Part shown: piece by piece, positions 1-64,000 of the stretch
Position numbering within the stretch: position 1 is the first letter of the stretch
Layout: each line of letters opens with the position of its first letter
Notes under the pieces: generated by a model
Databases searched by the model: none
The model's input: only the letters and a program-made list of their open reading frames with translations
Told to the model about the DNA's origin: nothing
Virus record (IMG/VR): IMGVR_UViG_3300007775_000001
Span: 50,951-114,950 of that record
Source: a virus
DNA: 64,000 bases
Strand: one strand, 5' to 3'
Made by a program: the position numbers and the translations under genes

Positions 1-272
1 GGCATACGGTCATTCCGATGTGTCGGTCGAAGAGGTGCCACGGGCAATTTTCGCTGCAACAGCGAGCACAACACGCCACTTTGGTCATATCGGTATCAGC
101 ATTCATCCGGAGAGTGGAAGAGCCTTTGTCCGGATCACGCTGAGATGGTATGCTCGATGGAATTGGATCGTGTTGAGATGGCTTCTGAAGCGAAAGAGAG
201 AGCGTTGGTTGAACCGGGCTGAAACACGATGCAGGATGGTTGTACCTAACGGAATCCGTTTGGTCGTGTACT

Positions 273-650
273 ATGGCAAGCGTAAAATCGAAGACGAGTA
301 ATTTGTTTCTTCAGATGCTCGTAACTATCAGGAAGGATCGTACCTACTTCCCGAAGGTCATTGATCAGTTCTGGGAACTGAACCATGAGCATCGCATCGC
401 CCTGGTCAGGTATCTGATGGATCAGGTAGGCAAGGAATCGTGGAAAGAATGGGCCGCCGATCCGACTCAGCATGTAGAGATCATCAAAGCGTTGTTGATG
501 GCATACACGGGTCGCAAGGAACTCGATGAGCCGTCGCGCATTGATTTGGCAAAGCTGATCGGTGGCTATACTCAGACCAAGGAGTATCGCGAGATTGAGA
601 TATCGCTTTCTTCTTCTGTGAACGTCACAGAAGCTTTGGAGAACTTGTGA
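273..650 (+). CDS. hypothetical protein
   Basis: ORF in tightly packed + strand run; start moved to ATG 273; stop overlaps next start. Confidence 0.6.
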   Translation: MASVKSKTSNLFLQMLVTIRKDRTYFPKVIDQFWELNHEHRIALVRYLMDQVGKESWKEWAADPTQHVEIIKALLMAYTGRKELDEPSRIDLAKLIGGYTQTKEYREIEISLSSSVNVTEALENL

Positions 651-868
651 TGACCGTGCTTGAACTATTGAAGATCGGGAAAGACCCGGTCAATTTCGCT
701 CTGGAACTGACAGAAACCGAGACCCAGAATTCTGTGTCTGTCAACGTGGCCGTCTTTGGCGGGAGCTACGATACGATCCTCCGTAGTTTGACCACGGCTG
801 TTCGACAGGGTCTTGCTCAAATGGGGATCACAGAAGAGACCATCGATGGACAACGAGCAGAAGGGTAG
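647..868 (+). CDS. hypothetical protein
   Basis: Translationally coupled ORF (GTGA overlap), GGAGA upstream. Confidence 0.55.
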   Translation: MMTVLELLKIGKDPVNFALELTETETQNSVSVNVAVFGGSYDTILRSLTTAVRQGLAQMGITEETIDGQRAEG

Positions 869-1020
869 GGAGTTCAGACAGGAGGAGACTCAGAATCTCC
901 AGAAGTCAGAGAGACCTGATGCGAAGTATATGCAGGATCGTCATCTCTGTACTGTCTGTCACGGTGTAGCTCGTGTGTGCGAGCGTGGGGATTGTCCCCA
1001 AAGGGGTATTGGAGGTTGAC

Positions 1021-1506
1021 ATGTCTGGCGGATTGACCAATCGTCGTACTCCCTCGAAGAAGAAGCCCGGCGTGCGTCAACGCATGCGTGGGCTTCAAGG
1101 TATCGCTCAGCACAACGCCAGTCTCGCTCAAGCGAATGGCAAGAAACTTTCAGAGGCTTCTCATTGGATTGCTGCCCTGGCTGTGACAATTCATGGACTG
1201 AAGGAGAGATTCCCCGGTCTGGAAGAAGAAGTCGTTTGGAAGTGGGCGGATTGGTTTGTCAATGCTGGCAACTACACCAAAGAGCAGATTGAGGAGCTTC
1301 AGGGTGTGGTGGCAAAGCTGCCCATCGACAAACTCAGAGTGGTGGAGAAACCAAAGCCGGAAGTTACGCCAGAGTCAAAGCCAAGGGCTCGATTCACAAG
1401 GAACCGGGATGGCAACAATCAGAACGTGCAAGGTGGCGGACTACCTCAGATTGGATCAGGTGGTCATCCATCCGGAGAACACAGAGCTTCGAAGGATCAG
1501 TCCTGA
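1021..1506 (+). CDS. hypothetical protein
   Basis: GGAGG RBS before ATG 1021. Confidence 0.6.
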   Translation: MSGGLTNRRTPSKKKPGVRQRMRGLQGIAQHNASLAQANGKKLSEASHWIAALAVTIHGLKERFPGLEEEVVWKWADWFVNAGNYTKEQIEELQGVVAKLPIDKLRVVEKPKPEVTPESKPRARFTRNRDGNNQNVQGGGLPQIGSGGHPSGEHRASKDQS

Positions 1507-2131
1507 GAAGTGGGAGTCTCTGAAGAAGTCGATCCTTGAGCATGGTGTCTATCGTCCCATCCATGTGTGGGAACAAGAACGATGGGCTTTGTCTGGCAAC
1601 CATCTCCTGAAGGCGATTCGGGAGTTGGTGCAAGAGGGTCACACTCTTGAATCGCCTTCAGGTCGTGGTTTTGTGCCGGTGATCTTCCATGATGTAGGGG
1701 AGAAAGAAGCCAAGGCGATCTTCTTCCAGACCAACAATACGTTCGCAGATTGGGTGGAAGACAATCTGAGCAACGCGATCAAGCGATACAACGAGATCGG
1801 TGGGGATGTGTATGGCCTTGGTTTTCCTCAAGGGGAAATCGAAGCGATCATGGGTGTGGTTGATCAGGCGATCAAAGAGACTGCACCCATCATGGAGAAG
1901 GTCGAGGAGTTGAACGAGCAGGTTATCCAAGATGCTGTCAACGATCCGCCTGTCGAGGCTCAACGGACTTTGACACTGAGCGAGGGTGTGTACGATCAGC
2001 TTGAGGGTGTGCTGATCGACATTGCAAAGCGGCTCAATCCAGATTGGAAGAAGGGCGACTCCTTCAATGAGGCGGTTGCTGCTCTGGTTCAGATTTGGCG
2101 AGAACGACAACTGTCTTCACAGGTCGCATGA
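1409..2131 (+). CDS. ParB/Srx N-terminal domain protein, possible C-terminal ribbon-helix-helix
   Basis: HPEN..RRI...WESLKKSILEHGVYRPIHVW...LSGNHLLKAIREL matches the ParB/Srx nucleotide-binding domain pattern. Confidence 0.75.
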   Translation: MATIRTCKVADYLRLDQVVIHPENTELRRISPEKWESLKKSILEHGVYRPIHVWEQERWALSGNHLLKAIRELVQEGHTLESPSGRGFVPVIFHDVGEKEAKAIFFQTNNTFADWVEDNLSNAIKRYNEIGGDVYGLGFPQGEIEAIMGVVDQAIKETAPIMEKVEELNEQVIQDAVNDPPVEAQRTLTLSEGVYDQLEGVLIDIAKRLNPDWKKGDSFNEAVAALVQIWRERQLSSQVA

Positions 2132-2856
2132 TCAAGGTCGAGGAGTGGGACGGTCTTCAGACCAATGTGGTCATCCACGGTGCTTTCGAAGAGGTCTACA
2201 AGAAGGCACAGATCAGGGCTGATCTTCTGGTTACGAGTCCGCCCTATCCAACGTCTACCACGAGATACATCCCCTCACTTGGCGGGAATGTGAATGACCG
2301 TACGGTGACGCGGAACAGGTTGTACAGCAAGAGTCATGCGAAGGTTGGGGAGTCCGACTATCTCAGATGGGCTCAGCTATGCATCGGTTTCGCTCCTCTG
2401 GTGTTCTTCAATATTCCTGCTCGTGTGCTTGATTACGATCTTGGTGCAAAGCCGTTTAACCATGTCGTGTGGGTGAAGACCAATGGAGCGGTGCCATTTG
2501 CTCACAAAGGGGTGGTACGTTTCCATGAGTTTATATTGCTTTTCGGTGATCACAAGCGGTTGAACAAGCCGATGCGCTCAGTTTGGGAGATGGCTTCACA
2601 ACGAGGGTCAGATCATCCAGCACCGTTCCCGATCAATCTTCCGGCGAGAGCTATTCATTATGGTAGCAAGCCTGGAGACCTTGTGTTCGATCCGTTTGGA
2701 GGAAGCGGGACTACTGCGGCGGTAGCCAAAGCCATGAATAGGCGTTGGCTCACATGCGACACAGAACAGGAGTTCTGCGAGATGATGGATGATCGAATTG
2801 CGAGGGTGAGAACTTCAGGCGACGGGAGCCAACTTGGGGGAAGGGAGGGAAACTGA
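2128..2856 (+). CDS. DNA methyltransferase, N4-cytosine/N6-adenine beta class
   Basis: TSPPY catalytic motif N-terminal; HPAPFP; VFDPFGGSGTT SAM-binding motif C-terminal. Confidence 0.9.
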   Translation: MIKVEEWDGLQTNVVIHGAFEEVYKKAQIRADLLVTSPPYPTSTTRYIPSLGGNVNDRTVTRNRLYSKSHAKVGESDYLRWAQLCIGFAPLVFFNIPARVLDYDLGAKPFNHVVWVKTNGAVPFAHKGVVRFHEFILLFGDHKRLNKPMRSVWEMASQRGSDHPAPFPINLPARAIHYGSKPGDLVFDPFGGSGTTAAVAKAMNRRWLTCDTEQEFCEMMDDRIARVRTSGDGSQLGGREGN

Positions 2857-2946
2857 CCCCCGTCGCCTTCGGTGCCGGTAAGCATGGTCAGATTCGCATG
2901 CGATTTTTCCAAAGTCAAGAACTATTTTTGGTATTGGAAAAATTTC

Positions 2947-2975
2947 TTGCGTTCTCGAAGGTGTTCTGTTAGGAT
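2947..2975 (+). promoter_or_regulatory. sigma70-type promoter with extended -10 and AT-rich upstream element
   Basis: TTGCGT-17nt-TAGGAT, TG just upstream of -10, A/T tracts at 2923-2946. Confidence 0.55.
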
Positions 2976-2980
2976 GATGA

Positions 2981-3583
2981 TCACGATGACACGGGCCTAG
3001 CATGGTGGTGGACGTGTCGGGTCAGTCTGTGGTGCAGGGCAAGGCTCTGCACTTCGCTCAAGATGAAGAAGTGCAACACGTGATGACACAGATCAGTCAT
3101 GCCTAACTGATCTTTGGGAAAGCGGGGAGACCGCTGACTCTAACGTGCCGGGTAGGGACGATGCGCTGATTCGCATTTGAGACTGGCGATAAGCGTTCCC
3201 GAGTCCCAGAAAGGAGGTGAGTCCCATGCTTAGTAATTGATAAACACTGCGCACTTGCGCGACCTTGAGTCTATTGAGGGGCCTAGACGGATATGAGTCT
3301 ATCACTATTACGATGTGTTTAGACCATCGGTCTGTGACAGCGTGGAGGCAGATAGAAGATCATTTGGGGTCTTCTCGCAGTAGCCTTTGAAGCGTACCGC
3401 CCGTTGAAGCCAAACACATGCGATGAGAAGTATACGAGGAAAGCCCCGCTATTGGATGCAATAGGATGGGGAAATACTGATGGGAAGGTACTGCGTAGTA
3501 GTGTCGTTTATGGATCGCCCCGAAGAGGAAAGGGCGTGGGAGCCCTGCCATTGAAGACATTCGTTGGCAGGGTTTCTTTTTTC
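2981..3583 (+). ncRNA. candidate ~600-nt structured non-coding RNA
   Basis: No credible ORF; flanked by promoter and terminator; many hairpins (GTGCAGGGC/GCTCTGCAC, AGATCAGT/ACTGATCT, AGCGG/CCGCT, CTTCTC/GAGAAG, CGCCC/GGGCG). Confidence 0.55.
3541..3583 (+). terminator. Rho-independent terminator
   Basis: AGCCCTGCCA/TGGCAGGGTT stem followed by T run. Confidence 0.75.
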
Positions 3584-3599
3584 CGGACAGGGAGTCGAG

Positions 3600-3830
3600 A
3601 TGGCAGAACAGGTTGATCGTCCCACCCATTACGGGGGAACAGATTGCATCGAAGCAATGGAGAAGATGCTGTCCAGAGAAGAGTTCATTGGTTTCCTTCG
3701 AGGAACCATCTTCCGATATCAATGGAGATGGCGTCAGAAGAACGGCGAGCAGGATTTGGAAAAGGCTCGTTGGTACGATAGGTATCTCAAGGAGTACATG
3801 CAGAGATGCTCTGAACCAGTTTCTACGTAG
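3600..3830 (+). CDS. DUF3310 family protein (SaV/T7 gp1.7-like)
   Basis: VDRPTHY...CIEAM...GFLRG..FRY.WR...KNGEQDLEKARWY signature. Confidence 0.85.
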   Translation: MAEQVDRPTHYGGTDCIEAMEKMLSREEFIGFLRGTIFRYQWRWRQKNGEQDLEKARWYDRYLKEYMQRCSEPVST

Positions 3831-3834
3831 AAAC
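3819..3834. repeat. dispersed 16-bp palindrome GTTTCTACGTAGAAAC, copy 1
   Basis: Perfect palindrome overlapping stop codon of DUF3310 gene. Confidence 0.95.
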
Positions 3835-3836
3835 CC

Positions 3837-4706
3837 ATGGCTGCCAAGTTTGTTCGCACGACATCCAAGCCAGAGGGCAAGAAACCCTTCGATGTGAAGT
3901 CTCTTCGCTCGAATCGACCAGTGTTCAAGCGTCGGTCTTCTGTTGCGTTGGCGACCTCTCCGGTTCCCAAGCATGGCCCGAAGATTGCTCGCATCGAAGA
4001 CCTGGATGCACTCATGGTTGAGCGTGGTGTTTTGTTTCCGCACGCTTCGATTCGCGATTACCTCATCAATGTGAAGGGGTATTCAGAGAGTCAGTACCAT
4101 ATCTTCATGAAGTTCGCTCCAGCAATGGATTGGGACGAGCGCAAGCGTCTTCTTCAAGACCAGATCACACAGCAACTCGTGGCACGGCACATCGATGGAA
4201 TTGCCGAAGCCCATGATATGTTTCTGAAGGCGTCCAAGCTGGGTATTGGGCGTGCTCTTGAAATGCTTGCTAGGCTTCAGGTGAGCGATGTTCCTGTCGA
4301 GGTGGAAGTTCCCGACTTGAAGAACCCTGGCAAGACCAAGGTGGTGAAGAAGTTCTCCTTGCGGAGCGTTGATCTTCTCAACATCTTGTCTGCTTTGAAG
4401 AGTGCTCAGGAAATCTACCGCAAGGCCATGGGGATTAACGACGAGGAAGACAGCATGGTAAACCTCATGGAGCGGTTCCGACAGACCGTTGGTGCGCAAT
4501 CACGGTTGAACATCACTCAAGTCAACGTCAACTCTGGTGGTGAGTCGAAATCGGTATCTGTCGAGGGTGTTGATTACGATGACGTGAAGCTCATCCTTGA
4601 GGCGTTGCGTCAGGCCAAAACAGAGTCCAAGGATGAAGATGAGGAAGAAGTAGCGGGAGAACTCATCATCCATGGTGATCCTGTCGTGACCAAGGTTGTG
4701 AACTGA
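3837..4706 (+). CDS. putative terminase small subunit
   Basis: Helical protein; DLLNILSALKSAQEIYRKAMGI then LNITQVNVN and an acidic tail, the usual TerS architecture; near ParB/MTase pair. Confidence 0.45.
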   Translation: MAAKFVRTTSKPEGKKPFDVKSLRSNRPVFKRRSSVALATSPVPKHGPKIARIEDLDALMVERGVLFPHASIRDYLINVKGYSESQYHIFMKFAPAMDWDERKRLLQDQITQQLVARHIDGIAEAHDMFLKASKLGIGRALEMLARLQVSDVPVEVEVPDLKNPGKTKVVKKFSLRSVDLLNILSALKSAQEIYRKAMGINDEEDSMVNLMERFRQTVGAQSRLNITQVNVNSGGESKSVSVEGVDYDDVKLILEALRQAKTESKDEDEEEVAGELIIHGDPVVTKVVN

Positions 4707-4720
4707 CTGTCGCCCCCCCT

Positions 4721-4762
4721 CCCCTTGCGTCAGTCCGTGCAACTGACGCAAGGGGTCTTTTT
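4721..4762 (+). terminator. Rho-independent terminator
   Basis: 14-bp stem CCCCTTGCGTCAGT/ACTGACGCAAGGGG followed by TCTTTTT. Confidence 0.85.
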
Positions 4763-4779
4763 GACTCCTCGTTTTCTTG

Positions 4780-4840
4780 TTGACTTCCGCTGTACTCCCT
4801 GTCATACTGTAGTCGTGGGAAGGAAGTGAGAACTCTGAAT
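4780..4840 (+). promoter_or_regulatory. early promoter cassette (divergent copy)
   Basis: TTGACT-17-CATACT then GTCGTGGGAAGGAAGTGAGAACTCTGAA, resembling copies at 5807/13504/24721. Confidence 0.55.
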
Positions 4841-4852
4841 GGAGAGAGGGTC

Positions 4853-5125
4853 ATGAACAGCGCACTGCATGAAGAAAATCACGAGGAGTTTCGAGCGAAA
4901 CTCCAGAGTGAGCGTGACCGGCTCCTTCCTATCTTCAACCGGGTCGCGAATCCGGATGACTGGAAGGCTCCGATCAGCGCATGGGTGGATGCTGCCGAAG
5001 TGGACAACGTCGTGCAAGCAATCGGGTACTTCACGGCAACGGTGGCGAAGGTCGCTTGGGGTCTGAAACCGGGCAAGGCATACGTGACTTCGGTCGGCTA
5101 CAGGGTTGGCCCGGCTGGGCCATAA
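4853..5125 (+). CDS. hypothetical early protein
   Basis: GGAGAGAGG RBS, first gene after promoter. Confidence 0.7.
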   Translation: MNSALHEENHEEFRAKLQSERDRLLPIFNRVANPDDWKAPISAWVDAAEVDNVVQAIGYFTATVAKVAWGLKPGKAYVTSVGYRVGPAGP

Positions 5126-5147
5126 CACGGGAAAAGAGGAGACTCCC

Positions 5148-5330
5148 ATGAAGAATTGTACATGCAAGGGGACGGGAAGACAGAGGGTCTACAACGGGAA
5201 GACCAATTTCACCATTCCTTGCACAACCTGCAAGGGTTTAGGCAAGCTCCCGGTGCGACTGGAGACGGGCAATCTCCAATCGCCGTTGGCGAACGTGCGC
5301 GTCTTCGAGGAAGGAACACAAGTCGGTTGA
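5148..5330 (+). CDS. small CxxCxGxG zinc-finger protein (DnaJ-type repeats)
   Basis: CTCKGTG...CTTCKGLG; GAGGAG RBS. Confidence 0.6.
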   Translation: MKNCTCKGTGRQRVYNGKTNFTIPCTTCKGLGKLPVRLETGNLQSPLANVRVFEEGTQVG

Positions 5331-5342
5331 CAAAGGAGAAAC

Positions 5343-5744
5343 ATGACTGAACCACTGTTCACCGAAGCGGATGTGATCTACGCGGTCAATCTGCGAGACG
5401 TGGTGGAAGACGGCTGGCTGGATGGCAATGCTGGAACGCTTGCACCAATCAGCCGCAAGTTCTTCAAGCATCCGGTGTGGGCTTCTCCGGGTGTGTACAC
5501 GGTGATGGAGAAGGCGGTACAGGAAGATTCGAAGTTCTATACTTTCGAGTCGCTGTGGGCGTACTTCCTATTCCGTACCGTTCGCTTCGCGGAAGACGTG
5601 AATGAATCAACTCGTAAGTTCACGTTCCAGCGTAGGACTGATGGGATGCATCATCGTCCGGTTGAGATCATGGTCTGTGTCCAGGCGTGGGCGGTCGATG
5701 ACCCCAAGCCTGTTGTGACGCTCTATCTCCCGGAGGAAGACTAG
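5343..5744 (+). CDS. DUF6573-like hypothetical protein
   Basis: LF...DVIYAVNLRDVVEDGWLD...PVVTLYLPEED pattern; AAGGAG RBS. Confidence 0.55.
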   Translation: MTEPLFTEADVIYAVNLRDVVEDGWLDGNAGTLAPISRKFFKHPVWASPGVYTVMEKAVQEDSKFYTFESLWAYFLFRTVRFAEDVNESTRKFTFQRRTDGMHHRPVEIMVCVQAWAVDDPKPVVTLYLPEED

Positions 5745-5767
5745 GGGCTCTCTCTCCCCTGCCACGA

Positions 5768-5803
5768 GAGCACTCAGGAGAAATTCTGAGTGCTCTTTTT
5801 TTT
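5768..5803 (+). terminator. Rho-independent terminator
   Basis: GAGCACTCAG/CTGAGTGCTC stem followed by T8. Confidence 0.9.
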
Positions 5804-5806
5804 GCC

Positions 5807-5864
5807 TTGACATCATGTAGTACATGTAGTACACTGTAACTGTGGCTGAGAGAGAAACCCTGAA
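5807..5864 (+). promoter_or_regulatory. early sigma70 promoter cassette
   Basis: TTGACA-17-TACACT with leader GTGGCTGAGAGAGAAACCCTGAA, repeated elsewhere. Confidence 0.8.
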
Positions 5865-5879
5865 TAGAGGAAAGAACCC

Positions 5880-6092
5880 ATGGAACATTATTCACATCTC
5901 ATGAGTGGATGCGCTGCGAAGTTTCCTTTCTGTTACGGTGACTGTGGAGACGATGTGAAGAAAAACGAGAAGACCGGTCGGTGGTATATCACGATGGGTC
6001 ATCCGGGCTTCAATAGCACGGCCAACAACGGTAACGGGTATTCGACCGAAGCCAAGGCTCGCAGTGAACTGAAACGCTACGCACGAGCGTAG
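5880..6092 (+). CDS. hypothetical early protein
   Basis: ORF directly after promoter, GAGG RBS. Confidence 0.6.
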   Translation: MEHYSHLMSGCAAKFPFCYGDCGDDVKKNEKTGRWYITMGHPGFNSTANNGNGYSTEAKARSELKRYARA

Positions 6093-6114
6093 CGTTCTGG
6101 TCGAGAGAGAGATC

Positions 6115-6411
6115 ATGTCAACAACCGTGGCGCAGACGATTCTGAAGCAGTTGGGTGGTGGTCGCTTTGCACTGATGACGGGTGCCAAGGGCTTTACGAG
6201 TACCGGCAACGGAGTGTTCTTCCGGATCGGTCGCAATCATCGAAGCATCAACAAGGTGTCGGTCGATCTGATGGGCGATGACACCTACACCATGAAGTTT
6301 TGTCGTGTGCGCAAGAGCGTGGCAACGGTGGCGAAAGAAGTCAAAGGGCTGTACTTCGATCAGTTGCAAGAGGTCTTCACACGGGAAACTGGGATGTACA
6401 CTCACTTGTAG
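6115..6411 (+). CDS. conserved phage hypothetical protein
   Basis: AQTILKQLGGGRFALMTGAK...DDTYTMKF...GLYFDQLQEVFTRETGMYT, a widespread phage family. Confidence 0.8.
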   Translation: MSTTVAQTILKQLGGGRFALMTGAKGFTSTGNGVFFRIGRNHRSINKVSVDLMGDDTYTMKFCRVRKSVATVAKEVKGLYFDQLQEVFTRETGMYTHL

Positions 6412-6420
6412 GGAAACGAG

Positions 6421-6960
6421 ATGACCAAATATACGAGGTTCCAAGACATCCCTCAGATGGTCGAAGCCGGGAGTTACGAGGTAGACATCCCGTGGGACTA
6501 TTTGGAAAAAGGGCTGGCAGGCTACCTGGAGCAAGGTTTGGTGCTTGAGCCGGACTTCCAGCGTGGTCATGTGTGGAGTGATGAGAAGCGCACGGCATAC
6601 GTGGAGTTCTGTCTTCGCGGTGGTCGTGGAAATCGTACGATCTTCTTCAACTGTCCTGGCTGGCATTCGGTGCGTCGATTGACTGCGGGGAGTTTTGTGC
6701 TCGTAGATGGTTTGCAGCGGTTGACCGCCGTGCGGATGTTCATGAGGGATGAACTGAGAGCATTCGGTTCTTTCTTCAGCGAGTACACGGATCGGATGTG
6801 GTTGTTCGGTCTGTCCGCTTCATTCCGTTTCAACGTCAATCGGTTGGAAACGCGGGCCGAAGTGCTCCGGTGGTATCTGGACATGAACACAGGCGGCGTG
6901 GTGCATGCGGAGAGCGAGCTTGACCGTGTGCGTGAACTGCTCAGCAAGGAGACGGTATGA
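6421..6960 (+). CDS. stand-alone DUF262 (ParB-like, GmrSD N-terminal) domain protein
   Basis: PDFQRGHVWS...VLVDGLQRLTA...YLDMNTGG motifs. Confidence 0.85.
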   Translation: MTKYTRFQDIPQMVEAGSYEVDIPWDYLEKGLAGYLEQGLVLEPDFQRGHVWSDEKRTAYVEFCLRGGRGNRTIFFNCPGWHSVRRLTAGSFVLVDGLQRLTAVRMFMRDELRAFGSFFSEYTDRMWLFGLSASFRFNVNRLETRAEVLRWYLDMNTGGVVHAESELDRVRELLSKETV

Positions 6961-7153
6961 AAGTCAAAGGGCATTTGTTCACGATCAATCAGAACGTCAC
7001 GCAAGGTGATCTGAACCGGCAAGTATATTGAATGTCGGGGTCTGGGTTGCGGCTGAAGCTCAAGGGGAATTCCGTCTTGCAAGAACTGGCTTCTCTGTAG
7101 TGGACATTTTTCGCGCAACGTGGTAGGCTGAATCACAAAACGGGAGATTCCAC

Positions 7154-7708
7154 ATGAAGCAAGAATTGACATTGCGACACTATTTGAAGAGTGTCTCTCA
7201 GCTTGAGAAAGACGAGGAGGTACTTCAAGCTTTGGCCGATGCGGTTATGGGTCTGGAGGCCCATCAGTTTCTTGTCTTCATGGCGCGAGTGAAGGATACC
7301 GTCAAGACGGATGCAGGATACCGCGAATTTATCTCGTCGCTCTTCGGGGGCAAGCGCAAGGTCAATCCGCGCGACGTGACCATCTATATCAAAATAGATG
7401 GTGCGCATGAGACCACTCATAACAAGATCAGTGCGATAAAGCATTGTCGTGCAGTGACGTATGGCGAGAACATGGGTTTGGTCTGTGATCCTGACAGGAT
7501 GGGTCTAAGGGAGGCCAAAGACCTCGTGGAAGCGTCGAAGATGGGTGAGGTCAAGGTCGTTCGGCTTTCTGGCAAGGGAGCCAAAGAGGCTTCCGTCCAG
7601 TTTGCGAACAATATCATGGCGTGTGGATATGACGTTCGCGTCGAGGGTGGGGACGAGGAGTATGAGAGCGAAGTCGATGACTTCATTGCGGAGCTAAAGG
7701 CACTCTGA
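7154..7708 (+). CDS. ribosomal protein bL12 (L7/L12)-like protein
   Basis: KISAIKHCRAVT...MGLREAKDLVEA matches bL12 CTD K..VIK.VR..TGLGLKEAKDLVE. Confidence 0.7.
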   Translation: MKQELTLRHYLKSVSQLEKDEEVLQALADAVMGLEAHQFLVFMARVKDTVKTDAGYREFISSLFGGKRKVNPRDVTIYIKIDGAHETTHNKISAIKHCRAVTYGENMGLVCDPDRMGLREAKDLVEASKMGEVKVVRLSGKGAKEASVQFANNIMACGYDVRVEGGDEEYESEVDDFIAELKAL

Positions 7709-8067
7709 TGACACGAGAAGAAAACGACAAGCGGGAACGCCAGATCAGATGTGTACGTAAGATGCTGGTCACCCTAGACCAGTTGTTGACTAGGAATACG
7801 TTCGATCAGGCTGAGAAGCATTACTATGGCCGCAAGAATGAGATTGTTGGCGGTGGCAACAACAGTATTTTTACGGGTTTGCGCAACGCTGCGTTTAGTG
7901 GTCAGCCATTCTACAAGTTCTCAGACGGTCAGACTGAGGTGGCTTATGACTATCTGGATGAACGATTGGTGCTCGTGAATCCCAGCAAGCCTGACATGGA
8001 AGAGCGTCTGAAGAGAGACGGGGCCATGTTCGTTCCGCTCGTGGAACTGATCAAGAAGTCGAGCTAG
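7708..8067 (+). CDS. hypothetical protein
   Basis: Coupled ORF (TGATG overlap). Confidence 0.65.
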   Translation: MTREENDKRERQIRCVRKMLVTLDQLLTRNTFDQAEKHYYGRKNEIVGGGNNSIFTGLRNAAFSGQPFYKFSDGQTEVAYDYLDERLVLVNPSKPDMEERLKRDGAMFVPLVELIKKSS

Positions 8068-8082
8068 TTTCTACGTAGAAAC
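8067..8082. repeat. dispersed 16-bp palindrome, copy 2
   Basis: AGTTTCTACGTAGAAACT at gene junction. Confidence 0.95.
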
Positions 8083-8084
8083 TC

Positions 8085-9083
8085 ATGAGCAAGAAACAAC
8101 CACGTATGGGCAAGAGCCTGAAAGAAGCCCTGGACAAGAAGGTGCGTGACCAAGCTATGATCGCCGTCATGGATCATGACTTGGGTGGCGATATGTCGGA
8201 TGCTTTTCGGTATTTGCTCAAGCCCATGATAGAGATTCCGGAGAAGAAACCCAAGGAGAATAAGCCTGTTCCTCCTCTTGTTCCTATTGTGGTCGTGGCT
8301 GTGATGATGGAAGAGATGCCCATTGACAATCACGGTGGGCATGCGTGGGGCTTCAGGTCGGTTGTGCGTCATTTTGGTCAGGGGAGCAATAACGCTCGTA
8401 CATACGCTGAAGACGATCTGTCGTTGGTGTGGAGAATCGAAGGTGAGGTTTATTATCAATCGTGGGAGTACCATCAAGCTCTTGGCTACGCGATGAACTA
8501 CGTAGCTCAGAAGTTTGGTGCAAAGCGATACGAGCTACGAGTTGTGGGGCCGATGAAGTCCATGGAAAGTCTTTATCCATATCTGCATTGGGACTCTCTC
8601 CCCGTGTCTGCCAAGAGTTTCACATTGAACTGTTCTGGGATCGGTGACTGGCCTGCATTCAATAACTTCGCCATGAAGGAGTTGGGTTGGAAGAAGCATG
8701 AGGTCAGTGACTTCGTGACCAATCCACCACGGTTTCCTGTGGCTTTGTTGACCACGAGAACCCTTGATTCTGCATTTGTCTATGCTGCGAAGCTATTGAA
8801 GGTCAAGGGCACTGCCCATCTGATGACCGATCAGGTTGCTTCTCGTCTGCCTGGACATCCGCAATCGGAGCGTGACAAGTACACCTACCAGGAAGGCGGA
8901 ATTACAGACGAGAAGGGAATCCGTCAAGCCGTCGTGTTACGGAGACAGTGGTCGGTTTGGCGTCGTGAGTTGGCGTCTGGCAAAGTGACTCTGAAGGAGA
9001 TCGAGAAGATCATCGAAATCAACAATGGGATCGATGACCGCGAGACAGAGACCGATATGCTCAAAGAGCTAGGGAGTCTGTGA
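8085..9083 (+). CDS. hypothetical protein with degenerate bL12-CTD-like region and DxxxELxxL C-terminus
   Basis: 332-aa ORF ending TDMLKELGSL. Confidence 0.7.
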   Translation: MSKKQPRMGKSLKEALDKKVRDQAMIAVMDHDLGGDMSDAFRYLLKPMIEIPEKKPKENKPVPPLVPIVVVAVMMEEMPIDNHGGHAWGFRSVVRHFGQGSNNARTYAEDDLSLVWRIEGEVYYQSWEYHQALGYAMNYVAQKFGAKRYELRVVGPMKSMESLYPYLHWDSLPVSAKSFTLNCSGIGDWPAFNNFAMKELGWKKHEVSDFVTNPPRFPVALLTTRTLDSAFVYAAKLLKVKGTAHLMTDQVASRLPGHPQSERDKYTYQEGGITDEKGIRQAVVLRRQWSVWRRELASGKVTLKEIEKIIEINNGIDDRETETDMLKELGSL

Positions 9084-9084
9084 C

Positions 9085-9396
9085 ATGGTCTTTGGAATGA
9101 GAGACGCGGTTGAAAAGGAAACGAGAGACATGGCTGCTCATGAGCCGATCTTGATGAGTTCTTACATCGTGCGTCTCATTGAGGCGTATAGTGATCATCC
9201 GGCGGCGGCTGCCCAAACCATAAGCGATTTGAGATGTGCATTGGATGCTCAGTTGGCTATGGAGCTTTGGTTATTACGAGATGGATACGATTCGGCAACC
9301 GGAATCAAGCTCGATCTGAAAACGGGCAAGCCGGTCGCTGCACCAAGAAGAGGGCCAACAGCAATTGACATCCTAGCGGAGCTTGATCAGCTATGA
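9085..9396 (+). CDS. hypothetical protein with DxxxELxxL C-terminus
   Basis: Coupled ORF ending IDILAELDQL. Confidence 0.65.
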   Translation: MVFGMRDAVEKETRDMAAHEPILMSSYIVRLIEAYSDHPAAAAQTISDLRCALDAQLAMELWLLRDGYDSATGIKLDLKTGKPVAAPRRGPTAIDILAELDQL

Positions 9397-9908
9397 GCAT
9401 GAGAATCTATGACCACTACGAGTGGAAGAGGAATCTGAACTCTCTGTTTGCCTTCTGTATCGAGCTACGCAAGAAGGAGCATGCTCGTCTGAAGGCTGAG
9501 TTCATGAAGATGACCAAGGAGCAACGCGGCAAGCTGTACGATGAAACCCATGATCGAAGGAATTTCATGCAGCGTGGGTCGTGGGAGTTCGATACGAGCA
9601 TCATGATCTACCCGTATGGGCAGCGACTGTTCTTCGGGTTGTTCGGCTTCAACTACAGCAATCCGATCCTGGAGACAGTGCAGCAAGATTCGCGGGTGGT
9701 GGACTTCCATTATCAGAATCAGTCAGATCGTCCAGACCATATCTCTCCGCAAGAGTGGCGTGCGCGTCGAAGGGTGTGGGACAAGATCGGTGAGCGAAGT
9801 CATGTTTTCGCTGAGATGGGCTTGTCCTTCCAGGTCACAAGTCTGGACACGGCAACGATCATGCTCATCATGTGTGCCCACGAGGAGAACCAATGCAACG
9901 AGAACTGA
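9393..9908 (+). CDS. hypothetical protein
   Basis: Coupled ORF (ATGA overlap). Confidence 0.7.
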   Translation: MSMRIYDHYEWKRNLNSLFAFCIELRKKEHARLKAEFMKMTKEQRGKLYDETHDRRNFMQRGSWEFDTSIMIYPYGQRLFFGLFGFNYSNPILETVQQDSRVVDFHYQNQSDRPDHISPQEWRARRRVWDKIGERSHVFAEMGLSFQVTSLDTATIMLIMCAHEENQCNEN

Positions 9909-10159
9909 CCATCCGGTATCACATCAATCAGGATGGGCTCGATGTGATGTTCGAGTTGGAAGATCGGATCATCGCTGCAATCGAGCCGTACGGTTGCAAG
10001 ATGGTGAGTGCAGGTACGATGGTGGTGGGTCGTTGGAACCGGGGTTTTCAGGTACGCGGTGACGGTGTAGAATTGGCACTCGCGAAGATCACGGAAATCA
10101 TGAAGACCGCGCGTGTTGAATTCGGTCACGAGTGGCGAGACATTCAAGAGGGGTCATGA
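9893..10159 (+). CDS. hypothetical protein
   Basis: GAGGAG RBS before ATG 9893. Confidence 0.55.
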   Translation: MQRELTIRYHINQDGLDVMFELEDRIIAAIEPYGCKMVSAGTMVVGRWNRGFQVRGDGVELALAKITEIMKTARVEFGHEWRDIQEGS

Positions 10160-10354
10160 ATAACAAGGAATTGTGGGTCGAGGTCGGAAAGACAGTGTGG
10201 TGGTTTATCATGGTTATTCCCGCTCTGCTCTTGTTGTTCGCTGTGGCTGCTCTGGCTGATGTGGTTGAGAAGTGGGTCAACACCAACAGTGTGTGCAGGC
10301 TATACAGGGTGATCATCCCATTCCCTGGGTGGATGAAACGAGACATGAGGCGGT

Positions 10355-10756
10355 ATGTTGATCGGAATCGTGGGAAGTAGATCGATCACTGACTACACGC
10401 TCTTCAAAGAAGAGCTTGAGAAGGTCATGGTGCCAGACCCCAAGCAGGACATGATTGTGTCTGGTGGGGCAAATGGGATAGACTCGCTGGCAGAGCAGTA
10501 TGCACGAGCGCACGGAATCCAACCGGTGATTCTGCCCGCCTTGTGGGACAACTTCGGCAAGGGGGCGGGAAAGATCAGGAACAGTAACGTGGTGAAGGTG
10601 GCACACATCATCATCGCATTCTGGGATCAGGAGTCACCGGGAACCAAGGACACGATTGATAAGGCTAAAGCCAATGGGAACCTTTTCGAAGTCATCCGAC
10701 TCAGACCAGGGCAAACAAGCGAGAACTCGATTGCGTGTGGTGAGTTCTTCGAGTAG
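10355..10756 (+). CDS. SLOG-family (DUF2493/YspA-like) nucleotide-binding protein
   Basis: IGIVGSR...IVSGGANGIDSLAEQYA...AGKIRN..V...IAFWD..SPGTKDTI. Confidence 0.85.
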   Translation: MLIGIVGSRSITDYTLFKEELEKVMVPDPKQDMIVSGGANGIDSLAEQYARAHGIQPVILPALWDNFGKGAGKIRNSNVVKVAHIIIAFWDQESPGTKDTIDKAKANGNLFEVIRLRPGQTSENSIACGEFFE

Positions 10757-11012
10757 ATTGCTCAAGATCAACTGGTGGTTCAGGCTGAAGAGCTGGGTCG
10801 GGTTCTGGATCGGTGAGCTAATCGCTCTGGTGCTGATCGTTGTTATCTTCTTCGGTAGTGTGGTTGCAGCGGTGGCGATAGCTCTATGGATGTTGCTGGC
10901 GATGGCTCTATGGATGTTGCTGGCGTTCCTGTTCGCGAATCCAAGGGGTATAGCATTCATGATCATCGCTCTGGCAATCGCCTACTGGATCATCACGCAC
11001 TGAGTGTGAATC

Positions 11013-11876
11013 ATGGCGATGCATAACGATTTTCGAGACGATTTTCGAGACGAGGAGCGCAAGGCCAAGGAAGACAAGGTCAGCACTCTTGCCAGAGATG
11101 CACTGGATAAGGCGCACGAGATCATTGCCAAAACGGCAGCGATCACGGACGAGAAATTCCAGGAGGAGATCAAAAAACTGGCGAAAAAGAAAGCTCTGAA
11201 ACGTTTGAAATTCAAGTTGAAGCCGCATGGCAACTACGGTGTATTGGGGGGTGTGCTCTATCCAAACCAGGATGGTAGTGGTCAGGAGTCACACTTCAAG
11301 TTTTTCGATTCGCATCTGAGTAGGCTGATCGGGAAGATGATGGCGGCGATCACTTACGATTGGTATCCATCCTTTGTGAGTGACAAGGAGATACCGGATC
11401 ATCATCACTTCACACTATATCCAATCGAGATCGACACAAGCGAGTTGGAAGGCAGACTGTGCAACGTGGTAGTGTATAGGTTTGGTCTGGAGCGAGTGAA
11501 TGGCAAGCATGACGAGTTTGTGTCGAATGCGCTGGATGGAACCTATACCAAAGAGAACAGCCAGATCGTGCGGTTCAATGGGTACTCACGGCATCGGGTG
11601 ATCAACAGACAGGCGTTACTCGATCACATTCGGGAAGAAGAGCGTGAGCAAATCCTGAATGTGAAGCGGTACTATCAAAGCCTTGACGCGCGGAACGGTT
11701 GGTCGTTGCATCACAATGTACCGTATAGCAAGAGCTTGGCGCGTTATGTAGAGCAACTGAGACGGTTGTGTGAGGAGGGGGATATCGAGATCGTATTCAA
11801 CTCTGCATTGGCGCCTAGCACGGAACCAGAGTCCGAAAAGGGGCCTGACTTCATCGAGGAGTTGAGCAAGCTGTGA
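11013..11876 (+). CDS. hypothetical protein with DxxxELxxL C-terminus
   Basis: 287-aa ORF ending PDFIEELSKL. Confidence 0.7.
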   Translation: MAMHNDFRDDFRDEERKAKEDKVSTLARDALDKAHEIIAKTAAITDEKFQEEIKKLAKKKALKRLKFKLKPHGNYGVLGGVLYPNQDGSGQESHFKFFDSHLSRLIGKMMAAITYDWYPSFVSDKEIPDHHHFTLYPIEIDTSELEGRLCNVVVYRFGLERVNGKHDEFVSNALDGTYTKENSQIVRFNGYSRHRVINRQALLDHIREEEREQILNVKRYYQSLDARNGWSLHHNVPYSKSLARYVEQLRRLCEEGDIEIVFNSALAPSTEPESEKGPDFIEELSKL

Positions 11877-12107
11877 AAGTGCGTGGTCATTGCTATCGAT
11901 GCGACAAACCCATCAATGGATCGACCCAGATGATAGAACCAAAAGATTGCTGGGAATGCCAAGTCCGAATGAAATGGTGGTGGTGGCTCCTGGAGCTTGT
12001 TTGGGTTCTGCTAGTGTTGGGTACTTGTACCTATATAGTCTTTTGGTTAGGCCATAGTGGGTTGTGGTATCTTTTTGCCCTTCTTTTGTGTGGATCGTCC
12101 CACGACC

Positions 12108-13295
12108 ATGAGAAACAACAGCACTGCTGAAGAAGCCAAGTTCAAGCAGTACCAGGATGAGAACTTCGGTGAGGTTGCATCCTGGGTGATGCGATCACGG
12201 ATCGATGGTGCTACGGAGATGTTCTTAACGGACATCTATGGCAACAAGAAGGAGATCATCACGCTACCCGATGGCAAGAAGATCATTCGACAAACAGAGT
12301 ATGTGAAGATGGAATCGATTACTCAGAAGTCAGCCAAAGTAGCCAAGAAGCGCAATCAGAAAGAGGCACCTAAGTTCTCTTCATCAGAGTTCAAGCGTGC
12401 TGTCTTGCCTACGATCAAGCCACGGAAGGATAAAATCTTCCCGTTGACCAAGAATGATAAGTGGGAAGCGGTAGCGTACTCTCCTGATTCGCCTGAAGCG
12501 ATCCAAGATGAGCGTCAAAACAGTCGCAAGGATTTGAAAGCTCGCATTCAAGCGATGGATCGTGTCATCAAGAAGCAGATCGTGGAGAGAGACAAGCTTG
12601 CGCAAGAGCTACATGACGTGGGCAAAAACGAAGAGGGTGTCAATGCTCAGTTGTCGAAACTGCTGGGCAATGCTCGCGTGTCTCAACTGACGGTGGGGGC
12701 GGCACATCCTTATGTTGACCCGCCAAGCGACATGAACACGGATGATAAGCTTCCGTGTCCCATGATGTTCTTTCATGCCGATGATCAGGTTTCGGTGTAT
12801 GCTCACTCGTTGGAGAGTGCGTATGGTTTGGCTGTGATGGTGGCACTGGTTAACGAGTTCAGTGAAGGTGAAGTGGTTGAAGATAAGGAAGACCTGTCTA
12901 ATTGGGATCAGGTGAATGCGCGGGCTGCTATCTCGCTTGCTAATACGGGGCTGAAGAAGTTGGCTGAGATGTCTGTCGCGGTATACGTGTGGGGCGTCCA
13001 ATGCTCTCATGGGATGTTCATTCCGATCATTCAGAAGTGTTTCGGTGACCTGGATGACTTCGATCAGATGTACTACAGAAATACATTGGAGCACCAAAAG
13101 TTTCCCGTGGTCGTTTATCGGGGGGCTTTGACTTCTCGTGTGCTTAAGGCTCGTGTGGTGATGGCGTCCTTTGGGATCGATGCGGAGATTCTGTTGTCTG
13201 GTCATGAGCGTCGTTCCTACCCCGATCCTGTGAAACGAAAGGAGTACAAGCGGGTCGAAGAAGGCGACATCATGAGGGAGTTGAACGAGCTATGA
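12108..13295 (+). CDS. hypothetical protein with degenerate bL12-CTD-like region and DxxxELxxL C-terminus
   Basis: Long ORF, start uncertain, ending GDIMRELNEL. Confidence 0.7.
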   Translation: MRNNSTAEEAKFKQYQDENFGEVASWVMRSRIDGATEMFLTDIYGNKKEIITLPDGKKIIRQTEYVKMESITQKSAKVAKKRNQKEAPKFSSSEFKRAVLPTIKPRKDKIFPLTKNDKWEAVAYSPDSPEAIQDERQNSRKDLKARIQAMDRVIKKQIVERDKLAQELHDVGKNEEGVNAQLSKLLGNARVSQLTVGAAHPYVDPPSDMNTDDKLPCPMMFFHADDQVSVYAHSLESAYGLAVMVALVNEFSEGEVVEDKEDLSNWDQVNARAAISLANTGLKKLAEMSVAVYVWGVQCSHGMFIPIIQKCFGDLDDFDQMYYRNTLEHQKFPVVVYRGALTSRVLKARVVMASFGIDAEILLSGHERRSYPDPVKRKEYKRVEEGDIMRELNEL

Positions 13296-13503
13296 TAAGG
13301 GGTCTAAAGGGGTCTAAAACGCACACCAAGCCCTTTTCTGCGTAGGGTGTGGGCGAGGGGATTCAGATAGCTCGTATCGACTTGATTCTGGCTACACGAT
13401 GGCTATTGTTTGGGCCTGAAATCCTCGTCTTCTGTCCTTGGCACCATAAAGCCTACTACTACCCATACTTCCGCAATGGGGTGGACAATTCCAACCTTGA
13501 GCC

Positions 13504-13561
13504 TTGACATTGTGTAGCACATGTAATACACTATAACTGTGGCTGAGAGAGAAACCCTGAA
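13504..13561 (+). promoter_or_regulatory. early sigma70 promoter cassette
   Basis: TTGACA-17-TACACT with GTGGCTGAGAGAGAAACCCTGAA, near-identical to 5807. Confidence 0.8.
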
Positions 13562-13573
13562 CGGAGAACGGTC

Positions 13574-13894
13574 ATGGGATGGGAAGCGGATGTGGAAAAG
13601 TGGAAACAGCGCGAAGAGCGCATGCGGGAAGAAGACGCGGTTGCCAAGGGCAAGGGTGAACTGGTCGGGCGGTACATCAGTGAGCATGTGGCTGATGGGT
13701 ACGCCTACTATGTGGTCGCCAAGGTCGATGGCAATACGGTAACTCTAGATCACGTGGATACCTTCGATGGTTATGCGATCCTGGCGGTCGAGGCCATGAA
13801 CCGAAGGGTTCCTCTGACTATGGTCAAGGCGTACATCTCTGTCCGCGAGAAGTGGGAAAACCTCCTGGATGCTGTCGCTACGGGGGTAGCGTAA
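13574..13894 (+). CDS. hypothetical early protein
   Basis: GGAGA RBS; VADGYAYYVV motif common in phage hypotheticals. Confidence 0.7.
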   Translation: MGWEADVEKWKQREERMREEDAVAKGKGELVGRYISEHVADGYAYYVVAKVDGNTVTLDHVDTFDGYAILAVEAMNRRVPLTMVKAYISVREKWENLLDAVATGVA

Positions 13895-14145
13895 TGGCAA
13901 TCGTCGGCAATCTGGTGAGAGAGAAATCCCGTGCGGATGCGTATGAGGCTACACACCAAGAGGAAGTCTTGGCGTGGCGTAATGCGGCGCGGGTGGCTGG
14001 CGAGCAATCGATCAAGGAACGGGAAGAGCGTTACCCTGTTCTGAATGCTGAGAACGCTGCTGAAGCAATCGAGTTTCAACAGCGTCGGTTCGCTGAGATC
14101 GTGAAGGAGCGCAAGCAGGCTCGTCAACTGAAGAGAAAGTCATGA
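13894..14145 (+). CDS. hypothetical protein
   Basis: TAATG coupling. Confidence 0.55.
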   Translation: MAIVGNLVREKSRADAYEATHQEEVLAWRNAARVAGEQSIKEREERYPVLNAENAAEAIEFQQRRFAEIVKERKQARQLKRKS

Positions 14146-14429
14146 ACGAGAGAAAGCCCAGTGCTGCCGCGATGCGGCTGGCTCAAGATATTCAAACGTT
14201 GCAGCAATGCCATGTGGCTCTAGGGCGGCAATGGGTAGGAGCCTGCACTGAACTCCCGCCCATTGCCCACGTCATTGACGACAGAGGGCTGGCAGATGCA
14301 ATCGAGGTAATCAAGAGACTGATGACGATTGCCCAACGGCCGTCGGTTGGTTCGCCCGGCGAGAGATACATCAACAGCATACTCGATGCCGCGTTGGCTA
14401 CTCTTGTCAAGCTAGAGGGAGACCAATGA
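14142..14429 (+). CDS. hypothetical protein
   Basis: ATGA coupling. Confidence 0.55.
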   Translation: MNERKPSAAAMRLAQDIQTLQQCHVALGRQWVGACTELPPIAHVIDDRGLADAIEVIKRLMTIAQRPSVGSPGERYINSILDAALATLVKLEGDQ

Positions 14430-14716
14430 CCACCAACCCCAAACCCAGCGCCGCCGCGATATGGACATGCAAGGAAGCTGTCCAGCACATTGAGCCCAAT
14501 GCGCTGTGTGTGAAGAAGGATGGGTTGTTCTTTGTCTTCGAGAGCGATATCCACGAGTTCATGGGAGCCGGGATGGCTATCGGGGAGGGCGAATCGCCGG
14601 TTGGTGCATGGACAAGAGCCCTGGAGCATTTGATTCCTGGGCGGGTTCACCGCGAAGTCTTTCGGATGTTGCGTGGGTCGCGGCTCGGCGCGGTTCTTCA
14701 AGAGGGTGTCAAGTGA
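14426..14716 (+). CDS. hypothetical protein
   Basis: ATGA coupling, GGGAG RBS. Confidence 0.55.
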   Translation: MTTNPKPSAAAIWTCKEAVQHIEPNALCVKKDGLFFVFESDIHEFMGAGMAIGEGESPVGAWTRALEHLIPGRVHREVFRMLRGSRLGAVLQEGVK

Positions 14717-15219
14717 ACGAGCAGGCCCGGAAACTAATGAGGAAGTCATGAGCGAGAGTCATCCGGACATTATGAGCTTTGTGGCCAATGCCGATCCTGA
14801 CGCGCTCCGCGCAGAAGGAGCCAAAATCATGAATCTAATCCTAATCGCGCTCGCTGCTGTGTGGGTCGCTGGAGCTATCTTCGGATTTGGGGCAACCAAT
14901 GCTTTTTTTCTCAAAAGATATGCGCACTTGTACTATTGGGGGGCGGCACAAACCGCGTACCCAAACTTGTACTTCAGTGGATGGGATTCGAGAGAGCCGG
15001 GGCTTCTGTTCAAGGCCCCTATAGTCGCCCTCTCCTGCGTCGTGGCCATATCGAGTCCATTCAGTCTCCTGGTTCTGATTACCGGATGGCGCTGGCGGCA
15101 TGGTCTTAAGTTCCGCTGGTGGAGGCCGGAGCCGTATCTACCGGAACTGAAGATGAAACACAGCAAGTAGCGTGCCAACAGGAGGAGTAAGTCACAAGCG
15201 AACATACGGATGGTGAACC

Positions 15220-15453
15220 ATGCTCAATCTCAAGTACATCGTGTACTGGAACGGGATCAGTGAAGTGATGGTGATGTTCGATCCGTCGTTGCGTCATGTG
15301 GATGTGACAGTTGGTCTTCGCGCTGCCGGTCAGGTTCGCGGCGCAGGCTTGGTGGACTTGGAAACGCGGCGATGCTTCGGGGATTCTTACACGCTGATGG
15401 TGGCAAGCCGTCCCGAAGATACAGAGCTTCTGAAGTGTTACTTTGGGGATTGA
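15220..15453 (+). CDS. hypothetical protein
   Basis: Compact ORF (KYIV...VMF...H...AG.V...CFGDS.TL...SRPED) typical of phages. Confidence 0.6.
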   Translation: MLNLKYIVYWNGISEVMVMFDPSLRHVDVTVGLRAAGQVRGAGLVDLETRRCFGDSYTLMVASRPEDTELLKCYFGD

Positions 15454-15456
15454 CAC

Positions 15457-15804
15457 ATGTCTGGAAAGATAGCTAAACGCACGTCACAGCGGGTCGAGTA
15501 TTGGGCCTTTGTGAAGTATCCGAATCACTTTTGCTTGCCTGAAGAGGCTCGCACGCTGAGCACGCCAACCATGTTCTCAGTGGAGATCAGTCATGTGAAT
15601 CTGTATAAGCGGGAAGTGACTGTACGCACAGGTGATGTGTATGAGTTGGGTCAACCGTCTGACGAGTACGCGAAATGGCTCGTCGAGTATAGCGCGAAAT
15701 TTCGGTCGTGGTCTTTTCAGCTTAAGGAGTGGATCGAAGAGGCAAAGAGTGATGTGTTGGCAGAGATCGAATCTTTGGGAGAGACCGAAGAACCGCCATT
15801 TTGA
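15457..15804 (+). CDS. hypothetical protein
   Basis: Closely spaced ORF; DVLAEIESL near C-terminus. Confidence 0.55.
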   Translation: MSGKIAKRTSQRVEYWAFVKYPNHFCLPEEARTLSTPTMFSVEISHVNLYKREVTVRTGDVYELGQPSDEYAKWLVEYSAKFRSWSFQLKEWIEEAKSDVLAEIESLGETEEPPF

Positions 15805-15977
15805 TGCTCAGGTAGGAATGCTATCCCATCCGGTGTGACCAGGATTGGTAGAGCGTCCAAAGAGGCCGCAAAGGCAAGAAAGCAGTCCACGGAAGGGCAG
15901 AGTACCGGGTTGCCATGAATCGGGCAGTATTGCATGTTTAGACCTCTTGTGAGAGCCTTTTCGGAAGGAGATTGACT

Positions 15978-16259
15978 ATGGGACTGCTTAACCGGCTAGA
16001 GGCGAAGCAAGAGCCTACTCAAGCGCAAATCGACCACTTCAATAGTCTGTCGGTCGAGACTCTGAAGAAGATGATGCGCAAGCGGTATCTGGCTTGGAAT
16101 GCTTTGATGGAAGACTTCGACTGCGGAGGCAGTCTGGCCGCTCATATTAGCCCACGGGTGTATGAGGCGGCACACGTCTGCAACAATATCGCGCGTCGGC
16201 TCAAGGAGATTGATCCGACCTTTCCGAAGACATGGGTGTCATTGCCAGAGGGAATATGA
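15978..16259 (+). CDS. hypothetical protein
   Basis: AAGGAG RBS. Confidence 0.6.
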   Translation: MGLLNRLEAKQEPTQAQIDHFNSLSVETLKKMMRKRYLAWNALMEDFDCGGSLAAHISPRVYEAAHVCNNIARRLKEIDPTFPKTWVSLPEGI

Positions 16260-16604
16260 ACGTCGATCCGTTTGTGAATATCCCGTTTGGGGGGATGACC
16301 AATGGCCGGTATGGCGTACTTGCATACGTTTACACGTTTGGTCAGTTGCGTCTGAAGATCACGGATTCAGAGGTGTCGGATTCAGACGCACCAATTGGAC
16401 ACGGGGCAATCGTGCGAGAGGCTTGAACATACGATATGACAAGACTGCTGGATGCAGTCGTGAAGATCATGCGCGCCGAAGACCCGATTGCCGAATACGA
16501 GTCGTGGCGAAAACCTGGAGTGAACGACAATCATGGTCGTATCCGTCTCGATCATCAAGGAGATTGACATAGAGGGAAGCTTTTGATACGGTTGTTGCCT
16601 TGCT

Positions 16605-16675
16605 CCTCCTATAGCCAAGAGGAAAGGCGACTGGCTGCAACCCAGTGATCACTGGTTCGAATCCAGTTGGGAGGT
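16605..16675 (+). tRNA. tRNA-Cys(GCA)
   Basis: Cloverleaf; anticodon loop CT-GCA-AC; GTTCGAATC. Confidence 0.9.
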
Positions 16676-16905
16676 CTGATGAAAGACGTGCCAAGATTCA
16701 AGCCTGTGGCTTGGGTCGTGAACAGCGAGAGCCAAAAGCTATCGCTAACTCATCTGATGCACGAGGGGAGAATCCTGTGTACGGTCAAACTTCCTACCGA
16801 TCCTACTGTGCAGATTGTGACGCGCGGTCGGGTGGATTGCTTCAACTGTGTGAAGCGGGGTCGGAGTCTGCAAGGAAGAAACGTCGAGACAGGTAAACCC
16901 TATGA

Positions 16906-16978
16906 TGCCCCGTAACTCAACTGGTAGAGTACCCGGCTCTTAACCGGGAGGTTGCAGGTTCGAAGCCTGTCGGGGCAA
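16906..16978 (+). tRNA. tRNA-Lys(CTT)
   Basis: Cloverleaf; CT-CTT-AA. Confidence 0.9.
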
Positions 16979-16987
16979 TCAGTTCAT

Positions 16988-17058
16988 TGCTCCGTAGCTC
17001 ATCGGTCGAGCGTCCGGCTTTTAACCGGAAGGCTGGGGTTCAACTCCCCACGGGGCAA
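16988..17058 (+). tRNA. tRNA-Lys(TTT)
   Basis: Cloverleaf; CT-TTT-AA. Confidence 0.85.
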
Positions 17059-17064
17059 CTATAT

Positions 17065-17140
17065 ACCGGGATGGACTGGAGTGGTTCCAGCGCGAGACTC
17101 ATAATCTCGACCGACGTGGGTTCGAATCCCACTCCCGGCA
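17065..17140 (+). tRNA. tRNA-Met(CAT), initiator-like 1:72 mismatch
   Basis: CT-CAT-AA; A1:C72 mismatch. Confidence 0.8.
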
Positions 17141-17144
17141 CTAC

Positions 17145-17227
17145 GGAAGGATGGCCGAGAGGCTGAAGGCTCCTGTTTTGAAAACAGGCGTGCGAGAGCA
17201 CCGGGGGTTCGAATCCCTCTCCTTCCG
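17145..17227 (+). tRNA. tRNA-Ser(TGA)
   Basis: Class II cloverleaf; TT-TGA-AA. Confidence 0.9.
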
Positions 17228-17232
17228 CTTAC

Positions 17233-17307
17233 ACACCGGTAGCTCAGTCTGGATAGAGCGGGGGCCTTCGAAGCCCATGGTCGCGGGTTCGAATCCTGCC
17301 CGGTGTG
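17233..17307 (+). tRNA. tRNA-Arg(TCG)
   Basis: CT-TCG-AA. Confidence 0.9.
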
Positions 17308-17391
17308 CTGACCGCACCAAGAACCAACAGAGGAGATTGATCATGTTGCGTGATACTGGCGCGGTGTTGTGGTGGGTCGTAGTGGGTGTAT

Positions 17392-17474
17392 GGAAGCGTG
17401 GCTGAGCGGACAAAAGCACCTGTTTCGAAAACAGGCGGACGCAAGTCCCGAAGGTTCGAATCCTTCCGCTTCCG
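17392..17474 (+). tRNA. tRNA-Ser(CGA)
   Basis: Class II; TT-CGA-AA. Confidence 0.9.
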
Positions 17475-17479
17475 TTACC

Positions 17480-17562
17480 GGGGAGTTGGCTGAGTGGTCT
17501 AAAGCACTGCGTTGGAATCGCAGCGGACGTAAGTCCCGTAGGTTCGAATCCTACACTCTCCG
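17480..17562 (+). tRNA. tRNA-Ser(GGA)
   Basis: Class II; TT-GGA-AT. Confidence 0.9.
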
Positions 17563-17565
17563 CTT

Positions 17566-17651
17566 GGAAGGATGGCTGAGTGGCCGAAAGCACCGCATTG
17601 CTAACGCGGCGGACGCAAGTCCCGTGAGTTCGAATCTCACTCCTTCCGCCA
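17566..17651 (+). tRNA. tRNA-Ser(GCT)
   Basis: Class II; TT-GCT-AA; encoded CCA. Confidence 0.9.
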
Positions 17652-17667
17652 ATTTCTACGTAGAAAC
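17652..17667. repeat. dispersed 16-bp palindrome, copy 3 (1 mismatch)
   Basis: ATTTCTACGTAGAAAC immediately after tRNA CCA. Confidence 0.9.
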
Positions 17668-17684
17668 TGATTGAGAGGTTGACT

Positions 17685-18194
17685 ATGCATGTTCGCAATG
17701 CAGTATGTAACGCGATTCAAGATTGTGTCGATCACAAGGAAGGCAAGTTCAGTGAGTCTGCGAATCTGAGAGATGATCTTGGTGTGGATTCACTTGATAT
17801 CGTGGAGATCGTGATGCAGGTTGAAGAGGAATTGGGTATCATGATCGAAGATGACCAGTTCAGCAACCTGATGACTGTAGGAGAGTTGATGCGTGTCGTT
17901 GAGAAGGCGACAGGCTATCGGAAGAGGGGTGTGAGCGATACGATTGAAGTCCTTGTGGTTGGACATGCAAGTTTGGTGGCACGCGAAGCTTCTCGTCGCA
18001 AGATTCCCTTTGTGTTCTTGCGCGAGATTCGCGGAAAGGTGAATGGTCTCGAAGGCCCAACTGTGCATACGGTTGGGAAGGTCAATCAGGTTTTCCGTGA
18101 CGATGTTGAAAAGTGGGAGAAGGAGAGTTGTCAGACATGGGCCGGGATTCATATCCCTGGGTCATTGGTGCAGATCAGTAACAAGCCCTTGTAG
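17685..18194 (+). CDS. acpP: acyl carrier protein fused to an unknown C-terminal domain
   Basis: DDLGVDSLDIVEIVMQVEEELGI.IED......TVGEL; DSL phosphopantetheine serine. Confidence 0.85.
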   Translation: MHVRNAVCNAIQDCVDHKEGKFSESANLRDDLGVDSLDIVEIVMQVEEELGIMIEDDQFSNLMTVGELMRVVEKATGYRKRGVSDTIEVLVVGHASLVAREASRRKIPFVFLREIRGKVNGLEGPTVHTVGKVNQVFRDDVEKWEKESCQTWAGIHIPGSLVQISNKPL

Positions 18195-18258
18195 CTCAGC
18201 TAGGCAGAGCGGCTGTTTTGTAAACAGCGGGTCGGCGGTTCGATTCCGTCCAGGGGCT
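18185..18258 (+). tRNA. tRNA-Thr(TGT)
   Basis: TT-TGT-AA. Confidence 0.9.
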
Positions 18259-18259
18259 C

Positions 18260-18330
18260 TTAGGGATCGTCTAGTGGTAGGACGCTGGGCTCTGAACTCA
18301 GAAACCTTGGTTCGAATCCAAGTCCCTAAA
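18260..18330 (+). tRNA. tRNA-Gln(CTG)
   Basis: CT-CTG-AA. Confidence 0.9.
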
Positions 18331-18331
18331 C

Positions 18332-18405
18332 CTGGGTGTAGCTCTTAACGGTAGAGCGCGTGCTTTGGGAGCATGAGGCTGCTGGTTCGAATCCAGTCAC
18401 CCAGA
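18332..18405 (+). tRNA. tRNA-Pro(TGG)
   Basis: TT-TGG-GA. Confidence 0.9.
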
Positions 18406-18411
18406 CTACAT

Positions 18412-18485
18412 GGCGTGGGTAGCCAAGCGGTTAAGGCAGAAGGCTGTGAACCTTCCATGCATGGGTTCGAATCCCATCCCTCGCC
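18412..18485 (+). tRNA. tRNA-His(GTG)
   Basis: CT-GTG-AA; G-1 and C73. Confidence 0.9.
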
Positions 18486-18693
18486 CTGGAGGCACACCAA
18501 TGATCAGTTTGATGTTACCGAATGCTTCGCGTTCAGAAGTGATTGCGGTGAGTCGAATGGTTGCGCGCATGAAGGTCGGAATGCATGTCACACGGGCGAG
18601 AGACGCAGTGTGCGATCATTCGCAATGGAGTTGGGATACCCATGGTCGGGTGTGTGACTGTGGGGCGTTCATGGTTGATTTCGGAGATTGACG

Positions 18694-19062
18694 ATGGGCC
18701 ACAAAGAGAAGCTGATCAAAGTGAACGCTCTGATTGACGAGGGCGTTATCCCGCTTGTGGAAGCATTGAATGAGCTTCCCCGCGTGGTGACTTACAATAG
18801 CTGCGAGCAGTACAACGGTAAGGCAGAGGTGATGTTTCATATCATCGAGCCTGAGCGTGGAGAAGAGCCACGATTCGTGCGTGATCTGTCGAAGCAAATT
18901 GCTCGCATCAACGGAGATTTTGCTGTATGCTTGAGTCTTGAATGGTTTGCTGGAGGTGATGCGTCGATGTGGCTTCGTGTCCCTACTGAGCAAGTCGAGG
19001 TGGTAGCGAGCGCGATCAGACTGATTGCTACGGAGAGAAAAAGGAATGCCTCTCAAGAATAA
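18694..19062 (+). CDS. hypothetical protein with TYW3-like N-terminal motif
   Basis: IDEGVIPLVEALNEL..VVTYNSCE. Confidence 0.55.
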   Translation: MGHKEKLIKVNALIDEGVIPLVEALNELPRVVTYNSCEQYNGKAEVMFHIIEPERGEEPRFVRDLSKQIARINGDFAVCLSLEWFAGGDASMWLRVPTEQVEVVASAIRLIATERKRNASQE

Positions 19063-19429
19063 GACCCAACCGATCTATCTAACACCGGATTGGAGATTCT
19101 ACCAGGACGGTAACAACTTTGTGCTTGAGCACAAGGAGCGGGTCAGGAAGAAGGATGGTATCAACATGGCCGAGCGATGGTCGCAATTTTTTTACTCGTC
19201 GCTCGAAGCTGCTGTGCCAGGGCTGCTTAGTCGTGATATCATGGCTGGCAGAACTCTGGAGGAAATGAAGACTCGTCTTGAGGAGACGGCTCAACGGATC
19301 ATCTCTGTTCTTCGGGGTGCTCCTAATTTTGGTGTAGCACAGCGGTTGGCAGATGTGGGTGAGTCAGACCCGAATGTCACGGCTGTACCTCGAAGGCGGT
19401 TTTTTCGGCGCAACCGCCAAGCAACCTAA
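19046..19429 (+). CDS. hypothetical protein
   Basis: GGAG RBS; overlaps upstream gene end. Confidence 0.6.
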   Translation: MPLKNKTQPIYLTPDWRFYQDGNNFVLEHKERVRKKDGINMAERWSQFFYSSLEAAVPGLLSRDIMAGRTLEEMKTRLEETAQRIISVLRGAPNFGVAQRLADVGESDPNVTAVPRRRFFRRNRQAT

Positions 19430-19466
19430 CCAAAGCGTCGATTCTCTCTGTCGGAGTTAGAACCCG

Positions 19467-19622
19467 ATGAGTAACACACAGCAAGTCAACATGAAGGATC
19501 ACGTCGAATCGCTGATCAAGAAGGCAGCAACGGCGGCAAGAGCGGACGAGGCGATGAAGTTCTCGCAAGCTGCAACCAATGCCGCGAATGCGATGTGTGC
19601 ATTGCGAGAGGCGATGAAATAG
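19467..19622 (+). CDS. small hypothetical protein (51 aa, absent from ORF track)
   Basis: GGAG RBS; MSNTQQVNMKDHVESLIKKAATAARADEAMKFSQAATNAANAMCALREAMK; followed by GC hairpin 19630-19656. Confidence 0.6.
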   Translation: MSNTQQVNMKDHVESLIKKAATAARADEAMKFSQAATNAANAMCALREAMK

Positions 19623-19659
19623 AACGGTGGCGGGCGGGATGAGTCTCGCCCGCTTTCAT

Positions 19660-19732
19660 GTTGCGATAGCTCAGTCCGGTAGAGCGGTGGGTTGAAGCCC
19701 CATATGCAGAGGTTCGATTCCTCTTCGCAACA
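19660..19732 (+). tRNA. tRNA-Phe(GAA)
   Basis: TT-GAA-GC. Confidence 0.9.
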
Positions 19733-19733
19733 C

Positions 19734-19762
19734 TTGACAAACGGTAGCACATGTAGTACAGT
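19734..19762 (+). promoter_or_regulatory. sigma70 promoter sharing the cassette spacer
   Basis: TTGACA-17-TACAGT with GTAGCACATGTAGTACA. Confidence 0.65.
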
Positions 19763-19798
19763 ACAAGAGCGGTGGATATCTTGTGGAGGAAGTGATTC

Positions 19799-19886
19799 GG
19801 GGATGTGCGTCAAGTGGCGAAGACAGCGGACTGTAAATCCGTGACCCATGCGGTAAACATCGAAGGTTCGACTCCTTCCGTCCCCA
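19799..19886 (+). tRNA. tRNA-Tyr(GTA)
   Basis: Class II; CT-GTA-AA. Confidence 0.9.
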
Positions 19887-19907
19887 CTGACAACGTGATG
19901 AGCTATC

Positions 19908-20339
19908 ATGCCGATTAAGATCGGGCGGTTCCAGGGTGAGTACAGGTTCCTGAGCAATTTTTGGCCTGCTCGTGTGAACTACGGAGGGATAGACTTCCCC
20001 ACCGTAGAACATGCCTATCAGGCTGCCAAAACGGACGATCAGAAGGCTCGTTTGGAGATTGCCAAGGCCCGTACTCCTGGGGTGGCAAAACGCCTTGGGA
20101 AGCGTGTTACGATGCGTCATAATTGGGATAGCATCAAGCTCAAGGTGATGAGTGTTCTGGTGACACAGAAGTTCACGAGCAATCCGCTTCTGAAGAAGCT
20201 TTTGCTTGACACCGGAGATGCGGAACTGATAGAAGGGAACGATTGGAATGACACCTTCTGGGGTATCTGTCGTGGGAAGGGTAGCAACCATCTGGGCAAG
20301 ATTTTGATGAGTGTTCGCGAATCGCTCAGATTGGTATGA
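19908..20339 (+). CDS. NADAR family protein (YbiA-like)
   Basis: FLSNF...FPTVEHAYQAAK...AKRLGK...W...M...KF...LLDTGDAELIEGN.W.D.FWG...G.N.LGKILM.VR. Confidence 0.92.
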   Translation: MPIKIGRFQGEYRFLSNFWPARVNYGGIDFPTVEHAYQAAKTDDQKARLEIAKARTPGVAKRLGKRVTMRHNWDSIKLKVMSVLVTQKFTSNPLLKKLLLDTGDAELIEGNDWNDTFWGICRGKGSNHLGKILMSVRESLRLV

Positions 20340-20340
20340 T

Positions 20341-20413
20341 GTGGGTCTAACTCAACTGGTAGAGTGTCGGCCTTCCAAGCCGGATGTTGCGGGTTCGACT
20401 CCCGTGGCCCACT
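20341..20413 (+). tRNA. tRNA-Gly(TCC)
   Basis: CT-TCC-AA. Confidence 0.9.
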
Positions 20414-20482
20414 TAGGCAGATTGCGAGACTGGTGTGATTCGCTCCATTGTGACTGAGAGTGTCACCGTGATCTGCCTTCAT

Positions 20483-20557
20483 GGGGTATGGGACTGCTAG
20501 GGGTGGTCATCTGCCTTGCAAGCAGAACACAGCCCGGTTCGAATCCGGGATACTCCA
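20483..20557 (+). tRNA. tRNA-Ala(TGC)
   Basis: CT-TGC-AA; G3:U70. Confidence 0.85.
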
Positions 20558-20560
20558 TTG

Positions 20561-20646
20561 GCCCGTTTGTGCTAGGTAGAGACAACGAGATCAGCTAACC
20601 ACTGATCAAGCGGCTTGCCAAGGTGGTTCCTTGGTGCTGGCGGGCA
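20561..20646 (+). ncRNA. degenerate tRNA-like element
   Basis: 7-bp acceptor-like stem, D-loop-like GCTAGGTAGAG, GATCAG/CTGATC arm with 7-nt loop, CCAAGG/CCTTGG arm lacking TTCGA. Confidence 0.4.
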
Positions 20647-20653
20647 TTGTAAT

Positions 20654-20733
20654 GCCGATGTGGTGAAACTGGCAGACACGTCACCTTGAGGGGGTGATGC
20701 TTCGGCGTACAGGTTCGAGTCCTGTCATCGGCA
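20654..20733 (+). tRNA. tRNA-Leu(GAG)
   Basis: Class II; TT-GAG-GG. Confidence 0.9.
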
Positions 20734-20735
20734 CT

Positions 20736-20930
20736 GTAGGGAGTAGGGCACGGGGAGTTGTCTACGCTGTGAAAGCTGGTGATCGATCAATCGCCGGTGA
20801 GGGTTGAATGGTTAAGACCGGAAACCCAAGTAGCAGCTATCGAGGCGTACCCCACGGTTAGGCCTAGTAACTGCGCGAAGCGACCAGAATGCCGAGCATG
20901 AACGGGGGTTCGGGACTTCTCGTTTCCTAC
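20736..20930 (+). ncRNA. candidate ~195-nt structured RNA
   Basis: Terminal pairings GTAGG/CCTAC and ACGGGGAGT/ACTTCTCGT with several internal stems; no ORF. Confidence 0.45.
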
Positions 20931-20937
20931 TTCTGAC

Positions 20938-21279
20938 ATGGAACACAAAGAGCTATTCAACGCGATTAAGGCTCTGTATAGTGAAGAGCCATACGTGACT
21001 CAGCATGAGATTGCGGTAGCTCTGAATCAAATGAAGGTACGGCCAATTGGTGCGAGACAATGGACAGCGTCAACCGTATCGTTGTTCATGGTGCATCATG
21101 GGTGCGTGAGACGGAAGCTGCACAGGGCTTTCGAATGGCGGCGGCCTTCACAGATCGGTTGTAGACAATGCATTGAGCAGGGCGTAGAGTACGATACCAA
21201 ACAACTTGCTCCATGGATCAGAATCGCCATAGAGCGCGGGAAATTGAGGTTGAGAGATGAGAATCCATACACGGCGTGA
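20938..21279 (+). CDS. hypothetical protein with recombinase-type DNA-binding motif
   Basis: EIAVALNQMKVRPIGARQWTASTV resembles the IA..LN..G......W....V recombinase motif. Confidence 0.5.
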   Translation: MEHKELFNAIKALYSEEPYVTQHEIAVALNQMKVRPIGARQWTASTVSLFMVHHGCVRRKLHRAFEWRRPSQIGCRQCIEQGVEYDTKQLAPWIRIAIERGKLRLRDENPYTA

Positions 21280-21302
21280 AGAGATGGAGAGCGAGGAGAT
21301 GC

Positions 21303-21378
21303 GCTCCCATCGTCTAGTGGTCTAGGATATCAGACTTTCAATCTGATGACACGGGTTCGAATCCCGTTGGGAGTACCA
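21303..21378 (+). tRNA. tRNA-Glu(TTC)
   Basis: CT-TTC-AA; encoded CCA. Confidence 0.9.
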
Positions 21379-21462
21379 CATGTTCAAGAAGCACGATTGG
21401 GTTCTGGTGGTTGTTGTTGGAGCATTGTGTGCTGCTGTCATGTGGGTGTGGTTGTTCTAGCT

Positions 21463-21538
21463 ACCCTTGTGGCGGAACTGGTAGACGCGCTACGTTCAGA
21501 CCGTAGTTGTATTGGGAGTTCGAGTCTCCCCAAGGGTA
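21463..21538 (+). tRNA. tRNA-Leu(CAG), short variable arm
   Basis: TT-CAG-AC. Confidence 0.85.
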
Positions 21539-21541
21539 TTT

Positions 21542-21617
21542 GCCTCTGTGGCCTAGTCTGGTTCAGGGCAACAGGTTGTCAACCTGGAGATCACGGGTTC
21601 GAATCCCGTCAGGGGCG
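21542..21617 (+). tRNA. tRNA-Asp(GTC)
   Basis: TT-GTC-AA. Confidence 0.9.
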
Positions 21618-21622
21618 TACAC

Positions 21623-21696
21623 AGGTCGGTAGCTCAGCTAGGTAGAGCGGCGGCTTCCAAACCCGCTGGTCGAGGGTTCGAATCCTTCCCGGCCTG
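21623..21696 (+). tRNA. tRNA-Trp(CCA)
   Basis: TT-CCA-AA. Confidence 0.88.
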
Positions 21697-21716
21697 CTTT
21701 CAAAAGGAGATTGACC

Positions 21717-21929
21717 ATGAAAATCAGTGTTGATGCATTCGAAGATGCTGTGACCCGATGGAAGCAGAGTGGCGCACGAGACGGAACGCATCAACGCCTG
21801 GGTCAATACTTGATGAACGTCTTCTTTGCTCATCAGCCGGGGATTTCTGTTCCTGGAATTTTCTACGAGGAAGACTGGAAGAAGGCGTACGCAATGTTCA
21901 GGGAGCGGTTTGTCGATAACCAACTCTGA
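21717..21929 (+). CDS. hypothetical protein
   Basis: AAGGAG RBS; QRLGQYLMN motif. Confidence 0.6.
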   Translation: MKISVDAFEDAVTRWKQSGARDGTHQRLGQYLMNVFFAHQPGISVPGIFYEEDWKKAYAMFRERFVDNQL

Positions 21930-21991
21930 CTTCCTCTTCAGGAACAGTTGCAAGACTTGAAAGAGAAGCTGATAGAGGAGATGAAGATCAT

Positions 21992-22063
21992 TGCTCCGTA
22001 GCTCAGGGGTAGAGCGGTGGTTTTACAAGCCGCTGGTCGTAGGTTCGAATCCTACCGGGGCAA
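21992..22063 (+). tRNA. tRNA-Val(TAC)
   Basis: TT-TAC-AA. Confidence 0.9.
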
Positions 22064-22079
22064 CTAGGTTGTGCAATCA

Positions 22080-22153
22080 GGGCTGGTAGCTCAATCGGTC
22101 AGAGCGGCTGACTCATAATCAGAAGGCTGCTGGTTCGAGTCCAGCCCAGCCCA
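22080..22153 (+). tRNA. tRNA-CAT (Ile2 or elongator Met)
   Basis: CT-CAT-AA; GGGCT start as in Ile2. Confidence 0.85.
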
Positions 22154-22156
22154 TAT

Positions 22157-22230
22157 TGGACAGTAGCTCAGTCGGTTAGAGCGCGATCCTGATACGGTCG
22201 AGGTCGAAGGTTCGATTCCTTCCTGTCCAA
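22157..22230 (+). tRNA. tRNA-Ile(GAT)
   Basis: CT-GAT-AC. Confidence 0.9.
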
Positions 22231-22305
22231 CTGACGATCCGATTTGGTAGCGTTGATGCTCCATAGACGTTCTGGGTCGAGATCAGTTGTACTTTAATAT
22301 GGAGC

Positions 22306-22429
22306 ATGATGGTGGCGTATCAACGCATGCGGTGAAGCCGTGCGAGTAACTGTTGGCGCGCATGACAGGAATCGACGGAAGAAACTGCCGTGGCGAGTCC
22401 CCGGAGTGATAACCGGGCGTCACCATCAT
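22306..22429 (+). ncRNA. candidate oversized cloverleaf-like RNA
   Basis: 12-bp closing stem ATGATGGTGGCG/CGTCACCATCAT enclosing four hairpins. Confidence 0.45.
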
Positions 22430-22431
22430 CT

Positions 22432-22504
22432 GTGGATGTAGCTCAATCGGCAGAGCGTCACGTTGCCAACGTGAAGGTTGTGGGATCGTTGCCCATCATC
22501 CACT
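22432..22504 (+). tRNA. tRNA-Gly(GCC)
   Basis: TT-GCC-AA; atypical T loop (GATCGTTG). Confidence 0.85.
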
Positions 22505-22509
22505 TGCAC

Positions 22510-22582
22510 TGTCCTGTAGCTTAGTCGGTAGAGCGAGTGCCTGTTAAGCACTTTGTCGTTGGTTCGAGCCCAACCAGGACAG
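22510..22582 (+). tRNA. tRNA-Asn(GTT)
   Basis: CT-GTT-AA. Confidence 0.9.
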
Positions 22583-22604
22583 CTAAATCTAAAAGAGACC
22601 AACC

Positions 22605-23276
22605 ATGACCATGCGGGACTGTGACATTCATGCGGCAATCGAAGCCGGTGAGCTTTCAATTGATCCGTACGATCCGGATTCCGTAGGGCCTGCATCAATC
22701 GATCTGACTCTGAGTGTTTATTTCATGAGGGTGGATGGTCAGGGTACGGGTGGGGTGATCAGAATGGATCAACCCATCGAGTACGAGAAGTTTACTCGCC
22801 AGCGTGTGATTATCCCTCCGAAGTCCTTCATTCTTGCTAGTACCATCGAGCGTGTTACTCTTCCCGCTGATATCTGTGCAAAGGTCGAGGGTCGATCATC
22901 TATCGGTCGTATGGGTCTGTTTGTACAGAATGCTGGATGGGTTGATCCTGGTTGGGATGGGTGTCTGACTCTGGAACTGTACAACGCCAACGAGTTCCCC
23001 ATCGAGATCGTTGCTGGTCGCCGGATTTGTCAATTGGTGTTGGATCGTATGACCGGCCCGGTTGACAAGCCCTATGCTGGAAAGTACAAGGGCGATGGAT
23101 CGGTAGCAGGTAGTCGTATCTACAAGGATTGGGAAGCGTTGCTTGATGACTGCGAAATCTGCAATGGAGAGTTAGGCGGGGTCAAGGGAAATGAGAACGT
23201 CATTCATGGCAAGAAGGTCTGTGACTACTGTTATGCGAAGATGATGCGAGGAGAGATTCTGTACCCCGAAGGTTGA
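22605..23276 (+). CDS. dcd: dCTP deaminase with C-terminal CxxC-CxxC extension
   Basis: PASIDLTL, EGRSSIGRMGL, AGWVDPGWDG.LTLEL, RICQL, Y.GKY. Confidence 0.93.
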   Translation: MTMRDCDIHAAIEAGELSIDPYDPDSVGPASIDLTLSVYFMRVDGQGTGGVIRMDQPIEYEKFTRQRVIIPPKSFILASTIERVTLPADICAKVEGRSSIGRMGLFVQNAGWVDPGWDGCLTLELYNANEFPIEIVAGRRICQLVLDRMTGPVDKPYAGKYKGDGSVAGSRIYKDWEALLDDCEICNGELGGVKGNENVIHGKKVCDYCYAKMMRGEILYPEG

Positions 23277-23283
23277 CAAATCT

Positions 23284-23364
23284 GCCCGCGTGGTGGAATC
23301 TGGTAGACACAACAGGCTCAAACCCTGTGGCTTCGGCGTCCCGGTTCGAATCCGGGCGCGGGTA
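23284..23364 (+). tRNA. tRNA-Leu(CAA)
   Basis: Class II; CT-CAA-AC. Confidence 0.9.
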
Positions 23365-23444
23365 TTTTTTTGGCTTGAGTTGAGAGAATTGTCCGTCAAT
23401 GTCAGAGAACGTTGATACATCAGGATACACCAAGAGGAATCACG

Positions 23445-23957
23445 ATGATCAAATATGATTTTAAGATTGGTTGGTTTGAAAGCGAGTCGGAAGAGTATCC
23501 GTCTGACAACTTTGTGACCGGTGTACTATTCAAGAGAGGCGGAAAAGCTTTGATTTCTCATATCATCGATCTTCGGACAGAATGGCCTATCTGTAATCCG
23601 CCGAAGATGAGCAAGAAGACATGGAATAGACCACCGAAAACAGAGATTGTGAAACTCTTTTCTGAAGTTAATTTTGGTGTGAGTACCTTTCATTTGGATT
23701 GCATGGTTTGTTTTGACATGTATGCCAAGACACTGACAGACAAGAAAAGTTCTGCACTGGCTGTGTACAACATAAGGAAGGAAATGATGGATCACAATGA
23801 TCCTCTTTCCAAGGCTGGTTATGATGACTGCGTCATCATCAAGGAAAATAGTCTTGTCAAAGCCAAGGTTTCTGAATTCATTGAAAGAGGAATTAAAGAG
23901 AGGGGGGAAAGGAGGGGTGATCGAAATACTCACTCTGGAAAACGAAAAGCAAAATAG
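23445..23957 (+). CDS. hypothetical protein
   Basis: GAGG RBS; lower GC. Confidence 0.55.
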   Translation: MIKYDFKIGWFESESEEYPSDNFVTGVLFKRGGKALISHIIDLRTEWPICNPPKMSKKTWNRPPKTEIVKLFSEVNFGVSTFHLDCMVCFDMYAKTLTDKKSSALAVYNIRKEMMDHNDPLSKAGYDDCVIIKENSLVKAKVSEFIERGIKERGERRGDRNTHSGKRKAK

Positions 23958-23974
23958 AAAACCAAAGGAGAGAC

Positions 23975-24478
23975 ATGACCAGCATGTATATCTTGGAAGA
24001 CGGAAAGCCAAAGCTGGTGACTGATGAATTGGAATGGGGTCACTGGTTCGAGGCGAACAATCACAAGCGGATTGTAGCGCGAACGTACTACTCCGCGATT
24101 CTGGATGGAGAGCATTTTGTCTCAACCGTGTTTTTGGCTCTGGATCATGGGTGGCGCGACGATGGGGGCGATCCTGTCTTGTGGGAAACCCTGGACTTCC
24201 CTGGCTATGATGTGATGCGGCGATACACCTCAAAAGAAGACGCGATCAAAGGTCATTGGGATGTGGTCAAGCTCTTCCCGCTGAAGGTGTATCGGTTGAA
24301 GATCACGACGTATAACCGTGCGGTCTATTACCGTAACGTGTCTGGGATCAGCATAAGTGAGGCAATCCAGATCATCAAGTCTGAGGCATGGCCGTTTGGT
24401 GTGGAGTTCATCGAAGTCGAGGAAGAAGTCAAGTACGGTTGGAAGATGCACAAGTTGGTCTACCAAAATGAGGATTAG
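23975..24478 (+). CDS. conserved phage hypothetical protein
   Basis: AAGGAG RBS; VSTVFLALDH...PVLWET motif. Confidence 0.75.
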   Translation: MTSMYILEDGKPKLVTDELEWGHWFEANNHKRIVARTYYSAILDGEHFVSTVFLALDHGWRDDGGDPVLWETLDFPGYDVMRRYTSKEDAIKGHWDVVKLFPLKVYRLKITTYNRAVYYRNVSGISISEAIQIIKSEAWPFGVEFIEVEEEVKYGWKMHKLVYQNED

Positions 24479-24720
24479 CCTTTTAGGATTGAATTCTTGG
24501 AGGTTCTGATATGGTTTTTGTCGTTCAGGTGTATCGAGGAAACAGGGTTTCTGGTAGATGGGAAGATGTTAAAGATAGGCGTAATTTCGAGCTTGCTAGG
24601 GGCGATGCCTGGGCTCTTTCTCAAAAAAAGTCTGAAGGGTCGTATGGTGCCCTTACAAGAGTGATCATACGGTCAGAGGCAGTATTGTGCAGGTTCGGTC
24701 AGTTGGATCGAAAATGAGCC

Positions 24721-24774
24721 TTGACTTTCCGTCATACATGTAGTACATTAGAATCGTGGCTGAGAGAGAAACCC
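24721..24774 (+). promoter_or_regulatory. early sigma70 promoter cassette
   Basis: TTGACT-17-TACATT with TACATGTAGTACA and GTGGCTGAGAGAGAAACCC. Confidence 0.78.
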
Positions 24775-24808
24775 CGGCGGAACCGGGAACCTAGACCGAG
24801 GGTGGATC

Positions 24809-25033
24809 ATGAAAACAGTGCTGAGCGACTGCCGCGTCCACACGCTGGAGGAGGCAATAACGGCTTTGCAGGACATCGCCAAGGCATATGCTGGGGATGA
24901 ACGCTCCAGCAGCCCCGCAGAGATTCACCTCGCACATTCTGGACGGTTCGGTGGGGATGGCTGGCAGTTGTATCTCCATGAGGAATCGCTATCCGATGGA
25001 TCGGTGGTGCTCAGTCTGCTAGTCGCCGCCTGA
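24809..25033 (+). CDS. hypothetical early protein
   Basis: First ORF after promoter. Confidence 0.6.
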   Translation: MKTVLSDCRVHTLEEAITALQDIAKAYAGDERSSSPAEIHLAHSGRFGGDGWQLYLHEESLSDGSVVLSLLVAA

Positions 25034-25110
25034 CGCCAGCAAGAGGCTCCACGCTACACAGCACGGGCCTGGACGCTACCAGGAACCTTGAAATCTGAGG
25101 CAGAACAACA

Positions 25111-25452
25111 ATGGACGCCAAGATCATTGCAATCTGGAATCAATCTTGCCTGCGGGCGGGGGAGCAATGCCGCGCCTGTGAAGACCGGAAACTGTCGCAG
25201 TCATACCCATTGTACGACGTGACCTTGTATCTGTACACGGAGCCGCGCCAAGTCGTGAGCTATGCTCGTGCTCTGTTCCGGCGCTCCCGCAAGAGCGAGC
25301 ATCGCGACAACGGCGTCTATCTGCGGGCCGTCGCCCGGAACCTGATACGTGGCCTCGACTTTCCCGACGATCTTGACGGCCTGGAAACCGTCAATCTTTA
25401 TGGGTCTCCCGTACCTATCACGCCGGACGATTGTGTGCGGTTGGATCGCTAA
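25111..25452 (+). CDS. hypothetical protein
   Basis: GAGG RBS. Confidence 0.55.
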   Translation: MDAKIIAIWNQSCLRAGEQCRACEDRKLSQSYPLYDVTLYLYTEPRQVVSYARALFRRSRKSEHRDNGVYLRAVARNLIRGLDFPDDLDGLETVNLYGSPVPITPDDCVRLDR

Positions 25453-25472
25453 CCCCAGCGGAGCGGGAGTCG

Positions 25473-25488
25473 GTTTCTACGTAGAAAC
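25473..25488. repeat. dispersed 16-bp palindrome, copy 4
   Basis: GTTTCTACGTAGAAAC, intergenic. Confidence 0.95.
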
Positions 25489-26037
25489 TGGCGAAACCTT
25501 CATTCTGAGGGTTTACTTTCCGAAAATTTGGGTGTAAGCTGCCCCATAGTCTGAGGCTGTGATGGAGCCACTTCAACTGAACGAGAACATCGATCCAGGT
25601 CTGGTGCGTGAGAAGGATGGTGCGCTGGGCTTGTATCTGGATAGGCACAAGGCTTTCGGGTTCGCAATTGTGATTCGCAATGCGGTCGAGATGCCGGATA
25701 GTCCAATGTGTTTGCGGGGCTTGCTAACAGTGGTAGAAGAACTGCTTGCTCCGTATGATGATCAACAAGTGGCTCTCGCGGTCTACAACGGGGTGAAGAG
25801 GTTGTTGGATGACCTAACGTGACCATGGAGGTTGACGTGTCAACACCAATCGTGATGACCAAGAGAGAGTTTGCCGAAGCCCAAGAAGCAGCGCGGAAGT
25901 ATCGTCATACCAGTAGCAGGATGACGATGCGACTGATGCAGGCGATCAAGCAACGGCACCCAAGGGCAGACAAGCGGCTTGCCAATTCAGCCTAGCGGTG
26001 TTAGGATAGTCTACCCCAAAAAAACAGGAGATTGACC

Positions 26038-26739
26038 ATGGGCGTCTACCAACGGTTGTTGGAGAAGGTCGAAGAAATTCCGTTTCTGCGTGATCCTCGA
26101 TTCGACAAATACGAATTCGAGTTCAAGCTGAGTAGACCGGATTTCTCTTCCTTTATCACTGAAGGTGGAACCGATGTGGTTCCTGGGAACGGGTACGCCA
26201 CCTTCTACTGGAAGGAAGGCCGCACGTTCAAGGTGTTGCCGTACGATCATGATCAAGCCGATGCTCCCATTGGGATGCTAACCACGGCTCCCGAAGAGCT
26301 TCTGAAGCAGGCGATAGAGGGCACGGAATACGAGGCTATGGCTCTCGATCCGCGTACGGGGCAATACTACGACGTGAAGAAGGGGTCGCCCAAACCTGAA
26401 AGTTGTGAGATGGGCAAGTGGTCGCCGGAACATCTGGACGCCACTCTCACGCATCATTACATGAGCCTGTCGGAGCACGAACGTTTCAAGGTCACTCGTG
26501 ACCTGATGAACATGCTCTACATGATGATGACGGATCGTTCGCTGATGGCGGTGGGGTATCTGAACAACAATCCCACCTTGGTTGATCTGATCCATATCCA
26601 CAAGCATCTGATGATCCATGCGGACAAGGAGATGAAGGACATCCTGTCCGGTGCTCTGAAGAAGCTTGGGATCGATGTGGGAGACTCCAAGCCTGACACG
26701 CCTGAAAAGCCTGAGAACGACGGCAAGGTTTTGAACTAG
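26038..26739 (+). CDS. hypothetical protein
   Basis: AGGAG RBS; 233 aa. Confidence 0.7.
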   Translation: MGVYQRLLEKVEEIPFLRDPRFDKYEFEFKLSRPDFSSFITEGGTDVVPGNGYATFYWKEGRTFKVLPYDHDQADAPIGMLTTAPEELLKQAIEGTEYEAMALDPRTGQYYDVKKGSPKPESCEMGKWSPEHLDATLTHHYMSLSEHERFKVTRDLMNMLYMMMTDRSLMAVGYLNNNPTLVDLIHIHKHLMIHADKEMKDILSGALKKLGIDVGDSKPDTPEKPENDGKVLN

Positions 26740-26773
26740 AGCCGTCCGCTTTCAATCAGACGAGTAACCTGTC

Positions 26774-27292
26774 ATGAAAAAGTGGCTAGGGAGGCTGGTT
26801 TTCTTTTCCGTGTGCTATGTGGCGAGCGTGGCGACGGTTGTGTTCGGTCTGTCCGATCACATCATCGATAACGCGGTGAGTCTGAAGATGCTGGCTTCCC
26901 GCGTGAACACTCTGGAAGAGACAGTCAGTCTGAAGCATGTGCAAAAGCTGACCGTCACAGCATACTCTCCCAGACGAGTCGAAACGGATGATGATCCGTT
27001 TATCAACGCTTCGATGACTCCCGTGAGCGAGGGGCAGATTGCGGTATCTCGTGATCTGTTCAACGATGGATGGGTCTTCTATCGGTATGTATACATCAAG
27101 GGGTATGGAATCTTTGAGATTCGCGATCTGATGAACGTCCGGTACAAGAAGAGAATCGATGTGTTCTTTAACGACACTCGAAAAGCCCGTCAATGGGGTG
27201 TGAAGCGGCTTACGGTGGCACTGCTTGCGAACACTGAAAATAGGCTGCTACGGGGCACCAAAGGGCTTGCAAGTCCACCGATCATACAGTAG
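26774..27292 (+). CDS. membrane-anchored 3D-domain (MltA-like) cell-wall protein
   Basis: N-terminal TM; TVTAYS...TDDDPFINAS...IAVSRDL...IRDLMN.RY..RIDVF. Confidence 0.85.
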   Translation: MKKWLGRLVFFSVCYVASVATVVFGLSDHIIDNAVSLKMLASRVNTLEETVSLKHVQKLTVTAYSPRRVETDDDPFINASMTPVSEGQIAVSRDLFNDGWVFYRYVYIKGYGIFEIRDLMNVRYKKRIDVFFNDTRKARQWGVKRLTVALLANTENRLLRGTKGLASPPIIQ

Positions 27293-27301
27293 AGTAGAGA
27301 T

Positions 27302-27484
27302 AGCCTCTGGCCATCACAGGAGCGCGGGTTTTTCCTCCTTTTTTCCCGTGCTCATTGGCCTTGTTTGTCCGTTGCCCGAAACAACCAGACAGGGCGATGG
27401 TCAGAGGTTCCTTCGAATAGACTCGCTCCTTCCCGTTGCGAGTCTTGTGAGCCGGAAGAGGTAACCCCCACCTCTTCCGGTTTT
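27302..27484 (+). ncRNA. candidate sRNA with anti-Shine-Dalgarno loops
   Basis: Promoter TTGCAA-17-TAGAGT (27267-27295); 14-bp closing stem; loops containing CCTCCT and TCCTTCCC; terminator GCCGGAAGAGG/CCTCTTCCGGT followed by T run. Confidence 0.6.
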
Positions 27485-27500
27485 CTCAATAGGTGAGTCC

Positions 27501-27884
27501 ATGGAAGCCCGAATCCCTATCGTGCGGGTGACTGCAAAGGACTGCCGTTGGGATTACTTCAGGGCTTCCGGAGCCGGTGGTCAGAAGCGCAACAAGACAT
27601 CTTCAGCCGTTCGCTGTACCCATGACCCTAGCGGTGCGGATGGGACAGCGTCAGATACCCGTTCGCAATCCAAAAACAGAGAGCTTGCTTTCTACAGGAT
27701 GGCAAGTTCAGACGAGTTCAACAAATGGCTGCGTTTGGAGACAGCAAGGCAGACGGGTGAGCAGGAACGTATCGAGAAGCGTGTTGAAACGCAAATGCAG
27801 CCCGAAAACCTGAAGGTAGAGGGTCGGGTCAACGGTAAGTGGAAACCCCTGGAGATTGACGATGACGGAAGCACAACAAGTTGA
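27501..27884 (+). CDS. class-1 release factor GGQ-domain protein (peptidyl-tRNA hydrolase, ArfB/PrfH-like)
   Basis: FRASGAGGQKRNKTSSAVRCTH.PSG......RSQ..N...A. Confidence 0.9.
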   Translation: MEARIPIVRVTAKDCRWDYFRASGAGGQKRNKTSSAVRCTHDPSGADGTASDTRSQSKNRELAFYRMASSDEFNKWLRLETARQTGEQERIEKRVETQMQPENLKVEGRVNGKWKPLEIDDDGSTTS

Positions 27885-28251
27885 GAAGCCGGATTGGGGT
27901 CTGTGGCGGTATCGTGAAGACCTGAAGGGTGGGAAATACCTTGTTCTCAGACGGGATGGTACGGTGTTCACAGAGCCCAACTTTGTGTTGGGGCCGAATG
28001 ATCGTGCATCGTACCACGCCATGCTGGCGTATGCGGACAAGTGCGAAGAGTTCATGAATGCTGGTGATACCAACTACAATCCTGAGTACATCGCTGACTG
28101 TCGCCGGTTGGCTGATGATATGCTCAATCTCAGGATGAATACAGGTGTCAATGGCGATCCTGGGAAGGGCAGACATCGGAAGGATCATCCCAAGATCATC
28201 GAACAGATGCTCAATCCGGACAAAAGGGTGCTGGCACCACTGGAGGAGTGA
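27862..28251 (+). CDS. hypothetical protein
   Basis: GKYLVLRRDG...FVL...D.....A..AYA phage family. Confidence 0.7.
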   Translation: MTEAQQVEKPDWGLWRYREDLKGGKYLVLRRDGTVFTEPNFVLGPNDRASYHAMLAYADKCEEFMNAGDTNYNPEYIADCRRLADDMLNLRMNTGVNGDPGKGRHRKDHPKIIEQMLNPDKRVLAPLEE

Positions 28252-28858
28252 TGTTTCAGAGGCTCGCGAACAAGTTTGTGATGTGGGCTCTTCAATTCGA
28301 TGGAGCCAAGACCGTCATTCTCAGACCGGGTGAAACCCTGGTCATTCAGCCAGCGCGAGCGATTCCAGAACACGATCTTGAGGTCTTCCGGAAAGCTTTC
28401 GCTGGTCGCAACATGCCTGTTGTGATCCTTCCGCACGATGCGAGCACGACCAAGGTTGACTTCAGGCTGACAGGAGGTCGCAGATGGCGAGGAAGAGGCA
28501 ACACCAGAAGCCGGGAAAAGAAGGCCGAGCGTACAAGAAGTGGTTGACTTGTCTACATTCCTGGGATGCTCATGGGGTCGATGTTCGAAACCTCCGTCCC
28601 GATGATCCGAAGCTTCTGGCACAAGAATGCATCAACTGTGGTGTGACCATTAAGCAGCATATTGAGTGGTCAAATCAACGCACTGGCTTGGACATGAGCG
28701 CCTTTGACGGCAGTGTGTTTTTCGATCAGCGGACTGCGCCTGGGTCGTGACATTTGAGAAAAATGTCATAACTCATTGTTTTGCTTGACTTTGGTGCAAA
28801 ACAGGGGTTATCGTGTGGGTCACTATGAGTTTTTGCTTTCACTCACGGTGGCCCACGG

Positions 28859-30337
28859 ATGGTTGCTGCTCTTACCACTGCTCAGGTAGACTCTCTACTC
28901 CGTAGTCCGGAAGTAGAAGAACTCTTGCTCAGGAACGACTTGGCGTATTTCGCTGAGAAGATTCTTGGCATGGAAGTTGTTGCTCATCACAGGAAGTGGT
29001 CAGAGCTTACCGCGAAGTACAATCGTCTCTGCATCAACTGTGCTCGTGACCATGGGAAGAGCTTCTTTTTTTCTCATGCGTATGTGATCTGGAGAGCCTA
29101 TTTCAAATGGCTGCCGGACTATGGTGACAGCAAGTCTCTTCCGAAGTTCCCCATTGGCTACATCTGGTCGAACACAGAACAACAGGCAATTGACCATCTC
29201 ACGCTGGTTCAGCAAGAGATTCTGAGTAATCCAAAGCTTCGCTTCCTTGTCCCTCCTGGCAAGGGTGTTGGCGGCATGCCCGCTGGGTGGAGTAAGAAGC
29301 GGATGCGGTTGTCCAACGGTGTGAGCATCCGTGCAATCGGTTGGGGTGGTAGAGTCCGTGGGGCTCATCCTGTCTGGGCGGTCTTCGATGACATCCTGAA
29401 CGACGAGACGATCTACTCTGAGTTGGTGCGGCGCAAGCAGATCGACTACTTCTACTCAGCCGCGACACCGTCCGTGGTTCCAGGTGGTCAGATCATCGTT
29501 GTGGGTACACCGTTTCATCAAGAAGACCTGTATGCAGAACTGAAGAAGAACCCGGAGTATGTCTTCGCTCGTTACCCATCACTCAGCGAAGATGGCAACG
29601 AGAAGCCTCTTTGGCCTACGCGGTACAGCAAGGAAATCCTCCTCAGAAAGCGTCGTGAAGTTGGACAGGTTCGGTTCGCTCGCGAATATATGTGCGTTCC
29701 GATTTCGGATGAGTCCAGCTTGTTCCCGGAGCGCATCATTGTGCCGTGCTTCGAGGAGTCATTCCGAATGCCTACGCATCTGACGGCCGAAGACTTGTCT
29801 GAGCTTCAGGTGTATACGGGGGTTGACCTTGCAATGTCTGCTAATGTGGGAGCGGACTGGACTGTAATCATTACGATTGGGATTGACCGCTACAAGAATA
29901 TCTGGGTTCTGAACATTCGAAGATTCAAGGGCAAAGGTCTGACTGAGCAGTTGAAGGCTATCCAGGATGTGTACAACAGCTTCAAGCCCCGCAAGATTTG
30001 GATCGAAGACAATAACTTCCAGCGCATCTTCAAGGATGAGTTGGTCAAGAATACCGATCTGCCGGTACAGGGGTATACAACACATGCTCGCAAGAAGAAC
30101 TCGATGGAAGAGGGTGTTCCGTCGATGCAAATCTTGTTTGAGAATCGGAAGTTTGTTATTGCTCGTGCCACGGCTTATGACCGTGAGATCACGGATCAAC
30201 TGATCGGTGAGTTGAAATCTTTCTCGTGGATGGACGGTAAGCTTCAGGGTGTTGGGTCGCATGATGATATGGTAATGGCTCTTTGGATTGCGCTGGAGGC
30301 GTCCAGGGAAGGGGAGTTTCAATTTTCATTTGCGTGA
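28859..30337 (+). CDS. terL: terminase large subunit
   Basis: Walker A ARDHGKS, VRGAHP, Walker B FDD, VVGTP, nuclease GVD.A...D...HDDMVMA. Confidence 0.95.
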   Translation: MVAALTTAQVDSLLRSPEVEELLLRNDLAYFAEKILGMEVVAHHRKWSELTAKYNRLCINCARDHGKSFFFSHAYVIWRAYFKWLPDYGDSKSLPKFPIGYIWSNTEQQAIDHLTLVQQEILSNPKLRFLVPPGKGVGGMPAGWSKKRMRLSNGVSIRAIGWGGRVRGAHPVWAVFDDILNDETIYSELVRRKQIDYFYSAATPSVVPGGQIIVVGTPFHQEDLYAELKKNPEYVFARYPSLSEDGNEKPLWPTRYSKEILLRKRREVGQVRFAREYMCVPISDESSLFPERIIVPCFEESFRMPTHLTAEDLSELQVYTGVDLAMSANVGADWTVIITIGIDRYKNIWVLNIRRFKGKGLTEQLKAIQDVYNSFKPRKIWIEDNNFQRIFKDELVKNTDLPVQGYTTHARKKNSMEEGVPSMQILFENRKFVIARATAYDREITDQLIGELKSFSWMDGKLQGVGSHDDMVMALWIALEASREGEFQFSFA

Positions 30338-30340
30338 GCT

Positions 30341-30787
30341 ATGTCTTCCTATCTTCCTCCTGCGAGAGAACGGTTGCGGAATCTTGTGGCAACGTGTGTA
30401 AGGCATGGTGACTTCACACTGAGAAGTGGTCAGAAGAGCGATACGTTCATTGATCTTGAGGAGGTGTCTAGCACTTCATTGTTCATGATTCTCTTTCTGG
30501 ATGTGCTCAGGGAGATCGTGCGAGGCGATGTGTATGACACCTTCATTGGCCCGTCGAAGGGTGCTGATCCTCTCGTCTATGTTGGACGAGAGGGTATCAG
30601 GAACAGGCGGGGGACAAGAGCGATTGTGTTGGAAGACGTGTTGACAACGGGTGGATCGGTGCTTCGTTGTATCGAAGAGTCCGGAATGACCCCTGTGCGG
30701 ATTGTTTCAGTTGTGGACAGAGGGTGTTCGGTTGAGCTACCCGCTCCCTATACCCCAATCCTGTCTATTGGCGAAATTTCTACGTAG
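30341..30787 (+). CDS. orotate phosphoribosyltransferase-like protein (shortened)
   Basis: GDFTLRSGQKS..FID and PRPP loop IVLEDVLTTGGSV...VVDR. Confidence 0.8.
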   Translation: MSSYLPPARERLRNLVATCVRHGDFTLRSGQKSDTFIDLEEVSSTSLFMILFLDVLREIVRGDVYDTFIGPSKGADPLVYVGREGIRNRRGTRAIVLEDVLTTGGSVLRCIEESGMTPVRIVSVVDRGCSVELPAPYTPILSIGEIST

Positions 30788-30791
30788 AAAC
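30776..30791. repeat. dispersed 16-bp palindrome, copy 5 (1 mismatch)
   Basis: ATTTCTACGTAGAAAC overlapping stop codon. Confidence 0.9.
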
Positions 30792-30805
30792 CGGAGTCTT
30801 GTAAA

Positions 30806-31060
30806 ATGGCGCGCGGGAATGTGGTCTGGTTCGATATCCAGAAGGGTTTTGGATTCATCACAGACGAGGCTCAAGGGGACGATGTATTTGTCCACTACTC
30901 GAAGATCGAGGGGCCAGAAGGTGAGTTCAAATATCTCGATGCTGGAGACCTTGTGGAGTTCGAGCGGTTTGAGGTGGACAGAGGTAATGGCCTGAAGAAA
31001 CCTCAAGCGAAGAACGTAAAGCTTGTCAGCCGCCGCGAAACCACAAAGGGCGACAAGTGA
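30806..31060 (+). CDS. cold-shock domain protein
   Basis: RNP1 KGFGFI and RNP2 VFVHYS; PQAKNV. Confidence 0.93.
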
Positions 31061-31752
31061 GATCAGAGATCGTGAAGTGGATTCGGATTGTTGTTTTCAG
31101 GACGGTGAAGGGAAAGGGGTTGATCAATCTTGACATTGACAACCTCATCTCCGCCGGATATCTGGGTTACGCTCAGGCGTTGAAGAACTACGATGAGCGT
31201 AAGAAGGTCAAGTTCAAGACCTTTGCTGAGTATCGCATCAAAGGCGCGGTACTTGACGAGGTTCGACGTGTGATCGGTGACGAGCGGTGTAAGACGGAAA
31301 GGCCAGTTAGGGTCAATGATGTCGATTTCGAGATGATCATTGATCCTCGTGACTATGGTTGTGAGTTCGAGATCGATTTCGAGAAGTTCATGGATGCGTT
31401 GCCGATGACTGTCCGTGAGAAGAACATTCTCCGATCACGCATTCAGGGTATGAGCCTGAAGGAGATCGGACAGCAGTTTAGGTTCAGCGAATCCCGTGCT
31501 TCTCAGATTCTCTATAGCATCCGTGTGAAGGCTGCACCAACGTTCGAGCGATTTTTTGGAATCAAGGTGGTGGTTGCACCAAGATTTCGCAAGTATCGGC
31601 GTACCTCGTCCGATAATGGAGTGAGGAGATTCCCGTGGAATCTGGCGTTTGCCGATATGTGTCGGCGCAACAGGGTGGGGCGAATCATTTCAATTCGGTC
31701 GCACCAATTCCCAATCCAACCTCTCCCTTGGCTTAGAGCGAGCGGTCAATGA
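31057..31752 (+). CDS. phage sigma70-family factor, FliA/WhiG-like
   Basis: [12 protein letters not shown]...YD.....[18 protein letters not shown]; region 4 [17 protein letters not shown]. Confidence 0.88.
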
Positions 31753-33617
31753 AGCTGACCTTGGACGATTACGCCGCTGTGTTGGATGACGTTGTCAAAG
31801 CGGCTTCCAAGAGTTCGGGACGCAAGACATTCGAAGATTTTGAAGAAGAGATCGGTAAGTCTCTAACCTTCAATCCGCTTGCTCCCACAGAGATGACTCC
31901 TGAAGTTGTTGCGAGAGAGGGTATTTACTCTCCCTATGCACAGGCTCCAGAAGGCGGGTTTGTACCGCATACCGCTGAGCACTGGATGGGGATGGGCAAA
32001 GACCCCGATGACTATCGCAACGTTCACCAGATTTATGAGGAAGCTGGTGCCAAACAGCCTTCTCTCGATAGCCTGAGACACATGTTCGTGCAAGCTATCG
32101 AAGACACTGATCGCGCTGGCCGAAGTTTCTCGTTCCTGTCGCGTTCTATCAAGCCGACTGAATGTGAAATGATCGTGAAGGGTATTCCTATGCCGTCCAA
32201 GGGTGGCGGCATGAAGGATATGGGGATGCCTGTGGGAACGATTCATCGGTTCAGTGATGGTAAGCAGTATCGGAAAGAAGCTCCTGGCAAGTGGGTTCCG
32301 GTGTCAGCCGGTGCGAAGCCGGGTGGAAAGGAAGACGCTACTCAGTCAGGACACGTTGAGATCGAGCGACATGCGATGATCACTCGTATTCGACAGGAGA
32401 TGGATCGTCGTACCAAAGCGGCTGCTGACCAGAAGCAGTTGGAAGGTCGTATGAAGCAGACGGCCAAGAAGTATGCGACCAAACAGACTGAAGCGGCTGG
32501 GATCAAGTCCCCGGTAGATCAGCTACCGAAAGACAAGGACAAGCCTGGAAACTTCGATCTGTTGGAAGGAGCGGACGCGGCGAAGAAGATTTACTTCATC
32601 GAGGGCTCGAAGGTCAAGATGGATCACGTTCAACAGTTCTTGAAGGAGTTCAGTCAGGACTTCAAGGACATCGATTCGAACGGTCAGAATTCGAAGTTCC
32701 GTGAAGACATGATGAGCAATGGGGCGTTGTATTATACATCCCGGCTCAAGGGGCCTGATTCTCTACTGAAGAAGATGCAGAGCAAGTATCTCGACCGCTC
32801 TCTTAACACGGTGACTGACGCGATTGGTGCGAGAGCGTTGGCAGGTAGTCTGGAAGATCAGAAGCGGCTCTTCACGTTCTTCAAGTCTCAGCATGAGTTG
32901 GTCGAAGAGGAAGACTTCGCTGAGCAGGGGCGTCCCGATGGATATCGGGCGATCCATTGTCTGTTCCGGACAAGTTCCGGAAAGATCGGTGAGTTTCAGT
33001 TCAAGACGATCAATCAACAGCTTTACTCTGGGTATTTCCATGACACGGTTTACAAGGGTAGTAAAGCTATTCAGGACGATCCAGAGGTAGCGAAATTTCA
33101 GAGAGATGTGTCGGACTATCTGCACAGGCTTGATTCTGGTCAGGAACAGTTCGATATCAATCGCGCTCCAAAGGCTCCAAAGCAACTTGTGGCTGCGAAG
33201 TACAAGGACGAGAAGGGTAAGGAGCAGACGGCTGGAGAGTTTCCTTGGGAAAACGTTCGGACTAAGAATGTGGGTGACTATCTGTACAAGGCAGATGACG
33301 AGTCTCAGAGTGTGAAGTATTTTCTGGTGTTGCGCGATAAGAAAGGCAACACGGTTGGAACCAAGAGCTACAACAGCCTGGAGGCTGCGCAGAAAGAACA
33401 GACACGTCTTCTCAATCAGAAGAACTATGGCGATCTTCCTATTGCTCAGGCTACGAGCGAGAAGGAGTTGTTCGCCACCTTCCATGAGTACAGACCACGG
33501 GTCGGCTCACAGGTTGACGATCAGAGCAAAGACAAAAGCCCTGCCAAGTACACAAGGGGTTCAAAAACGACCCCTCAGAAGCGGAAATTTGGGAGAGACC
33601 AAAATGGCTCACGATGA
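31749..33617 (+). CDS. head-module protein with RelA/SpoT-type small alarmone synthetase domain
   Basis: SRLK..DSL.KK, TDAIGAR, GYRAIH, EFQFKT, HD.VYK. Confidence 0.85.
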   Translation: MKLTLDDYAAVLDDVVKAASKSSGRKTFEDFEEEIGKSLTFNPLAPTEMTPEVVAREGIYSPYAQAPEGGFVPHTAEHWMGMGKDPDDYRNVHQIYEEAGAKQPSLDSLRHMFVQAIEDTDRAGRSFSFLSRSIKPTECEMIVKGIPMPSKGGGMKDMGMPVGTIHRFSDGKQYRKEAPGKWVPVSAGAKPGGKEDATQSGHVEIERHAMITRIRQEMDRRTKAAADQKQLEGRMKQTAKKYATKQTEAAGIKSPVDQLPKDKDKPGNFDLLEGADAAKKIYFIEGSKVKMDHVQQFLKEFSQDFKDIDSNGQNSKFREDMMSNGALYYTSRLKGPDSLLKKMQSKYLDRSLNTVTDAIGARALAGSLEDQKRLFTFFKSQHELVEEEDFAEQGRPDGYRAIHCLFRTSSGKIGEFQFKTINQQLYSGYFHDTVYKGSKAIQDDPEVAKFQRDVSDYLHRLDSGQEQFDINRAPKAPKQLVAAKYKDEKGKEQTAGEFPWENVRTKNVGDYLYKADDESQSVKYFLVLRDKKGNTVGTKSYNSLEAAQKEQTRLLNQKNYGDLPIAQATSEKELFATFHEYRPRVGSQVDDQSKDKSPAKYTRGSKTTPQKRKFGRDQNGSR

Positions 33618-36600
33618 CCTGTTGGCGAAAGCTGGCATTCGGGTCGGCAATCCAGCGGAGCGGCGTTTGATCAACGATGAGCCTTCTCATCGATTTGTGG
33701 TCAAGGGCTTCAAGAATAGAGGAAGCGTCTCTCGTGCTGGTTCTCAGTCCAGCCCCCGCGAGAATTTGCTTCGAAGTCTGGGCATTCCGGACGAGGGTGC
33801 TCTTGAGAAGGCTACTCTGTACGGGAACGATGGTGATCTGGAGTACGTTCCTGATACGTACACGGGTCAGGATGTGTATCATCAAGACCCGTACAACGAG
33901 GTTCAGGTGACACGTCAGGAAGTGCTCGATACGCATGGTGAGCATTTTCACAGCGATATCGATCCAGATGTGGAGCGCATTTTGAGTGAAGTTACCGAAG
34001 CGGGAACACACTTCGACTACACTCGTCAGTTCGGTCGTTCGATGGGTGCCTTCGATGGTGACGATGATGGTGATGACAACACAGAAGGTAAAGAGGAAGA
34101 AGAGAAGTCGAAGCTCAAGGCCAAGGATGTCAAGAAAGCTAGAAGAAGTGGCCCTGGTTCCCGTGGTGGAAGGGTAATTGGTCATACTCGTTCTGGCAAA
34201 CCGATCTATGACAACAGTGCGAAAAATCACAGTGGATTCACAAAAGAAGATCATGCCGATGCTCGTGATCTTCATACCTCTATCCATGAAAAGATGCTCG
34301 AAAGAGTGATGCATGGTGGAGAGTTTCCATCTGATTCGGCCATACTGAGCACAAAGGCCAAAGATTATCATGCTCGTTTGGCAAAATCTGAATCAGACGA
34401 TGAAGAAGAAAGCGACGAGGAGCCAGATGATGATGAAGACGATCAGGAGAAGTCTCTGTCTGGCATTTTGGATGATCTGATCAAGGGAGAGGGTGAAGGT
34501 TCTCGTGGTGGCAAAGTGATTGGTCATACATCGAGTGGGAAACCAATCTATATCCACGAGCCGAATTTGGGTACTTCTAGTGCTGGTGGTATCCATGGAA
34601 AGAATTATAAGGGGTGGAATTGGAAAGATCATGAAGAAGCGTATGCTGCGCATTCTGCCGCTGCTAATTCTCTCGTACAGAAGCATGGTGGGTATCCAAA
34701 AGGTGATGATGCAAAGACTTATGTGCAGCATGCTCACAACAAGGATGCACATTACTTTTGGGCAAAAAAGACTGGTCATCCTGAATTGAACAAAAGCCTG
34801 GGAAAGTCTAGTGCCGGGGAGGGTTCCAAGGGTGGTCAGGTGATCGGCCATACCCGCTCTGGCAAGCCGATCTATGCTCACGATTCAGCGATCTATGCCC
34901 ATGGCACAGGCGCTTTCAGTGGGTACAGCAAGGGTGATCACTTTGATGCCTACACGCGCCATTCAAACGATCTGAAGTACAAACGTGGTCGTAGTGGGAA
35001 GAAGAACTTCTTGTCCGCGATGAAGCTCCATTCGCAGGCTTACTACGCTGCGAAGAGCGAGCGTGATCCAGACCTTCCAGACTTTTTGAAGTCGAAGAGT
35101 GGCGAGGGCTCTCGTGGTGGCAAGGTGATTGGTCACACACGGTCTGGCAAGCCGGTCTATGAGGGTAAGGCGGCGTCTAAGTATTCTGATTTTTCACGTC
35201 AGGATCACAAAGATGCTGCTGCCCAACACATGCGTCATTGGCATGATGATGACTCAGAGAGTGCGGACGGGAGTGATCAAATTTCGGTCGATCATGATCG
35301 ATTGTCTTTGACTCCAGAGCAGTTGAAGAATCGTGATGCCAAGCGCCGTGGTGTTCTTGGCAAAAAGTCTGTTTCTGTTCTGGACGATTTGGTCAAAGCT
35401 GTAACTGGCGAGGGCTCCCGTGGTGGTGTGGTTGTGGGTCATACATCGAGTGGCAAACCCATCTATCAAGGTGAGACTCATTCGACACGGATTCACACTA
35501 CGACTGGCGAAGAGACTTCCCATGTGAATTCGTACATCCAGCATGCGGGTGATGAGAAACCGTATGGTGGTGAGAACTACCACGTTTTCTATCAACGCAA
35601 GGGTGCTCAAACCCAAGGCGACAATGAGACTGATGCGGATCGGGATTACGTTGGGTATGTGATCCGCCACAAAGACGAGGGCATATGGTCTGGTCACCCT
35701 GAGATCACGAGCATGAGTGCTTACAAGCAGGCGAAGAACTTCAAGACCAGAGGCGAAGCTGAACACCATATCCTGAGCACCTATAAACGGTATCAGGAAG
35801 CGTCGAAGCCGAAAGATCAAAAAGCCGCTAGCGTCCAGGAGGCGAACGATCTGTACAAGGCTTTGATGGATATCTCGTTGAACAAAGCCACCGATGCCCA
35901 AGAAGACAAGGTGCATCAGGTGATGCGCGAATTCAAAGAAGGCACGCTTCGTTCGGGGAGCAAGACTGGCCCGAAGGTCAAGAACCGGAAGCAGGCGATT
36001 GCCATTGCCATGAATCAGTCTGGGCAGTCGAACAAGTCTGACGATGAGGCGAGCGATCTTCTCAAGAGCAGAATCTTCCCCATCGGTACAGTTCATACGT
36101 TCAGTGATGGCAAGCAGTACAAGAAGGTCGCTAACAACGAGTGGCACCCTGTTAAGGGAGAAGGCCCACGTCGATATGACTACGCCGCTGCTGTTGACCA
36201 CAACAGCAAGATCGAGGTTGGTCAACATGTCCGTGTAAATTGGACGGCTGGGAGTTTCGGTCACTACACGGGCAAGGGCACCGTGACCAAAGTCAATGCC
36301 AAATCTGTAGCGGTGGCATTGGATGAACCCGTTGCTGATCAAAGTGGCCTTGGCGGAAGTGGCTATCCCGCTGGTCGTCGAATTGTTGTTCCACGGGCTG
36401 ACATGTTCAGTGGTGCAAACTCCAAATGGGCATGGCACAACGGAGTTTTCCCGGTTCATGGTGAGGGCAAGAAGTCGAGTATCGATGAATTGCTCGATCT
36501 TGTGAAAGCTGGCTCATCGAAAGAAGTTGCGCCAACTTCTACACCAACAAGAAGGACTGTTCCTTCCGCGCGCAACTCGTTCATCAAAGCGGCTGGCCCT

Positions 36601-37089
36601 GGAGGAGTCCTGTTCGATTTTGGTCATCTGACCGGGAACCTTGCTGCCGACAGATATTCCGAGCTTGCCAATCAGCATGCGGAGCCGCAACAGGCTGCAA
36701 TTCTGAAGTCTCAGAAAGCTGAGTACGATCAGGCTCTCGTGGAGTATGTCACTACTGGTCGTACGAGAGAACAGGATGTTTCTCCACAACAGGGTGCAGA
36801 TGTTCAGAAGTCAGATGAGCAACATGGTGCTCAAACGGCCGATGTGTCAAAGCCGGTCTTCATGGGCGATTTTCGGACTCAGTTCGAGAGCAAACAGGCT
36901 CGTGTTGGTAGTGAGGTCGTGAAGGCTCAGTCTGAGACCGACCAAGCTGTGATCGAGATGTTTGGTAAGAACCTGGGTGATGCTCCAACCGATATGACCA
37001 TGGCTGGGAAGACCCCGGTTGTTCTCGATCTGGCTTCGGGAGCGGCAATCGACATGCAGAGCGGCGAGCAGATTCAACCTGCTGAGTAA
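33604..37089 (+). CDS. modular head-associated polyprotein (5 GxGSRGG repeats, DUF6496-like and SH3-like domains)
   Basis: ATG 33604 with GGGAGAG RBS; internal repeats; many xxK[AS] sites; directly upstream of portal. Confidence 0.8.
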   Translation: MAHDDLLAKAGIRVGNPAERRLINDEPSHRFVVKGFKNRGSVSRAGSQSSPRENLLRSLGIPDEGALEKATLYGNDGDLEYVPDTYTGQDVYHQDPYNEVQVTRQEVLDTHGEHFHSDIDPDVERILSEVTEAGTHFDYTRQFGRSMGAFDGDDDGDDNTEGKEEEEKSKLKAKDVKKARRSGPGSRGGRVIGHTRSGKPIYDNSAKNHSGFTKEDHADARDLHTSIHEKMLERVMHGGEFPSDSAILSTKAKDYHARLAKSESDDEEESDEEPDDDEDDQEKSLSGILDDLIKGEGEGSRGGKVIGHTSSGKPIYIHEPNLGTSSAGGIHGKNYKGWNWKDHEEAYAAHSAAANSLVQKHGGYPKGDDAKTYVQHAHNKDAHYFWAKKTGHPELNKSLGKSSAGEGSKGGQVIGHTRSGKPIYAHDSAIYAHGTGAFSGYSKGDHFDAYTRHSNDLKYKRGRSGKKNFLSAMKLHSQAYYAAKSERDPDLPDFLKSKSGEGSRGGKVIGHTRSGKPVYEGKAASKYSDFSRQDHKDAAAQHMRHWHDDDSESADGSDQISVDHDRLSLTPEQLKNRDAKRRGVLGKKSVSVLDDLVKAVTGEGSRGGVVVGHTSSGKPIYQGETHSTRIHTTTGEETSHVNSYIQHAGDEKPYGGENYHVFYQRKGAQTQGDNETDADRDYVGYVIRHKDEGIWSGHPEITSMSAYKQAKNFKTRGEAEHHILSTYKRYQEASKPKDQKAASVQEANDLYKALMDISLNKATDAQEDKVHQVMREFKEGTLRSGSKTGPKVKNRKQAIAIAMNQSGQSNKSDDEASDLLKSRIFPIGTVHTFSDGKQYKKVANNEWHPVKGEGPRRYDYAAAVDHNSKIEVGQHVRVNWTAGSFGHYTGKGTVTKVNAKSVAVALDEPVADQSGLGGSGYPAGRRIVVPRADMFSGANSKWAWHNGVFPVHGEGKKSSIDELLDLVKAGSSKEVAPTSTPTRRTVPSARNSFIKAAGPGGVLFDFGHLTGNLAADRYSELANQHAEPQQAAILKSQKAEYDQALVEYVTTGRTREQDVSPQQGADVQKSDEQHGAQTADVSKPVFMGDFRTQFESKQARVGSEVVKAQSETDQAVIEMFGKNLGDAPTDMTMAGKTPVVLDLASGAAIDMQSGEQIQPAE

Positions 37090-37091
37090 CC

Positions 37092-38849
37092 ATGGGAATC
37101 ATTCAGAAAGCTGGTCGATATATCCTGGGCGAAATCGCTGGGATGAGACCCGATATGGTCAAGGCGGGTCTCATGTCTCCGGATTCGTCTGCCTACGATC
37201 CAAAGACATCCCTTGTCGATCCTCTCTCGTTTCAATCGCTCAGTGCATTTGGGTATCGAGAGAAGTTCAGTCTTCTGGATTACTCCCGGTTGCGGGCGAT
37301 CAGCTTGAATGATTCGGTGGTTGCTGCTGTGATTCAAACCCGGTTGAATCAGGTGGCTGGGTTTGCCACGTTGCAGGCCGACAAGCATACGGGTGGTTTC
37401 ACGATCCGTATGCGAGACAGGGACAAGAAGCCAAACTCTGCTGCTCAAAAGCGTATTAAGGAATTCCAGGAGTTCATGATCAACTGTGGTGTGCCTGAGC
37501 AGTTCGAAGACACACCGGAGCGTAAGCGTCGTGACAATTTCGACACCTTCTTGCGCAAGTTGACACGGGATTCTTTGACGTATGATCAAGCCAACTTTGA
37601 GATAACGCCAAGAAGGAATGGGATGCCGTACGAGTTCGGTGCGGTAGATGCCTCTACTATTCGGCTCATCCCGGACAAGAAGGAATTGATCGATCAGTTC
37701 AACAACGAGCGTGCAGCACAGTATGCTCTTCAGACGATGAAGGATACGATCAAGGTTGCTGAGAATTCTGGCAAGGTCTTCAAGCCCCGTCATCCGAAGT
37801 ATGTCCAGGTGATCAATGGGATCATCAAGCACGACTACGATGAATGGGAGATGGCGTTTGGTGTACGCAACCCCCGGACAGATGTAATGTCGTATGGGTA
37901 TGGATTCAGTGAGATCGAAATGCTGGTGACGATCATCACTGCACACATGAATGCGGAGACCTACAACCGGAAGTTCTTCACACAGGGGACAAACGCCAAG
38001 GGAATTCTCCACTTCGAGGGTCAGGTTCCGCGTGATCAACTTCAGGAGTTCCGGCACCAATTCCACATGCAGGCGGCTGGAATCGCCAACTCCTTTAAGA
38101 CCCCGATCATTGCGACGGCAAAGGAAACTAAGCTTCAGTGGATGGACTTCCAGAAGTCAAACCGCGAGATGGAATTTGGGCGGTGGTTGGAATACTGCAT
38201 CAAGGTTGTCTGCTCTGTTTACCAGATCGATCCGATTGAAATCGGATTCGACATCTCTCGAATGGGTTCGGGTGCATCACAGGGCGGTGGGTATGGGATG
38301 GGTGCCAGTGCTGGTGACCCGACTTCCAAAATTTCGAGTTCTCAGGACAAGGGACTCAAACCATTGCTGCGCTTCCTCCAATCGCTGATCAATGACTACA
38401 TCGTTTACCGATTGGATGCGGACTTCGAGTTCGAATTTGTTGGTCTCAACGCGGACTCTGATAGCGAAGCTCTGGACAAGATTGGCAAAGAGGTCAAGAC
38501 ATTCAAAACGATCAACGAGGTCAGGGCGGAGCAGGATAGACCTGCTTTGCCTCCTCTTGATCAGATTGAGTCTCCTGGTGATCTGCTTCTCGATAGCACT
38601 CTTCTTACTATTTGGGGACAAGAGAGACAGGCAAAACAACAGCAAGACATGATGGCTCAGCAAGGGCAGGACGGTGGTGATGGGAATCCCGTTGGCGAAG
38701 ATGAGCAGCCTGATTACCAGAACATGAGTGATGAAGACCTTCAGCAACAGTACAAGAAGTTGCAGGAAGGCGGCGGTGGTGGTGGAAGCCTTTCCCAAGG
38801 TGGCGTCAACAAATCGATGCCCCGGTTGACTCGCACACTGAGACTGTGA
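37092..38849 (+). CDS. portal protein
   Basis: Herelleviridae-type: II.TR.NQV..F, DSLTYDQ.NFE, VDASTIR, RNPRTD...YGYGFSE.E, YN.KFF.QG, DP.EIGF, S.DKGLKPLL.F, TINEVR. Confidence 0.92.
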   Translation: MGIIQKAGRYILGEIAGMRPDMVKAGLMSPDSSAYDPKTSLVDPLSFQSLSAFGYREKFSLLDYSRLRAISLNDSVVAAVIQTRLNQVAGFATLQADKHTGGFTIRMRDRDKKPNSAAQKRIKEFQEFMINCGVPEQFEDTPERKRRDNFDTFLRKLTRDSLTYDQANFEITPRRNGMPYEFGAVDASTIRLIPDKKELIDQFNNERAAQYALQTMKDTIKVAENSGKVFKPRHPKYVQVINGIIKHDYDEWEMAFGVRNPRTDVMSYGYGFSEIEMLVTIITAHMNAETYNRKFFTQGTNAKGILHFEGQVPRDQLQEFRHQFHMQAAGIANSFKTPIIATAKETKLQWMDFQKSNREMEFGRWLEYCIKVVCSVYQIDPIEIGFDISRMGSGASQGGGYGMGASAGDPTSKISSSQDKGLKPLLRFLQSLINDYIVYRLDADFEFEFVGLNADSDSEALDKIGKEVKTFKTINEVRAEQDRPALPPLDQIESPGDLLLDSTLLTIWGQERQAKQQQDMMAQQGQDGGDGNPVGEDEQPDYQNMSDEDLQQQYKKLQEGGGGGGSLSQGGVNKSMPRLTRTLRL

Positions 38850-39415
38850 TGAAGAAAATCATTCGCGATGCATTCTCGTATGTTGAGTACAAGGGGAAGA
38901 CTGCGCCGCAAGAGCGATGCAGTACTTGCTTCTATGGGACGTTTCCAGGAAGTAAGTGCTCGTTGTACGAGGCTATCAATGGGTTGATGCCCGAAGCATG
39001 GAATCTCGAAGATACCGTGAATCCAAACGGAGCATGCAACGCTTTTACTGACAAGGAAGTGACAAAGGCAGTGATTAGACGTGATCCGATTTTTGTGCTG
39101 AAGGCTGGTGGCGAGGGTTCTCGTGGTGGCAAGGTGATTGGTCACACATCGAGTGGAAAGCCGATTTATGGAGATAGTCATTTGAGAGGTACGCGGGAAT
39201 GGTCTGAGCGTGACCATTTTGAAGCGTATCACGTTCATGGTAAGGCGGATAGACCGGGTTCTTCGCTTGAAGACGCTAGACTCCATTCTGCCGCAAGGTC
39301 TTATCATCTTAGTGAGGGTAGTAAGGTTGGTGGAATCAAGAATGATGGGCCACATAAAAGACATCCTTGGTTCACATCAAGCGGTCAACGGAAACGGTTT
39401 ATGAGCAGATCATGA
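38849..39415 (+). CDS. HiPIP-like Cys4 domain fused to GEGSRGG repeat
   Basis: Y........CSTC.......CSL...VNPNGACNAF then LKAGGEGSRGGKVIGHTSSGKPIY. Confidence 0.6.
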   Translation: MKKIIRDAFSYVEYKGKTAPQERCSTCFYGTFPGSKCSLYEAINGLMPEAWNLEDTVNPNGACNAFTDKEVTKAVIRRDPIFVLKAGGEGSRGGKVIGHTSSGKPIYGDSHLRGTREWSERDHFEAYHVHGKADRPGSSLEDARLHSAARSYHLSEGSKVGGIKNDGPHKRHPWFTSSGQRKRFMSRS

Positions 39416-39639
39416 TCGAAGTCAAGATCAGTGCGGATACTCAAGAGGAGTTCGATGCCAAACGTGCCGATCTTGCCAAGGCTGTTATCGGCCCGAAGGC
39501 TATCACCCCTCGAAAGGCTTATCATCGGTATCAGAACGACTTGCTGGACTATGTGAACGCACTATACCTCAAGCGTATAGCGCAAATGAAGCGAGAGATC
39601 GATGTTGTGATCCGGCGCGCCCAGGCGCGAATCCAATGA
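39412..39639 (+). CDS. hypothetical protein
   Basis: ATGA coupling; contains DLAKA. Confidence 0.6.
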   Translation: MIEVKISADTQEEFDAKRADLAKAVIGPKAITPRKAYHRYQNDLLDYVNALYLKRIAQMKREIDVVIRRAQARIQ

Positions 39640-39869
39640 AGATTCTGCTGATGATCACTGTGGTGGCGATGTCGGGTGTCAAAGCTCCTGCAATCAGCTT
39701 CAAGAGCATGTGTGATGCGATTGATCCTGAAGCTATCACGCTCATCACAATTCGGCCTTTCAGGGACGCACAGAATGGGACTGTTATTCCAGGCGTTGTC
39801 TACCAGTGTGTGCGGATCACGGAAGGTGAAGAGAAGGGCACCAAACCTCAAAGGAAGCAGAAGGCATGA
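39636..39869 (+). CDS. hypothetical protein with signal-peptide-like N-terminus
   Basis: ATGA coupling at both ends. Confidence 0.5.
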   Translation: MKILLMITVVAMSGVKAPAISFKSMCDAIDPEAITLITIRPFRDAQNGTVIPGVVYQCVRITEGEEKGTKPQRKQKA

Positions 39870-42800
39870 GCAGTTTCTACGTAGAAACTGAATCTGTTTC
39901 CAAGGGTGGTCGAGAGGTTGCTTCCGTTGCGGTGATGAGCGGGTCGAATCTCTTGATGGGCCGCCGCAAGGATTCTGGCGAGTGGACTTTGCCGGGCGGT
40001 GGATTGGAACCGGGCGAGAAGCCCGAAGAAGGGGCCAAGAGGGAGCTTTTTGAGGAGGCAGGGGTCAGGGTAGGGCAGCTCCGATATCTGGGCTCCAGGC
40101 GCGTTAAGGGCGTTCCTGATAACGATCTGATCACGGTGCATGCCTTCCTGGTGCATCAACATGGGAAGGCAACTGTCCGAAACGATCCTGACAAGGAAGT
40201 GAGCCGGTGGTCATGGATCGATGTGAGCAACGGTCTTCCGAAAGCGATTGAAGATGAACTTCACTCCCCACGGAACGTGGTTCTCATGATGATGGGTATT
40301 CAGAAAGAGCCAAAACCGTCCCTGGTGATTCGATCTGACCTGGGGCCTATCGACCTATCCAAGATGTATGGAGGAGGGGTTGGAGAGGCTTCTGACAGCG
40401 AATTTGGTACCTATTCTGGCGGTGGTGGGAAAAAGCCGGGTGGCCCTGGTTCTCGCGGTGGAAAGGTGATCGGACGTACACGGTCTGGGAAACCGATCTA
40501 CGAGAGCGCATCCCATTATGGTCACAACAGCTTCTTTGCGGAAGAGCATCTTCAGGCTGCTGAAGCGCACAAGCATCATGCAGGGAGTTTGCTTGAACAC
40601 ATGAAGGGCAACCTTCATGGGAATACTTCGAATTTCAAGACGCTGATGGGCAAGATTGAAGCCCACATGACTGAGGCCGATGAGCATCGGAAGAAAGCTG
40701 GAACCGCTCCAAAAGCTCCCCGCAAGAAGGCCGAGCCGGCCAAGAAGGAGTATCGCTATGCAGCTTCCGTATTCGATGATTCGGATATCATCAAGAGTCT
40801 GGAGGCCATAGTTAAGCATGTCGAAAAGCCCGGTTCTCGTGGTGGTCATATCATCGCCTGGAGAGATGGCGAACCGATTTATGGAAAGGAGCAGCCAAAA
40901 GTTAAACGTAAGGTGGCTAGTGCTACAGTCAAATACACAACAGCATTGAGTCCTAGTGGGAAGAAAGAAAACGTGGCTGTTCATTTGAATCCATCCGCTG
41001 ATGATTTGGCTGAACATATTCCAGCCGGTGCAAGAGCGTGGCTTCTGCCGGGTGGAAATTTGTATGTCATGGACAACAAGAATATTTTGCATCTTTCTGC
41101 TATCGAGTCTGTGATGAATTCTGGATTCATCACCAAGCAGCAATTCAGAGATATCATCCCGCCAAAGAGTTTCTTGAGTGATACCGATCCTTCTGAGGGT
41201 ATCATGTTGGAGAGAGTTGGTAATTCCAATATGTTTGTGTTGGGTGAATCTTATGAAGGCGGTGTTCCGGAGGGTGATGAGCTATCTGACATCAAGGATT
41301 CGATCAGAGCTTTCAAGAAAAATTCAAAAGGCGTGATCATCCGGCCAAGTAGTATTAGAGATTTCAATGTCGAAGACTACTTGCATATGAGCTTCGATCA
41401 AGAAGAATTTGATCTGTGGAAGGCGGATGATAAGATGATTTCCACTCCCCAGAAGGGGATGGTTAAAAAGCATGAACATCTTGTCCGCGTCCCGAAGACA
41501 CCAAGCCATATGAGCTTTTTTGTGAAGGCTGCTCCAGGAGAAGTCCGCCCTGGTCACAAGTATTTGCGACGGTACAGACGGAATGATCAGTGGGTATACG
41601 TCTATCGCGAGCCAGAAGGTGATACCCGTGAATTGAACGAGGAGGCTATGTCGCTTCTTCACCATCTTGCGGCGCGTGGTGACGAAGATGCCACGTATCT
41701 TCTGAACAACCTGAAAGAGAAAGCGGCTGACGAGGTTCTTGATCGTGAGTTGAATGGCACGGAACGTCATGATGTTGTGCAGATGATTCGGAACAGTCTC
41801 GATCAGAATGTGTTCCGATATTTGAATCAGTATACTACGAGCCCGTTCCATCAAACGCTCACACGGAATCGTGTGACGTTGGATTCCGTGATGTCTCAGG
41901 TTCAGGGACAGACATTGCGCGGTCTGCTGACAAGTTATCACAACGCCCTGCGAGATGTGGATCGGGCTCATTCGACATTGCAGATCACGAGTTCTCAGAA
42001 CACTGATGCTCGCGGTGCGGGTGGTTATGCAAATCTTGCGTACAACAGAGCCTTGCAGGCGTTGGAGACTCGTACTGCGTTCTTGCCAGCGCGCTATTCC
42101 GAAGTCCATCGGAGAGGTACACGGAGCGGTTCGAATGATCTTGAACCGTTTGTGAACACTCAAGAGATACGAGAAGCCGCTGAGCGCCAAGAGCGAGAGC
42201 GTCAAGCTGCCGAAGCTGAACGCGAACGACAAGCCGCTGAAGAACGCGAGCAGATCATGGGTGAGTATCGCACCAAGATGACCGGTGCGATCATCGATCA
42301 TCTTGATCCTAGCGTTCATGTTTCTCCTGACAAGATTGCGACCATCCATCGTGCTCTGAAGAACATGTTCGGTGGCAATGTTCCTACACGGGAACAGTGG
42401 CCTTACGACTTTTCACAGTATGGGTACAGGGTCAAGATTTCTGATGTGGCCGCTGACAACAATACCATCTCGTTCGCACTGAGCGCGACCAACGCTTCTG
42501 GAGAGCAAGTCACTCGTTCATGGCGTCGGAATTGGCGGAACAACGGTGGTCATCCAGCGATCTACAACGCGCTCCTGGAGACCTATCCATCCGCTCGTGG
42601 GACTGGCCCTGAGATTGGCGAGTTGATCAACAAGGCTCAGAACAAGTTGATGCATGAGACCGATCCTGACCATGGTGTGATTGGAGTCTTCGCTGCAATG
42701 ACAGTGGGTGGCTACAATTGGGCCAATCAGGGCTTCAGATTTGATCGGGCAAGTGGTGATCGTGGTGTGGTTTTGATGCAGTTTAGGAACTTCCTGGCTG

Positions 42801-43735
42801 AGCATGGGATCAGATTGACAGACGAGGAACTGAGTCACTTCAAGGAGCCATGCCATTTTGCCGCTTTCCATGATGGCAAGTTCTACGAGGTGCATACTTC
42901 GGACGATCTCGCACTGAAGCCCGATCAGGTTGCTCATGGAACATTGGACGGGAAACCTGGAGGTAGACCGCTTACTCCTTCTGAGATTAGCGCAGGTCGC
43001 ACCAATCGAATGCTTGTTCACCTTGGCAAGATGTTTCTCTTGGGCAAGTCATGGCACGGTATCTCTAGGGCTTCGGAGCAGAATGACCGCAACGAGGCGT
43101 GGCGGTTCTTCCAGATTTATCGTCGCATGAAGGTGGATTCCTGGAAGGTACTCAATGACCGATACAAGGCTGCTGTTGAAGCTGTACAGCAGGGCCAGCG
43201 CACTATGACTTCAGAGCAGCGAGCGGCTGCGATTTCAAGCTACAACCCGTACGTGCGGAGAGGAAGTAGGCGTCGAAGATCGTCAACTATTCGAAGACCG
43301 AATCGATTCAGGGATTGGACTCCAACCCAACAGAGAACTTGGATTGATCGGAATCGCGGTCAGTTGTCGGATGCTCAATACAATTCGGCATGGGAAGTGA
43401 TGAGAAGTGCGAGACATCGTGTTGACATGGCGAGTCGTGCTCTTCAGACGTTTGTGAATGATGGTATTGTGACCGCGCCTTCGGCACCTCTCAATGAGAT
43501 GAACGAGACAGACCTTCGACACTTTTTCCATGGTGAGTATAATTACTCAACGCGGACACAGGTTTCGCAAGGTGTCATGAATGAGCTTCGAGCGCATTAT
43601 GGTGAAGGCGATACAGCAATCTACAATCGCCATTTCCGGGAACTCAGGTTCTATCAGGACGATTTGATCAATGCTCGTCGTGCTCGTATTGCCGCTGAAG
43701 CGCGGCCAGCCGGACAACAAAGAGCAACAGGATAA
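39866..43735 (+). CDS. modular head-associated polyprotein: Nudix hydrolase, GxGSRGG repeats, GNAT-like domain
   Basis: Nudix box GGGLEPGEKPEEGAKRELFEEAG; PSARGTG..IG...VGGYNWANQGF. Confidence 0.8.
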   Translation: MSSFYVETESVSKGGREVASVAVMSGSNLLMGRRKDSGEWTLPGGGLEPGEKPEEGAKRELFEEAGVRVGQLRYLGSRRVKGVPDNDLITVHAFLVHQHGKATVRNDPDKEVSRWSWIDVSNGLPKAIEDELHSPRNVVLMMMGIQKEPKPSLVIRSDLGPIDLSKMYGGGVGEASDSEFGTYSGGGGKKPGGPGSRGGKVIGRTRSGKPIYESASHYGHNSFFAEEHLQAAEAHKHHAGSLLEHMKGNLHGNTSNFKTLMGKIEAHMTEADEHRKKAGTAPKAPRKKAEPAKKEYRYAASVFDDSDIIKSLEAIVKHVEKPGSRGGHIIAWRDGEPIYGKEQPKVKRKVASATVKYTTALSPSGKKENVAVHLNPSADDLAEHIPAGARAWLLPGGNLYVMDNKNILHLSAIESVMNSGFITKQQFRDIIPPKSFLSDTDPSEGIMLERVGNSNMFVLGESYEGGVPEGDELSDIKDSIRAFKKNSKGVIIRPSSIRDFNVEDYLHMSFDQEEFDLWKADDKMISTPQKGMVKKHEHLVRVPKTPSHMSFFVKAAPGEVRPGHKYLRRYRRNDQWVYVYREPEGDTRELNEEAMSLLHHLAARGDEDATYLLNNLKEKAADEVLDRELNGTERHDVVQMIRNSLDQNVFRYLNQYTTSPFHQTLTRNRVTLDSVMSQVQGQTLRGLLTSYHNALRDVDRAHSTLQITSSQNTDARGAGGYANLAYNRALQALETRTAFLPARYSEVHRRGTRSGSNDLEPFVNTQEIREAAERQERERQAAEAERERQAAEEREQIMGEYRTKMTGAIIDHLDPSVHVSPDKIATIHRALKNMFGGNVPTREQWPYDFSQYGYRVKISDVAADNNTISFALSATNASGEQVTRSWRRNWRNNGGHPAIYNALLETYPSARGTGPEIGELINKAQNKLMHETDPDHGVIGVFAAMTVGGYNWANQGFRFDRASGDRGVVLMQFRNFLAEHGIRLTDEELSHFKEPCHFAAFHDGKFYEVHTSDDLALKPDQVAHGTLDGKPGGRPLTPSEISAGRTNRMLVHLGKMFLLGKSWHGISRASEQNDRNEAWRFFQIYRRMKVDSWKVLNDRYKAAVEAVQQGQRTMTSEQRAAAISSYNPYVRRGSRRRRSSTIRRPNRFRDWTPTQQRTWIDRNRGQLSDAQYNSAWEVMRSARHRVDMASRALQTFVNDGIVTAPSAPLNEMNETDLRHFFHGEYNYSTRTQVSQGVMNELRAHYGEGDTAIYNRHFRELRFYQDDLINARRARIAAEARPAGQQRATG
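39873..39888. repeat. dispersed 16-bp palindrome, copy 6 (20-bp perfect)
   Basis: CAGTTTCTACGTAGAAACTG just inside ORF start. Confidence 0.95.
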
Positions 43736-43737
43736 TC

Positions 43738-43941
43738 ATGCCAAAAGACATCAAGCCAATCGAGTCGGTCAAAGACCGACTCGTTGATGTGAATGACATT
43801 GACAGCGAGCTTGACATCGATCCGTATTTCGGTGAACAGGTCGCTGACGCGGCGCGGGAATCGTTCAAGGAGTCCAATCCTGGTCTGTATGCTGTACTGA
43901 CCAAATACCGGAATCATGGCACTGACAGCAAGGGAACTTGA
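43738..43941 (+). CDS. hypothetical protein
   Basis: Closely coupled ORF. Confidence 0.55.
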   Translation: MPKDIKPIESVKDRLVDVNDIDSELDIDPYFGEQVADAARESFKESNPGLYAVLTKYRNHGTDSKGT

Positions 43942-44953
43942 GGAGATTCGCGATATCGTCCGTAGGCATTATCTTGCTCTGACGCATGATGCCACGGGTA
44001 ACATTTCGCTGACTCCAGCGGAACTTGCTGAGCTTCGCCGTGCTGGTCTGATCACTGGTCGTGAACCGGTGGTTATGCAGAATGCGTACGAGTTCGGCAA
44101 GGTGGCCGTTGCTGTGGGGCCGATTGCGGCCAGAGCCATGACGGTTGAACAAGTGCGTCTGGCGATTTCGAAAATGAAGCCTCTGACTGAAGTCGAGAGG
44201 GCCTCATTGGATTTCGCTCGTGCAAGTGCTGGGCAGTACATCAAGGGCATTATGGACATGACCCTGAAGGATGCCACTACTTCTGCAATGCGTGCTTCTG
44301 GTGCGGCATTGAGGGCTGTTCAGGAGGGTGTTTCAGAGGCAGTGGCAGACCGCAAGACGATCAGCGAGCTTCGCACTGAATTGTTTAACACCATCGACAA
44401 CCGGTCTCGTGACTGGACACGTATCGCTCACACAGAACTGACCAACGCGATCCAGAACGGTATCTACAATGAGATCAGGGATACCTCTCCGGCGGGGGCC
44501 GATCAGGTGGTGTTCAAGAGTCCGAATCCAGATGCCTGCAAATACTGCAAGGCACTCTATCTAAAGCCTGATGGAATTACACCACGGGTATTCAAGCTGA
44601 GAGACCTGGAGCCGTCAAACTTCGGCAGACGAGCGCGTGATTGGAAGCCTGTTGTTGGTGCAACTCATCCATGGTGCAACTGCCAGATTCACATCGTTCC
44701 GGATGGGTACGACTTTGTCACGAGGCCAGTGGTTCAAGAACAGTTTGACGAGGGCGGGAAGACGTACAAGCAGGGTCAACGATTGAGCGAGACAGAGTAT
44801 CGTACACTTCGGTCTTCGCATGCCGACAAGATAGGGAAAGGAGCGATTCTTGAGTTCACTGGTACGACGGCTGCACCAGAGATCATGAGAAGCATGTTGG
44901 ACAGTATCCCTATCCATTCGGTTGACGAGGAAGAACCGATCTGCGAGTGCTGA
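43916..44953 (+). CDS. MuF-like (SPP1 gp7) head morphogenesis protein
   Basis: RIAHTELTNA...G...ACKYC...THPWCNC. Confidence 0.85.
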   Translation: MALTARELEEIRDIVRRHYLALTHDATGNISLTPAELAELRRAGLITGREPVVMQNAYEFGKVAVAVGPIAARAMTVEQVRLAISKMKPLTEVERASLDFARASAGQYIKGIMDMTLKDATTSAMRASGAALRAVQEGVSEAVADRKTISELRTELFNTIDNRSRDWTRIAHTELTNAIQNGIYNEIRDTSPAGADQVVFKSPNPDACKYCKALYLKPDGITPRVFKLRDLEPSNFGRRARDWKPVVGATHPWCNCQIHIVPDGYDFVTRPVVQEQFDEGGKTYKQGQRLSETEYRTLRSSHADKIGKGAILEFTGTTAAPEIMRSMLDSIPIHSVDEEEPICEC

Positions 44954-44954
44954 G

Positions 44955-47240
44955 ATGCCAAGAGGAACCCACAAGTACATTCGACGCGAAGGCACTTCGG
45001 GCAACTATCGCTACTTCTATTCCGATGCTCAAGGTCGGGAGAAGCCAGCGACGGACGAGAAGCATCGGAATGCTGTTCGCGATCACATTCGCCGTCTGAT
45101 CATTCATTTTCTTGGTCAAGGCGCACGGCCAAACTCAGAGGTGATGCAGCAAATTGCGAACGAGGTGGGCGTTTCTGTCCGTACGGTCTGGGACAATCTT
45201 TCCAATATGCGTCAACGTGGTTCGCGGCGTGTGCGTAGGAATGAAGTGTCTGCGGCTGGTCAAGACTTGGCTGCATGGGGTCACGATTACGATACGCATC
45301 ATATCAGTGAGGCGGGATCGAGTGTTGGTTCTGCGATGAATCAAGAAGCTGTTGATCGTGCTCGTGGAGTTGAACGGGCTTCTTCCAGACCAACACCAGA
45401 AAGGGTGCGTGCAAACAGGGTAGCTTCCCAGCAGCCCGGTTGGTCTCAGGTCAATGATCTTGCTACGTTTCGCACCAAGGCCAGTACGAGACCCGGTTTG
45501 CGTTTCGGTTTTTTGAACGAGCACGGCGATCCGTCTCTATATCAGGTGACGGGTGTCGTGCCCACTGGTATTTCCGTCAGCATCGTTCAGAATCCAGTCG
45601 ATCCAAGTCGTGTTGGACACGTAGGGGATATCCACAACAATTACCTGAGCACGGTGATTTCAGAGGGTCGGCTTGGTATTCCCGATACTCAAGAAACACC
45701 ATCAACACCTCCTCAGATTGAAAGGGAAGCGCAAGAAGCTGAACCTTCTGATGAGGGTTCTCCCGCTCCACATGTGACGGGCCTGACACAAACTCTGTCT
45801 TATTGGCTCAATCTTGATCGTAGGGCGAGAAGCACATCGGCTGTAACGAGTGCTCATGAATGGAGTCGGTTGGCTCGTAACTATGAGCTTGAACTCAACT
45901 ATGCGGCTGATGTTTTGAAGGATAATAACATCTCTCGTTGGAGAGATGTTCGGGCAACGGCTGGGATCATTGGCTCGTTGATGAGTGGTAGTCATTCGGT
46001 CGGTGACAAGGCGGCTGCACTCAACAATGCTCGCGTGCAGTTGAGATGGGCTTCTGGTGCTGTCTATGCAATCCGTTCTGCTCGTGGCGAGCGGGGCAAT
46101 GATCGGAGTCTTCGCAGTTTGACGGGTAAATCTGTGGAAGTTGTGCGGCCTGCTCTTCGAGACAATGATCTTGTGGTTCTGCCGAGTGGCGTTGTCGCTG
46201 AGATTCAGAACCATGATGACAGGGGTTTCACGGTTCGCACTCAATACGATCCGGGTGGCGCTCTTCCTCAGACGATTGAAGTTCGTGGAAGTTTGGTTGA
46301 GCAGATCGCGTCTGGTTCGTATCTCCATGTGAAATCATCGCGTGAACCAATTCCTGTTGTTGAAGCAGAGAGCAGGCGGACGCGCCGACCAAATCTTGCT
46401 CTGGGTAACAGAGTGAGAACACGGACGGGTCAGACCGGAACTGTTGTATCCATGCATCGCAATAACGAGAATACGGGGTGGGGTGGTGCCCACGTGGCAT
46501 GGGACTCTTCTCCCGATAATCCCGTGTATGTGAATGCCTCTGGATTGCGACGGATGGAGCATAGCAGACCGTCTTCAACTGATCCGCGACCCGAAACTCC
46601 TGAGCTTCAGAGCACTTTCGAGCAGAGAATCCGTGGCTCTCATGGTCGAAGCGAGAACACTTTCCAACTAGACACGAGTCGAATGGAAGGTGCAAGACAT
46701 GGTGGTTTGCACACTGGAACCTATCAAGTGTTGTATGTTCATGGAGGAACAGTAACGCTTGGTATTCCTAATGGTGGACAGCATTCCATTCCGATCACGG
46801 AACTTGACAGGATGAGAAGGTCTGGTGCGACTTTCAGATTCGCACCGGTTAGAGGTCAACACGACTACTTTACAAGTGCATACAATCCGGTTCCATTGCA
46901 GCGTGTGGGTGCTGAGCCGCCCCCAAGACATGCACCAACTGCTGACCCACATCCTGCACATCGTCCTGAGAATGCAGCGGGCGAGGTTGCTGCTTCTCCG
47001 ATTGCCGGAACGCCTGCTGAGATTAGAGAAAGGTTGCGACGTGAACACGGGATCGATCTTGATCGTGTGACACGACATCGCTTCGGAATCAATCGCTCGT
47101 TCATTGTCGAGGAGAAACAAACTCTTCGGAAGGGACGTGTGCTGTTGGTCGTTGACAAGGATGCCGAAGAGGCTGATGGATTTCAAAGTCTGATTCACGA
47201 GAGAACTCATGACTTGCGATCTTACGTGTCGGTGCGGTAA
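44955..47240 (+). CDS. modular protein: HKYIRR motif, HTH and SH3/KOW-like domains
   Basis: QQIANEVGVSVRTVWDNLSNMRQRG (HTH); LGNRVRTRTGQTGTVV (SH3-like). Confidence 0.7.
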   Translation: MPRGTHKYIRREGTSGNYRYFYSDAQGREKPATDEKHRNAVRDHIRRLIIHFLGQGARPNSEVMQQIANEVGVSVRTVWDNLSNMRQRGSRRVRRNEVSAAGQDLAAWGHDYDTHHISEAGSSVGSAMNQEAVDRARGVERASSRPTPERVRANRVASQQPGWSQVNDLATFRTKASTRPGLRFGFLNEHGDPSLYQVTGVVPTGISVSIVQNPVDPSRVGHVGDIHNNYLSTVISEGRLGIPDTQETPSTPPQIEREAQEAEPSDEGSPAPHVTGLTQTLSYWLNLDRRARSTSAVTSAHEWSRLARNYELELNYAADVLKDNNISRWRDVRATAGIIGSLMSGSHSVGDKAAALNNARVQLRWASGAVYAIRSARGERGNDRSLRSLTGKSVEVVRPALRDNDLVVLPSGVVAEIQNHDDRGFTVRTQYDPGGALPQTIEVRGSLVEQIASGSYLHVKSSREPIPVVEAESRRTRRPNLALGNRVRTRTGQTGTVVSMHRNNENTGWGGAHVAWDSSPDNPVYVNASGLRRMEHSRPSSTDPRPETPELQSTFEQRIRGSHGRSENTFQLDTSRMEGARHGGLHTGTYQVLYVHGGTVTLGIPNGGQHSIPITELDRMRRSGATFRFAPVRGQHDYFTSAYNPVPLQRVGAEPPPRHAPTADPHPAHRPENAAGEVAASPIAGTPAEIRERLRREHGIDLDRVTRHRFGINRSFIVEEKQTLRKGRVLLVVDKDAEEADGFQSLIHERTHDLRSYVSVR

Positions 47241-47427
47241 CAAGCTGGCGAAGTCTCAGAACGGTGAGGTCAAACTTCGCGTCAAGCTCGTGAAGTGGAA
47301 CCGCAACGGGATGTTCGCTGTATGCAAGTCGTGCGGTGACGATGTTTCCGTGGATGTCGAATTCTTGAAGGGGCTGGAGTCTAGCTTTGCCTATGAGGTG
47401 GAAGCTCACTCTTCAGTTTCTACGTAG
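47209..47427 (+). CDS. small zinc-ribbon protein
   Basis: CRCGNKLAK...VCKSCG. Confidence 0.7.
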   Translation: MTCDLTCRCGNKLAKSQNGEVKLRVKLVKWNRNGMFAVCKSCGDDVSVDVEFLKGLESSFAYEVEAHSSVST

Positions 47428-47431
47428 AAAC
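47416..47431. repeat. dispersed 16-bp palindrome, copy 7
   Basis: GTTTCTACGTAGAAAC overlapping stop codon. Confidence 0.95.
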
Positions 47432-47477
47432 CCGATAAGGCTGTCAAGAGCAATCAAAACTTCGAGGAGTCAGAACC

Positions 47478-47927
47478 ATGGCGTACAGAAATAGCGTATT
47501 GCGAGACCTTTTTCCGGAACAGGACAAGTTTCTTCAGGCTCTTGCTGAGATACGTGATGATCCGTATCAGCATGTGTTCGAATTTCCTGGTGTGGCTTCA
47601 AACAACAACGAGTGGGCTCCTGGTCGCAAGATCGAGATCGTTGGCCTTCGGGTAGCGAATGGCGCGGTTGCACAGGCGGCTTCGACCAACACGACAGCCA
47701 TTGGTCTTGACACCTACAACAACGATCCAACTACACCGGCCAAGACACACGACCCGGCGGACAAAGCTGCTGCGACAGCTATCCCCGCTCATGGTTGGAT
47801 CAGTCTTCCTGTTCCTACCGATGGTTCTCAGTTTGTCGAAGCGACAGAATCTCTGTTCGCATCGAGAACCATTGCGGGTACTCAAGCGGAATGCGCTCTC
47901 ATCGTGGATTACGTGTATCGCGACTAG
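47478..47927 (+). CDS. putative virion (decoration-like) protein
   Basis: GAGGAG RBS; Ala/Thr-rich beta protein in head module. Confidence 0.55.
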   Translation: MAYRNSVLRDLFPEQDKFLQALAEIRDDPYQHVFEFPGVASNNNEWAPGRKIEIVGLRVANGAVAQAASTNTTAIGLDTYNNDPTTPAKTHDPADKAAATAIPAHGWISLPVPTDGSQFVEATESLFASRTIAGTQAECALIVDYVYRD

Positions 47928-48035
47928 GGGTTGACATTCTGAAAGTTCAGTTGTAGGGTAATCAAAATCCTACCTCGCAAGAGACTCGCGTTTGACGGAG
48001 TGGCGGGGGATGCAGGCGAAACAGGGTCTCTTGCT

Positions 48036-48902
48036 ATGCATGCCTCAGATTTCTTCATTGGCGAAGAAGCTTTCCGTGTGATCGTTCCTGAAGTAGCTTT
48101 CTTTGAGAAGGCTGATCAGGAAGAATTCAACAGTCGTCAAATCGCTGGCGTCATGTCCAGCGAGCGCACGGATCGTCAGGATGAGATTGTCATTGCCAAG
48201 GGTCTCGACTTCGAAGATTTCCTGAAGTCGGGTCACTTCAATGACAATCACAGTCAAGAGACCTCTGCAATCGTTGGCTACCCCGAAGAAGTCAAGCACC
48301 ATGAAGACCTTGGTTCGGTCAACAAGGCTCTCGAAGGTGCTCCTGGATGGACGTGCCGTGGCTATGTGCTGAAAGGCACCAAGCGTGCGGATGCAATCTG
48401 GGAACTTGCCAAGTCTCTTGCCGGAAACCCCAAGAAGAAGCTGGGCTTTTCTATCGAGGGGAAGATCATCCGTCGTTCTGATCATCGTATCGAGAAAGCG
48501 AGAATTCGGAACGTGGCAATCACAAACTGTCCTGTCAACACAGATGCAACCTGGAGTGTGTTGACCAAGTCCTTCTTGGACAGTGACTTTGCTATCAAGT
48601 CTTTGTCGGCTGGATACGCTACCAGTCCTGGTGTGCAATCTGGTGGTGGTGCTCTTCGCACTGAAGACCTCGATTCAGACGAGAAAGACGTGATGGAGGA
48701 GCGGAAGCGGAAAGAAGCCGCCAAGCTCAAAAGGGCGATGGACGCTCTTGCGAACGAGATCGGGTTCGACAATCTGCTGAAGGCAATGCAGGTGGTGATG
48801 GAGGAGCGGCCAGAATTCACAGAAGAGGCAGCCGCCTGCCTCGTGGTACGGAAATTCTTTGCCAAAGGAGCAAGCCATGAGCATTCAGTACGGGCGGCTT
48901 GA
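48036..48902 (+). CDS. prohead protease
   Basis: IAG.MS....DRQDE.V...GLD...F...G.FN..H...IVG.P; LGFSIEG; VAIT.CPVN.DATW. Confidence 0.9.
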   Translation: MHASDFFIGEEAFRVIVPEVAFFEKADQEEFNSRQIAGVMSSERTDRQDEIVIAKGLDFEDFLKSGHFNDNHSQETSAIVGYPEEVKHHEDLGSVNKALEGAPGWTCRGYVLKGTKRADAIWELAKSLAGNPKKKLGFSIEGKIIRRSDHRIEKARIRNVAITNCPVNTDATWSVLTKSFLDSDFAIKSLSAGYATSPGVQSGGGALRTEDLDSDEKDVMEERKRKEAAKLKRAMDALANEIGFDNLLKAMQVVMEERPEFTEEAAACLVVRKFFAKGASHEHSVRAA

Positions 48903-49101
48903 GTCCGCCAGTCAGAAGGTGATCAACGATACACCTTCTGTGAAAGTGGCCGCGATGCTGAGCAAGCAAGATGAGATCATCGATACGCTTGCCTCCCTGA
49001 CTGCGAAGATGGATGCGGACTTCGCTGATGTGGCCAATGCATCTGTGAACTATGCGGCGTCGATTACGGATGGTCTGACCAAGATCGACATCATTGACTA
49101 G
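48877..49101 (+). CDS. small head protein
   Basis: AAGGAG RBS; LTAKMDAD motif. Confidence 0.6.
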   Translation: MSIQYGRLESASQKVINDTPSVKVAAMLSKQDEIIDTLASLTAKMDADFADVANASVNYAASITDGLTKIDIID

Positions 49102-49116
49102 ACCTGGAGAGTGATC

Positions 49117-49956
49117 ATGCCAAAGGAAATCAGTCGTGACGATGTCCTGAAGGCTTTGGGAGAGCTTGAGGGTCATCTTCTTGGTCTCGATGGTGACGAT
49201 CTGGAAGATGATGTAACCAAGGCTTCCGAAGACGATCTGGATCAACCAGAAGGCGGGGACATGGGTTGGGGTGCTAACGGTAATCCCAAACTGTCCGATG
49301 AAGCGAATGATGACAACGGAGCCGGTGGGGCCAAGAAGAAGTCGCCCAAGAGCGGTTCTGTCAAGTCGGTGACCGGCAACAACAACAAGGTGAACGCCAT
49401 GGGCGACGATCTGTTGGACAAGTCCCACAAGGACTTCATGGATGACGAGGTGACAACCAAGATTGACGTGTCTGACTTCCTGAAGTCCATGGTTGAGGGC
49501 ACCGGGAAGTACATGGACAATCTTCGGGATGCTCTCGTGAAGTCGAGCGAGATCAATGAGGCGCGGTTCGATGATCTGATGACGGCTCATCAGGAAGTCG
49601 TTCAGAATCAAGCCAAATTGGGCGTGGTTCTGAAGGCGATCTGCGAGCGCATTGGTATGATCGAGAACTCGCCTGCTCATTCGGCCAAGTCCGACACGGT
49701 TGCCAAAGCTGGTGACGGTGCCCCAGCAGAGCGTCAGTTCCATCAAGGTCAAGAGCAGGAAGGCAATCAGCCCATCCTGAAGGGACTGAACAGCAATCCT
49801 ATGATTGCGAAGTCTCAGATTGCCGATACCCTGATCGGTCTCGTCAAGAAGGGTGAGGCGGAAGAAATGGACGTTGTCCAGTTCGATACGAACGGAATGA
49901 TCCGTCCAGAACTCATGCCCAAGCTTCAAGAGAAGTTTGGGATGCAGGCCAACTAG
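49117..49956 (+). CDS. putative capsid scaffolding protein
   Basis: Acidic/coiled-coil, between protease and MCP, with numerous xxK[ASG] sites. Confidence 0.7.
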   Translation: MPKEISRDDVLKALGELEGHLLGLDGDDLEDDVTKASEDDLDQPEGGDMGWGANGNPKLSDEANDDNGAGGAKKKSPKSGSVKSVTGNNNKVNAMGDDLLDKSHKDFMDDEVTTKIDVSDFLKSMVEGTGKYMDNLRDALVKSSEINEARFDDLMTAHQEVVQNQAKLGVVLKAICERIGMIENSPAHSAKSDTVAKAGDGAPAERQFHQGQEQEGNQPILKGLNSNPMIAKSQIADTLIGLVKKGEAEEMDVVQFDTNGMIRPELMPKLQEKFGMQAN

Positions 49957-49992
49957 AACGGCTGGATTCATTAAGGTGCAAGGAGAACAACG

Positions 49993-51468
49993 ATGAATGT
50001 TCCAATCATCGATCCGCGCCAGTATGAATCTCTTGGCAGAGATTTCAATGGATTTGGTGAATCCAGCCAAGAGATCGTCGCTGATCTGAACAAGGCTCTG
50101 TCGGCTGGCTACGCTACCGATCCGGCTTCTCAGTCGGCTGGCGGTGCGCTGCGCGTGGAGTCGTTGGATGCGACGTTGAAGATCGTGTCCTTCATGATGA
50201 AGCACATCCGGCTCTACAACGATGTGCCGAAGTCCAAGGCGTACAACACGGTGGAGGAGTACAACCTGCTCAGCAAGTATGGTGGGCGGGGGAGCTACTT
50301 CATCTCCGAAGGTGGTCTTCCTCGAACAGAGGATTCGACCTACCAACGCAAGGTGCAATTCGTGAAGTACATGGGCACCACAAGAGAGGTGACCCATCCG
50401 ATGCTTCTCGTCCGCCCTGCCCACGGAAACGTGGTTGCGTTGGAGACCAAGAATGGTTCGATGTGGATGCTGCAACGGATGGAAGAGGCTTTGTTCAAGG
50501 CCAACTCCGCTTCCGTGCCGCTGGCCTTCGATGGTCTGGATACTCAGTTGAAGGCTGGGTATGCAGATGCCGATACTGCTGGCGACGGCATTGCCGACAC
50601 TTCGGCCGTACATGTGCTCGACCTTCGGGGCGATCCACTGACGGAAGCTGTCTTCGAAGAAGCGGCGAAAGTCCTGCTCGACAACTATATGTTTCCAACG
50701 CACATGTACTTGCCGAATCAGGCGCACAGCGACTTCAACAAGATGTTCTTCAGCAAGGGTCGCTACAACATCCCGGTCGGTCAGGACATGGCGGTTGGTT
50801 TCAATACCGAAGCTGTGAAGACTTCCGGCGGCGCGGTGCAACTGCGGCCCGATGTGTTCCTGAGAACGGATCAGCAACCACCCACGACGGCGGACAACTC
50901 TTCCGCTCCGACCGCTCCTGCTTCGGCAACGGTTGCGGTGCAAGCGAAATCCACATCTCGTGGCTTCAAGACTGCTGAGTTCGGAACCTATGCCTACAAA
51001 GTGACTGCGATTTCGCAGTCTGGCGAATCGGCTCCGACTGCTGGTTCCGGGAACGCGGTGGTTGCTGCTCTGGGTGCTTCGGACGAGGTGAAGATTACCA
51101 TCGGTCGGGGTGCTCAGTCTGGCAACGATCTGACCACTGGTTACCGCATTTACCGCACGCGGTTGGAAGACGGCGCACCGGGAACGACTTGGTACTTTGT
51201 GACCGAGATTGCTTCTTCGGGTGCATCCACGATCTACCTGGACGGCAACGAGTTCTTGCCCGGTTTGGGTACTGCCTACATGGGGCAGATGGATGAGACA
51301 GTGTTGACCCTGAGAGAACTGAGCCCGATGCTCAAGTTCCCCCTGGCGACCATCGCATCCAGCATTCGGTGGATGCAACTGTACTACAACACGCCGATTA
51401 TCTTCCGCCCGCGTGGATGGGTGATCGTCAAGAACATCGGGCGCACTGGCGTACCGACTCTTGGCTAG
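49993..51468 (+). CDS. major capsid protein (Herelleviridae-type precursor)
   Basis: LNKA/LSAGY...GGALRVESLD; TVEEY; EG....D....RK....KYM; FDGL; PRGWVIVKNI. Confidence 0.93.
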   Translation: MNVPIIDPRQYESLGRDFNGFGESSQEIVADLNKALSAGYATDPASQSAGGALRVESLDATLKIVSFMMKHIRLYNDVPKSKAYNTVEEYNLLSKYGGRGSYFISEGGLPRTEDSTYQRKVQFVKYMGTTREVTHPMLLVRPAHGNVVALETKNGSMWMLQRMEEALFKANSASVPLAFDGLDTQLKAGYADADTAGDGIADTSAVHVLDLRGDPLTEAVFEEAAKVLLDNYMFPTHMYLPNQAHSDFNKMFFSKGRYNIPVGQDMAVGFNTEAVKTSGGAVQLRPDVFLRTDQQPPTTADNSSAPTAPASATVAVQAKSTSRGFKTAEFGTYAYKVTAISQSGESAPTAGSGNAVVAALGASDEVKITIGRGAQSGNDLTTGYRIYRTRLEDGAPGTTWYFVTEIASSGASTIYLDGNEFLPGLGTAYMGQMDETVLTLRELSPMLKFPLATIASSIRWMQLYYNTPIIFRPRGWVIVKNIGRTGVPTLG

Positions 51469-51477
51469 ATTGAACTG

Positions 51478-51505
51478 AGCCTCTAGGGATAACACCCTAG
51501 AGGCT
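51478..51505 (+). terminator. hairpin after major capsid gene
   Basis: AGCCTCTAGGG/CCCTAGAGGCT; weak U tail. Confidence 0.5.
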
Positions 51506-51527
51506 TCACCACGATTGGGAGATGATC

Positions 51528-51902
51528 ATGAAGTTTTTCATGGGCGAAGCACGCATCGGTCAGGTCTTTTGTGCTCCCGGCCCGAAAGATTACACGGTCG
51601 ATGAGCGCGGGATCATGGAAGTGAAGGACAAGAAGCACGTCGAGCATTTCACTGCCGCTGGTTTCGCTACTTACGATCCGGACAATCCGATTCATCAGGT
51701 TGGCGGGAACACTCCTCAAATTGAAGAAGAGGAGCCGAAAGAAGAGACAGACGATGAACCTTCGAAAGAAGAGAAGGACACCGACTCTGAAAAGAAGCCC
51801 GAAGGCAAGGTTGACTCAACAGAAGCAGCCAAGCCAACGGAAGAAGTGAACAAGGCCGAAGGCGGCGATGGCAAGAATCCGAAGTGGACACGAGGTAAAT
51901 AG
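51528..51902 (+). CDS. hypothetical virion-associated protein
   Basis: Follows MCP; acidic tail. Confidence 0.6.
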   Translation: MKFFMGEARIGQVFCAPGPKDYTVDERGIMEVKDKKHVEHFTAAGFATYDPDNPIHQVGGNTPQIEEEEPKEETDDEPSKEEKDTDSEKKPEGKVDSTEAAKPTEEVNKAEGGDGKNPKWTRGK

Positions 51903-51907
51903 TCGCC

Positions 51908-52249
51908 ATGACAACTGAACTCAAGAATCGGGTCACTCCGTATTTGGATGTGGTGGATGTTGTCCGCTTCAAGCCGGACAAGACTACTACTCCGGTGCGG
52001 AACACTGCGCCTATCGTAACCGTGAATGGTGCGGTGAAGATCAAGCCTCGAACGAGGTATTTGCTGATCGTTGACACGACCGCGATTCGGTTCAAGTTGT
52101 CGGTTGCTGGGACGGGTGCGGCGGCTGCTACGGATACATTGTGGCCGCCAAACACGCCATTGGTGTTTGACTCTGAGACCTTCGACACGTTCCATGCGAA
52201 CGGTACGACTGGCACTTTGACGGAGCTTGGAACGTCAAACAATGCATAG
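51908..52249 (+). CDS. hypothetical structural protein
   Basis: GAGGT RBS; position in module. Confidence 0.6.
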   Translation: MTTELKNRVTPYLDVVDVVRFKPDKTTTPVRNTAPIVTVNGAVKIKPRTRYLLIVDTTAIRFKLSVAGTGAAAATDTLWPPNTPLVFDSETFDTFHANGTTGTLTELGTSNNA

Positions 52250-52258
52250 GTTGACCCC

Positions 52259-52480
52259 GTGTTCTCGACGCTGAATTACTTGTTCGCTTCCTATCTTCAG
52301 ACTCGCGAAGGTGGCAGTCACAAGATAGAGAAGGTTGAAAAGCTTCGGGTCGGCAAGGCTCGATTCTTTTTTGACCTCTCTAGCGAGGAGGCCACTCAAC
52401 TCCAGTTGGCATTTCACAATTCTGCCGCTCATGAGTTCGAGACGATCAGAAAGAAAACGATCAATCTGGCCTACAAGTGA
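52259..52480 (+). CDS. hypothetical protein
   Basis: FSTLNYLFASYL...FFFD phage family. Confidence 0.55.
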   Translation: MFSTLNYLFASYLQTREGGSHKIEKVEKLRVGKARFFFDLSSEEATQLQLAFHNSAAHEFETIRKKTINLAYK

Positions 52481-52483
52481 CCC

Positions 52484-53266
52484 ATGCCAAATGCTCACAA
52501 CATCCGGACTCTGAATGATGTAGATGTCATTACCGCAACAGAACTGAGAGCACTGTATCTGTTCGGCGTGACATTGAAGGATGGAGACGGCAATGATATG
52601 CCGGACTCTACGTTGACTCACTACATCAAGTCTGCGATGCGGTGGCTCGAAGCGGAAATCCCTGGTCTGATTTTCAATGAGAGTGTAGTTATCACTGATG
52701 AGGTGCATGATTATTACTTCTCAGACTATACAAACTTCGGTGCGATTCAGACGAGGCATTTCCCTGTACTCTCGATTGAGAAGTATGCTGTTCAGTTCCC
52801 GCTTAACACGACTCTTATTGAGTTCAGTACGGATTGGTTGAAGGTCTCCAATATCAGTGGTCACATCAATCTGATTCCGACTCAGGGGACGTTGAGTAGC
52901 ATTCTGATTGGTCAGGGTGGCTCGTTCTTGCCACTGGTTTATAGTGGTCAGGGACATGTTCCATTCTTGATCCATGTGAATTATACAGCCGGGTTTGCGG
53001 CTGGCAAAATTCCAGAGATCATCAAAGACCTCGTTGGTCAGAAGGCAGCCATTGGTGTTCTGCACATCATGGGTGACTTGATTGCTGGTGCTGGTATTGC
53101 TAACAAGTCAATCTCATTGGATGGTGTGAGTCAGTCTATCGGGACAACTTCTTCTGCGACCAATGCTGGCTATGGTGCCAGAATCATCAACTATGAGAAG
53201 CAGATCAAGGAAGCCCTAGAGCAACTGAGGAACTATTATGTTGGCATTAACATGGTGGTGGCCTGA
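52484..53266 (+). CDS. head-tail adaptor/neck protein
   Basis: YLFGV...D..G...PD; Y.AGF; GDLIAGAGIA..SISLDGVSQSI.TT.SA...GYGARI. Confidence 0.8.
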   Translation: MPNAHNIRTLNDVDVITATELRALYLFGVTLKDGDGNDMPDSTLTHYIKSAMRWLEAEIPGLIFNESVVITDEVHDYYFSDYTNFGAIQTRHFPVLSIEKYAVQFPLNTTLIEFSTDWLKVSNISGHINLIPTQGTLSSILIGQGGSFLPLVYSGQGHVPFLIHVNYTAGFAAGKIPEIIKDLVGQKAAIGVLHIMGDLIAGAGIANKSISLDGVSQSIGTTSSATNAGYGARIINYEKQIKEALEQLRNYYVGINMVVA

Positions 53267-54000
53267 TGCCAACGAGACCAAAAAGACTACCCGCTCTTCC
53301 TGAACGTGTTGATCTGAACATCGAGGAAATTGACAACCTCGTTGAAGATCAGGGCGTTTATTTGTTGGTCACACCTTCAATCCAATGTCCGAATCGAAGT
53401 GATATCACGAGCAACAACCATGTGCTTGATTGCCCGTTGTGCAATGGGAATCAGTCTCTTGATATCACGGCACAGGCGTTCAACGCATGGGGCGTGATTC
53501 AGAGCATCAACCTGAAGGCGGATTACGCGGTTCAGGGTAGGTTCGATATCAAAGATGCTCTGCTTACAACCAAATCTGGGATTCGGTTGTGGTATTGGTA
53601 CAAGATCGAGATTCTTGATCACACCTCTATCTTCAATGAGTTGGTGCAGCGATCTGGAGCTACCGACAAGCTCAGATATGTTGAGAAGACGAACATCAAT
53701 AATGACCCGGTCTATCTGATCGGTGCGGATGGGACTGCATACGTCAAGGGGACAGATTTCACGATTGCTGGTCAGGTGCTTACCTGGGTGACAGCGGGGC
53801 CAGTCGAAGGGTCTGTCTACTCCATCTCATATCCGATCTTGCCGACGTTTAGAGTGGTGGAATTCCTGAAGGAGAATCGGTACTACTACACAGACTTTCA
53901 TGCTGCTGTGAAGACACCGGTTCAACTTCCAATGCATTCAGTCCTGAGATGGGACTATCTTGCATTCGAGAGTGGTCAGAATGAGCCTGTTTCACAATAG
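53266..54000 (+). CDS. head completion/neck protein
   Basis: CP...CPLCNG N-terminal motif; conserved position. Confidence 0.7.
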   Translation: MPTRPKRLPALPERVDLNIEEIDNLVEDQGVYLLVTPSIQCPNRSDITSNNHVLDCPLCNGNQSLDITAQAFNAWGVIQSINLKADYAVQGRFDIKDALLTTKSGIRLWYWYKIEILDHTSIFNELVQRSGATDKLRYVEKTNINNDPVYLIGADGTAYVKGTDFTIAGQVLTWVTAGPVEGSVYSISYPILPTFRVVEFLKENRYYYTDFHAAVKTPVQLPMHSVLRWDYLAFESGQNEPVSQ

Positions 54001-54006
54001 GTGGTC

Positions 54007-54807
54007 ATGGGTTTGGTCTCTGTACAAGCGAAGCTTGATGACAAGGGAATTGACCTTGATCTGTGGGATTCTGCAACGGTAGAGGGGTTCCATCGTGGTA
54101 TCGCTGGGATTGCTCAGGGAGCCCATGCAGAATGGATGAGAATTGCACAGAACAGATTGCGTACCTCTCGCGCGATCTACATCAACGGTCTGCAACAGGC
54201 TGAATCATTCACGACGCAAGTGGTCGGAACGACTTCGGTCTTCGAGATCACGTTGGTAGGTCGCATGCCGAATGCCTTTGAGTTTGGCATGCCAGCATTC
54301 GATATGAAAGAAGTGCGTCCAGGGTGGTTGGGTGGACGTAGAGCGAAGACAGCATCGGATGGTCACAAGTACATTGTGATTCCGTTCAGACACTCTCTCA
54401 CGAGTGGGGCTTCGTTGGCCTATTCTGGGAAGGCTCGACGGGAAGATGTCATTTCGAATCTGAAAGATGTGGTCAGGAAATATGGGTTGAACAAGATGGT
54501 ACGCGGCCCCGGTGGTAGGGTGCTAACAGGCCCGGTCAAACGGCTCCCTCCTGGACAACCGAATGTGCATCGTTTCCTTGAAGGATTGACTCGCGTACAG
54601 GATCGGGTTGCTGGACGCACACCGTCTGGAAAGGAAAAGGGTTCTGGTCAACTGATGACGTGGCGGGTGATGTCGGACAAAAGTCCGCCCGGTTCCTGGG
54701 TTCATCCAGGATTGACAGCGGCGAACATCATGCCAGAGGTTGAAACCTGGATTGATGGTCAGTTGGGCAAGATCATTAACGAGATGTTTACAGCGGGAGT
54801 GCTCTGA
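54007..54807 (+). CDS. neck/tail completion protein
   Basis: DG.KYIVIPFRH...TWRVMSDKSP..SW.HPG. Confidence 0.7.
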   Translation: MGLVSVQAKLDDKGIDLDLWDSATVEGFHRGIAGIAQGAHAEWMRIAQNRLRTSRAIYINGLQQAESFTTQVVGTTSVFEITLVGRMPNAFEFGMPAFDMKEVRPGWLGGRRAKTASDGHKYIVIPFRHSLTSGASLAYSGKARREDVISNLKDVVRKYGLNKMVRGPGGRVLTGPVKRLPPGQPNVHRFLEGLTRVQDRVAGRTPSGKEKGSGQLMTWRVMSDKSPPGSWVHPGLTAANIMPEVETWIDGQLGKIINEMFTAGVL

Positions 54808-55517
54808 TGGCTCAGGTTCAAGAAACACCTCCTACATATGGTGTCTATCCTGTTGACTTCATCCTGGAGTCTGTTCTTAACACTGGTCTTGCATGGTTTC
54901 GTACAGACGCCACGGCGAAAAACAAGGTGTTCGGTCATCTTCTTGATTCGATCCTTGTAGCTGGTCGGTATGGACAGACAAAGATCGATGAGATTGGTGC
55001 GTACATCAACAACAATAGGATCAGGGTTGTGCAGCATTGGGGTCAGGTCGCACAGAACACGCCATGCTTCTCAATCCAGTTGCTTGATGGGAGGGAAGAT
55101 CAGCGATACGTGGGCATGGCTGATCACGATGACGATCTGGACACCATTGATGATGTGACAAACGAGGTGGTTGCCAGAGAGGGAATCCTATACTCTCCAA
55201 TTTCGGATCAGATTCAGATCGGCATTCATTCGCATGACACACCAGACCTCGCGAAATACCTGTACTATCTTGCTGTCTACATCCTGGAAATCTACAAGCC
55301 AACACTGGAAGCTGGTGGTCTCGAATTGACCACATTCCAGGCGACTGACCTCTCACGGATCAACGAGTACCTTCCCGAAAATATCTTCTCCAGGTTCATC
55401 AACTATTCGATCCTGACGTTTCCAAAATTCAGTGGGTCTGCCGATACGATTATCACAGCCATTGAAGCGTATTCAGCTTCCGAAGGCGGCGGTATCTCAT
55501 TTGACACTGGAGGCTGA
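54807..55517 (+). CDS. putative tail terminator
   Basis: Position before sheath; coupled. Confidence 0.55.
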   Translation: MAQVQETPPTYGVYPVDFILESVLNTGLAWFRTDATAKNKVFGHLLDSILVAGRYGQTKIDEIGAYINNNRIRVVQHWGQVAQNTPCFSIQLLDGREDQRYVGMADHDDDLDTIDDVTNEVVAREGILYSPISDQIQIGIHSHDTPDLAKYLYYLAVYILEIYKPTLEAGGLELTTFQATDLSRINEYLPENIFSRFINYSILTFPKFSGSADTIITAIEAYSASEGGGISFDTGG

Positions 55518-55879
55518 TGATGGCACGCGGACAATTTTCGAGGAAAGACAAGTCGCCTGACCAGACTTCCGATAAGGGGACTGAAGGGGTTCAAGCTCAA
55601 GACGCGGAGAAACCCGTGAGCGAAGAGAAAGTTTTCTCTGTGGAAGAGAAGATCAAGGCGATCAAGAAGTCTGAAATGCCGGAAGAACAGAAGCGTGAGT
55701 ACATTGCTACTCTGACCAACGCTGGTTCTCCTCCGAAGGATGCGGTTCCCCTGAACGTCTACTTCAGGTTGAGGAGAATTGTCCCAGCATTTCATGATTC
55801 GATGCGGGCATATAAGAACGCCAAGGGTGTATCCGTGGCTACACCGGCCCAATGGGACGAGATTTTCAAGGGCTTCTAA
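55517..55879 (+). CDS. hypothetical protein
   Basis: Small gene preceding sheath. Confidence 0.6.
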   Translation: MMARGQFSRKDKSPDQTSDKGTEGVQAQDAEKPVSEEKVFSVEEKIKAIKKSEMPEEQKREYIATLTNAGSPPKDAVPLNVYFRLRRIVPAFHDSMRAYKNAKGVSVATPAQWDEIFKGF

Positions 55880-55894
55880 CGAGGAGAGCCGTAG

Positions 55895-58030
55895 ATGTCG
55901 ATCAAGATCACGTTCAATGGTGCCACGATCATCCATCCTGGTGCCTACTCCAAGACAGTTGTGGAGAACCTGACTGGCTTTCCTCTCCAGGCTACCGGTA
56001 TCGTAGGTGTCATCGGTGAAGCTCCTGGTGGAGAGCCCCGCGTTCTCGATATTTTGACGAGAGATCAGATTCAAGCGGCGAAGTCGCGCTACAAGTCAGG
56101 TGCGATTGCTGATTGTCTTGATCTGCTTGCCGCTCCTGGCAACGACGTTCGAGTTCCGAATGGGGCCAGTCAGATCGTCGTATACAAGACCAATCTGAGC
56201 ACAAAGTCTCAAGCTTTTCTTCAGAATGCTGTGCCTGCGAATGTGCTTCAGATTGATTCTGTCAATTGGGGAGTGGATGAGAACAATACAAATCTGTTGG
56301 TATCTGCTGGTCAGGTGGCGGATGCGGACGCGGTGATCGAGGGTACGATTGCTGGCCCATTCACATTGTCTGGCGGTGAGACTCTGATTTTGGATATCAA
56401 CGGGGTGACGTATACCTTCACCAATACGCTCACTGGCGCGACTGTTGTTGCGGACATGGTGACGGAACTGAACACAGATGCGCGGTGGTCTCCTGCTACC
56501 GCTCCGGTGACAGCGGCACTCAACACGCTGGGGACGGGTGTCAAGATCACTATCGATCCGGTTGTGGTGACAGGTGGAGAACTGGACTACGGATATATCA
56601 GTGTCGATGCCACATCGACTATTGACACGATTCTGGGTATCACGGGAACCAATCGTGGTGTGAAGGGCTCTCGTCTGATCACTGTGACCAGGGGTACAAC
56701 TGTCGAAGATATCCCAGAGGTCGGCAATCGTGAATCGATGACCGTGAAGTATGTTGGTGCAGGCACAAGCTGCTTGCTCGATATCCAGGATATCGCTGGT
56801 GAACGGCGACTTCAAACCACTGTGACCGGTGTGGGTGCAGATGATTTGGATTTGTTGCTCGTGGACAGTCAGGGTGTGAACCAGTTCACAGTGCAAGAGC
56901 TTGTTGACCAGATCAATGCTCTTGCAGCGTACGAGGCGACAGTCCTTGACACCAATCCGGATCGGAACGTTGGCGAGCTTGACTACTACAACAATCTGGA
57001 AGTCATCGATGTGGCTGGTGTGATTTACAGTGACATTGCTGACACAATCGAACAGGTCAATCTCATTAGTCAACTGGTCACAGCGACGGCAATTTCGAAC
57101 GCTGTCCGGGCGATTGCAACCTTCTCGACAGTCAAATTCTTGACGGGTGCGGTAGATGGCTCTTCGGTGAACTCCGATTGGGTGACCGGTCTGGCTGCGT
57201 TCGAACAGATTCGGATCAACAGTATCGTGCCCCTGATCAGTGCTGACAAGGGCTCTCTGACTATCGATTCGATCAATGCTGCTGTGAAGACCCACGTCAC
57301 AAAGATGTGGGGAACTCTCGGTCGCTCTGAGCGTCAAGCTTTTCTTTCCAAGCTTGGCACCAAGACGGAACTCAAAGATGCGGCCAAGACACAGAACAGT
57401 GCCTATTGTTCGATGTTCGGGCAACAGGTGCGGGTGTTTGATCGGTTCGGTGACCTGCAATGGAAAGACCCGTGGGCGTTGGCTTGCATTGCAGCCGGTG
57501 TTCGCTCCGGTACAGATGTGGGCGAGCCGCTGACATACAAGGTCATCAACGTCAACGATGTTCGAGTCAATGACTCGTCCTGGAATCCGAAGACTGATTT
57601 TGTCGAGATGTTGGATTCCGGAGTCACCATCGTTGAACCTCTGGATACGGGCGGTTTCAGAATCGTGCTCGACAACACAACGTACGGTGTTGATGCCAAC
57701 TTTGTCTGGAACCGTGGCTCTGTGGTTGAGGCTGGTGGCTATGTGGCCTACGATCTACGGTACAACCTGGAGCTTGTGTTCACTGGCACAAAGGCGAGAA
57801 CAGGAACCGCCGAAGCGATCAGGAATTTCATCATTGCTCGCATGACCATCTACCTGAACGCGGACATCATCGTTGGAGATGATTTGAACGATGGTCTTGG
57901 CTTCAAGAACCTGTCGGTGAGCATCAACGGGAGCACGGCGACGATCAATATGGCGATCACGCCGGTTCAGGGTATCGACTTCTTGTTGCCCACCCTGTAT
58001 CTCCAGAACATCCAGCAAACCGCTGCGTAA
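55895..58030 (+). CDS. tail sheath protein
   Basis: F.G..IIHPGAYS...VIGEA.GG.P; GEPLTYK; GFRIV.D.TTY. Confidence 0.92.
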   Translation: MSIKITFNGATIIHPGAYSKTVVENLTGFPLQATGIVGVIGEAPGGEPRVLDILTRDQIQAAKSRYKSGAIADCLDLLAAPGNDVRVPNGASQIVVYKTNLSTKSQAFLQNAVPANVLQIDSVNWGVDENNTNLLVSAGQVADADAVIEGTIAGPFTLSGGETLILDINGVTYTFTNTLTGATVVADMVTELNTDARWSPATAPVTAALNTLGTGVKITIDPVVVTGGELDYGYISVDATSTIDTILGITGTNRGVKGSRLITVTRGTTVEDIPEVGNRESMTVKYVGAGTSCLLDIQDIAGERRLQTTVTGVGADDLDLLLVDSQGVNQFTVQELVDQINALAAYEATVLDTNPDRNVGELDYYNNLEVIDVAGVIYSDIADTIEQVNLISQLVTATAISNAVRAIATFSTVKFLTGAVDGSSVNSDWVTGLAAFEQIRINSIVPLISADKGSLTIDSINAAVKTHVTKMWGTLGRSERQAFLSKLGTKTELKDAAKTQNSAYCSMFGQQVRVFDRFGDLQWKDPWALACIAAGVRSGTDVGEPLTYKVINVNDVRVNDSSWNPKTDFVEMLDSGVTIVEPLDTGGFRIVLDNTTYGVDANFVWNRGSVVEAGGYVAYDLRYNLELVFTGTKARTGTAEAIRNFIIARMTIYLNADIIVGDDLNDGLGFKNLSVSINGSTATINMAITPVQGIDFLLPTLYLQNIQQTAA

Positions 58031-58043
58031 CGAGTGAGGTGAC

Positions 58044-58457
58044 ATGTCCAGGGTGATGACAGGTGCGAGAGCCATTTTCCGTATTAATGGAACCAAGGTC
58101 GCTCTCGCCAGCCAATGCACGTACAACGAGGCTATCCAACTGGAGCCCGTGAACGTGCTGGATCAACTCGAAGTCGAAGAGTACGCTGAAGTTGGGTACA
58201 CCGTCGATCTTCAGTGCCAAGCGTTTCGCGTTCAGAATCAGTCCGTGAAACAGCTTGGGATCATGCCCAAGCTCAACGCGATTCTCACATCTGGCGAGAT
58301 GACGGCTGAGATCATCGACCGTGTTACCAATTCCGTCATCCTTTTGATGGAAGGTGTGAAGATGGAGAGCCGTCAGAGCACGGTGGATGCTCGTGGTGTG
58401 ATGACCGAAACATGGACTTTCAGAGGTATCAAGTCTTCCGACGAGGCGGGTGCGTAG
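58044..58457 (+). CDS. tail tube protein
   Basis: 137 aa directly after sheath; VMTGARA...NG..V. Confidence 0.85.
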   Translation: MSRVMTGARAIFRINGTKVALASQCTYNEAIQLEPVNVLDQLEVEEYAEVGYTVDLQCQAFRVQNQSVKQLGIMPKLNAILTSGEMTAEIIDRVTNSVILLMEGVKMESRQSTVDARGVMTETWTFRGIKSSDEAGA

Positions 58458-58481
58458 AGCGGGTGATTGATAGATTGACCA

Positions 58482-58497
58482 GTTTCTACGTAGAAAC
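58482..58497. repeat. dispersed 16-bp palindrome, copy 8 (20-bp perfect)
   Basis: CAGTTTCTACGTAGAAACTG, intergenic. Confidence 0.95.
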
Positions 58498-58524
58498 TGA
58501 CATCTCTAGATTGAAAGAGGCTCT

Positions 58525-58971
58525 ATGGCAGCATCGAGGGTACTTCCTTCCAGCCAGCACCGGTTTCACATCTCTGTGACAGGAGAGGAAACCGGCATTC
58601 CCTTCGAGGGCGATTTTGTATTTCATCGCCCTAGCATTGGCGAAAGATCACAGATCGATGTCACACGGGCGCGTTTGTGTGGCGACATGAGCAATCTTGA
58701 TCCGTTGGTGGCGGATCAGAACTACATGCTCGCGTTCTTGCGCGTGACCATCAGTGAATTCCCTTCATGGTGGCGTGATGCGGACATGGGCATGGGTCTG
58801 TTCGATCTGAACGTGGTCATGGCTGTATATGACCAATGCCTCAACTTCGAGAAGGAATGGCGGGAGAAGGTTTATGGAAGCAATGACCCTGGCAAGCCGA
58901 AGTTTGTTCGGAATCGACAGGGAAATCAGGGAAGCGATCAAGAAGAAGCACCAAGAGATCGGGAAGATTGA
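58525..58971 (+). CDS. tail assembly chaperone
   Basis: G.F.FHRPSIGE...I...R..L...P.WW; position after tube. Confidence 0.7.
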   Translation: MAASRVLPSSQHRFHISVTGEETGIPFEGDFVFHRPSIGERSQIDVTRARLCGDMSNLDPLVADQNYMLAFLRVTISEFPSWWRDADMGMGLFDLNVVMAVYDQCLNFEKEWREKVYGSNDPGKPKFVRNRQGNQGSDQEEAPRDRED

Positions 58972-59383
58972 GTTCAATGATGCGGAGATGCATCGTCTTG
59001 CTATCGATGCTCTGAACAATTCTCTGGTCTATCTTGAGACGTGGTGGCGTGACAGGTATCGCGTCCCTGGCAAGCCGTTCGAAGATCACTCCTTTGAGGA
59101 GTTGTATCTTGAACGGCTGATTAGTTTCTACTACGAGCATCCTGACGAGATCAAAAAGACTCTTCAGAATCTTGTATACGATGATGATGATTGGGACGGT
59201 GAACTTTCTGATGAAGAGGAAGATCGTGTCCAGGCGTGGGCAAGCAGGCGTAAGGTCGATCTGAGCAAGTACCAATCCGATGAAGAGGTGACAGAAGAAG
59301 AGGAAGAACGCATCATCCGGAGCCTTGGCACCAACTCTCCCGGTGAAGACCCACACGAGTTTGAAGAGAACTTCGAGGAGTAA
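58874..59383 (+). CDS. second tail assembly chaperone (pre-TMP)
   Basis: WW..RY..P motif, acidic; overlaps upstream chaperone; start uncertain. Confidence 0.6.
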   Translation: MEAMTLASRSLFGIDREIREAIKKKHQEIGKIEFNDAEMHRLAIDALNNSLVYLETWWRDRYRVPGKPFEDHSFEELYLERLISFYYEHPDEIKKTLQNLVYDDDDWDGELSDEEEDRVQAWASRRKVDLSKYQSDEEVTEEEEERIIRSLGTNSPGEDPHEFEENFEE

Positions 59384-61389
59384 TGGCGGCTGGGAACAGG
59401 GTTGCTAAGATTACGCTGTCTGCGGACACGCAAGAGCTTACTCGTAAGGTCAATGAGACCAAGAAGCTTTTTCAATCGCTTGGACAAGTTGATGTTTCTC
59501 GCGCTACTCGTCGTGACATCCATAGTTCACAGATCGGACAACTAAACGAGCTTGCTGGTAGAGTCAAGAATAGGCTCGAAGAGGTGAAGTCTGAGCTTGT
59601 GAAGATCGGCAAAGCGTCGAGTGATGCTTTCGATCCAACTAAGCTTCGCACACTGTTGATGGAGGCGAGCCGTCTGAAGGCGGCATACAGCGATATTGGT
59701 CGGATAAGTGGAGGAGGTGGTGTTGGCGGTAGAGGAGGTGGTGTTGGCGGTAGAGGAGGTGGTGTTGGCGGTGGGGGTGGAACAGTTTCTCAGATTGCTA
59801 GTGCTCTTTCGAAAAATCAGATTGTGAGACTGGTCGGTGGAGCTTTTGCTATTGGTACAGGGATTGCTCTGTTTCGTAGGCAGCTTGGAATTTCTCGCCA
59901 GTTTCAGGACATCCGTGGATTGACCGGGATTGGTGGTCTCCCCGATGCACTTACCGGTGCTGGTGGTTCTCTTGGTTTCGCGACTGATGAGAGACGGCAG
60001 CGTGCCATTGGTCTTGCTTCTGCTCTTGGTCGTGATGTGAGTTCCAATGAACTTACGAGTCTGGTAAATAAAGGTGAGGTATTGCAACGTGCCTATGGTG
60101 TGAGTCAACAGGGTGTATCTGGTCTCCTTGGTGCAGGTAGAAGAGCGGGCATGGGGACTGAGGTGTTGTCTCAGACTGTTGGTCAAGCTCGCGCGGCTGG
60201 TTTGAGAGGCAGCAGGGTTGAAGAATATCTTGACTCGATTGCTCAGGGAATCTCTTCCATGTCTCAGGGGATCAACATCAATCGTGACTCATTCACTGGC
60301 ATGATGGGGTGGATGCTATCGATGCCGTTCTTCAAGAACGATCCGCAACGTGGTCTTGCGGCTGCTCAGTCGCTCAATCAGGCATTCACAAGTGGTGACA
60401 GATTCCAACAAGCGATGGCTGCTCGTGCTATTCAGCTTGCCGCTGGCTCTCCTATTAGACCGGCGGGTGTTGAGACCAGACGGCGTATGGGCCTTTTCGG
60501 TGGCTTTAAGAAGAGCGAACTTGACGATCTCAAAAATCTCGATGAAGAAACAAAACAAGCACTAGGAGTTAGTGGTTCGAGCATCATCGCTAAGATATTC
60601 AGTAACGTTATGGGCGCTACTGAGGGCTTGCCGCAGATCAGTAGACTGAATGCGTTTTTGAATGCGACAACCCTTCAACCCGGCCCTGGAGTTAGCATCT
60701 TCAATCGTCTCTTGCAGAACGGTGGTCAGATCGATGAGAAGGAATTCAACAAGATGGTCAACGCTGGCAGTGATGGCAATCCCGCTGAGCTTGCCAGACA
60801 ACGTTTGGAGACTGAGAGGAATCTTCTGCAAACCAATGTGAAGTTGTCTGAATCTATGGATCAGCTTTCCGGTTTGTTCGGCGGCGCGGGTGGCAAAATA
60901 CTTAATGATTTGACAGGCTCTCTACGTGATTTTCTAAAAGGATTCGACATCCAGACGGTCACAAAACAAGCAACAGACATGTGGGATGGCGCGAAGACCG
61001 TCTTTATAGAACTCAAGGACGCGGTTATTGAACTGAAGGATACGCTTCAGAACTCATGGTTGTTTAGAGGGATTAAGTCTCAGCCTGCTCCTGGGACATC
61101 CCCTCAAGAGATGGAAGAGTTTCGGAATATGAAGAATCCGATTGGCCAGGGTCTTAAATGGCTTTGGGACAGATTGCAACAGAGTGGTGATTCTTCTCTA
61201 TTCAAAGGGAACTCTCCAATGACGTTGGGGATGTCATACGCTCCTGGTGTGGAGTCAGATTCGAATGCTCGTTTGGTGGCTGTGCTTGAATCACTGGTCA
61301 CAGCGATCACGCAGAACAGTGATACGGTGCGGGGTTCTTCGCGCATGCATCGACGGAACATGACGATTGGCAAACAGAGCTATGCGTGA
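59383..61389 (+). CDS. tape measure protein
   Basis: Gly/Ala-rich helical protein following chaperones. Confidence 0.7.
   Translation: MAAGNRVAKITLSADTQELTRKVNETKKLFQSLGQVDVSRATRRDIHSSQIGQLNELAGRVKNRLEEVKSELVKIGKASSDAFDPTKLRTLLMEASRLKAAYSDIGRISGGGGVGGRGGGVGGRGGGVGGGGGTVSQIASALSKNQIVRLVGGAFAIGTGIALFRRQLGISRQFQDIRGLTGIGGLPDALTGAGGSLGFATDERRQRAIGLASALGRDVSSNELTSLVNKGEVLQRAYGVSQQGVSGLLGAGRRAGMGTEVLSQTVGQARAAGLRGSRVEEYLDSIAQGISSMSQGININRDSFTGMMGWMLSMPFFKNDPQRGLAAAQSLNQAFTSGDRFQQAMAARAIQLAAGSPIRPAGVETRRRMGLFGGFKKSELDDLKNLDEETKQALGVSGSSIIAKIFSNVMGATEGLPQISRLNAFLNATTLQPGPGVSIFNRLLQNGGQIDEKEFNKMVNAGSDGNPAELARQRLETERNLLQTNVKLSESMDQLSGLFGGAGGKILNDLTGSLRDFLKGFDIQTVTKQATDMWDGAKTVFIELKDAVIELKDTLQNSWLFRGIKSQPAPGTSPQEMEEFRNMKNPIGQGLKWLWDRLQQSGDSSLFKGNSPMTLGMSYAPGVESDSNARLVAVLESLVTAITQNSDTVRGSSRMHRRNMTIGKQSYA
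59711..59772 (+). repeat. 21-bp tandem repeat x3 (GGRGGGV)
   Basis: GAGGAGGTGGTGTTGGCGGTA repeated. Confidence 0.9.
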
Positions 61390-63074
61390 TGGCTACTGCG
61401 ACCTCATTTGACAAGCGGTTGAATGCCCCGTATGCGAAGTTTCCACTTCAGCAACGGTCACCTTCTTCTCGTGCGACGTTCTGTCGGATTACTGTGTATC
61501 GGTATCTGATGCAGAACTTCAACGAGCCGTCAAATATCCGCGATCCAGTTGCAACTGGAGACCTGATGGAGACGGACTCGTTCAACATCACGAGTGCTAT
61601 TGCTGGTGTGACGGTGAACAAGAACATCAACGCACCATCCAGCACTTTTGAATTTTCGCTTCATCCGTCTGAGAACTGGAAGTCGCGAATCTCTCCTGGT
61701 GATTGGGTTGCGATCTATCTGTACAGCACGTCACGAGCTTTCGATGAGGGGGAAAACGATCTTCGATACCTTGTATCGTTCGGGAATGTTGATCGTGTGT
61801 CTCGTGTGATCGAGAAGGACGAGATCACGGACAAAACCACATTGCGATACAAGATCAGTGGGCGGGGCTTTGGGAAAGTGTTTGAGACCACCGATCTGTG
61901 GTTTGATCCGTATCTTCTTCAGAAGGAGACGCTTGATGTTGCTTTGAGAACATCTGGCTTACTCATGAGTGGCACAGTTAACGATCATTTGGAAACTGTG
62001 CTTCGTGTGTTCTTGGGTCAGGGTGCAGATTTTCCGACCATTGGTCGTACGTCTCCTCTTGATCAGTGGATTATCCCGGAATCGCTTGCGGTTCTCTTCG
62101 GGATAGAAGATGCGGCTGGTCTCACAGATGAAGGCTTTCCAAGATTGTATGGCATTCTGAGGCGTCAGTTCTTTGAGAACATGCCCGGTGCCAAGGTGAT
62201 GACGGCTGTTGGGCTGGATAGCAACGGAAGCGTGTGGGACTTGATCACACGGGTCTCAAATCAGCCCATCAACGAGGTTTTCTTGGAAGAGGTGAGGGAT
62301 GGGTCGGGATACGCATTTCCGACGATTGTAGTGCGTCCTAGACCCCTTAACACCACTTTTTTGAGGAACAACCTGGGCAACAAGGCAGATGAACTGATCA
62401 GTACACTTAATGGTGCGGTTACGATTTTCCAAGAATTCGCTAGACAGAGCTACTTGGAGATTTCTCAGGCTGAAGTCATGTATGAAGACCTGGGTCGTGA
62501 CGATCATTCGCGGCTAAACATGTTCATGCTTCAGAACAAGGAACTACTTGCATCCTATCTTCATCCGTCTACCAATATAAATCCTAACAACAAGGGATTG
62601 GGTTGGCCTCTTGTTAGTAGAGAATCGATCAAAAGACATGGTCTTAGAAGATATGATACTTTTGAGGAGTTTCTGTATACGCGCACAGATGTCAAAGAAA
62701 ACGTTCCTTTGAGTAATTTGATGTTGGCTTTTTTGGGACAGATTTACGATCAGAATTTTGCGAACACGTTGTACGAGTCTGGAACAATTGAGTGTACCGG
62801 TGTGCTCGAAGCTGAGCTTGGAAAGGTATTGCGTGTAATTTCTCAAGACGATTCACCAGATAAATTTTTCTATATCGAAGGATATGAGCATCAGTGGACG
62901 TACCCCCAAACATGGAGAACGACATTCACTCTGACTCATGGTCAATTCGATACTCTTGGTCAATCTGGTGGGAATCCTTTTATTGACTCTTCGTTTGAAG
63001 ATGGTGGAAGACCAGACCTTTCTTTTACATCTGTTTATATCGCGAAGACCGATGCGAAGAGGTCAGATAGATGA
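61389..63074 (+). CDS. baseplate hub-like protein
   Basis: K.I.APS.TF...L...W...I.PGD; P.NEVF; RP.P; SGTI...G...ELG; FYIEG..H.W....W.T...LT.G. Confidence 0.7.
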   Translation: MATATSFDKRLNAPYAKFPLQQRSPSSRATFCRITVYRYLMQNFNEPSNIRDPVATGDLMETDSFNITSAIAGVTVNKNINAPSSTFEFSLHPSENWKSRISPGDWVAIYLYSTSRAFDEGENDLRYLVSFGNVDRVSRVIEKDEITDKTTLRYKISGRGFGKVFETTDLWFDPYLLQKETLDVALRTSGLLMSGTVNDHLETVLRVFLGQGADFPTIGRTSPLDQWIIPESLAVLFGIEDAAGLTDEGFPRLYGILRRQFFENMPGAKVMTAVGLDSNGSVWDLITRVSNQPINEVFLEEVRDGSGYAFPTIVVRPRPLNTTFLRNNLGNKADELISTLNGAVTIFQEFARQSYLEISQAEVMYEDLGRDDHSRLNMFMLQNKELLASYLHPSTNINPNNKGLGWPLVSRESIKRHGLRRYDTFEEFLYTRTDVKENVPLSNLMLAFLGQIYDQNFANTLYESGTIECTGVLEAELGKVLRVISQDDSPDKFFYIEGYEHQWTYPQTWRTTFTLTHGQFDTLGQSGGNPFIDSSFEDGGRPDLSFTSVYIAKTDAKRSDR

Positions 63075-63943
63075 TCACTCCTGACGGTGCTGTTGTATCG
63101 AATAAGCTTCCTGTGTCTGAGAAGCGTGGTGCTTCTCAGTTCAACAAGCTTGGTCTGTTTCGTGGTGTTGTTCTTGGCCCGATCTATACCGATGATCTGA
63201 TCAACAACAACGGTGAACAGATTCGATACAAGATCAGGGTCAGAGGACAGGTTTACATCAATGCGATTGACGGACGGGCGACGGGTGGAATCTTTGACTA
63301 CGATGAATACGTCTTCAAAGGCCCGGAAGTAGCTCAGCAAAGAAGGAGTCTTGACGATCACGTATATGATGCTCTGACGGACGGTGAACATGTCCTGGTC
63401 GGATTCATCGAAGGGAACGCGGAAGTACCCGTCATCATCTGTGGGCTTCCTCATCCACGTTCGGGGACGTACAAACCAAACCCGGTGCGTGCTGATGGTC
63501 GATACAGGAAGTCTGAATTCAACGGTGTTGAGGTTACCTTCGACAAAGACGGTGGTTATACGATCAAGATCGTTGGAAAGAAGAACCCTCAAGGTGCCGT
63601 GCTCAACGGCGGCGCGGTTGGAGCAGAGGTATCAATCAACGGACAGACGGGTGATGCACAAGTCAAAGACTCGCATGGTAATGTCATCACGCTTTCGGAT
63701 GGAAATGTTACCGTAACTGCGAATGGTGATGTGGTTGTCAATGCGGGTGGTGACGCCAACGTGATTGCCGGTGGTGCTGCGAATGTTCAGGCCGGAGGGA
63801 ATGCCAAAGTGAAGGGTTCTCAAGTTCAACTTGAATCTGGTTCAAATAGCATCAATGGTGGAGTTGTGACCAACAACGCCGTGAACAACGATCCGATCAC
63901 GGGAATCCCACTGACCCCTTGTGGTGGGGTTGTGACTCAGTAA
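63071..63943 (+). CDS. baseplate spike (gpV/gp5-like)
   Basis: GEHVLVGFIEG...PVII..LPHP OB-fold then beta-helix repeats V.A.G. Confidence 0.75.
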   Translation: MITPDGAVVSNKLPVSEKRGASQFNKLGLFRGVVLGPIYTDDLINNNGEQIRYKIRVRGQVYINAIDGRATGGIFDYDEYVFKGPEVAQQRRSLDDHVYDALTDGEHVLVGFIEGNAEVPVIICGLPHPRSGTYKPNPVRADGRYRKSEFNGVEVTFDKDGGYTIKIVGKKNPQGAVLNGGAVGAEVSINGQTGDAQVKDSHGNVITLSDGNVTVTANGDVVVNAGGDANVIAGGAANVQAGGNAKVKGSQVQLESGSNSINGGVVTNNAVNNDPITGIPLTPCGGVVTQ

Positions 63944-64000
63944 CATATGGCTCTGTCGATCACTACCTATGCGGCACTCATCAAATCCAACATCCAGTCA

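Follow-up and report, generated by a model that had tools for sequence, protein, structure and literature searches.

Module-bearing genes flank the portal gene

The window analyzed here is 64,000 nucleotides of the complete, ~115-kb genome of an uncultured phage. Its gene order runs terminase, cargo genes, portal, cargo genes, MuF, protease and capsid. A nearly invariant 20-residue motif (GS[RK]GGx[VI][VI]G[HR]TxSGKP[IV]Y) is present in seven strict copies and one degenerate copy, carried by three plus-strand genes that flank the portal gene. These genes and the neighboring head genes are as follows.

33604..37089, + strand: P0001, a 1,161-aa head-module polyprotein with five modules
37092..38849, + strand: portal protein (PF04860 at 2.5e-14; phrog_12 at 1.5e-45)
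38846..39415, + strand: P0002, 189 aa, one module
39866..43735, + strand: P0003, a 1,289-aa polyvalent protein
43916..44953, + strand: MuF-like head morphogenesis protein (weak phrog_4728 match)
48000..48902, + strand: head maturation protease (phrog_1028 at 1.6e-47)
49111..49956, + strand: scaffold-like protein (phrog_15087 at 1e-6)
49993..51468, + strand: major capsid protein (phrog_752 at 2.8e-89)

The portal, ~40% identical to SPO1/CP-51 portals, has module genes on both flanks; the P0001 stop abuts its start and the P0002 start overlaps its stop. P0001 also holds a DUF6496 domain (residues 767-804) and a GT[VI]HxFSDGKQY peptide module. P0002 is composed of an N-terminal four-Cys region, the sequence FVLK↓A (↓, predicted cut) and one module, while P0003 has a NUDIX domain (residues 19-123) followed by copies 7 and 8, the latter degenerate, and then by a long C-terminal region with no annotation. 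The family of the MuF-like protein was seen in 16 of 43 sequences (42 IMG/VR loci and this window), and the major capsid protein is 36-41% identical to Herelleviridae capsid proteins. The head maturation protease, whose C-terminal part copies the cleavage junction of the capsid protein, is presumed to make the cuts ahead of the modules.

A strict six-frame regex over the window, G[SK][RK]GGx[VI][VI][GA][HRW][TR]x[SD]G[KE]P[IV]Y, placed the motif at 34156, 34498, 34822, 35107 and 35413 in P0001, at 39116 in P0002 and at 40448 in P0003. The degenerate copy, PGSRGGHIIAWRDGEPIY, begins at 40832 and was found by a loose regex. No copy was seen by six-frame regex in the other frames, strands and genes of the window, and when the full 114,950-bp genome was searched with the profile, no module beyond these eight was found. 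Both searches confirm the eight copies in three genes claimed in an earlier note, whose coordinates lie ~6 nt upstream because the preceding Gx was included. The profile matches define the modules listed here.

34135..34422, + strand: module copy 1 (GPGSRGGRVIGHTRSGKPIY ... FTKEDHADARDLH), E=3e-24; acidic, pI 5.3
34471..34785, + strand: module copy 2, E=2e-22; DDLIK↓G just upstream
34798..35049, + strand: module copy 3, E=9e-20; LNKS/LGKS just upstream
35092..35304, + strand: module copy 4, E=1e-25; DFLKS just upstream
35383..35568, + strand: module copy 5, E=3e-14; DDLVK↓A just upstream
39098..39310, + strand: module copy 6, E=2e-21; the unit used for the AlphaFold2 model
40436..40720, + strand: module copy 7, E=2e-22; GRT replaces GHT; no canonical upstream K[AGS] site
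40826..40906, + strand: module copy 8, E=9e-4 and loose regex; degenerate hairpin only, no His helix

In copies 1-4, 6 and 7 the motif is followed by [FWY]xxx[DE]HxxAxxxH, exactly the six that had been listed before. Copies 5 and 8 lack it, and in copy 5 the helix-A His motif is degenerate and the hairpin intact. K[AGS] precedes six copies (KKA, IKG, GKS, LKS, VKA and LKA), in line with the earlier statement that most copies follow such a site; the residues before copies 7 and 8 are KKP and EKP. Across 21 pairs, the 54-nt core has a mean identity of 0.76 at the nucleotide level versus 0.87 at the amino acid level. Of the 18 codons, a mean of 7.6 per pair carry synonymous differences and 2.4 carry non-synonymous ones. 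The synonymous divergence noted earlier is therefore real, and conservation is at the protein level.

The motif begins a folded domain

AlphaFold2 models place the motif at the start of an autonomous ~90-aa domain. In the predicted fold a β-hairpin leads to a short helix, which is followed by a pair of long antiparallel helices, with most residues at pLDDT >90. Two independent models agree on it (pLDDT ≥90 for 54 of 103 and 137 of 200 residues). The earlier proposal of a ~80-aa repeat domain thus holds for the repeated domain but not for its size, about 90 aa in these models. The copy 6 model (window positions 39086-39394; pLDDT 79, pTM 0.65) has strands at residues 17-20 and 26-28 and helices at 41-54 and 61-82. 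In the model of a two-module protein the inter-module linker is disordered and the pTM is 0.58; the modules are therefore predicted to be independent beads, with no confident inter-module packing.

The hairpin is rich in Gly, Arg and Lys (GSRGGKVIGHTxSGKPIY) and leads into a short helix that contains His, after which come two antiparallel helices of ~25 residues each. Both long helices bear His pairs, the first as DH-x6-H, the second as H-x6-H. Judged from sequence and predicted secondary structure, these pairs would face the core, at core heptad positions, and helix periodicity and hairpin topology suggest that ~5 conserved His and one Asp are oriented toward one end of the domain. Among 54 units, the His of GHT is kept in 53, DH in 52 and AxxxH in 46; on helix B, one His is kept in 45 and another in 42. 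Units without the helix-A His also tend to lack the H-x6-H pair (odds ratio about 10). With this conservation and the helix topology, a His/Asp metal site is plausible. Modules are 13% hydrophobic and 8% His, with a median pI of 9.0. Two window units are acidic (pI 5.3 and 5.7), which counts against uniform DNA binding.

A large family linked to phage head genes

The module family comprises 2,027 cluster representatives at E≤1e-3 among 1.84 billion in a profile search, and since the same profile retrieves all of these, the motif pattern is not due to chance. The family is large, unnamed and almost confined to uncultured phages. The module is nearly absent from cellular genomes and was not found in 50,697 cultured phage records, so its presence in the capsid is a prediction from gene sequences. 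The repeats in P0001, P0002, P0003, P0009 and P0014 gave no Pfam or NCBIfam match at E≤0.1, in a Pfam-A comparison that included LPD1-40 and DUFs, and no PHROGs match at E≤0.01. Profile matches in these proteins cover the flanking DUF6496 and NUDIX domains only, and P0002 has no Pfam, PHROGs or NCBIfam match. A PDB sequence profile search and fold searches found no relative, the literature searched does not mention the module, and no module protein matched internal head proteins in PHROGs or Pfam. The earlier note likewise knew no described family, and these searches agree.

Head-gene linkage was scored in loci of at least 6 kb, where a portal, MuF, capsid, terminase or protease gene of the window's families had to lie within 10 kb on the same strand. 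Linkage was found at 38 of 43 viral and 26 of 33 metagenome loci, most of which represent one phage lineage with syntenic head modules, so that these loci cannot be counted as independent events. Module homologues cluster in head modules and are not distributed at random with respect to head genes, in agreement with the earlier reading. Among 151 module genes, 12 are directly upstream of the portal, 8 are directly upstream of MuF and 8 are the protease itself.

The module is often N-terminal in long proteins whose C-terminal parts vary. Its fusion partners are NUDIX, Zeta toxin, LPD1, a ferritin-like domain (P0058) and an AAA ATPase domain. Modules are also fused directly to prohead proteases, a feature beyond the earlier note, and these belong to two unrelated families, the second being DUF2213 (phrog_530). 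Many other family proteins are one to three modules and nothing else, and tandem arrays reach eight modules, each with its own predicted cleavage site. P0003 unites disparate domains in one polypeptide, namely NUDIX, modules and the long unannotated part, and the module genes lie among late and virion genes and show linkage both to MuF and to the portal-terminase system; both are features of polyvalent proteins.

A predicted capsid-type cleavage site precedes most modules

A conserved element, h-x-K-[AGS], lies within 12 residues upstream of 393 of 462 units (85%), and GGEG is the commonest predicted N-terminus after it. In 14 related capsid proteins this element is invariant, at residues ~25-35, and it also occurs in the capsid proteins of the window and of SPO1. 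Maturation cleavage of the window capsid protein is predicted at DLNK34↓A35. This position aligns with K24↓S25 of the related phage phi812, whose deposited mature chain (PDB 9row, 439 aa) starts at S25; in the 463-aa precursor (5lii) this residue comes directly after DVVK24. The upstream site of the module matches that of the major capsid protein, as in substrates of a Herelleviridae-type prohead protease.

The longer pattern [DE]..hhK[AGS] occurs 12 times in P0001 against 0.99 expected, 8 times in the scaffold-like protein against 0.40, 4 times in the protease against 0.35 and 5 times in a RelA/SpoT protein against 0.7, and is not enriched in terminase, tail or early proteins. Copies 1, 7 and 8 of the window lack the canonical site. 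In the DUF2213 lineage the upstream element becomes R-x-D-[AV]↓G and the module is unchanged. From the sequence motif we infer cleavage before the modules. The prohead protease appears to release a fragment that has the module at its N-terminus, an event that the earlier note had not proposed, and this release of each copy probably takes place inside the capsid.

Proposed role of the module in the head

We propose that the module is a protease-released internal head protein, analogous to the T4 internal proteins and, in phiKZ and SPN3US, to the ejection proteins, a reading that we consider slightly more likely than not. The module would be made late, within head-module polyproteins and polyvalent proteins, and incorporated into the procapsid. 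The prohead protease would cut at h-h-K↓[AGS], 3-7 residues ahead of the motif, freeing ~10-kDa, mostly basic, His-rich modules and the fused enzymes inside the head. The freed modules may remain with the DNA in the mature head and would probably be ejected along with it. A putative His/Asp metal site may stabilize a poorly hydrophobic fold, and the basic hairpin may contact nucleic acid. The earlier interpretation is partly supported: the repeated domain, the lack of a described family and the concentration in head modules hold, while packaging tag, DNA binding and metal binding, offered there without a choice, are candidate functions. The module may bind DNA, metal or the capsid interior.

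A more far-reaching version, to which we give a low probability, takes the module as a portable metal-stabilized mini-protein that incorporates itself into the procapsid core, is released by the protease and carries fused enzymes into the host. Release would then fall to whichever prohead protease the phage uses, and the upstream site switches with the protease family. If true, the module would represent a new, widespread cargo-loading system for HK97-fold phage capsids, and its sequence alone would mark the injected proteome of thousands of uncultured phages.

The module could also be a pure capsid-targeting tag that docks cargo on the scaffold, capsid interior or portal and is then clipped off, having no role of its own, much like the T4 capsid-targeting sequence or encapsulin cargo-loading peptides. 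Its frequent N-terminal position ahead of diverse C-terminal parts fits a tag, as do the varied fusion partners above, the fusions to prohead proteases, enzymes that must enter the procapsid, the predicted cleavage site between module and neighbors, and the tight adjacency to portal and MuF genes. However, the many proteins of one to three modules only argue for a payload rather than a mere tag. A predicted cleavage site stands before nearly every copy of the tandem arrays, and protease polyproteins already hold a separate capsid N-terminus mimic that might serve for targeting. A single specific docking partner is made less likely by the two protease families found with the module and by the DUF2213 lineage, which would lack window-type portal and capsid genes if its fusions share the head genes of module-less relatives (L154, L169). 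We therefore regard the pure tag as unlikely.

More doubtful is a metal-centered payload, in which the His/Asp cluster would bind Zn, Ni, Fe or another metal as its actual function, for instance to carry or sequester metal or to perform redox chemistry after ejection into the host, beyond fold stabilization. The ~5 conserved His and one Asp per unit, their predicted location at core heptad positions near one end of the helix pair and the joint loss of His pairs are consistent with this, as are the ferritin-like fusion and the four-Cys region of P0002. Yet in the searches run no metalloprotein family proved related in fold or sequence, all-His sites fit a structural role equally well, and the best-conserved part of the module is the Gly/Arg/Lys hairpin, not the His helices. 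Fold rows for DpsC and CopM in the four-helix-bundle comparison were weak (E>0.2, rmsd >20 Å).

Auxiliary scaffolding has slightly poorer prospects still. Modules would help build the procapsid core and exit the head after cleavage like scaffold fragments; they sit behind the protease, where the scaffold domain sits in protease-scaffold fusions, share a cleavage-site grammar with the scaffold and have a helical hairpin fold like that of scaffold coat-binding domains. Against this, a separate scaffold-like gene exists (49111-49956), a folded domain of ~10 kDa is large to leave through the pores of the capsid, and fusions to effector-type enzymes suggest delivery, not disposal. A minimal enzyme, such as a His-Me-finger-like (ββα-metal) nuclease with the GH histidine as general base, is highly improbable: strand 1 ends in a His and a His-bearing helix comes next, which recalls that layout, and Vvn nuclease (1oup_A) is among the weak Foldseek rows (E=7.2, TM 0.20), but this match is not significant, no ββα-metal nuclease is among the VIA-align rows, the strand 2-to-helix linker ranges from 11 to 84 residues across units, up to eight tandem copies per protein are unlike known catalytic domains, and substrate-binding elements are absent.

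Comparison with known systems

For a protease-released internal head protein, the parallel is with T4. IPI, IPII and IPIII are small, mostly basic proteins of the procapsid core that are trimmed by the prohead protease (gp21), associate with DNA and are injected, and T4 Alt is unrelated cargo on the same packaging route. The module has no sequence or fold relation to these proteins. In T4 the tag is a short leader at the N-terminus, which is cut off at LxE, whereas the predicted cut for the module is at h-h-K↓[AGS] and the folded domain stays on the product. Module units are also tandem repeats in polyproteins, unlike the T4 internal proteins. A T4-type internal protein by homology was rejected, as PHROGs and Pfam gave no match to internal head proteins and the predicted site ends in Lys, not Glu; the likeness is functional only.

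The coat-binding domain of the P22 gp8 and phi29 gp7 scaffolds is a helical hairpin. The module resembles it as a short antiparallel two-helix unit that would work within the procapsid and sits behind the protease, as scaffold domains do, but has no detectable homology to it, adds an invariant β-hairpin and a His cluster, and occurs in tandem arrays beside a separate scaffold gene. Like encapsulin cargo-loading peptides, the module is a conserved element common to unrelated cargo for the interior of an HK97-fold shell. Those peptides are ~10-residue, unstructured and C-terminal, whereas the module is a folded 90-residue domain for which shell binding is hypothetical.

Prohead proteases of phiKZ-like phages cut after Glu. 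Three reports on phiKZ-like phages and SPN3US (PMC7411985, PMC10052503, PMC5694885) describe many head-internal proteins that are encoded near head genes, cut by the prohead protease at a simple consensus and ejected. These ejection (E) and inner-body proteins belong to another phage lineage, with a different protease family and site, and are not known to share a repeat module.

Iyer et al. 2017 (PMC5512222) described polyvalent proteins as large late-gene products that mix unrelated enzymatic domains (NUDIX, RelA/SpoT, Zeta toxin, PRTase), are encoded beside virion genes and MuF, and for which packaging and injection are predicted. LPD1, one of the uncharacterized LPD domains of polyvalent proteins, co-occurs with module proteins, but the module itself matches no LPD or other Pfam model at E≤0.1. 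The same study proposed that polyvalent proteins are processed by zincin-like peptidases that they themselves contain, whereas for module proteins the evidence points to the prohead protease.

Seven strict copies and one degenerate copy in genes around the portal

A six-frame regex scan of the window with the strict motif G[SK][RK]GGx[VI][VI]G[HR]TxSGKP[IV]Y returned seven copies, and regex also located one degenerate copy. All eight fall in three plus-strand genes, P0001, P0002 and P0003, and are numbered along the window.

Head-gene region of the window, with motif copies located by regex
28859, plus strand: large terminase
30341-31752, plus strand: weak PRTase-like ORF, cold-shock protein and sigma-70-like protein, after the terminase and before the head cargo genes
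31749-33617, plus strand: 622-aa head-module protein with a RelA/SpoT nucleotidyltransferase domain (PF04607, 3.4e-11)
33604-37089, plus strand: P0001, after the RelA/SpoT protein and before the portal; motif copies at 34156, 34498, 34822, 35107 and 35413
35902-36015: DUF6496 in P0001 (PF20106, 9e-9)
37092, plus strand: portal
38846-39415, plus strand: P0002, after the portal and followed by two small ORFs; motif copy at 39116
39866-43735, plus strand: P0003, with a NUDIX domain at its N-terminus, followed by a small acidic ORF before the MuF-like gene; strict motif copy at 40448
40832: start of the degenerate motif copy
43916, plus strand: MuF-like protein, with a 772-aa protein next downstream
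48000, plus strand: head maturation protease
49111, plus strand: scaffold-like protein
49993, plus strand: major capsid protein
55895, plus strand: sheath, among the tail genes that follow the capsid gene

The scan found no further copy elsewhere in the window. The window forms the right-hand 64 kb of a complete virus genome of 114,950 bp with terminal repeats, and searching that entire genome with a profile added none to these eight. The repeated motif described in the earlier note is therefore borne out, and [FWY]xxx[DE]HxxAxxxH follows the same six copies that it listed. Its observation of synonymous codon divergence also holds: the 54-nt core is 76% identical between copies as DNA versus 87% as protein, with an average of 7.6 synonymous and 2.4 non-synonymous differences per 18 codons.

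The portal and capsid proteins are 36-41% identical to their Herelleviridae counterparts, such as those of SPO1 and CP-51. Because portal, protease, scaffold and capsid genes are contiguous in a SPO1-like genome, about 15 kb of extra genes appear to be inserted around the portal of the window phage. Upstream of these, the PRTase-like ORF matches PF00156 at 1e-4, under the cut-off of that family, the cold-shock domain protein matches PF00313 at 7e-20, and the sigma-70-like protein carries regions 2 and 4. The start of P0002 overlaps the stop of the portal gene, and its N-terminal 85 residues (38846-39100) hold a C-x2-C-x9-C ... C pattern; a HiPIP-like reading of this segment was unsupported, with no Pfam match at E<=0.1.

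Two other elements are common to genes of this region. Regex places a second peptide module, G-T-[VI]-H-x-F-S-D-G-K-Q-Y-[RK]-K ... W-x-P-V, at 32235-32303 in the RelA/SpoT protein and at 36085-36153 in P0001. A third element, H-K-Y-[IL]-R-R ... Y-x-Y-[VF]-Y, is found in P0003 (41555-41605) and also N-terminally in the 772-aa protein encoded downstream of MuF (44970-45020). Separately, a minus-strand open frame of 892 aa (48817-51495) runs opposite the protease, scaffold and capsid genes and is almost certainly spurious, a shadow of strongly expressed plus-strand genes.

The module is an independent, His-rich domain

Alignment of 54 units (single module copies) from the window and 42 IMG/VR loci gave a nearly invariant start, L-x-K-[GA]-G-E-G-S-[RK]-G-G-x-[VI]-I-G-H-T-x-S-G-K-P-[IV]-Y. 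This hairpin motif is followed by a linker that varies from 11 to 84 residues (median 14), by [FWY]-[ST]-x-x-D-H-x-[DE]-A-x-x-x-H and, about 30 residues past that, by an H-x6-H pair. AlphaFold2 modelled the P0002 unit as two short strands and two helices (pLDDT 79; 54 residues >=90). A natural two-module protein was modelled at pLDDT 85 (137 of 200 residues >=90) with a pTM of 0.58, each module comprising two strands (22-25 and 31-33), a short helix (39-43) and two long helices (46-70 and 77-102). The linker between the two modules is disordered which, together with the pTM, indicates independent beads of about 90 residues, not paired as a bundle. The domain proposed in the earlier note is thus supported by the models, its size of about 80 residues being an underestimate. 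For the same two reasons, a His-lined four-helix bundle built from paired tandem modules was unsupported.

The histidines conserved in both helices occupy heptad core positions at the predicted open end of the hairpin, where the His of the beta-hairpin and the Asp adjoin them. Loss of the helix-A His correlates with loss of the helix-B pair, and the residue composition is 13% hydrophobic and 8% His. We infer a candidate His/Asp metal site that would hold this small polar fold together. A metal-centred payload, an alternative on which this candidate site bears, seems to us improbable. The hairpin GSRGGKVIGHTKSGKPIY has four basic residues and zero acidic ones, and the median pI of the units is 9.0, two window units being acidic; hairpin composition and median pI are the only features that hint at possible nucleic-acid contact.

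A large family from uncultured phages

A 13-sequence profile run against 1.84 billion protein clusters matched 2,027 representatives at E<=1e-3 and 1,212 at E<=1e-10, with up to eight module copies per protein. No model in Pfam, PHROGs or NCBIfam covers the motif, a PDB sequence profile search gave chance rows only (E>1), and a literature search for the motif strings found no paper containing them, in agreement with the earlier note, which knew of no described family. Structural searches likewise pointed to no characterised relative. Foldseek with two models against PDB and BFVD found nothing under E=0.25, the best VIA-align scores against 48,161 chains (Z 5.7 and 8.2) were generic helical hairpins inside the stated noise of that tool, and the ESM Atlas gave no usable match. 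A His-Me-finger nuclease reading was unsupported by the Foldseek search.

Among 50,697 records of cultured phages, tblastn gave no module match even at E<=1, and across 185,579 species genomes the module occurred in only three MAG contigs, all Bacteroidota, so the family comes almost entirely from uncultured phages. At least two of these contigs, the long ones of 89 and 109 kb, probably come from phages.

Predicted protease sites precede the modules

Among 462 distinct units, 393 have h-x-K-[AGS] (h, hydrophobic) within 12 residues upstream, and the predicted new N-terminus is most often GGEG; window copies 1, 7 and 8 are without a canonical upstream site. The capsid proteins provide a reference. 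E-L-x-K-A is invariant near residue 30 in 14 related capsid proteins and is also present in those of the window and of SPO1. PDB entries for the phi812 capsid protein comprise a 463-aa precursor (5lii) and a 439-aa chain (9row, 9rox, 9roz) that starts at S25, directly after D-V-V-K24, a position that aligns with K34/A35 of the window capsid protein (slash, predicted cut). On the basis of this chain start, the protease specificity was set as h-h-K/[AS].

Compared with shuffles, [DE]..hhK[AGS] is enriched in P0001 (12 observed versus 1.0 expected), the scaffold-like protein (8 versus 0.4), the protease (4 versus 0.35) and the RelA/SpoT protein (5 versus 0.7); it is not enriched in the terminase, tail and early proteins of the window. 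Site enrichment suggests that the 622-aa RelA/SpoT protein is a packaged, processed alarmone-synthetase-like enzyme.

The C-terminal part of the protease (48600-48680) repeats the capsid cleavage junction and mature N-terminus (50095-50175), the common sequence being K/[AS]LSAGYATxPxxQSxGGALRxExLD. This mimic, also found in the protease polyproteins of four related loci (L023, L101, L104 and L135), may serve as a pseudo-substrate or dock onto the capsid.

Modules accompany head genes and two protease families

The 42 IMG/VR loci often carry two or three separate same-strand module genes, as in the window. With HMMs of the window's head-gene families, a portal, MuF, capsid, terminase or protease gene was found within 10 kb in 38 of 43 sequences (the window and the 42 loci); among metagenome loci of >=6 kb the figure was 26 of 33. 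These counts are not independent because most loci come from one lineage. Homologues thus keep company with head genes. Module genes lie directly upstream of the portal in 12 of 151 cases and directly upstream of MuF in 8, and a further class, 8 of 151, is the window-type protease itself with modules behind its catalytic domain.

In longer homologues, modules are joined to NUDIX, Zeta toxin, LPD1, DUF6496, ferritin-like and AAA ATPase domains. DUF6496 is a recurrent partner, since it accompanies modules in three homologous proteins (P0010, P0099 and P0138) and in the L031 protease polyprotein. These domain mixes are those of polyvalent proteins (Iyer et al. 2017; PMC5512222).

Modules are also fused to DUF2213, a different head maturation protease family (PHROGs phrog_530, 8e-57). 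IMG/VR scans from P0103, P0137 and P0098/P0101 recovered only protease relatives without the module, on contigs of about 43-45 kb (L154, L169) whose ORFs match no window-lineage HMM for portal, MuF, capsid or protease. In L154 and L169 the DUF2213-type protease lies in a compact ORF run (in L154, of 540, 480, 283, 396, 159 and 329 aa) that resembles a terminase-portal-MuF-protease-capsid block by size and order, similarity identifying the protease alone. The metagenomic relatives P0098, P0101 and P0103 acquired the module behind the protease; L154 and L169 are without it. In these fusions the module core is unchanged and the upstream element is R-x-D-[AV]/G; such a switch would be expected of a site that is specific to the protease and lies beside an independent domain. 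That modules are fused to two protease families unrelated to each other provides independent evidence for a role inside the procapsid.

Discussion

The most economical reading, which we hold with a little more belief than doubt, treats the module as the conserved portion of small internal head proteins released by the protease. These proteins would be synthesised within polyproteins or fused to effector-type enzymes and built into the procapsid, and the prohead protease would then release them. A pure packaging tag, one of the functions proposed in the earlier note, is unlikely: many proteins consist of modules only, tandem arrays have a site for each copy, the separate capsid-N-terminus mimic in protease polyproteins could do the targeting, and the module occurs in a second head lineage whose module-less relatives match none of the window-lineage head HMMs. 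A disposable scaffold element is slightly less credible than the improbable metal-centred payload, and an enzyme very improbable.

Head-packed proteins injected with the DNA are a phage's first weapons. To our knowledge, they are nearly unrecognisable from sequence outside T4, P22, N4 and the phiKZ group. On the reading as released internal head proteins, the nearly invariant 20-residue motif is a sharp, easily searched marker for such proteins in at least 2,027 protein clusters of uncultured phages, and the readable site grammar predicts their mature fragments. If the module suffices for incorporation, it is a possible handle to load phage capsids with proteins of choice; should it bind metal or DNA, it would be a new small fold among the few capsid-internal proteins. 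A large and strongly conserved viral domain family is still without a Pfam, PHROGs, NCBIfam or PDB entry.

Capsid-internal proteins processed by a protease are an already known kind, as are polyvalent proteins; the domain family, the tandem polyprotein layout and the site grammar are undescribed. The functional counterparts of the window modules would be the internal proteins of T4 and the ejection proteins of phiKZ and SPN3US.
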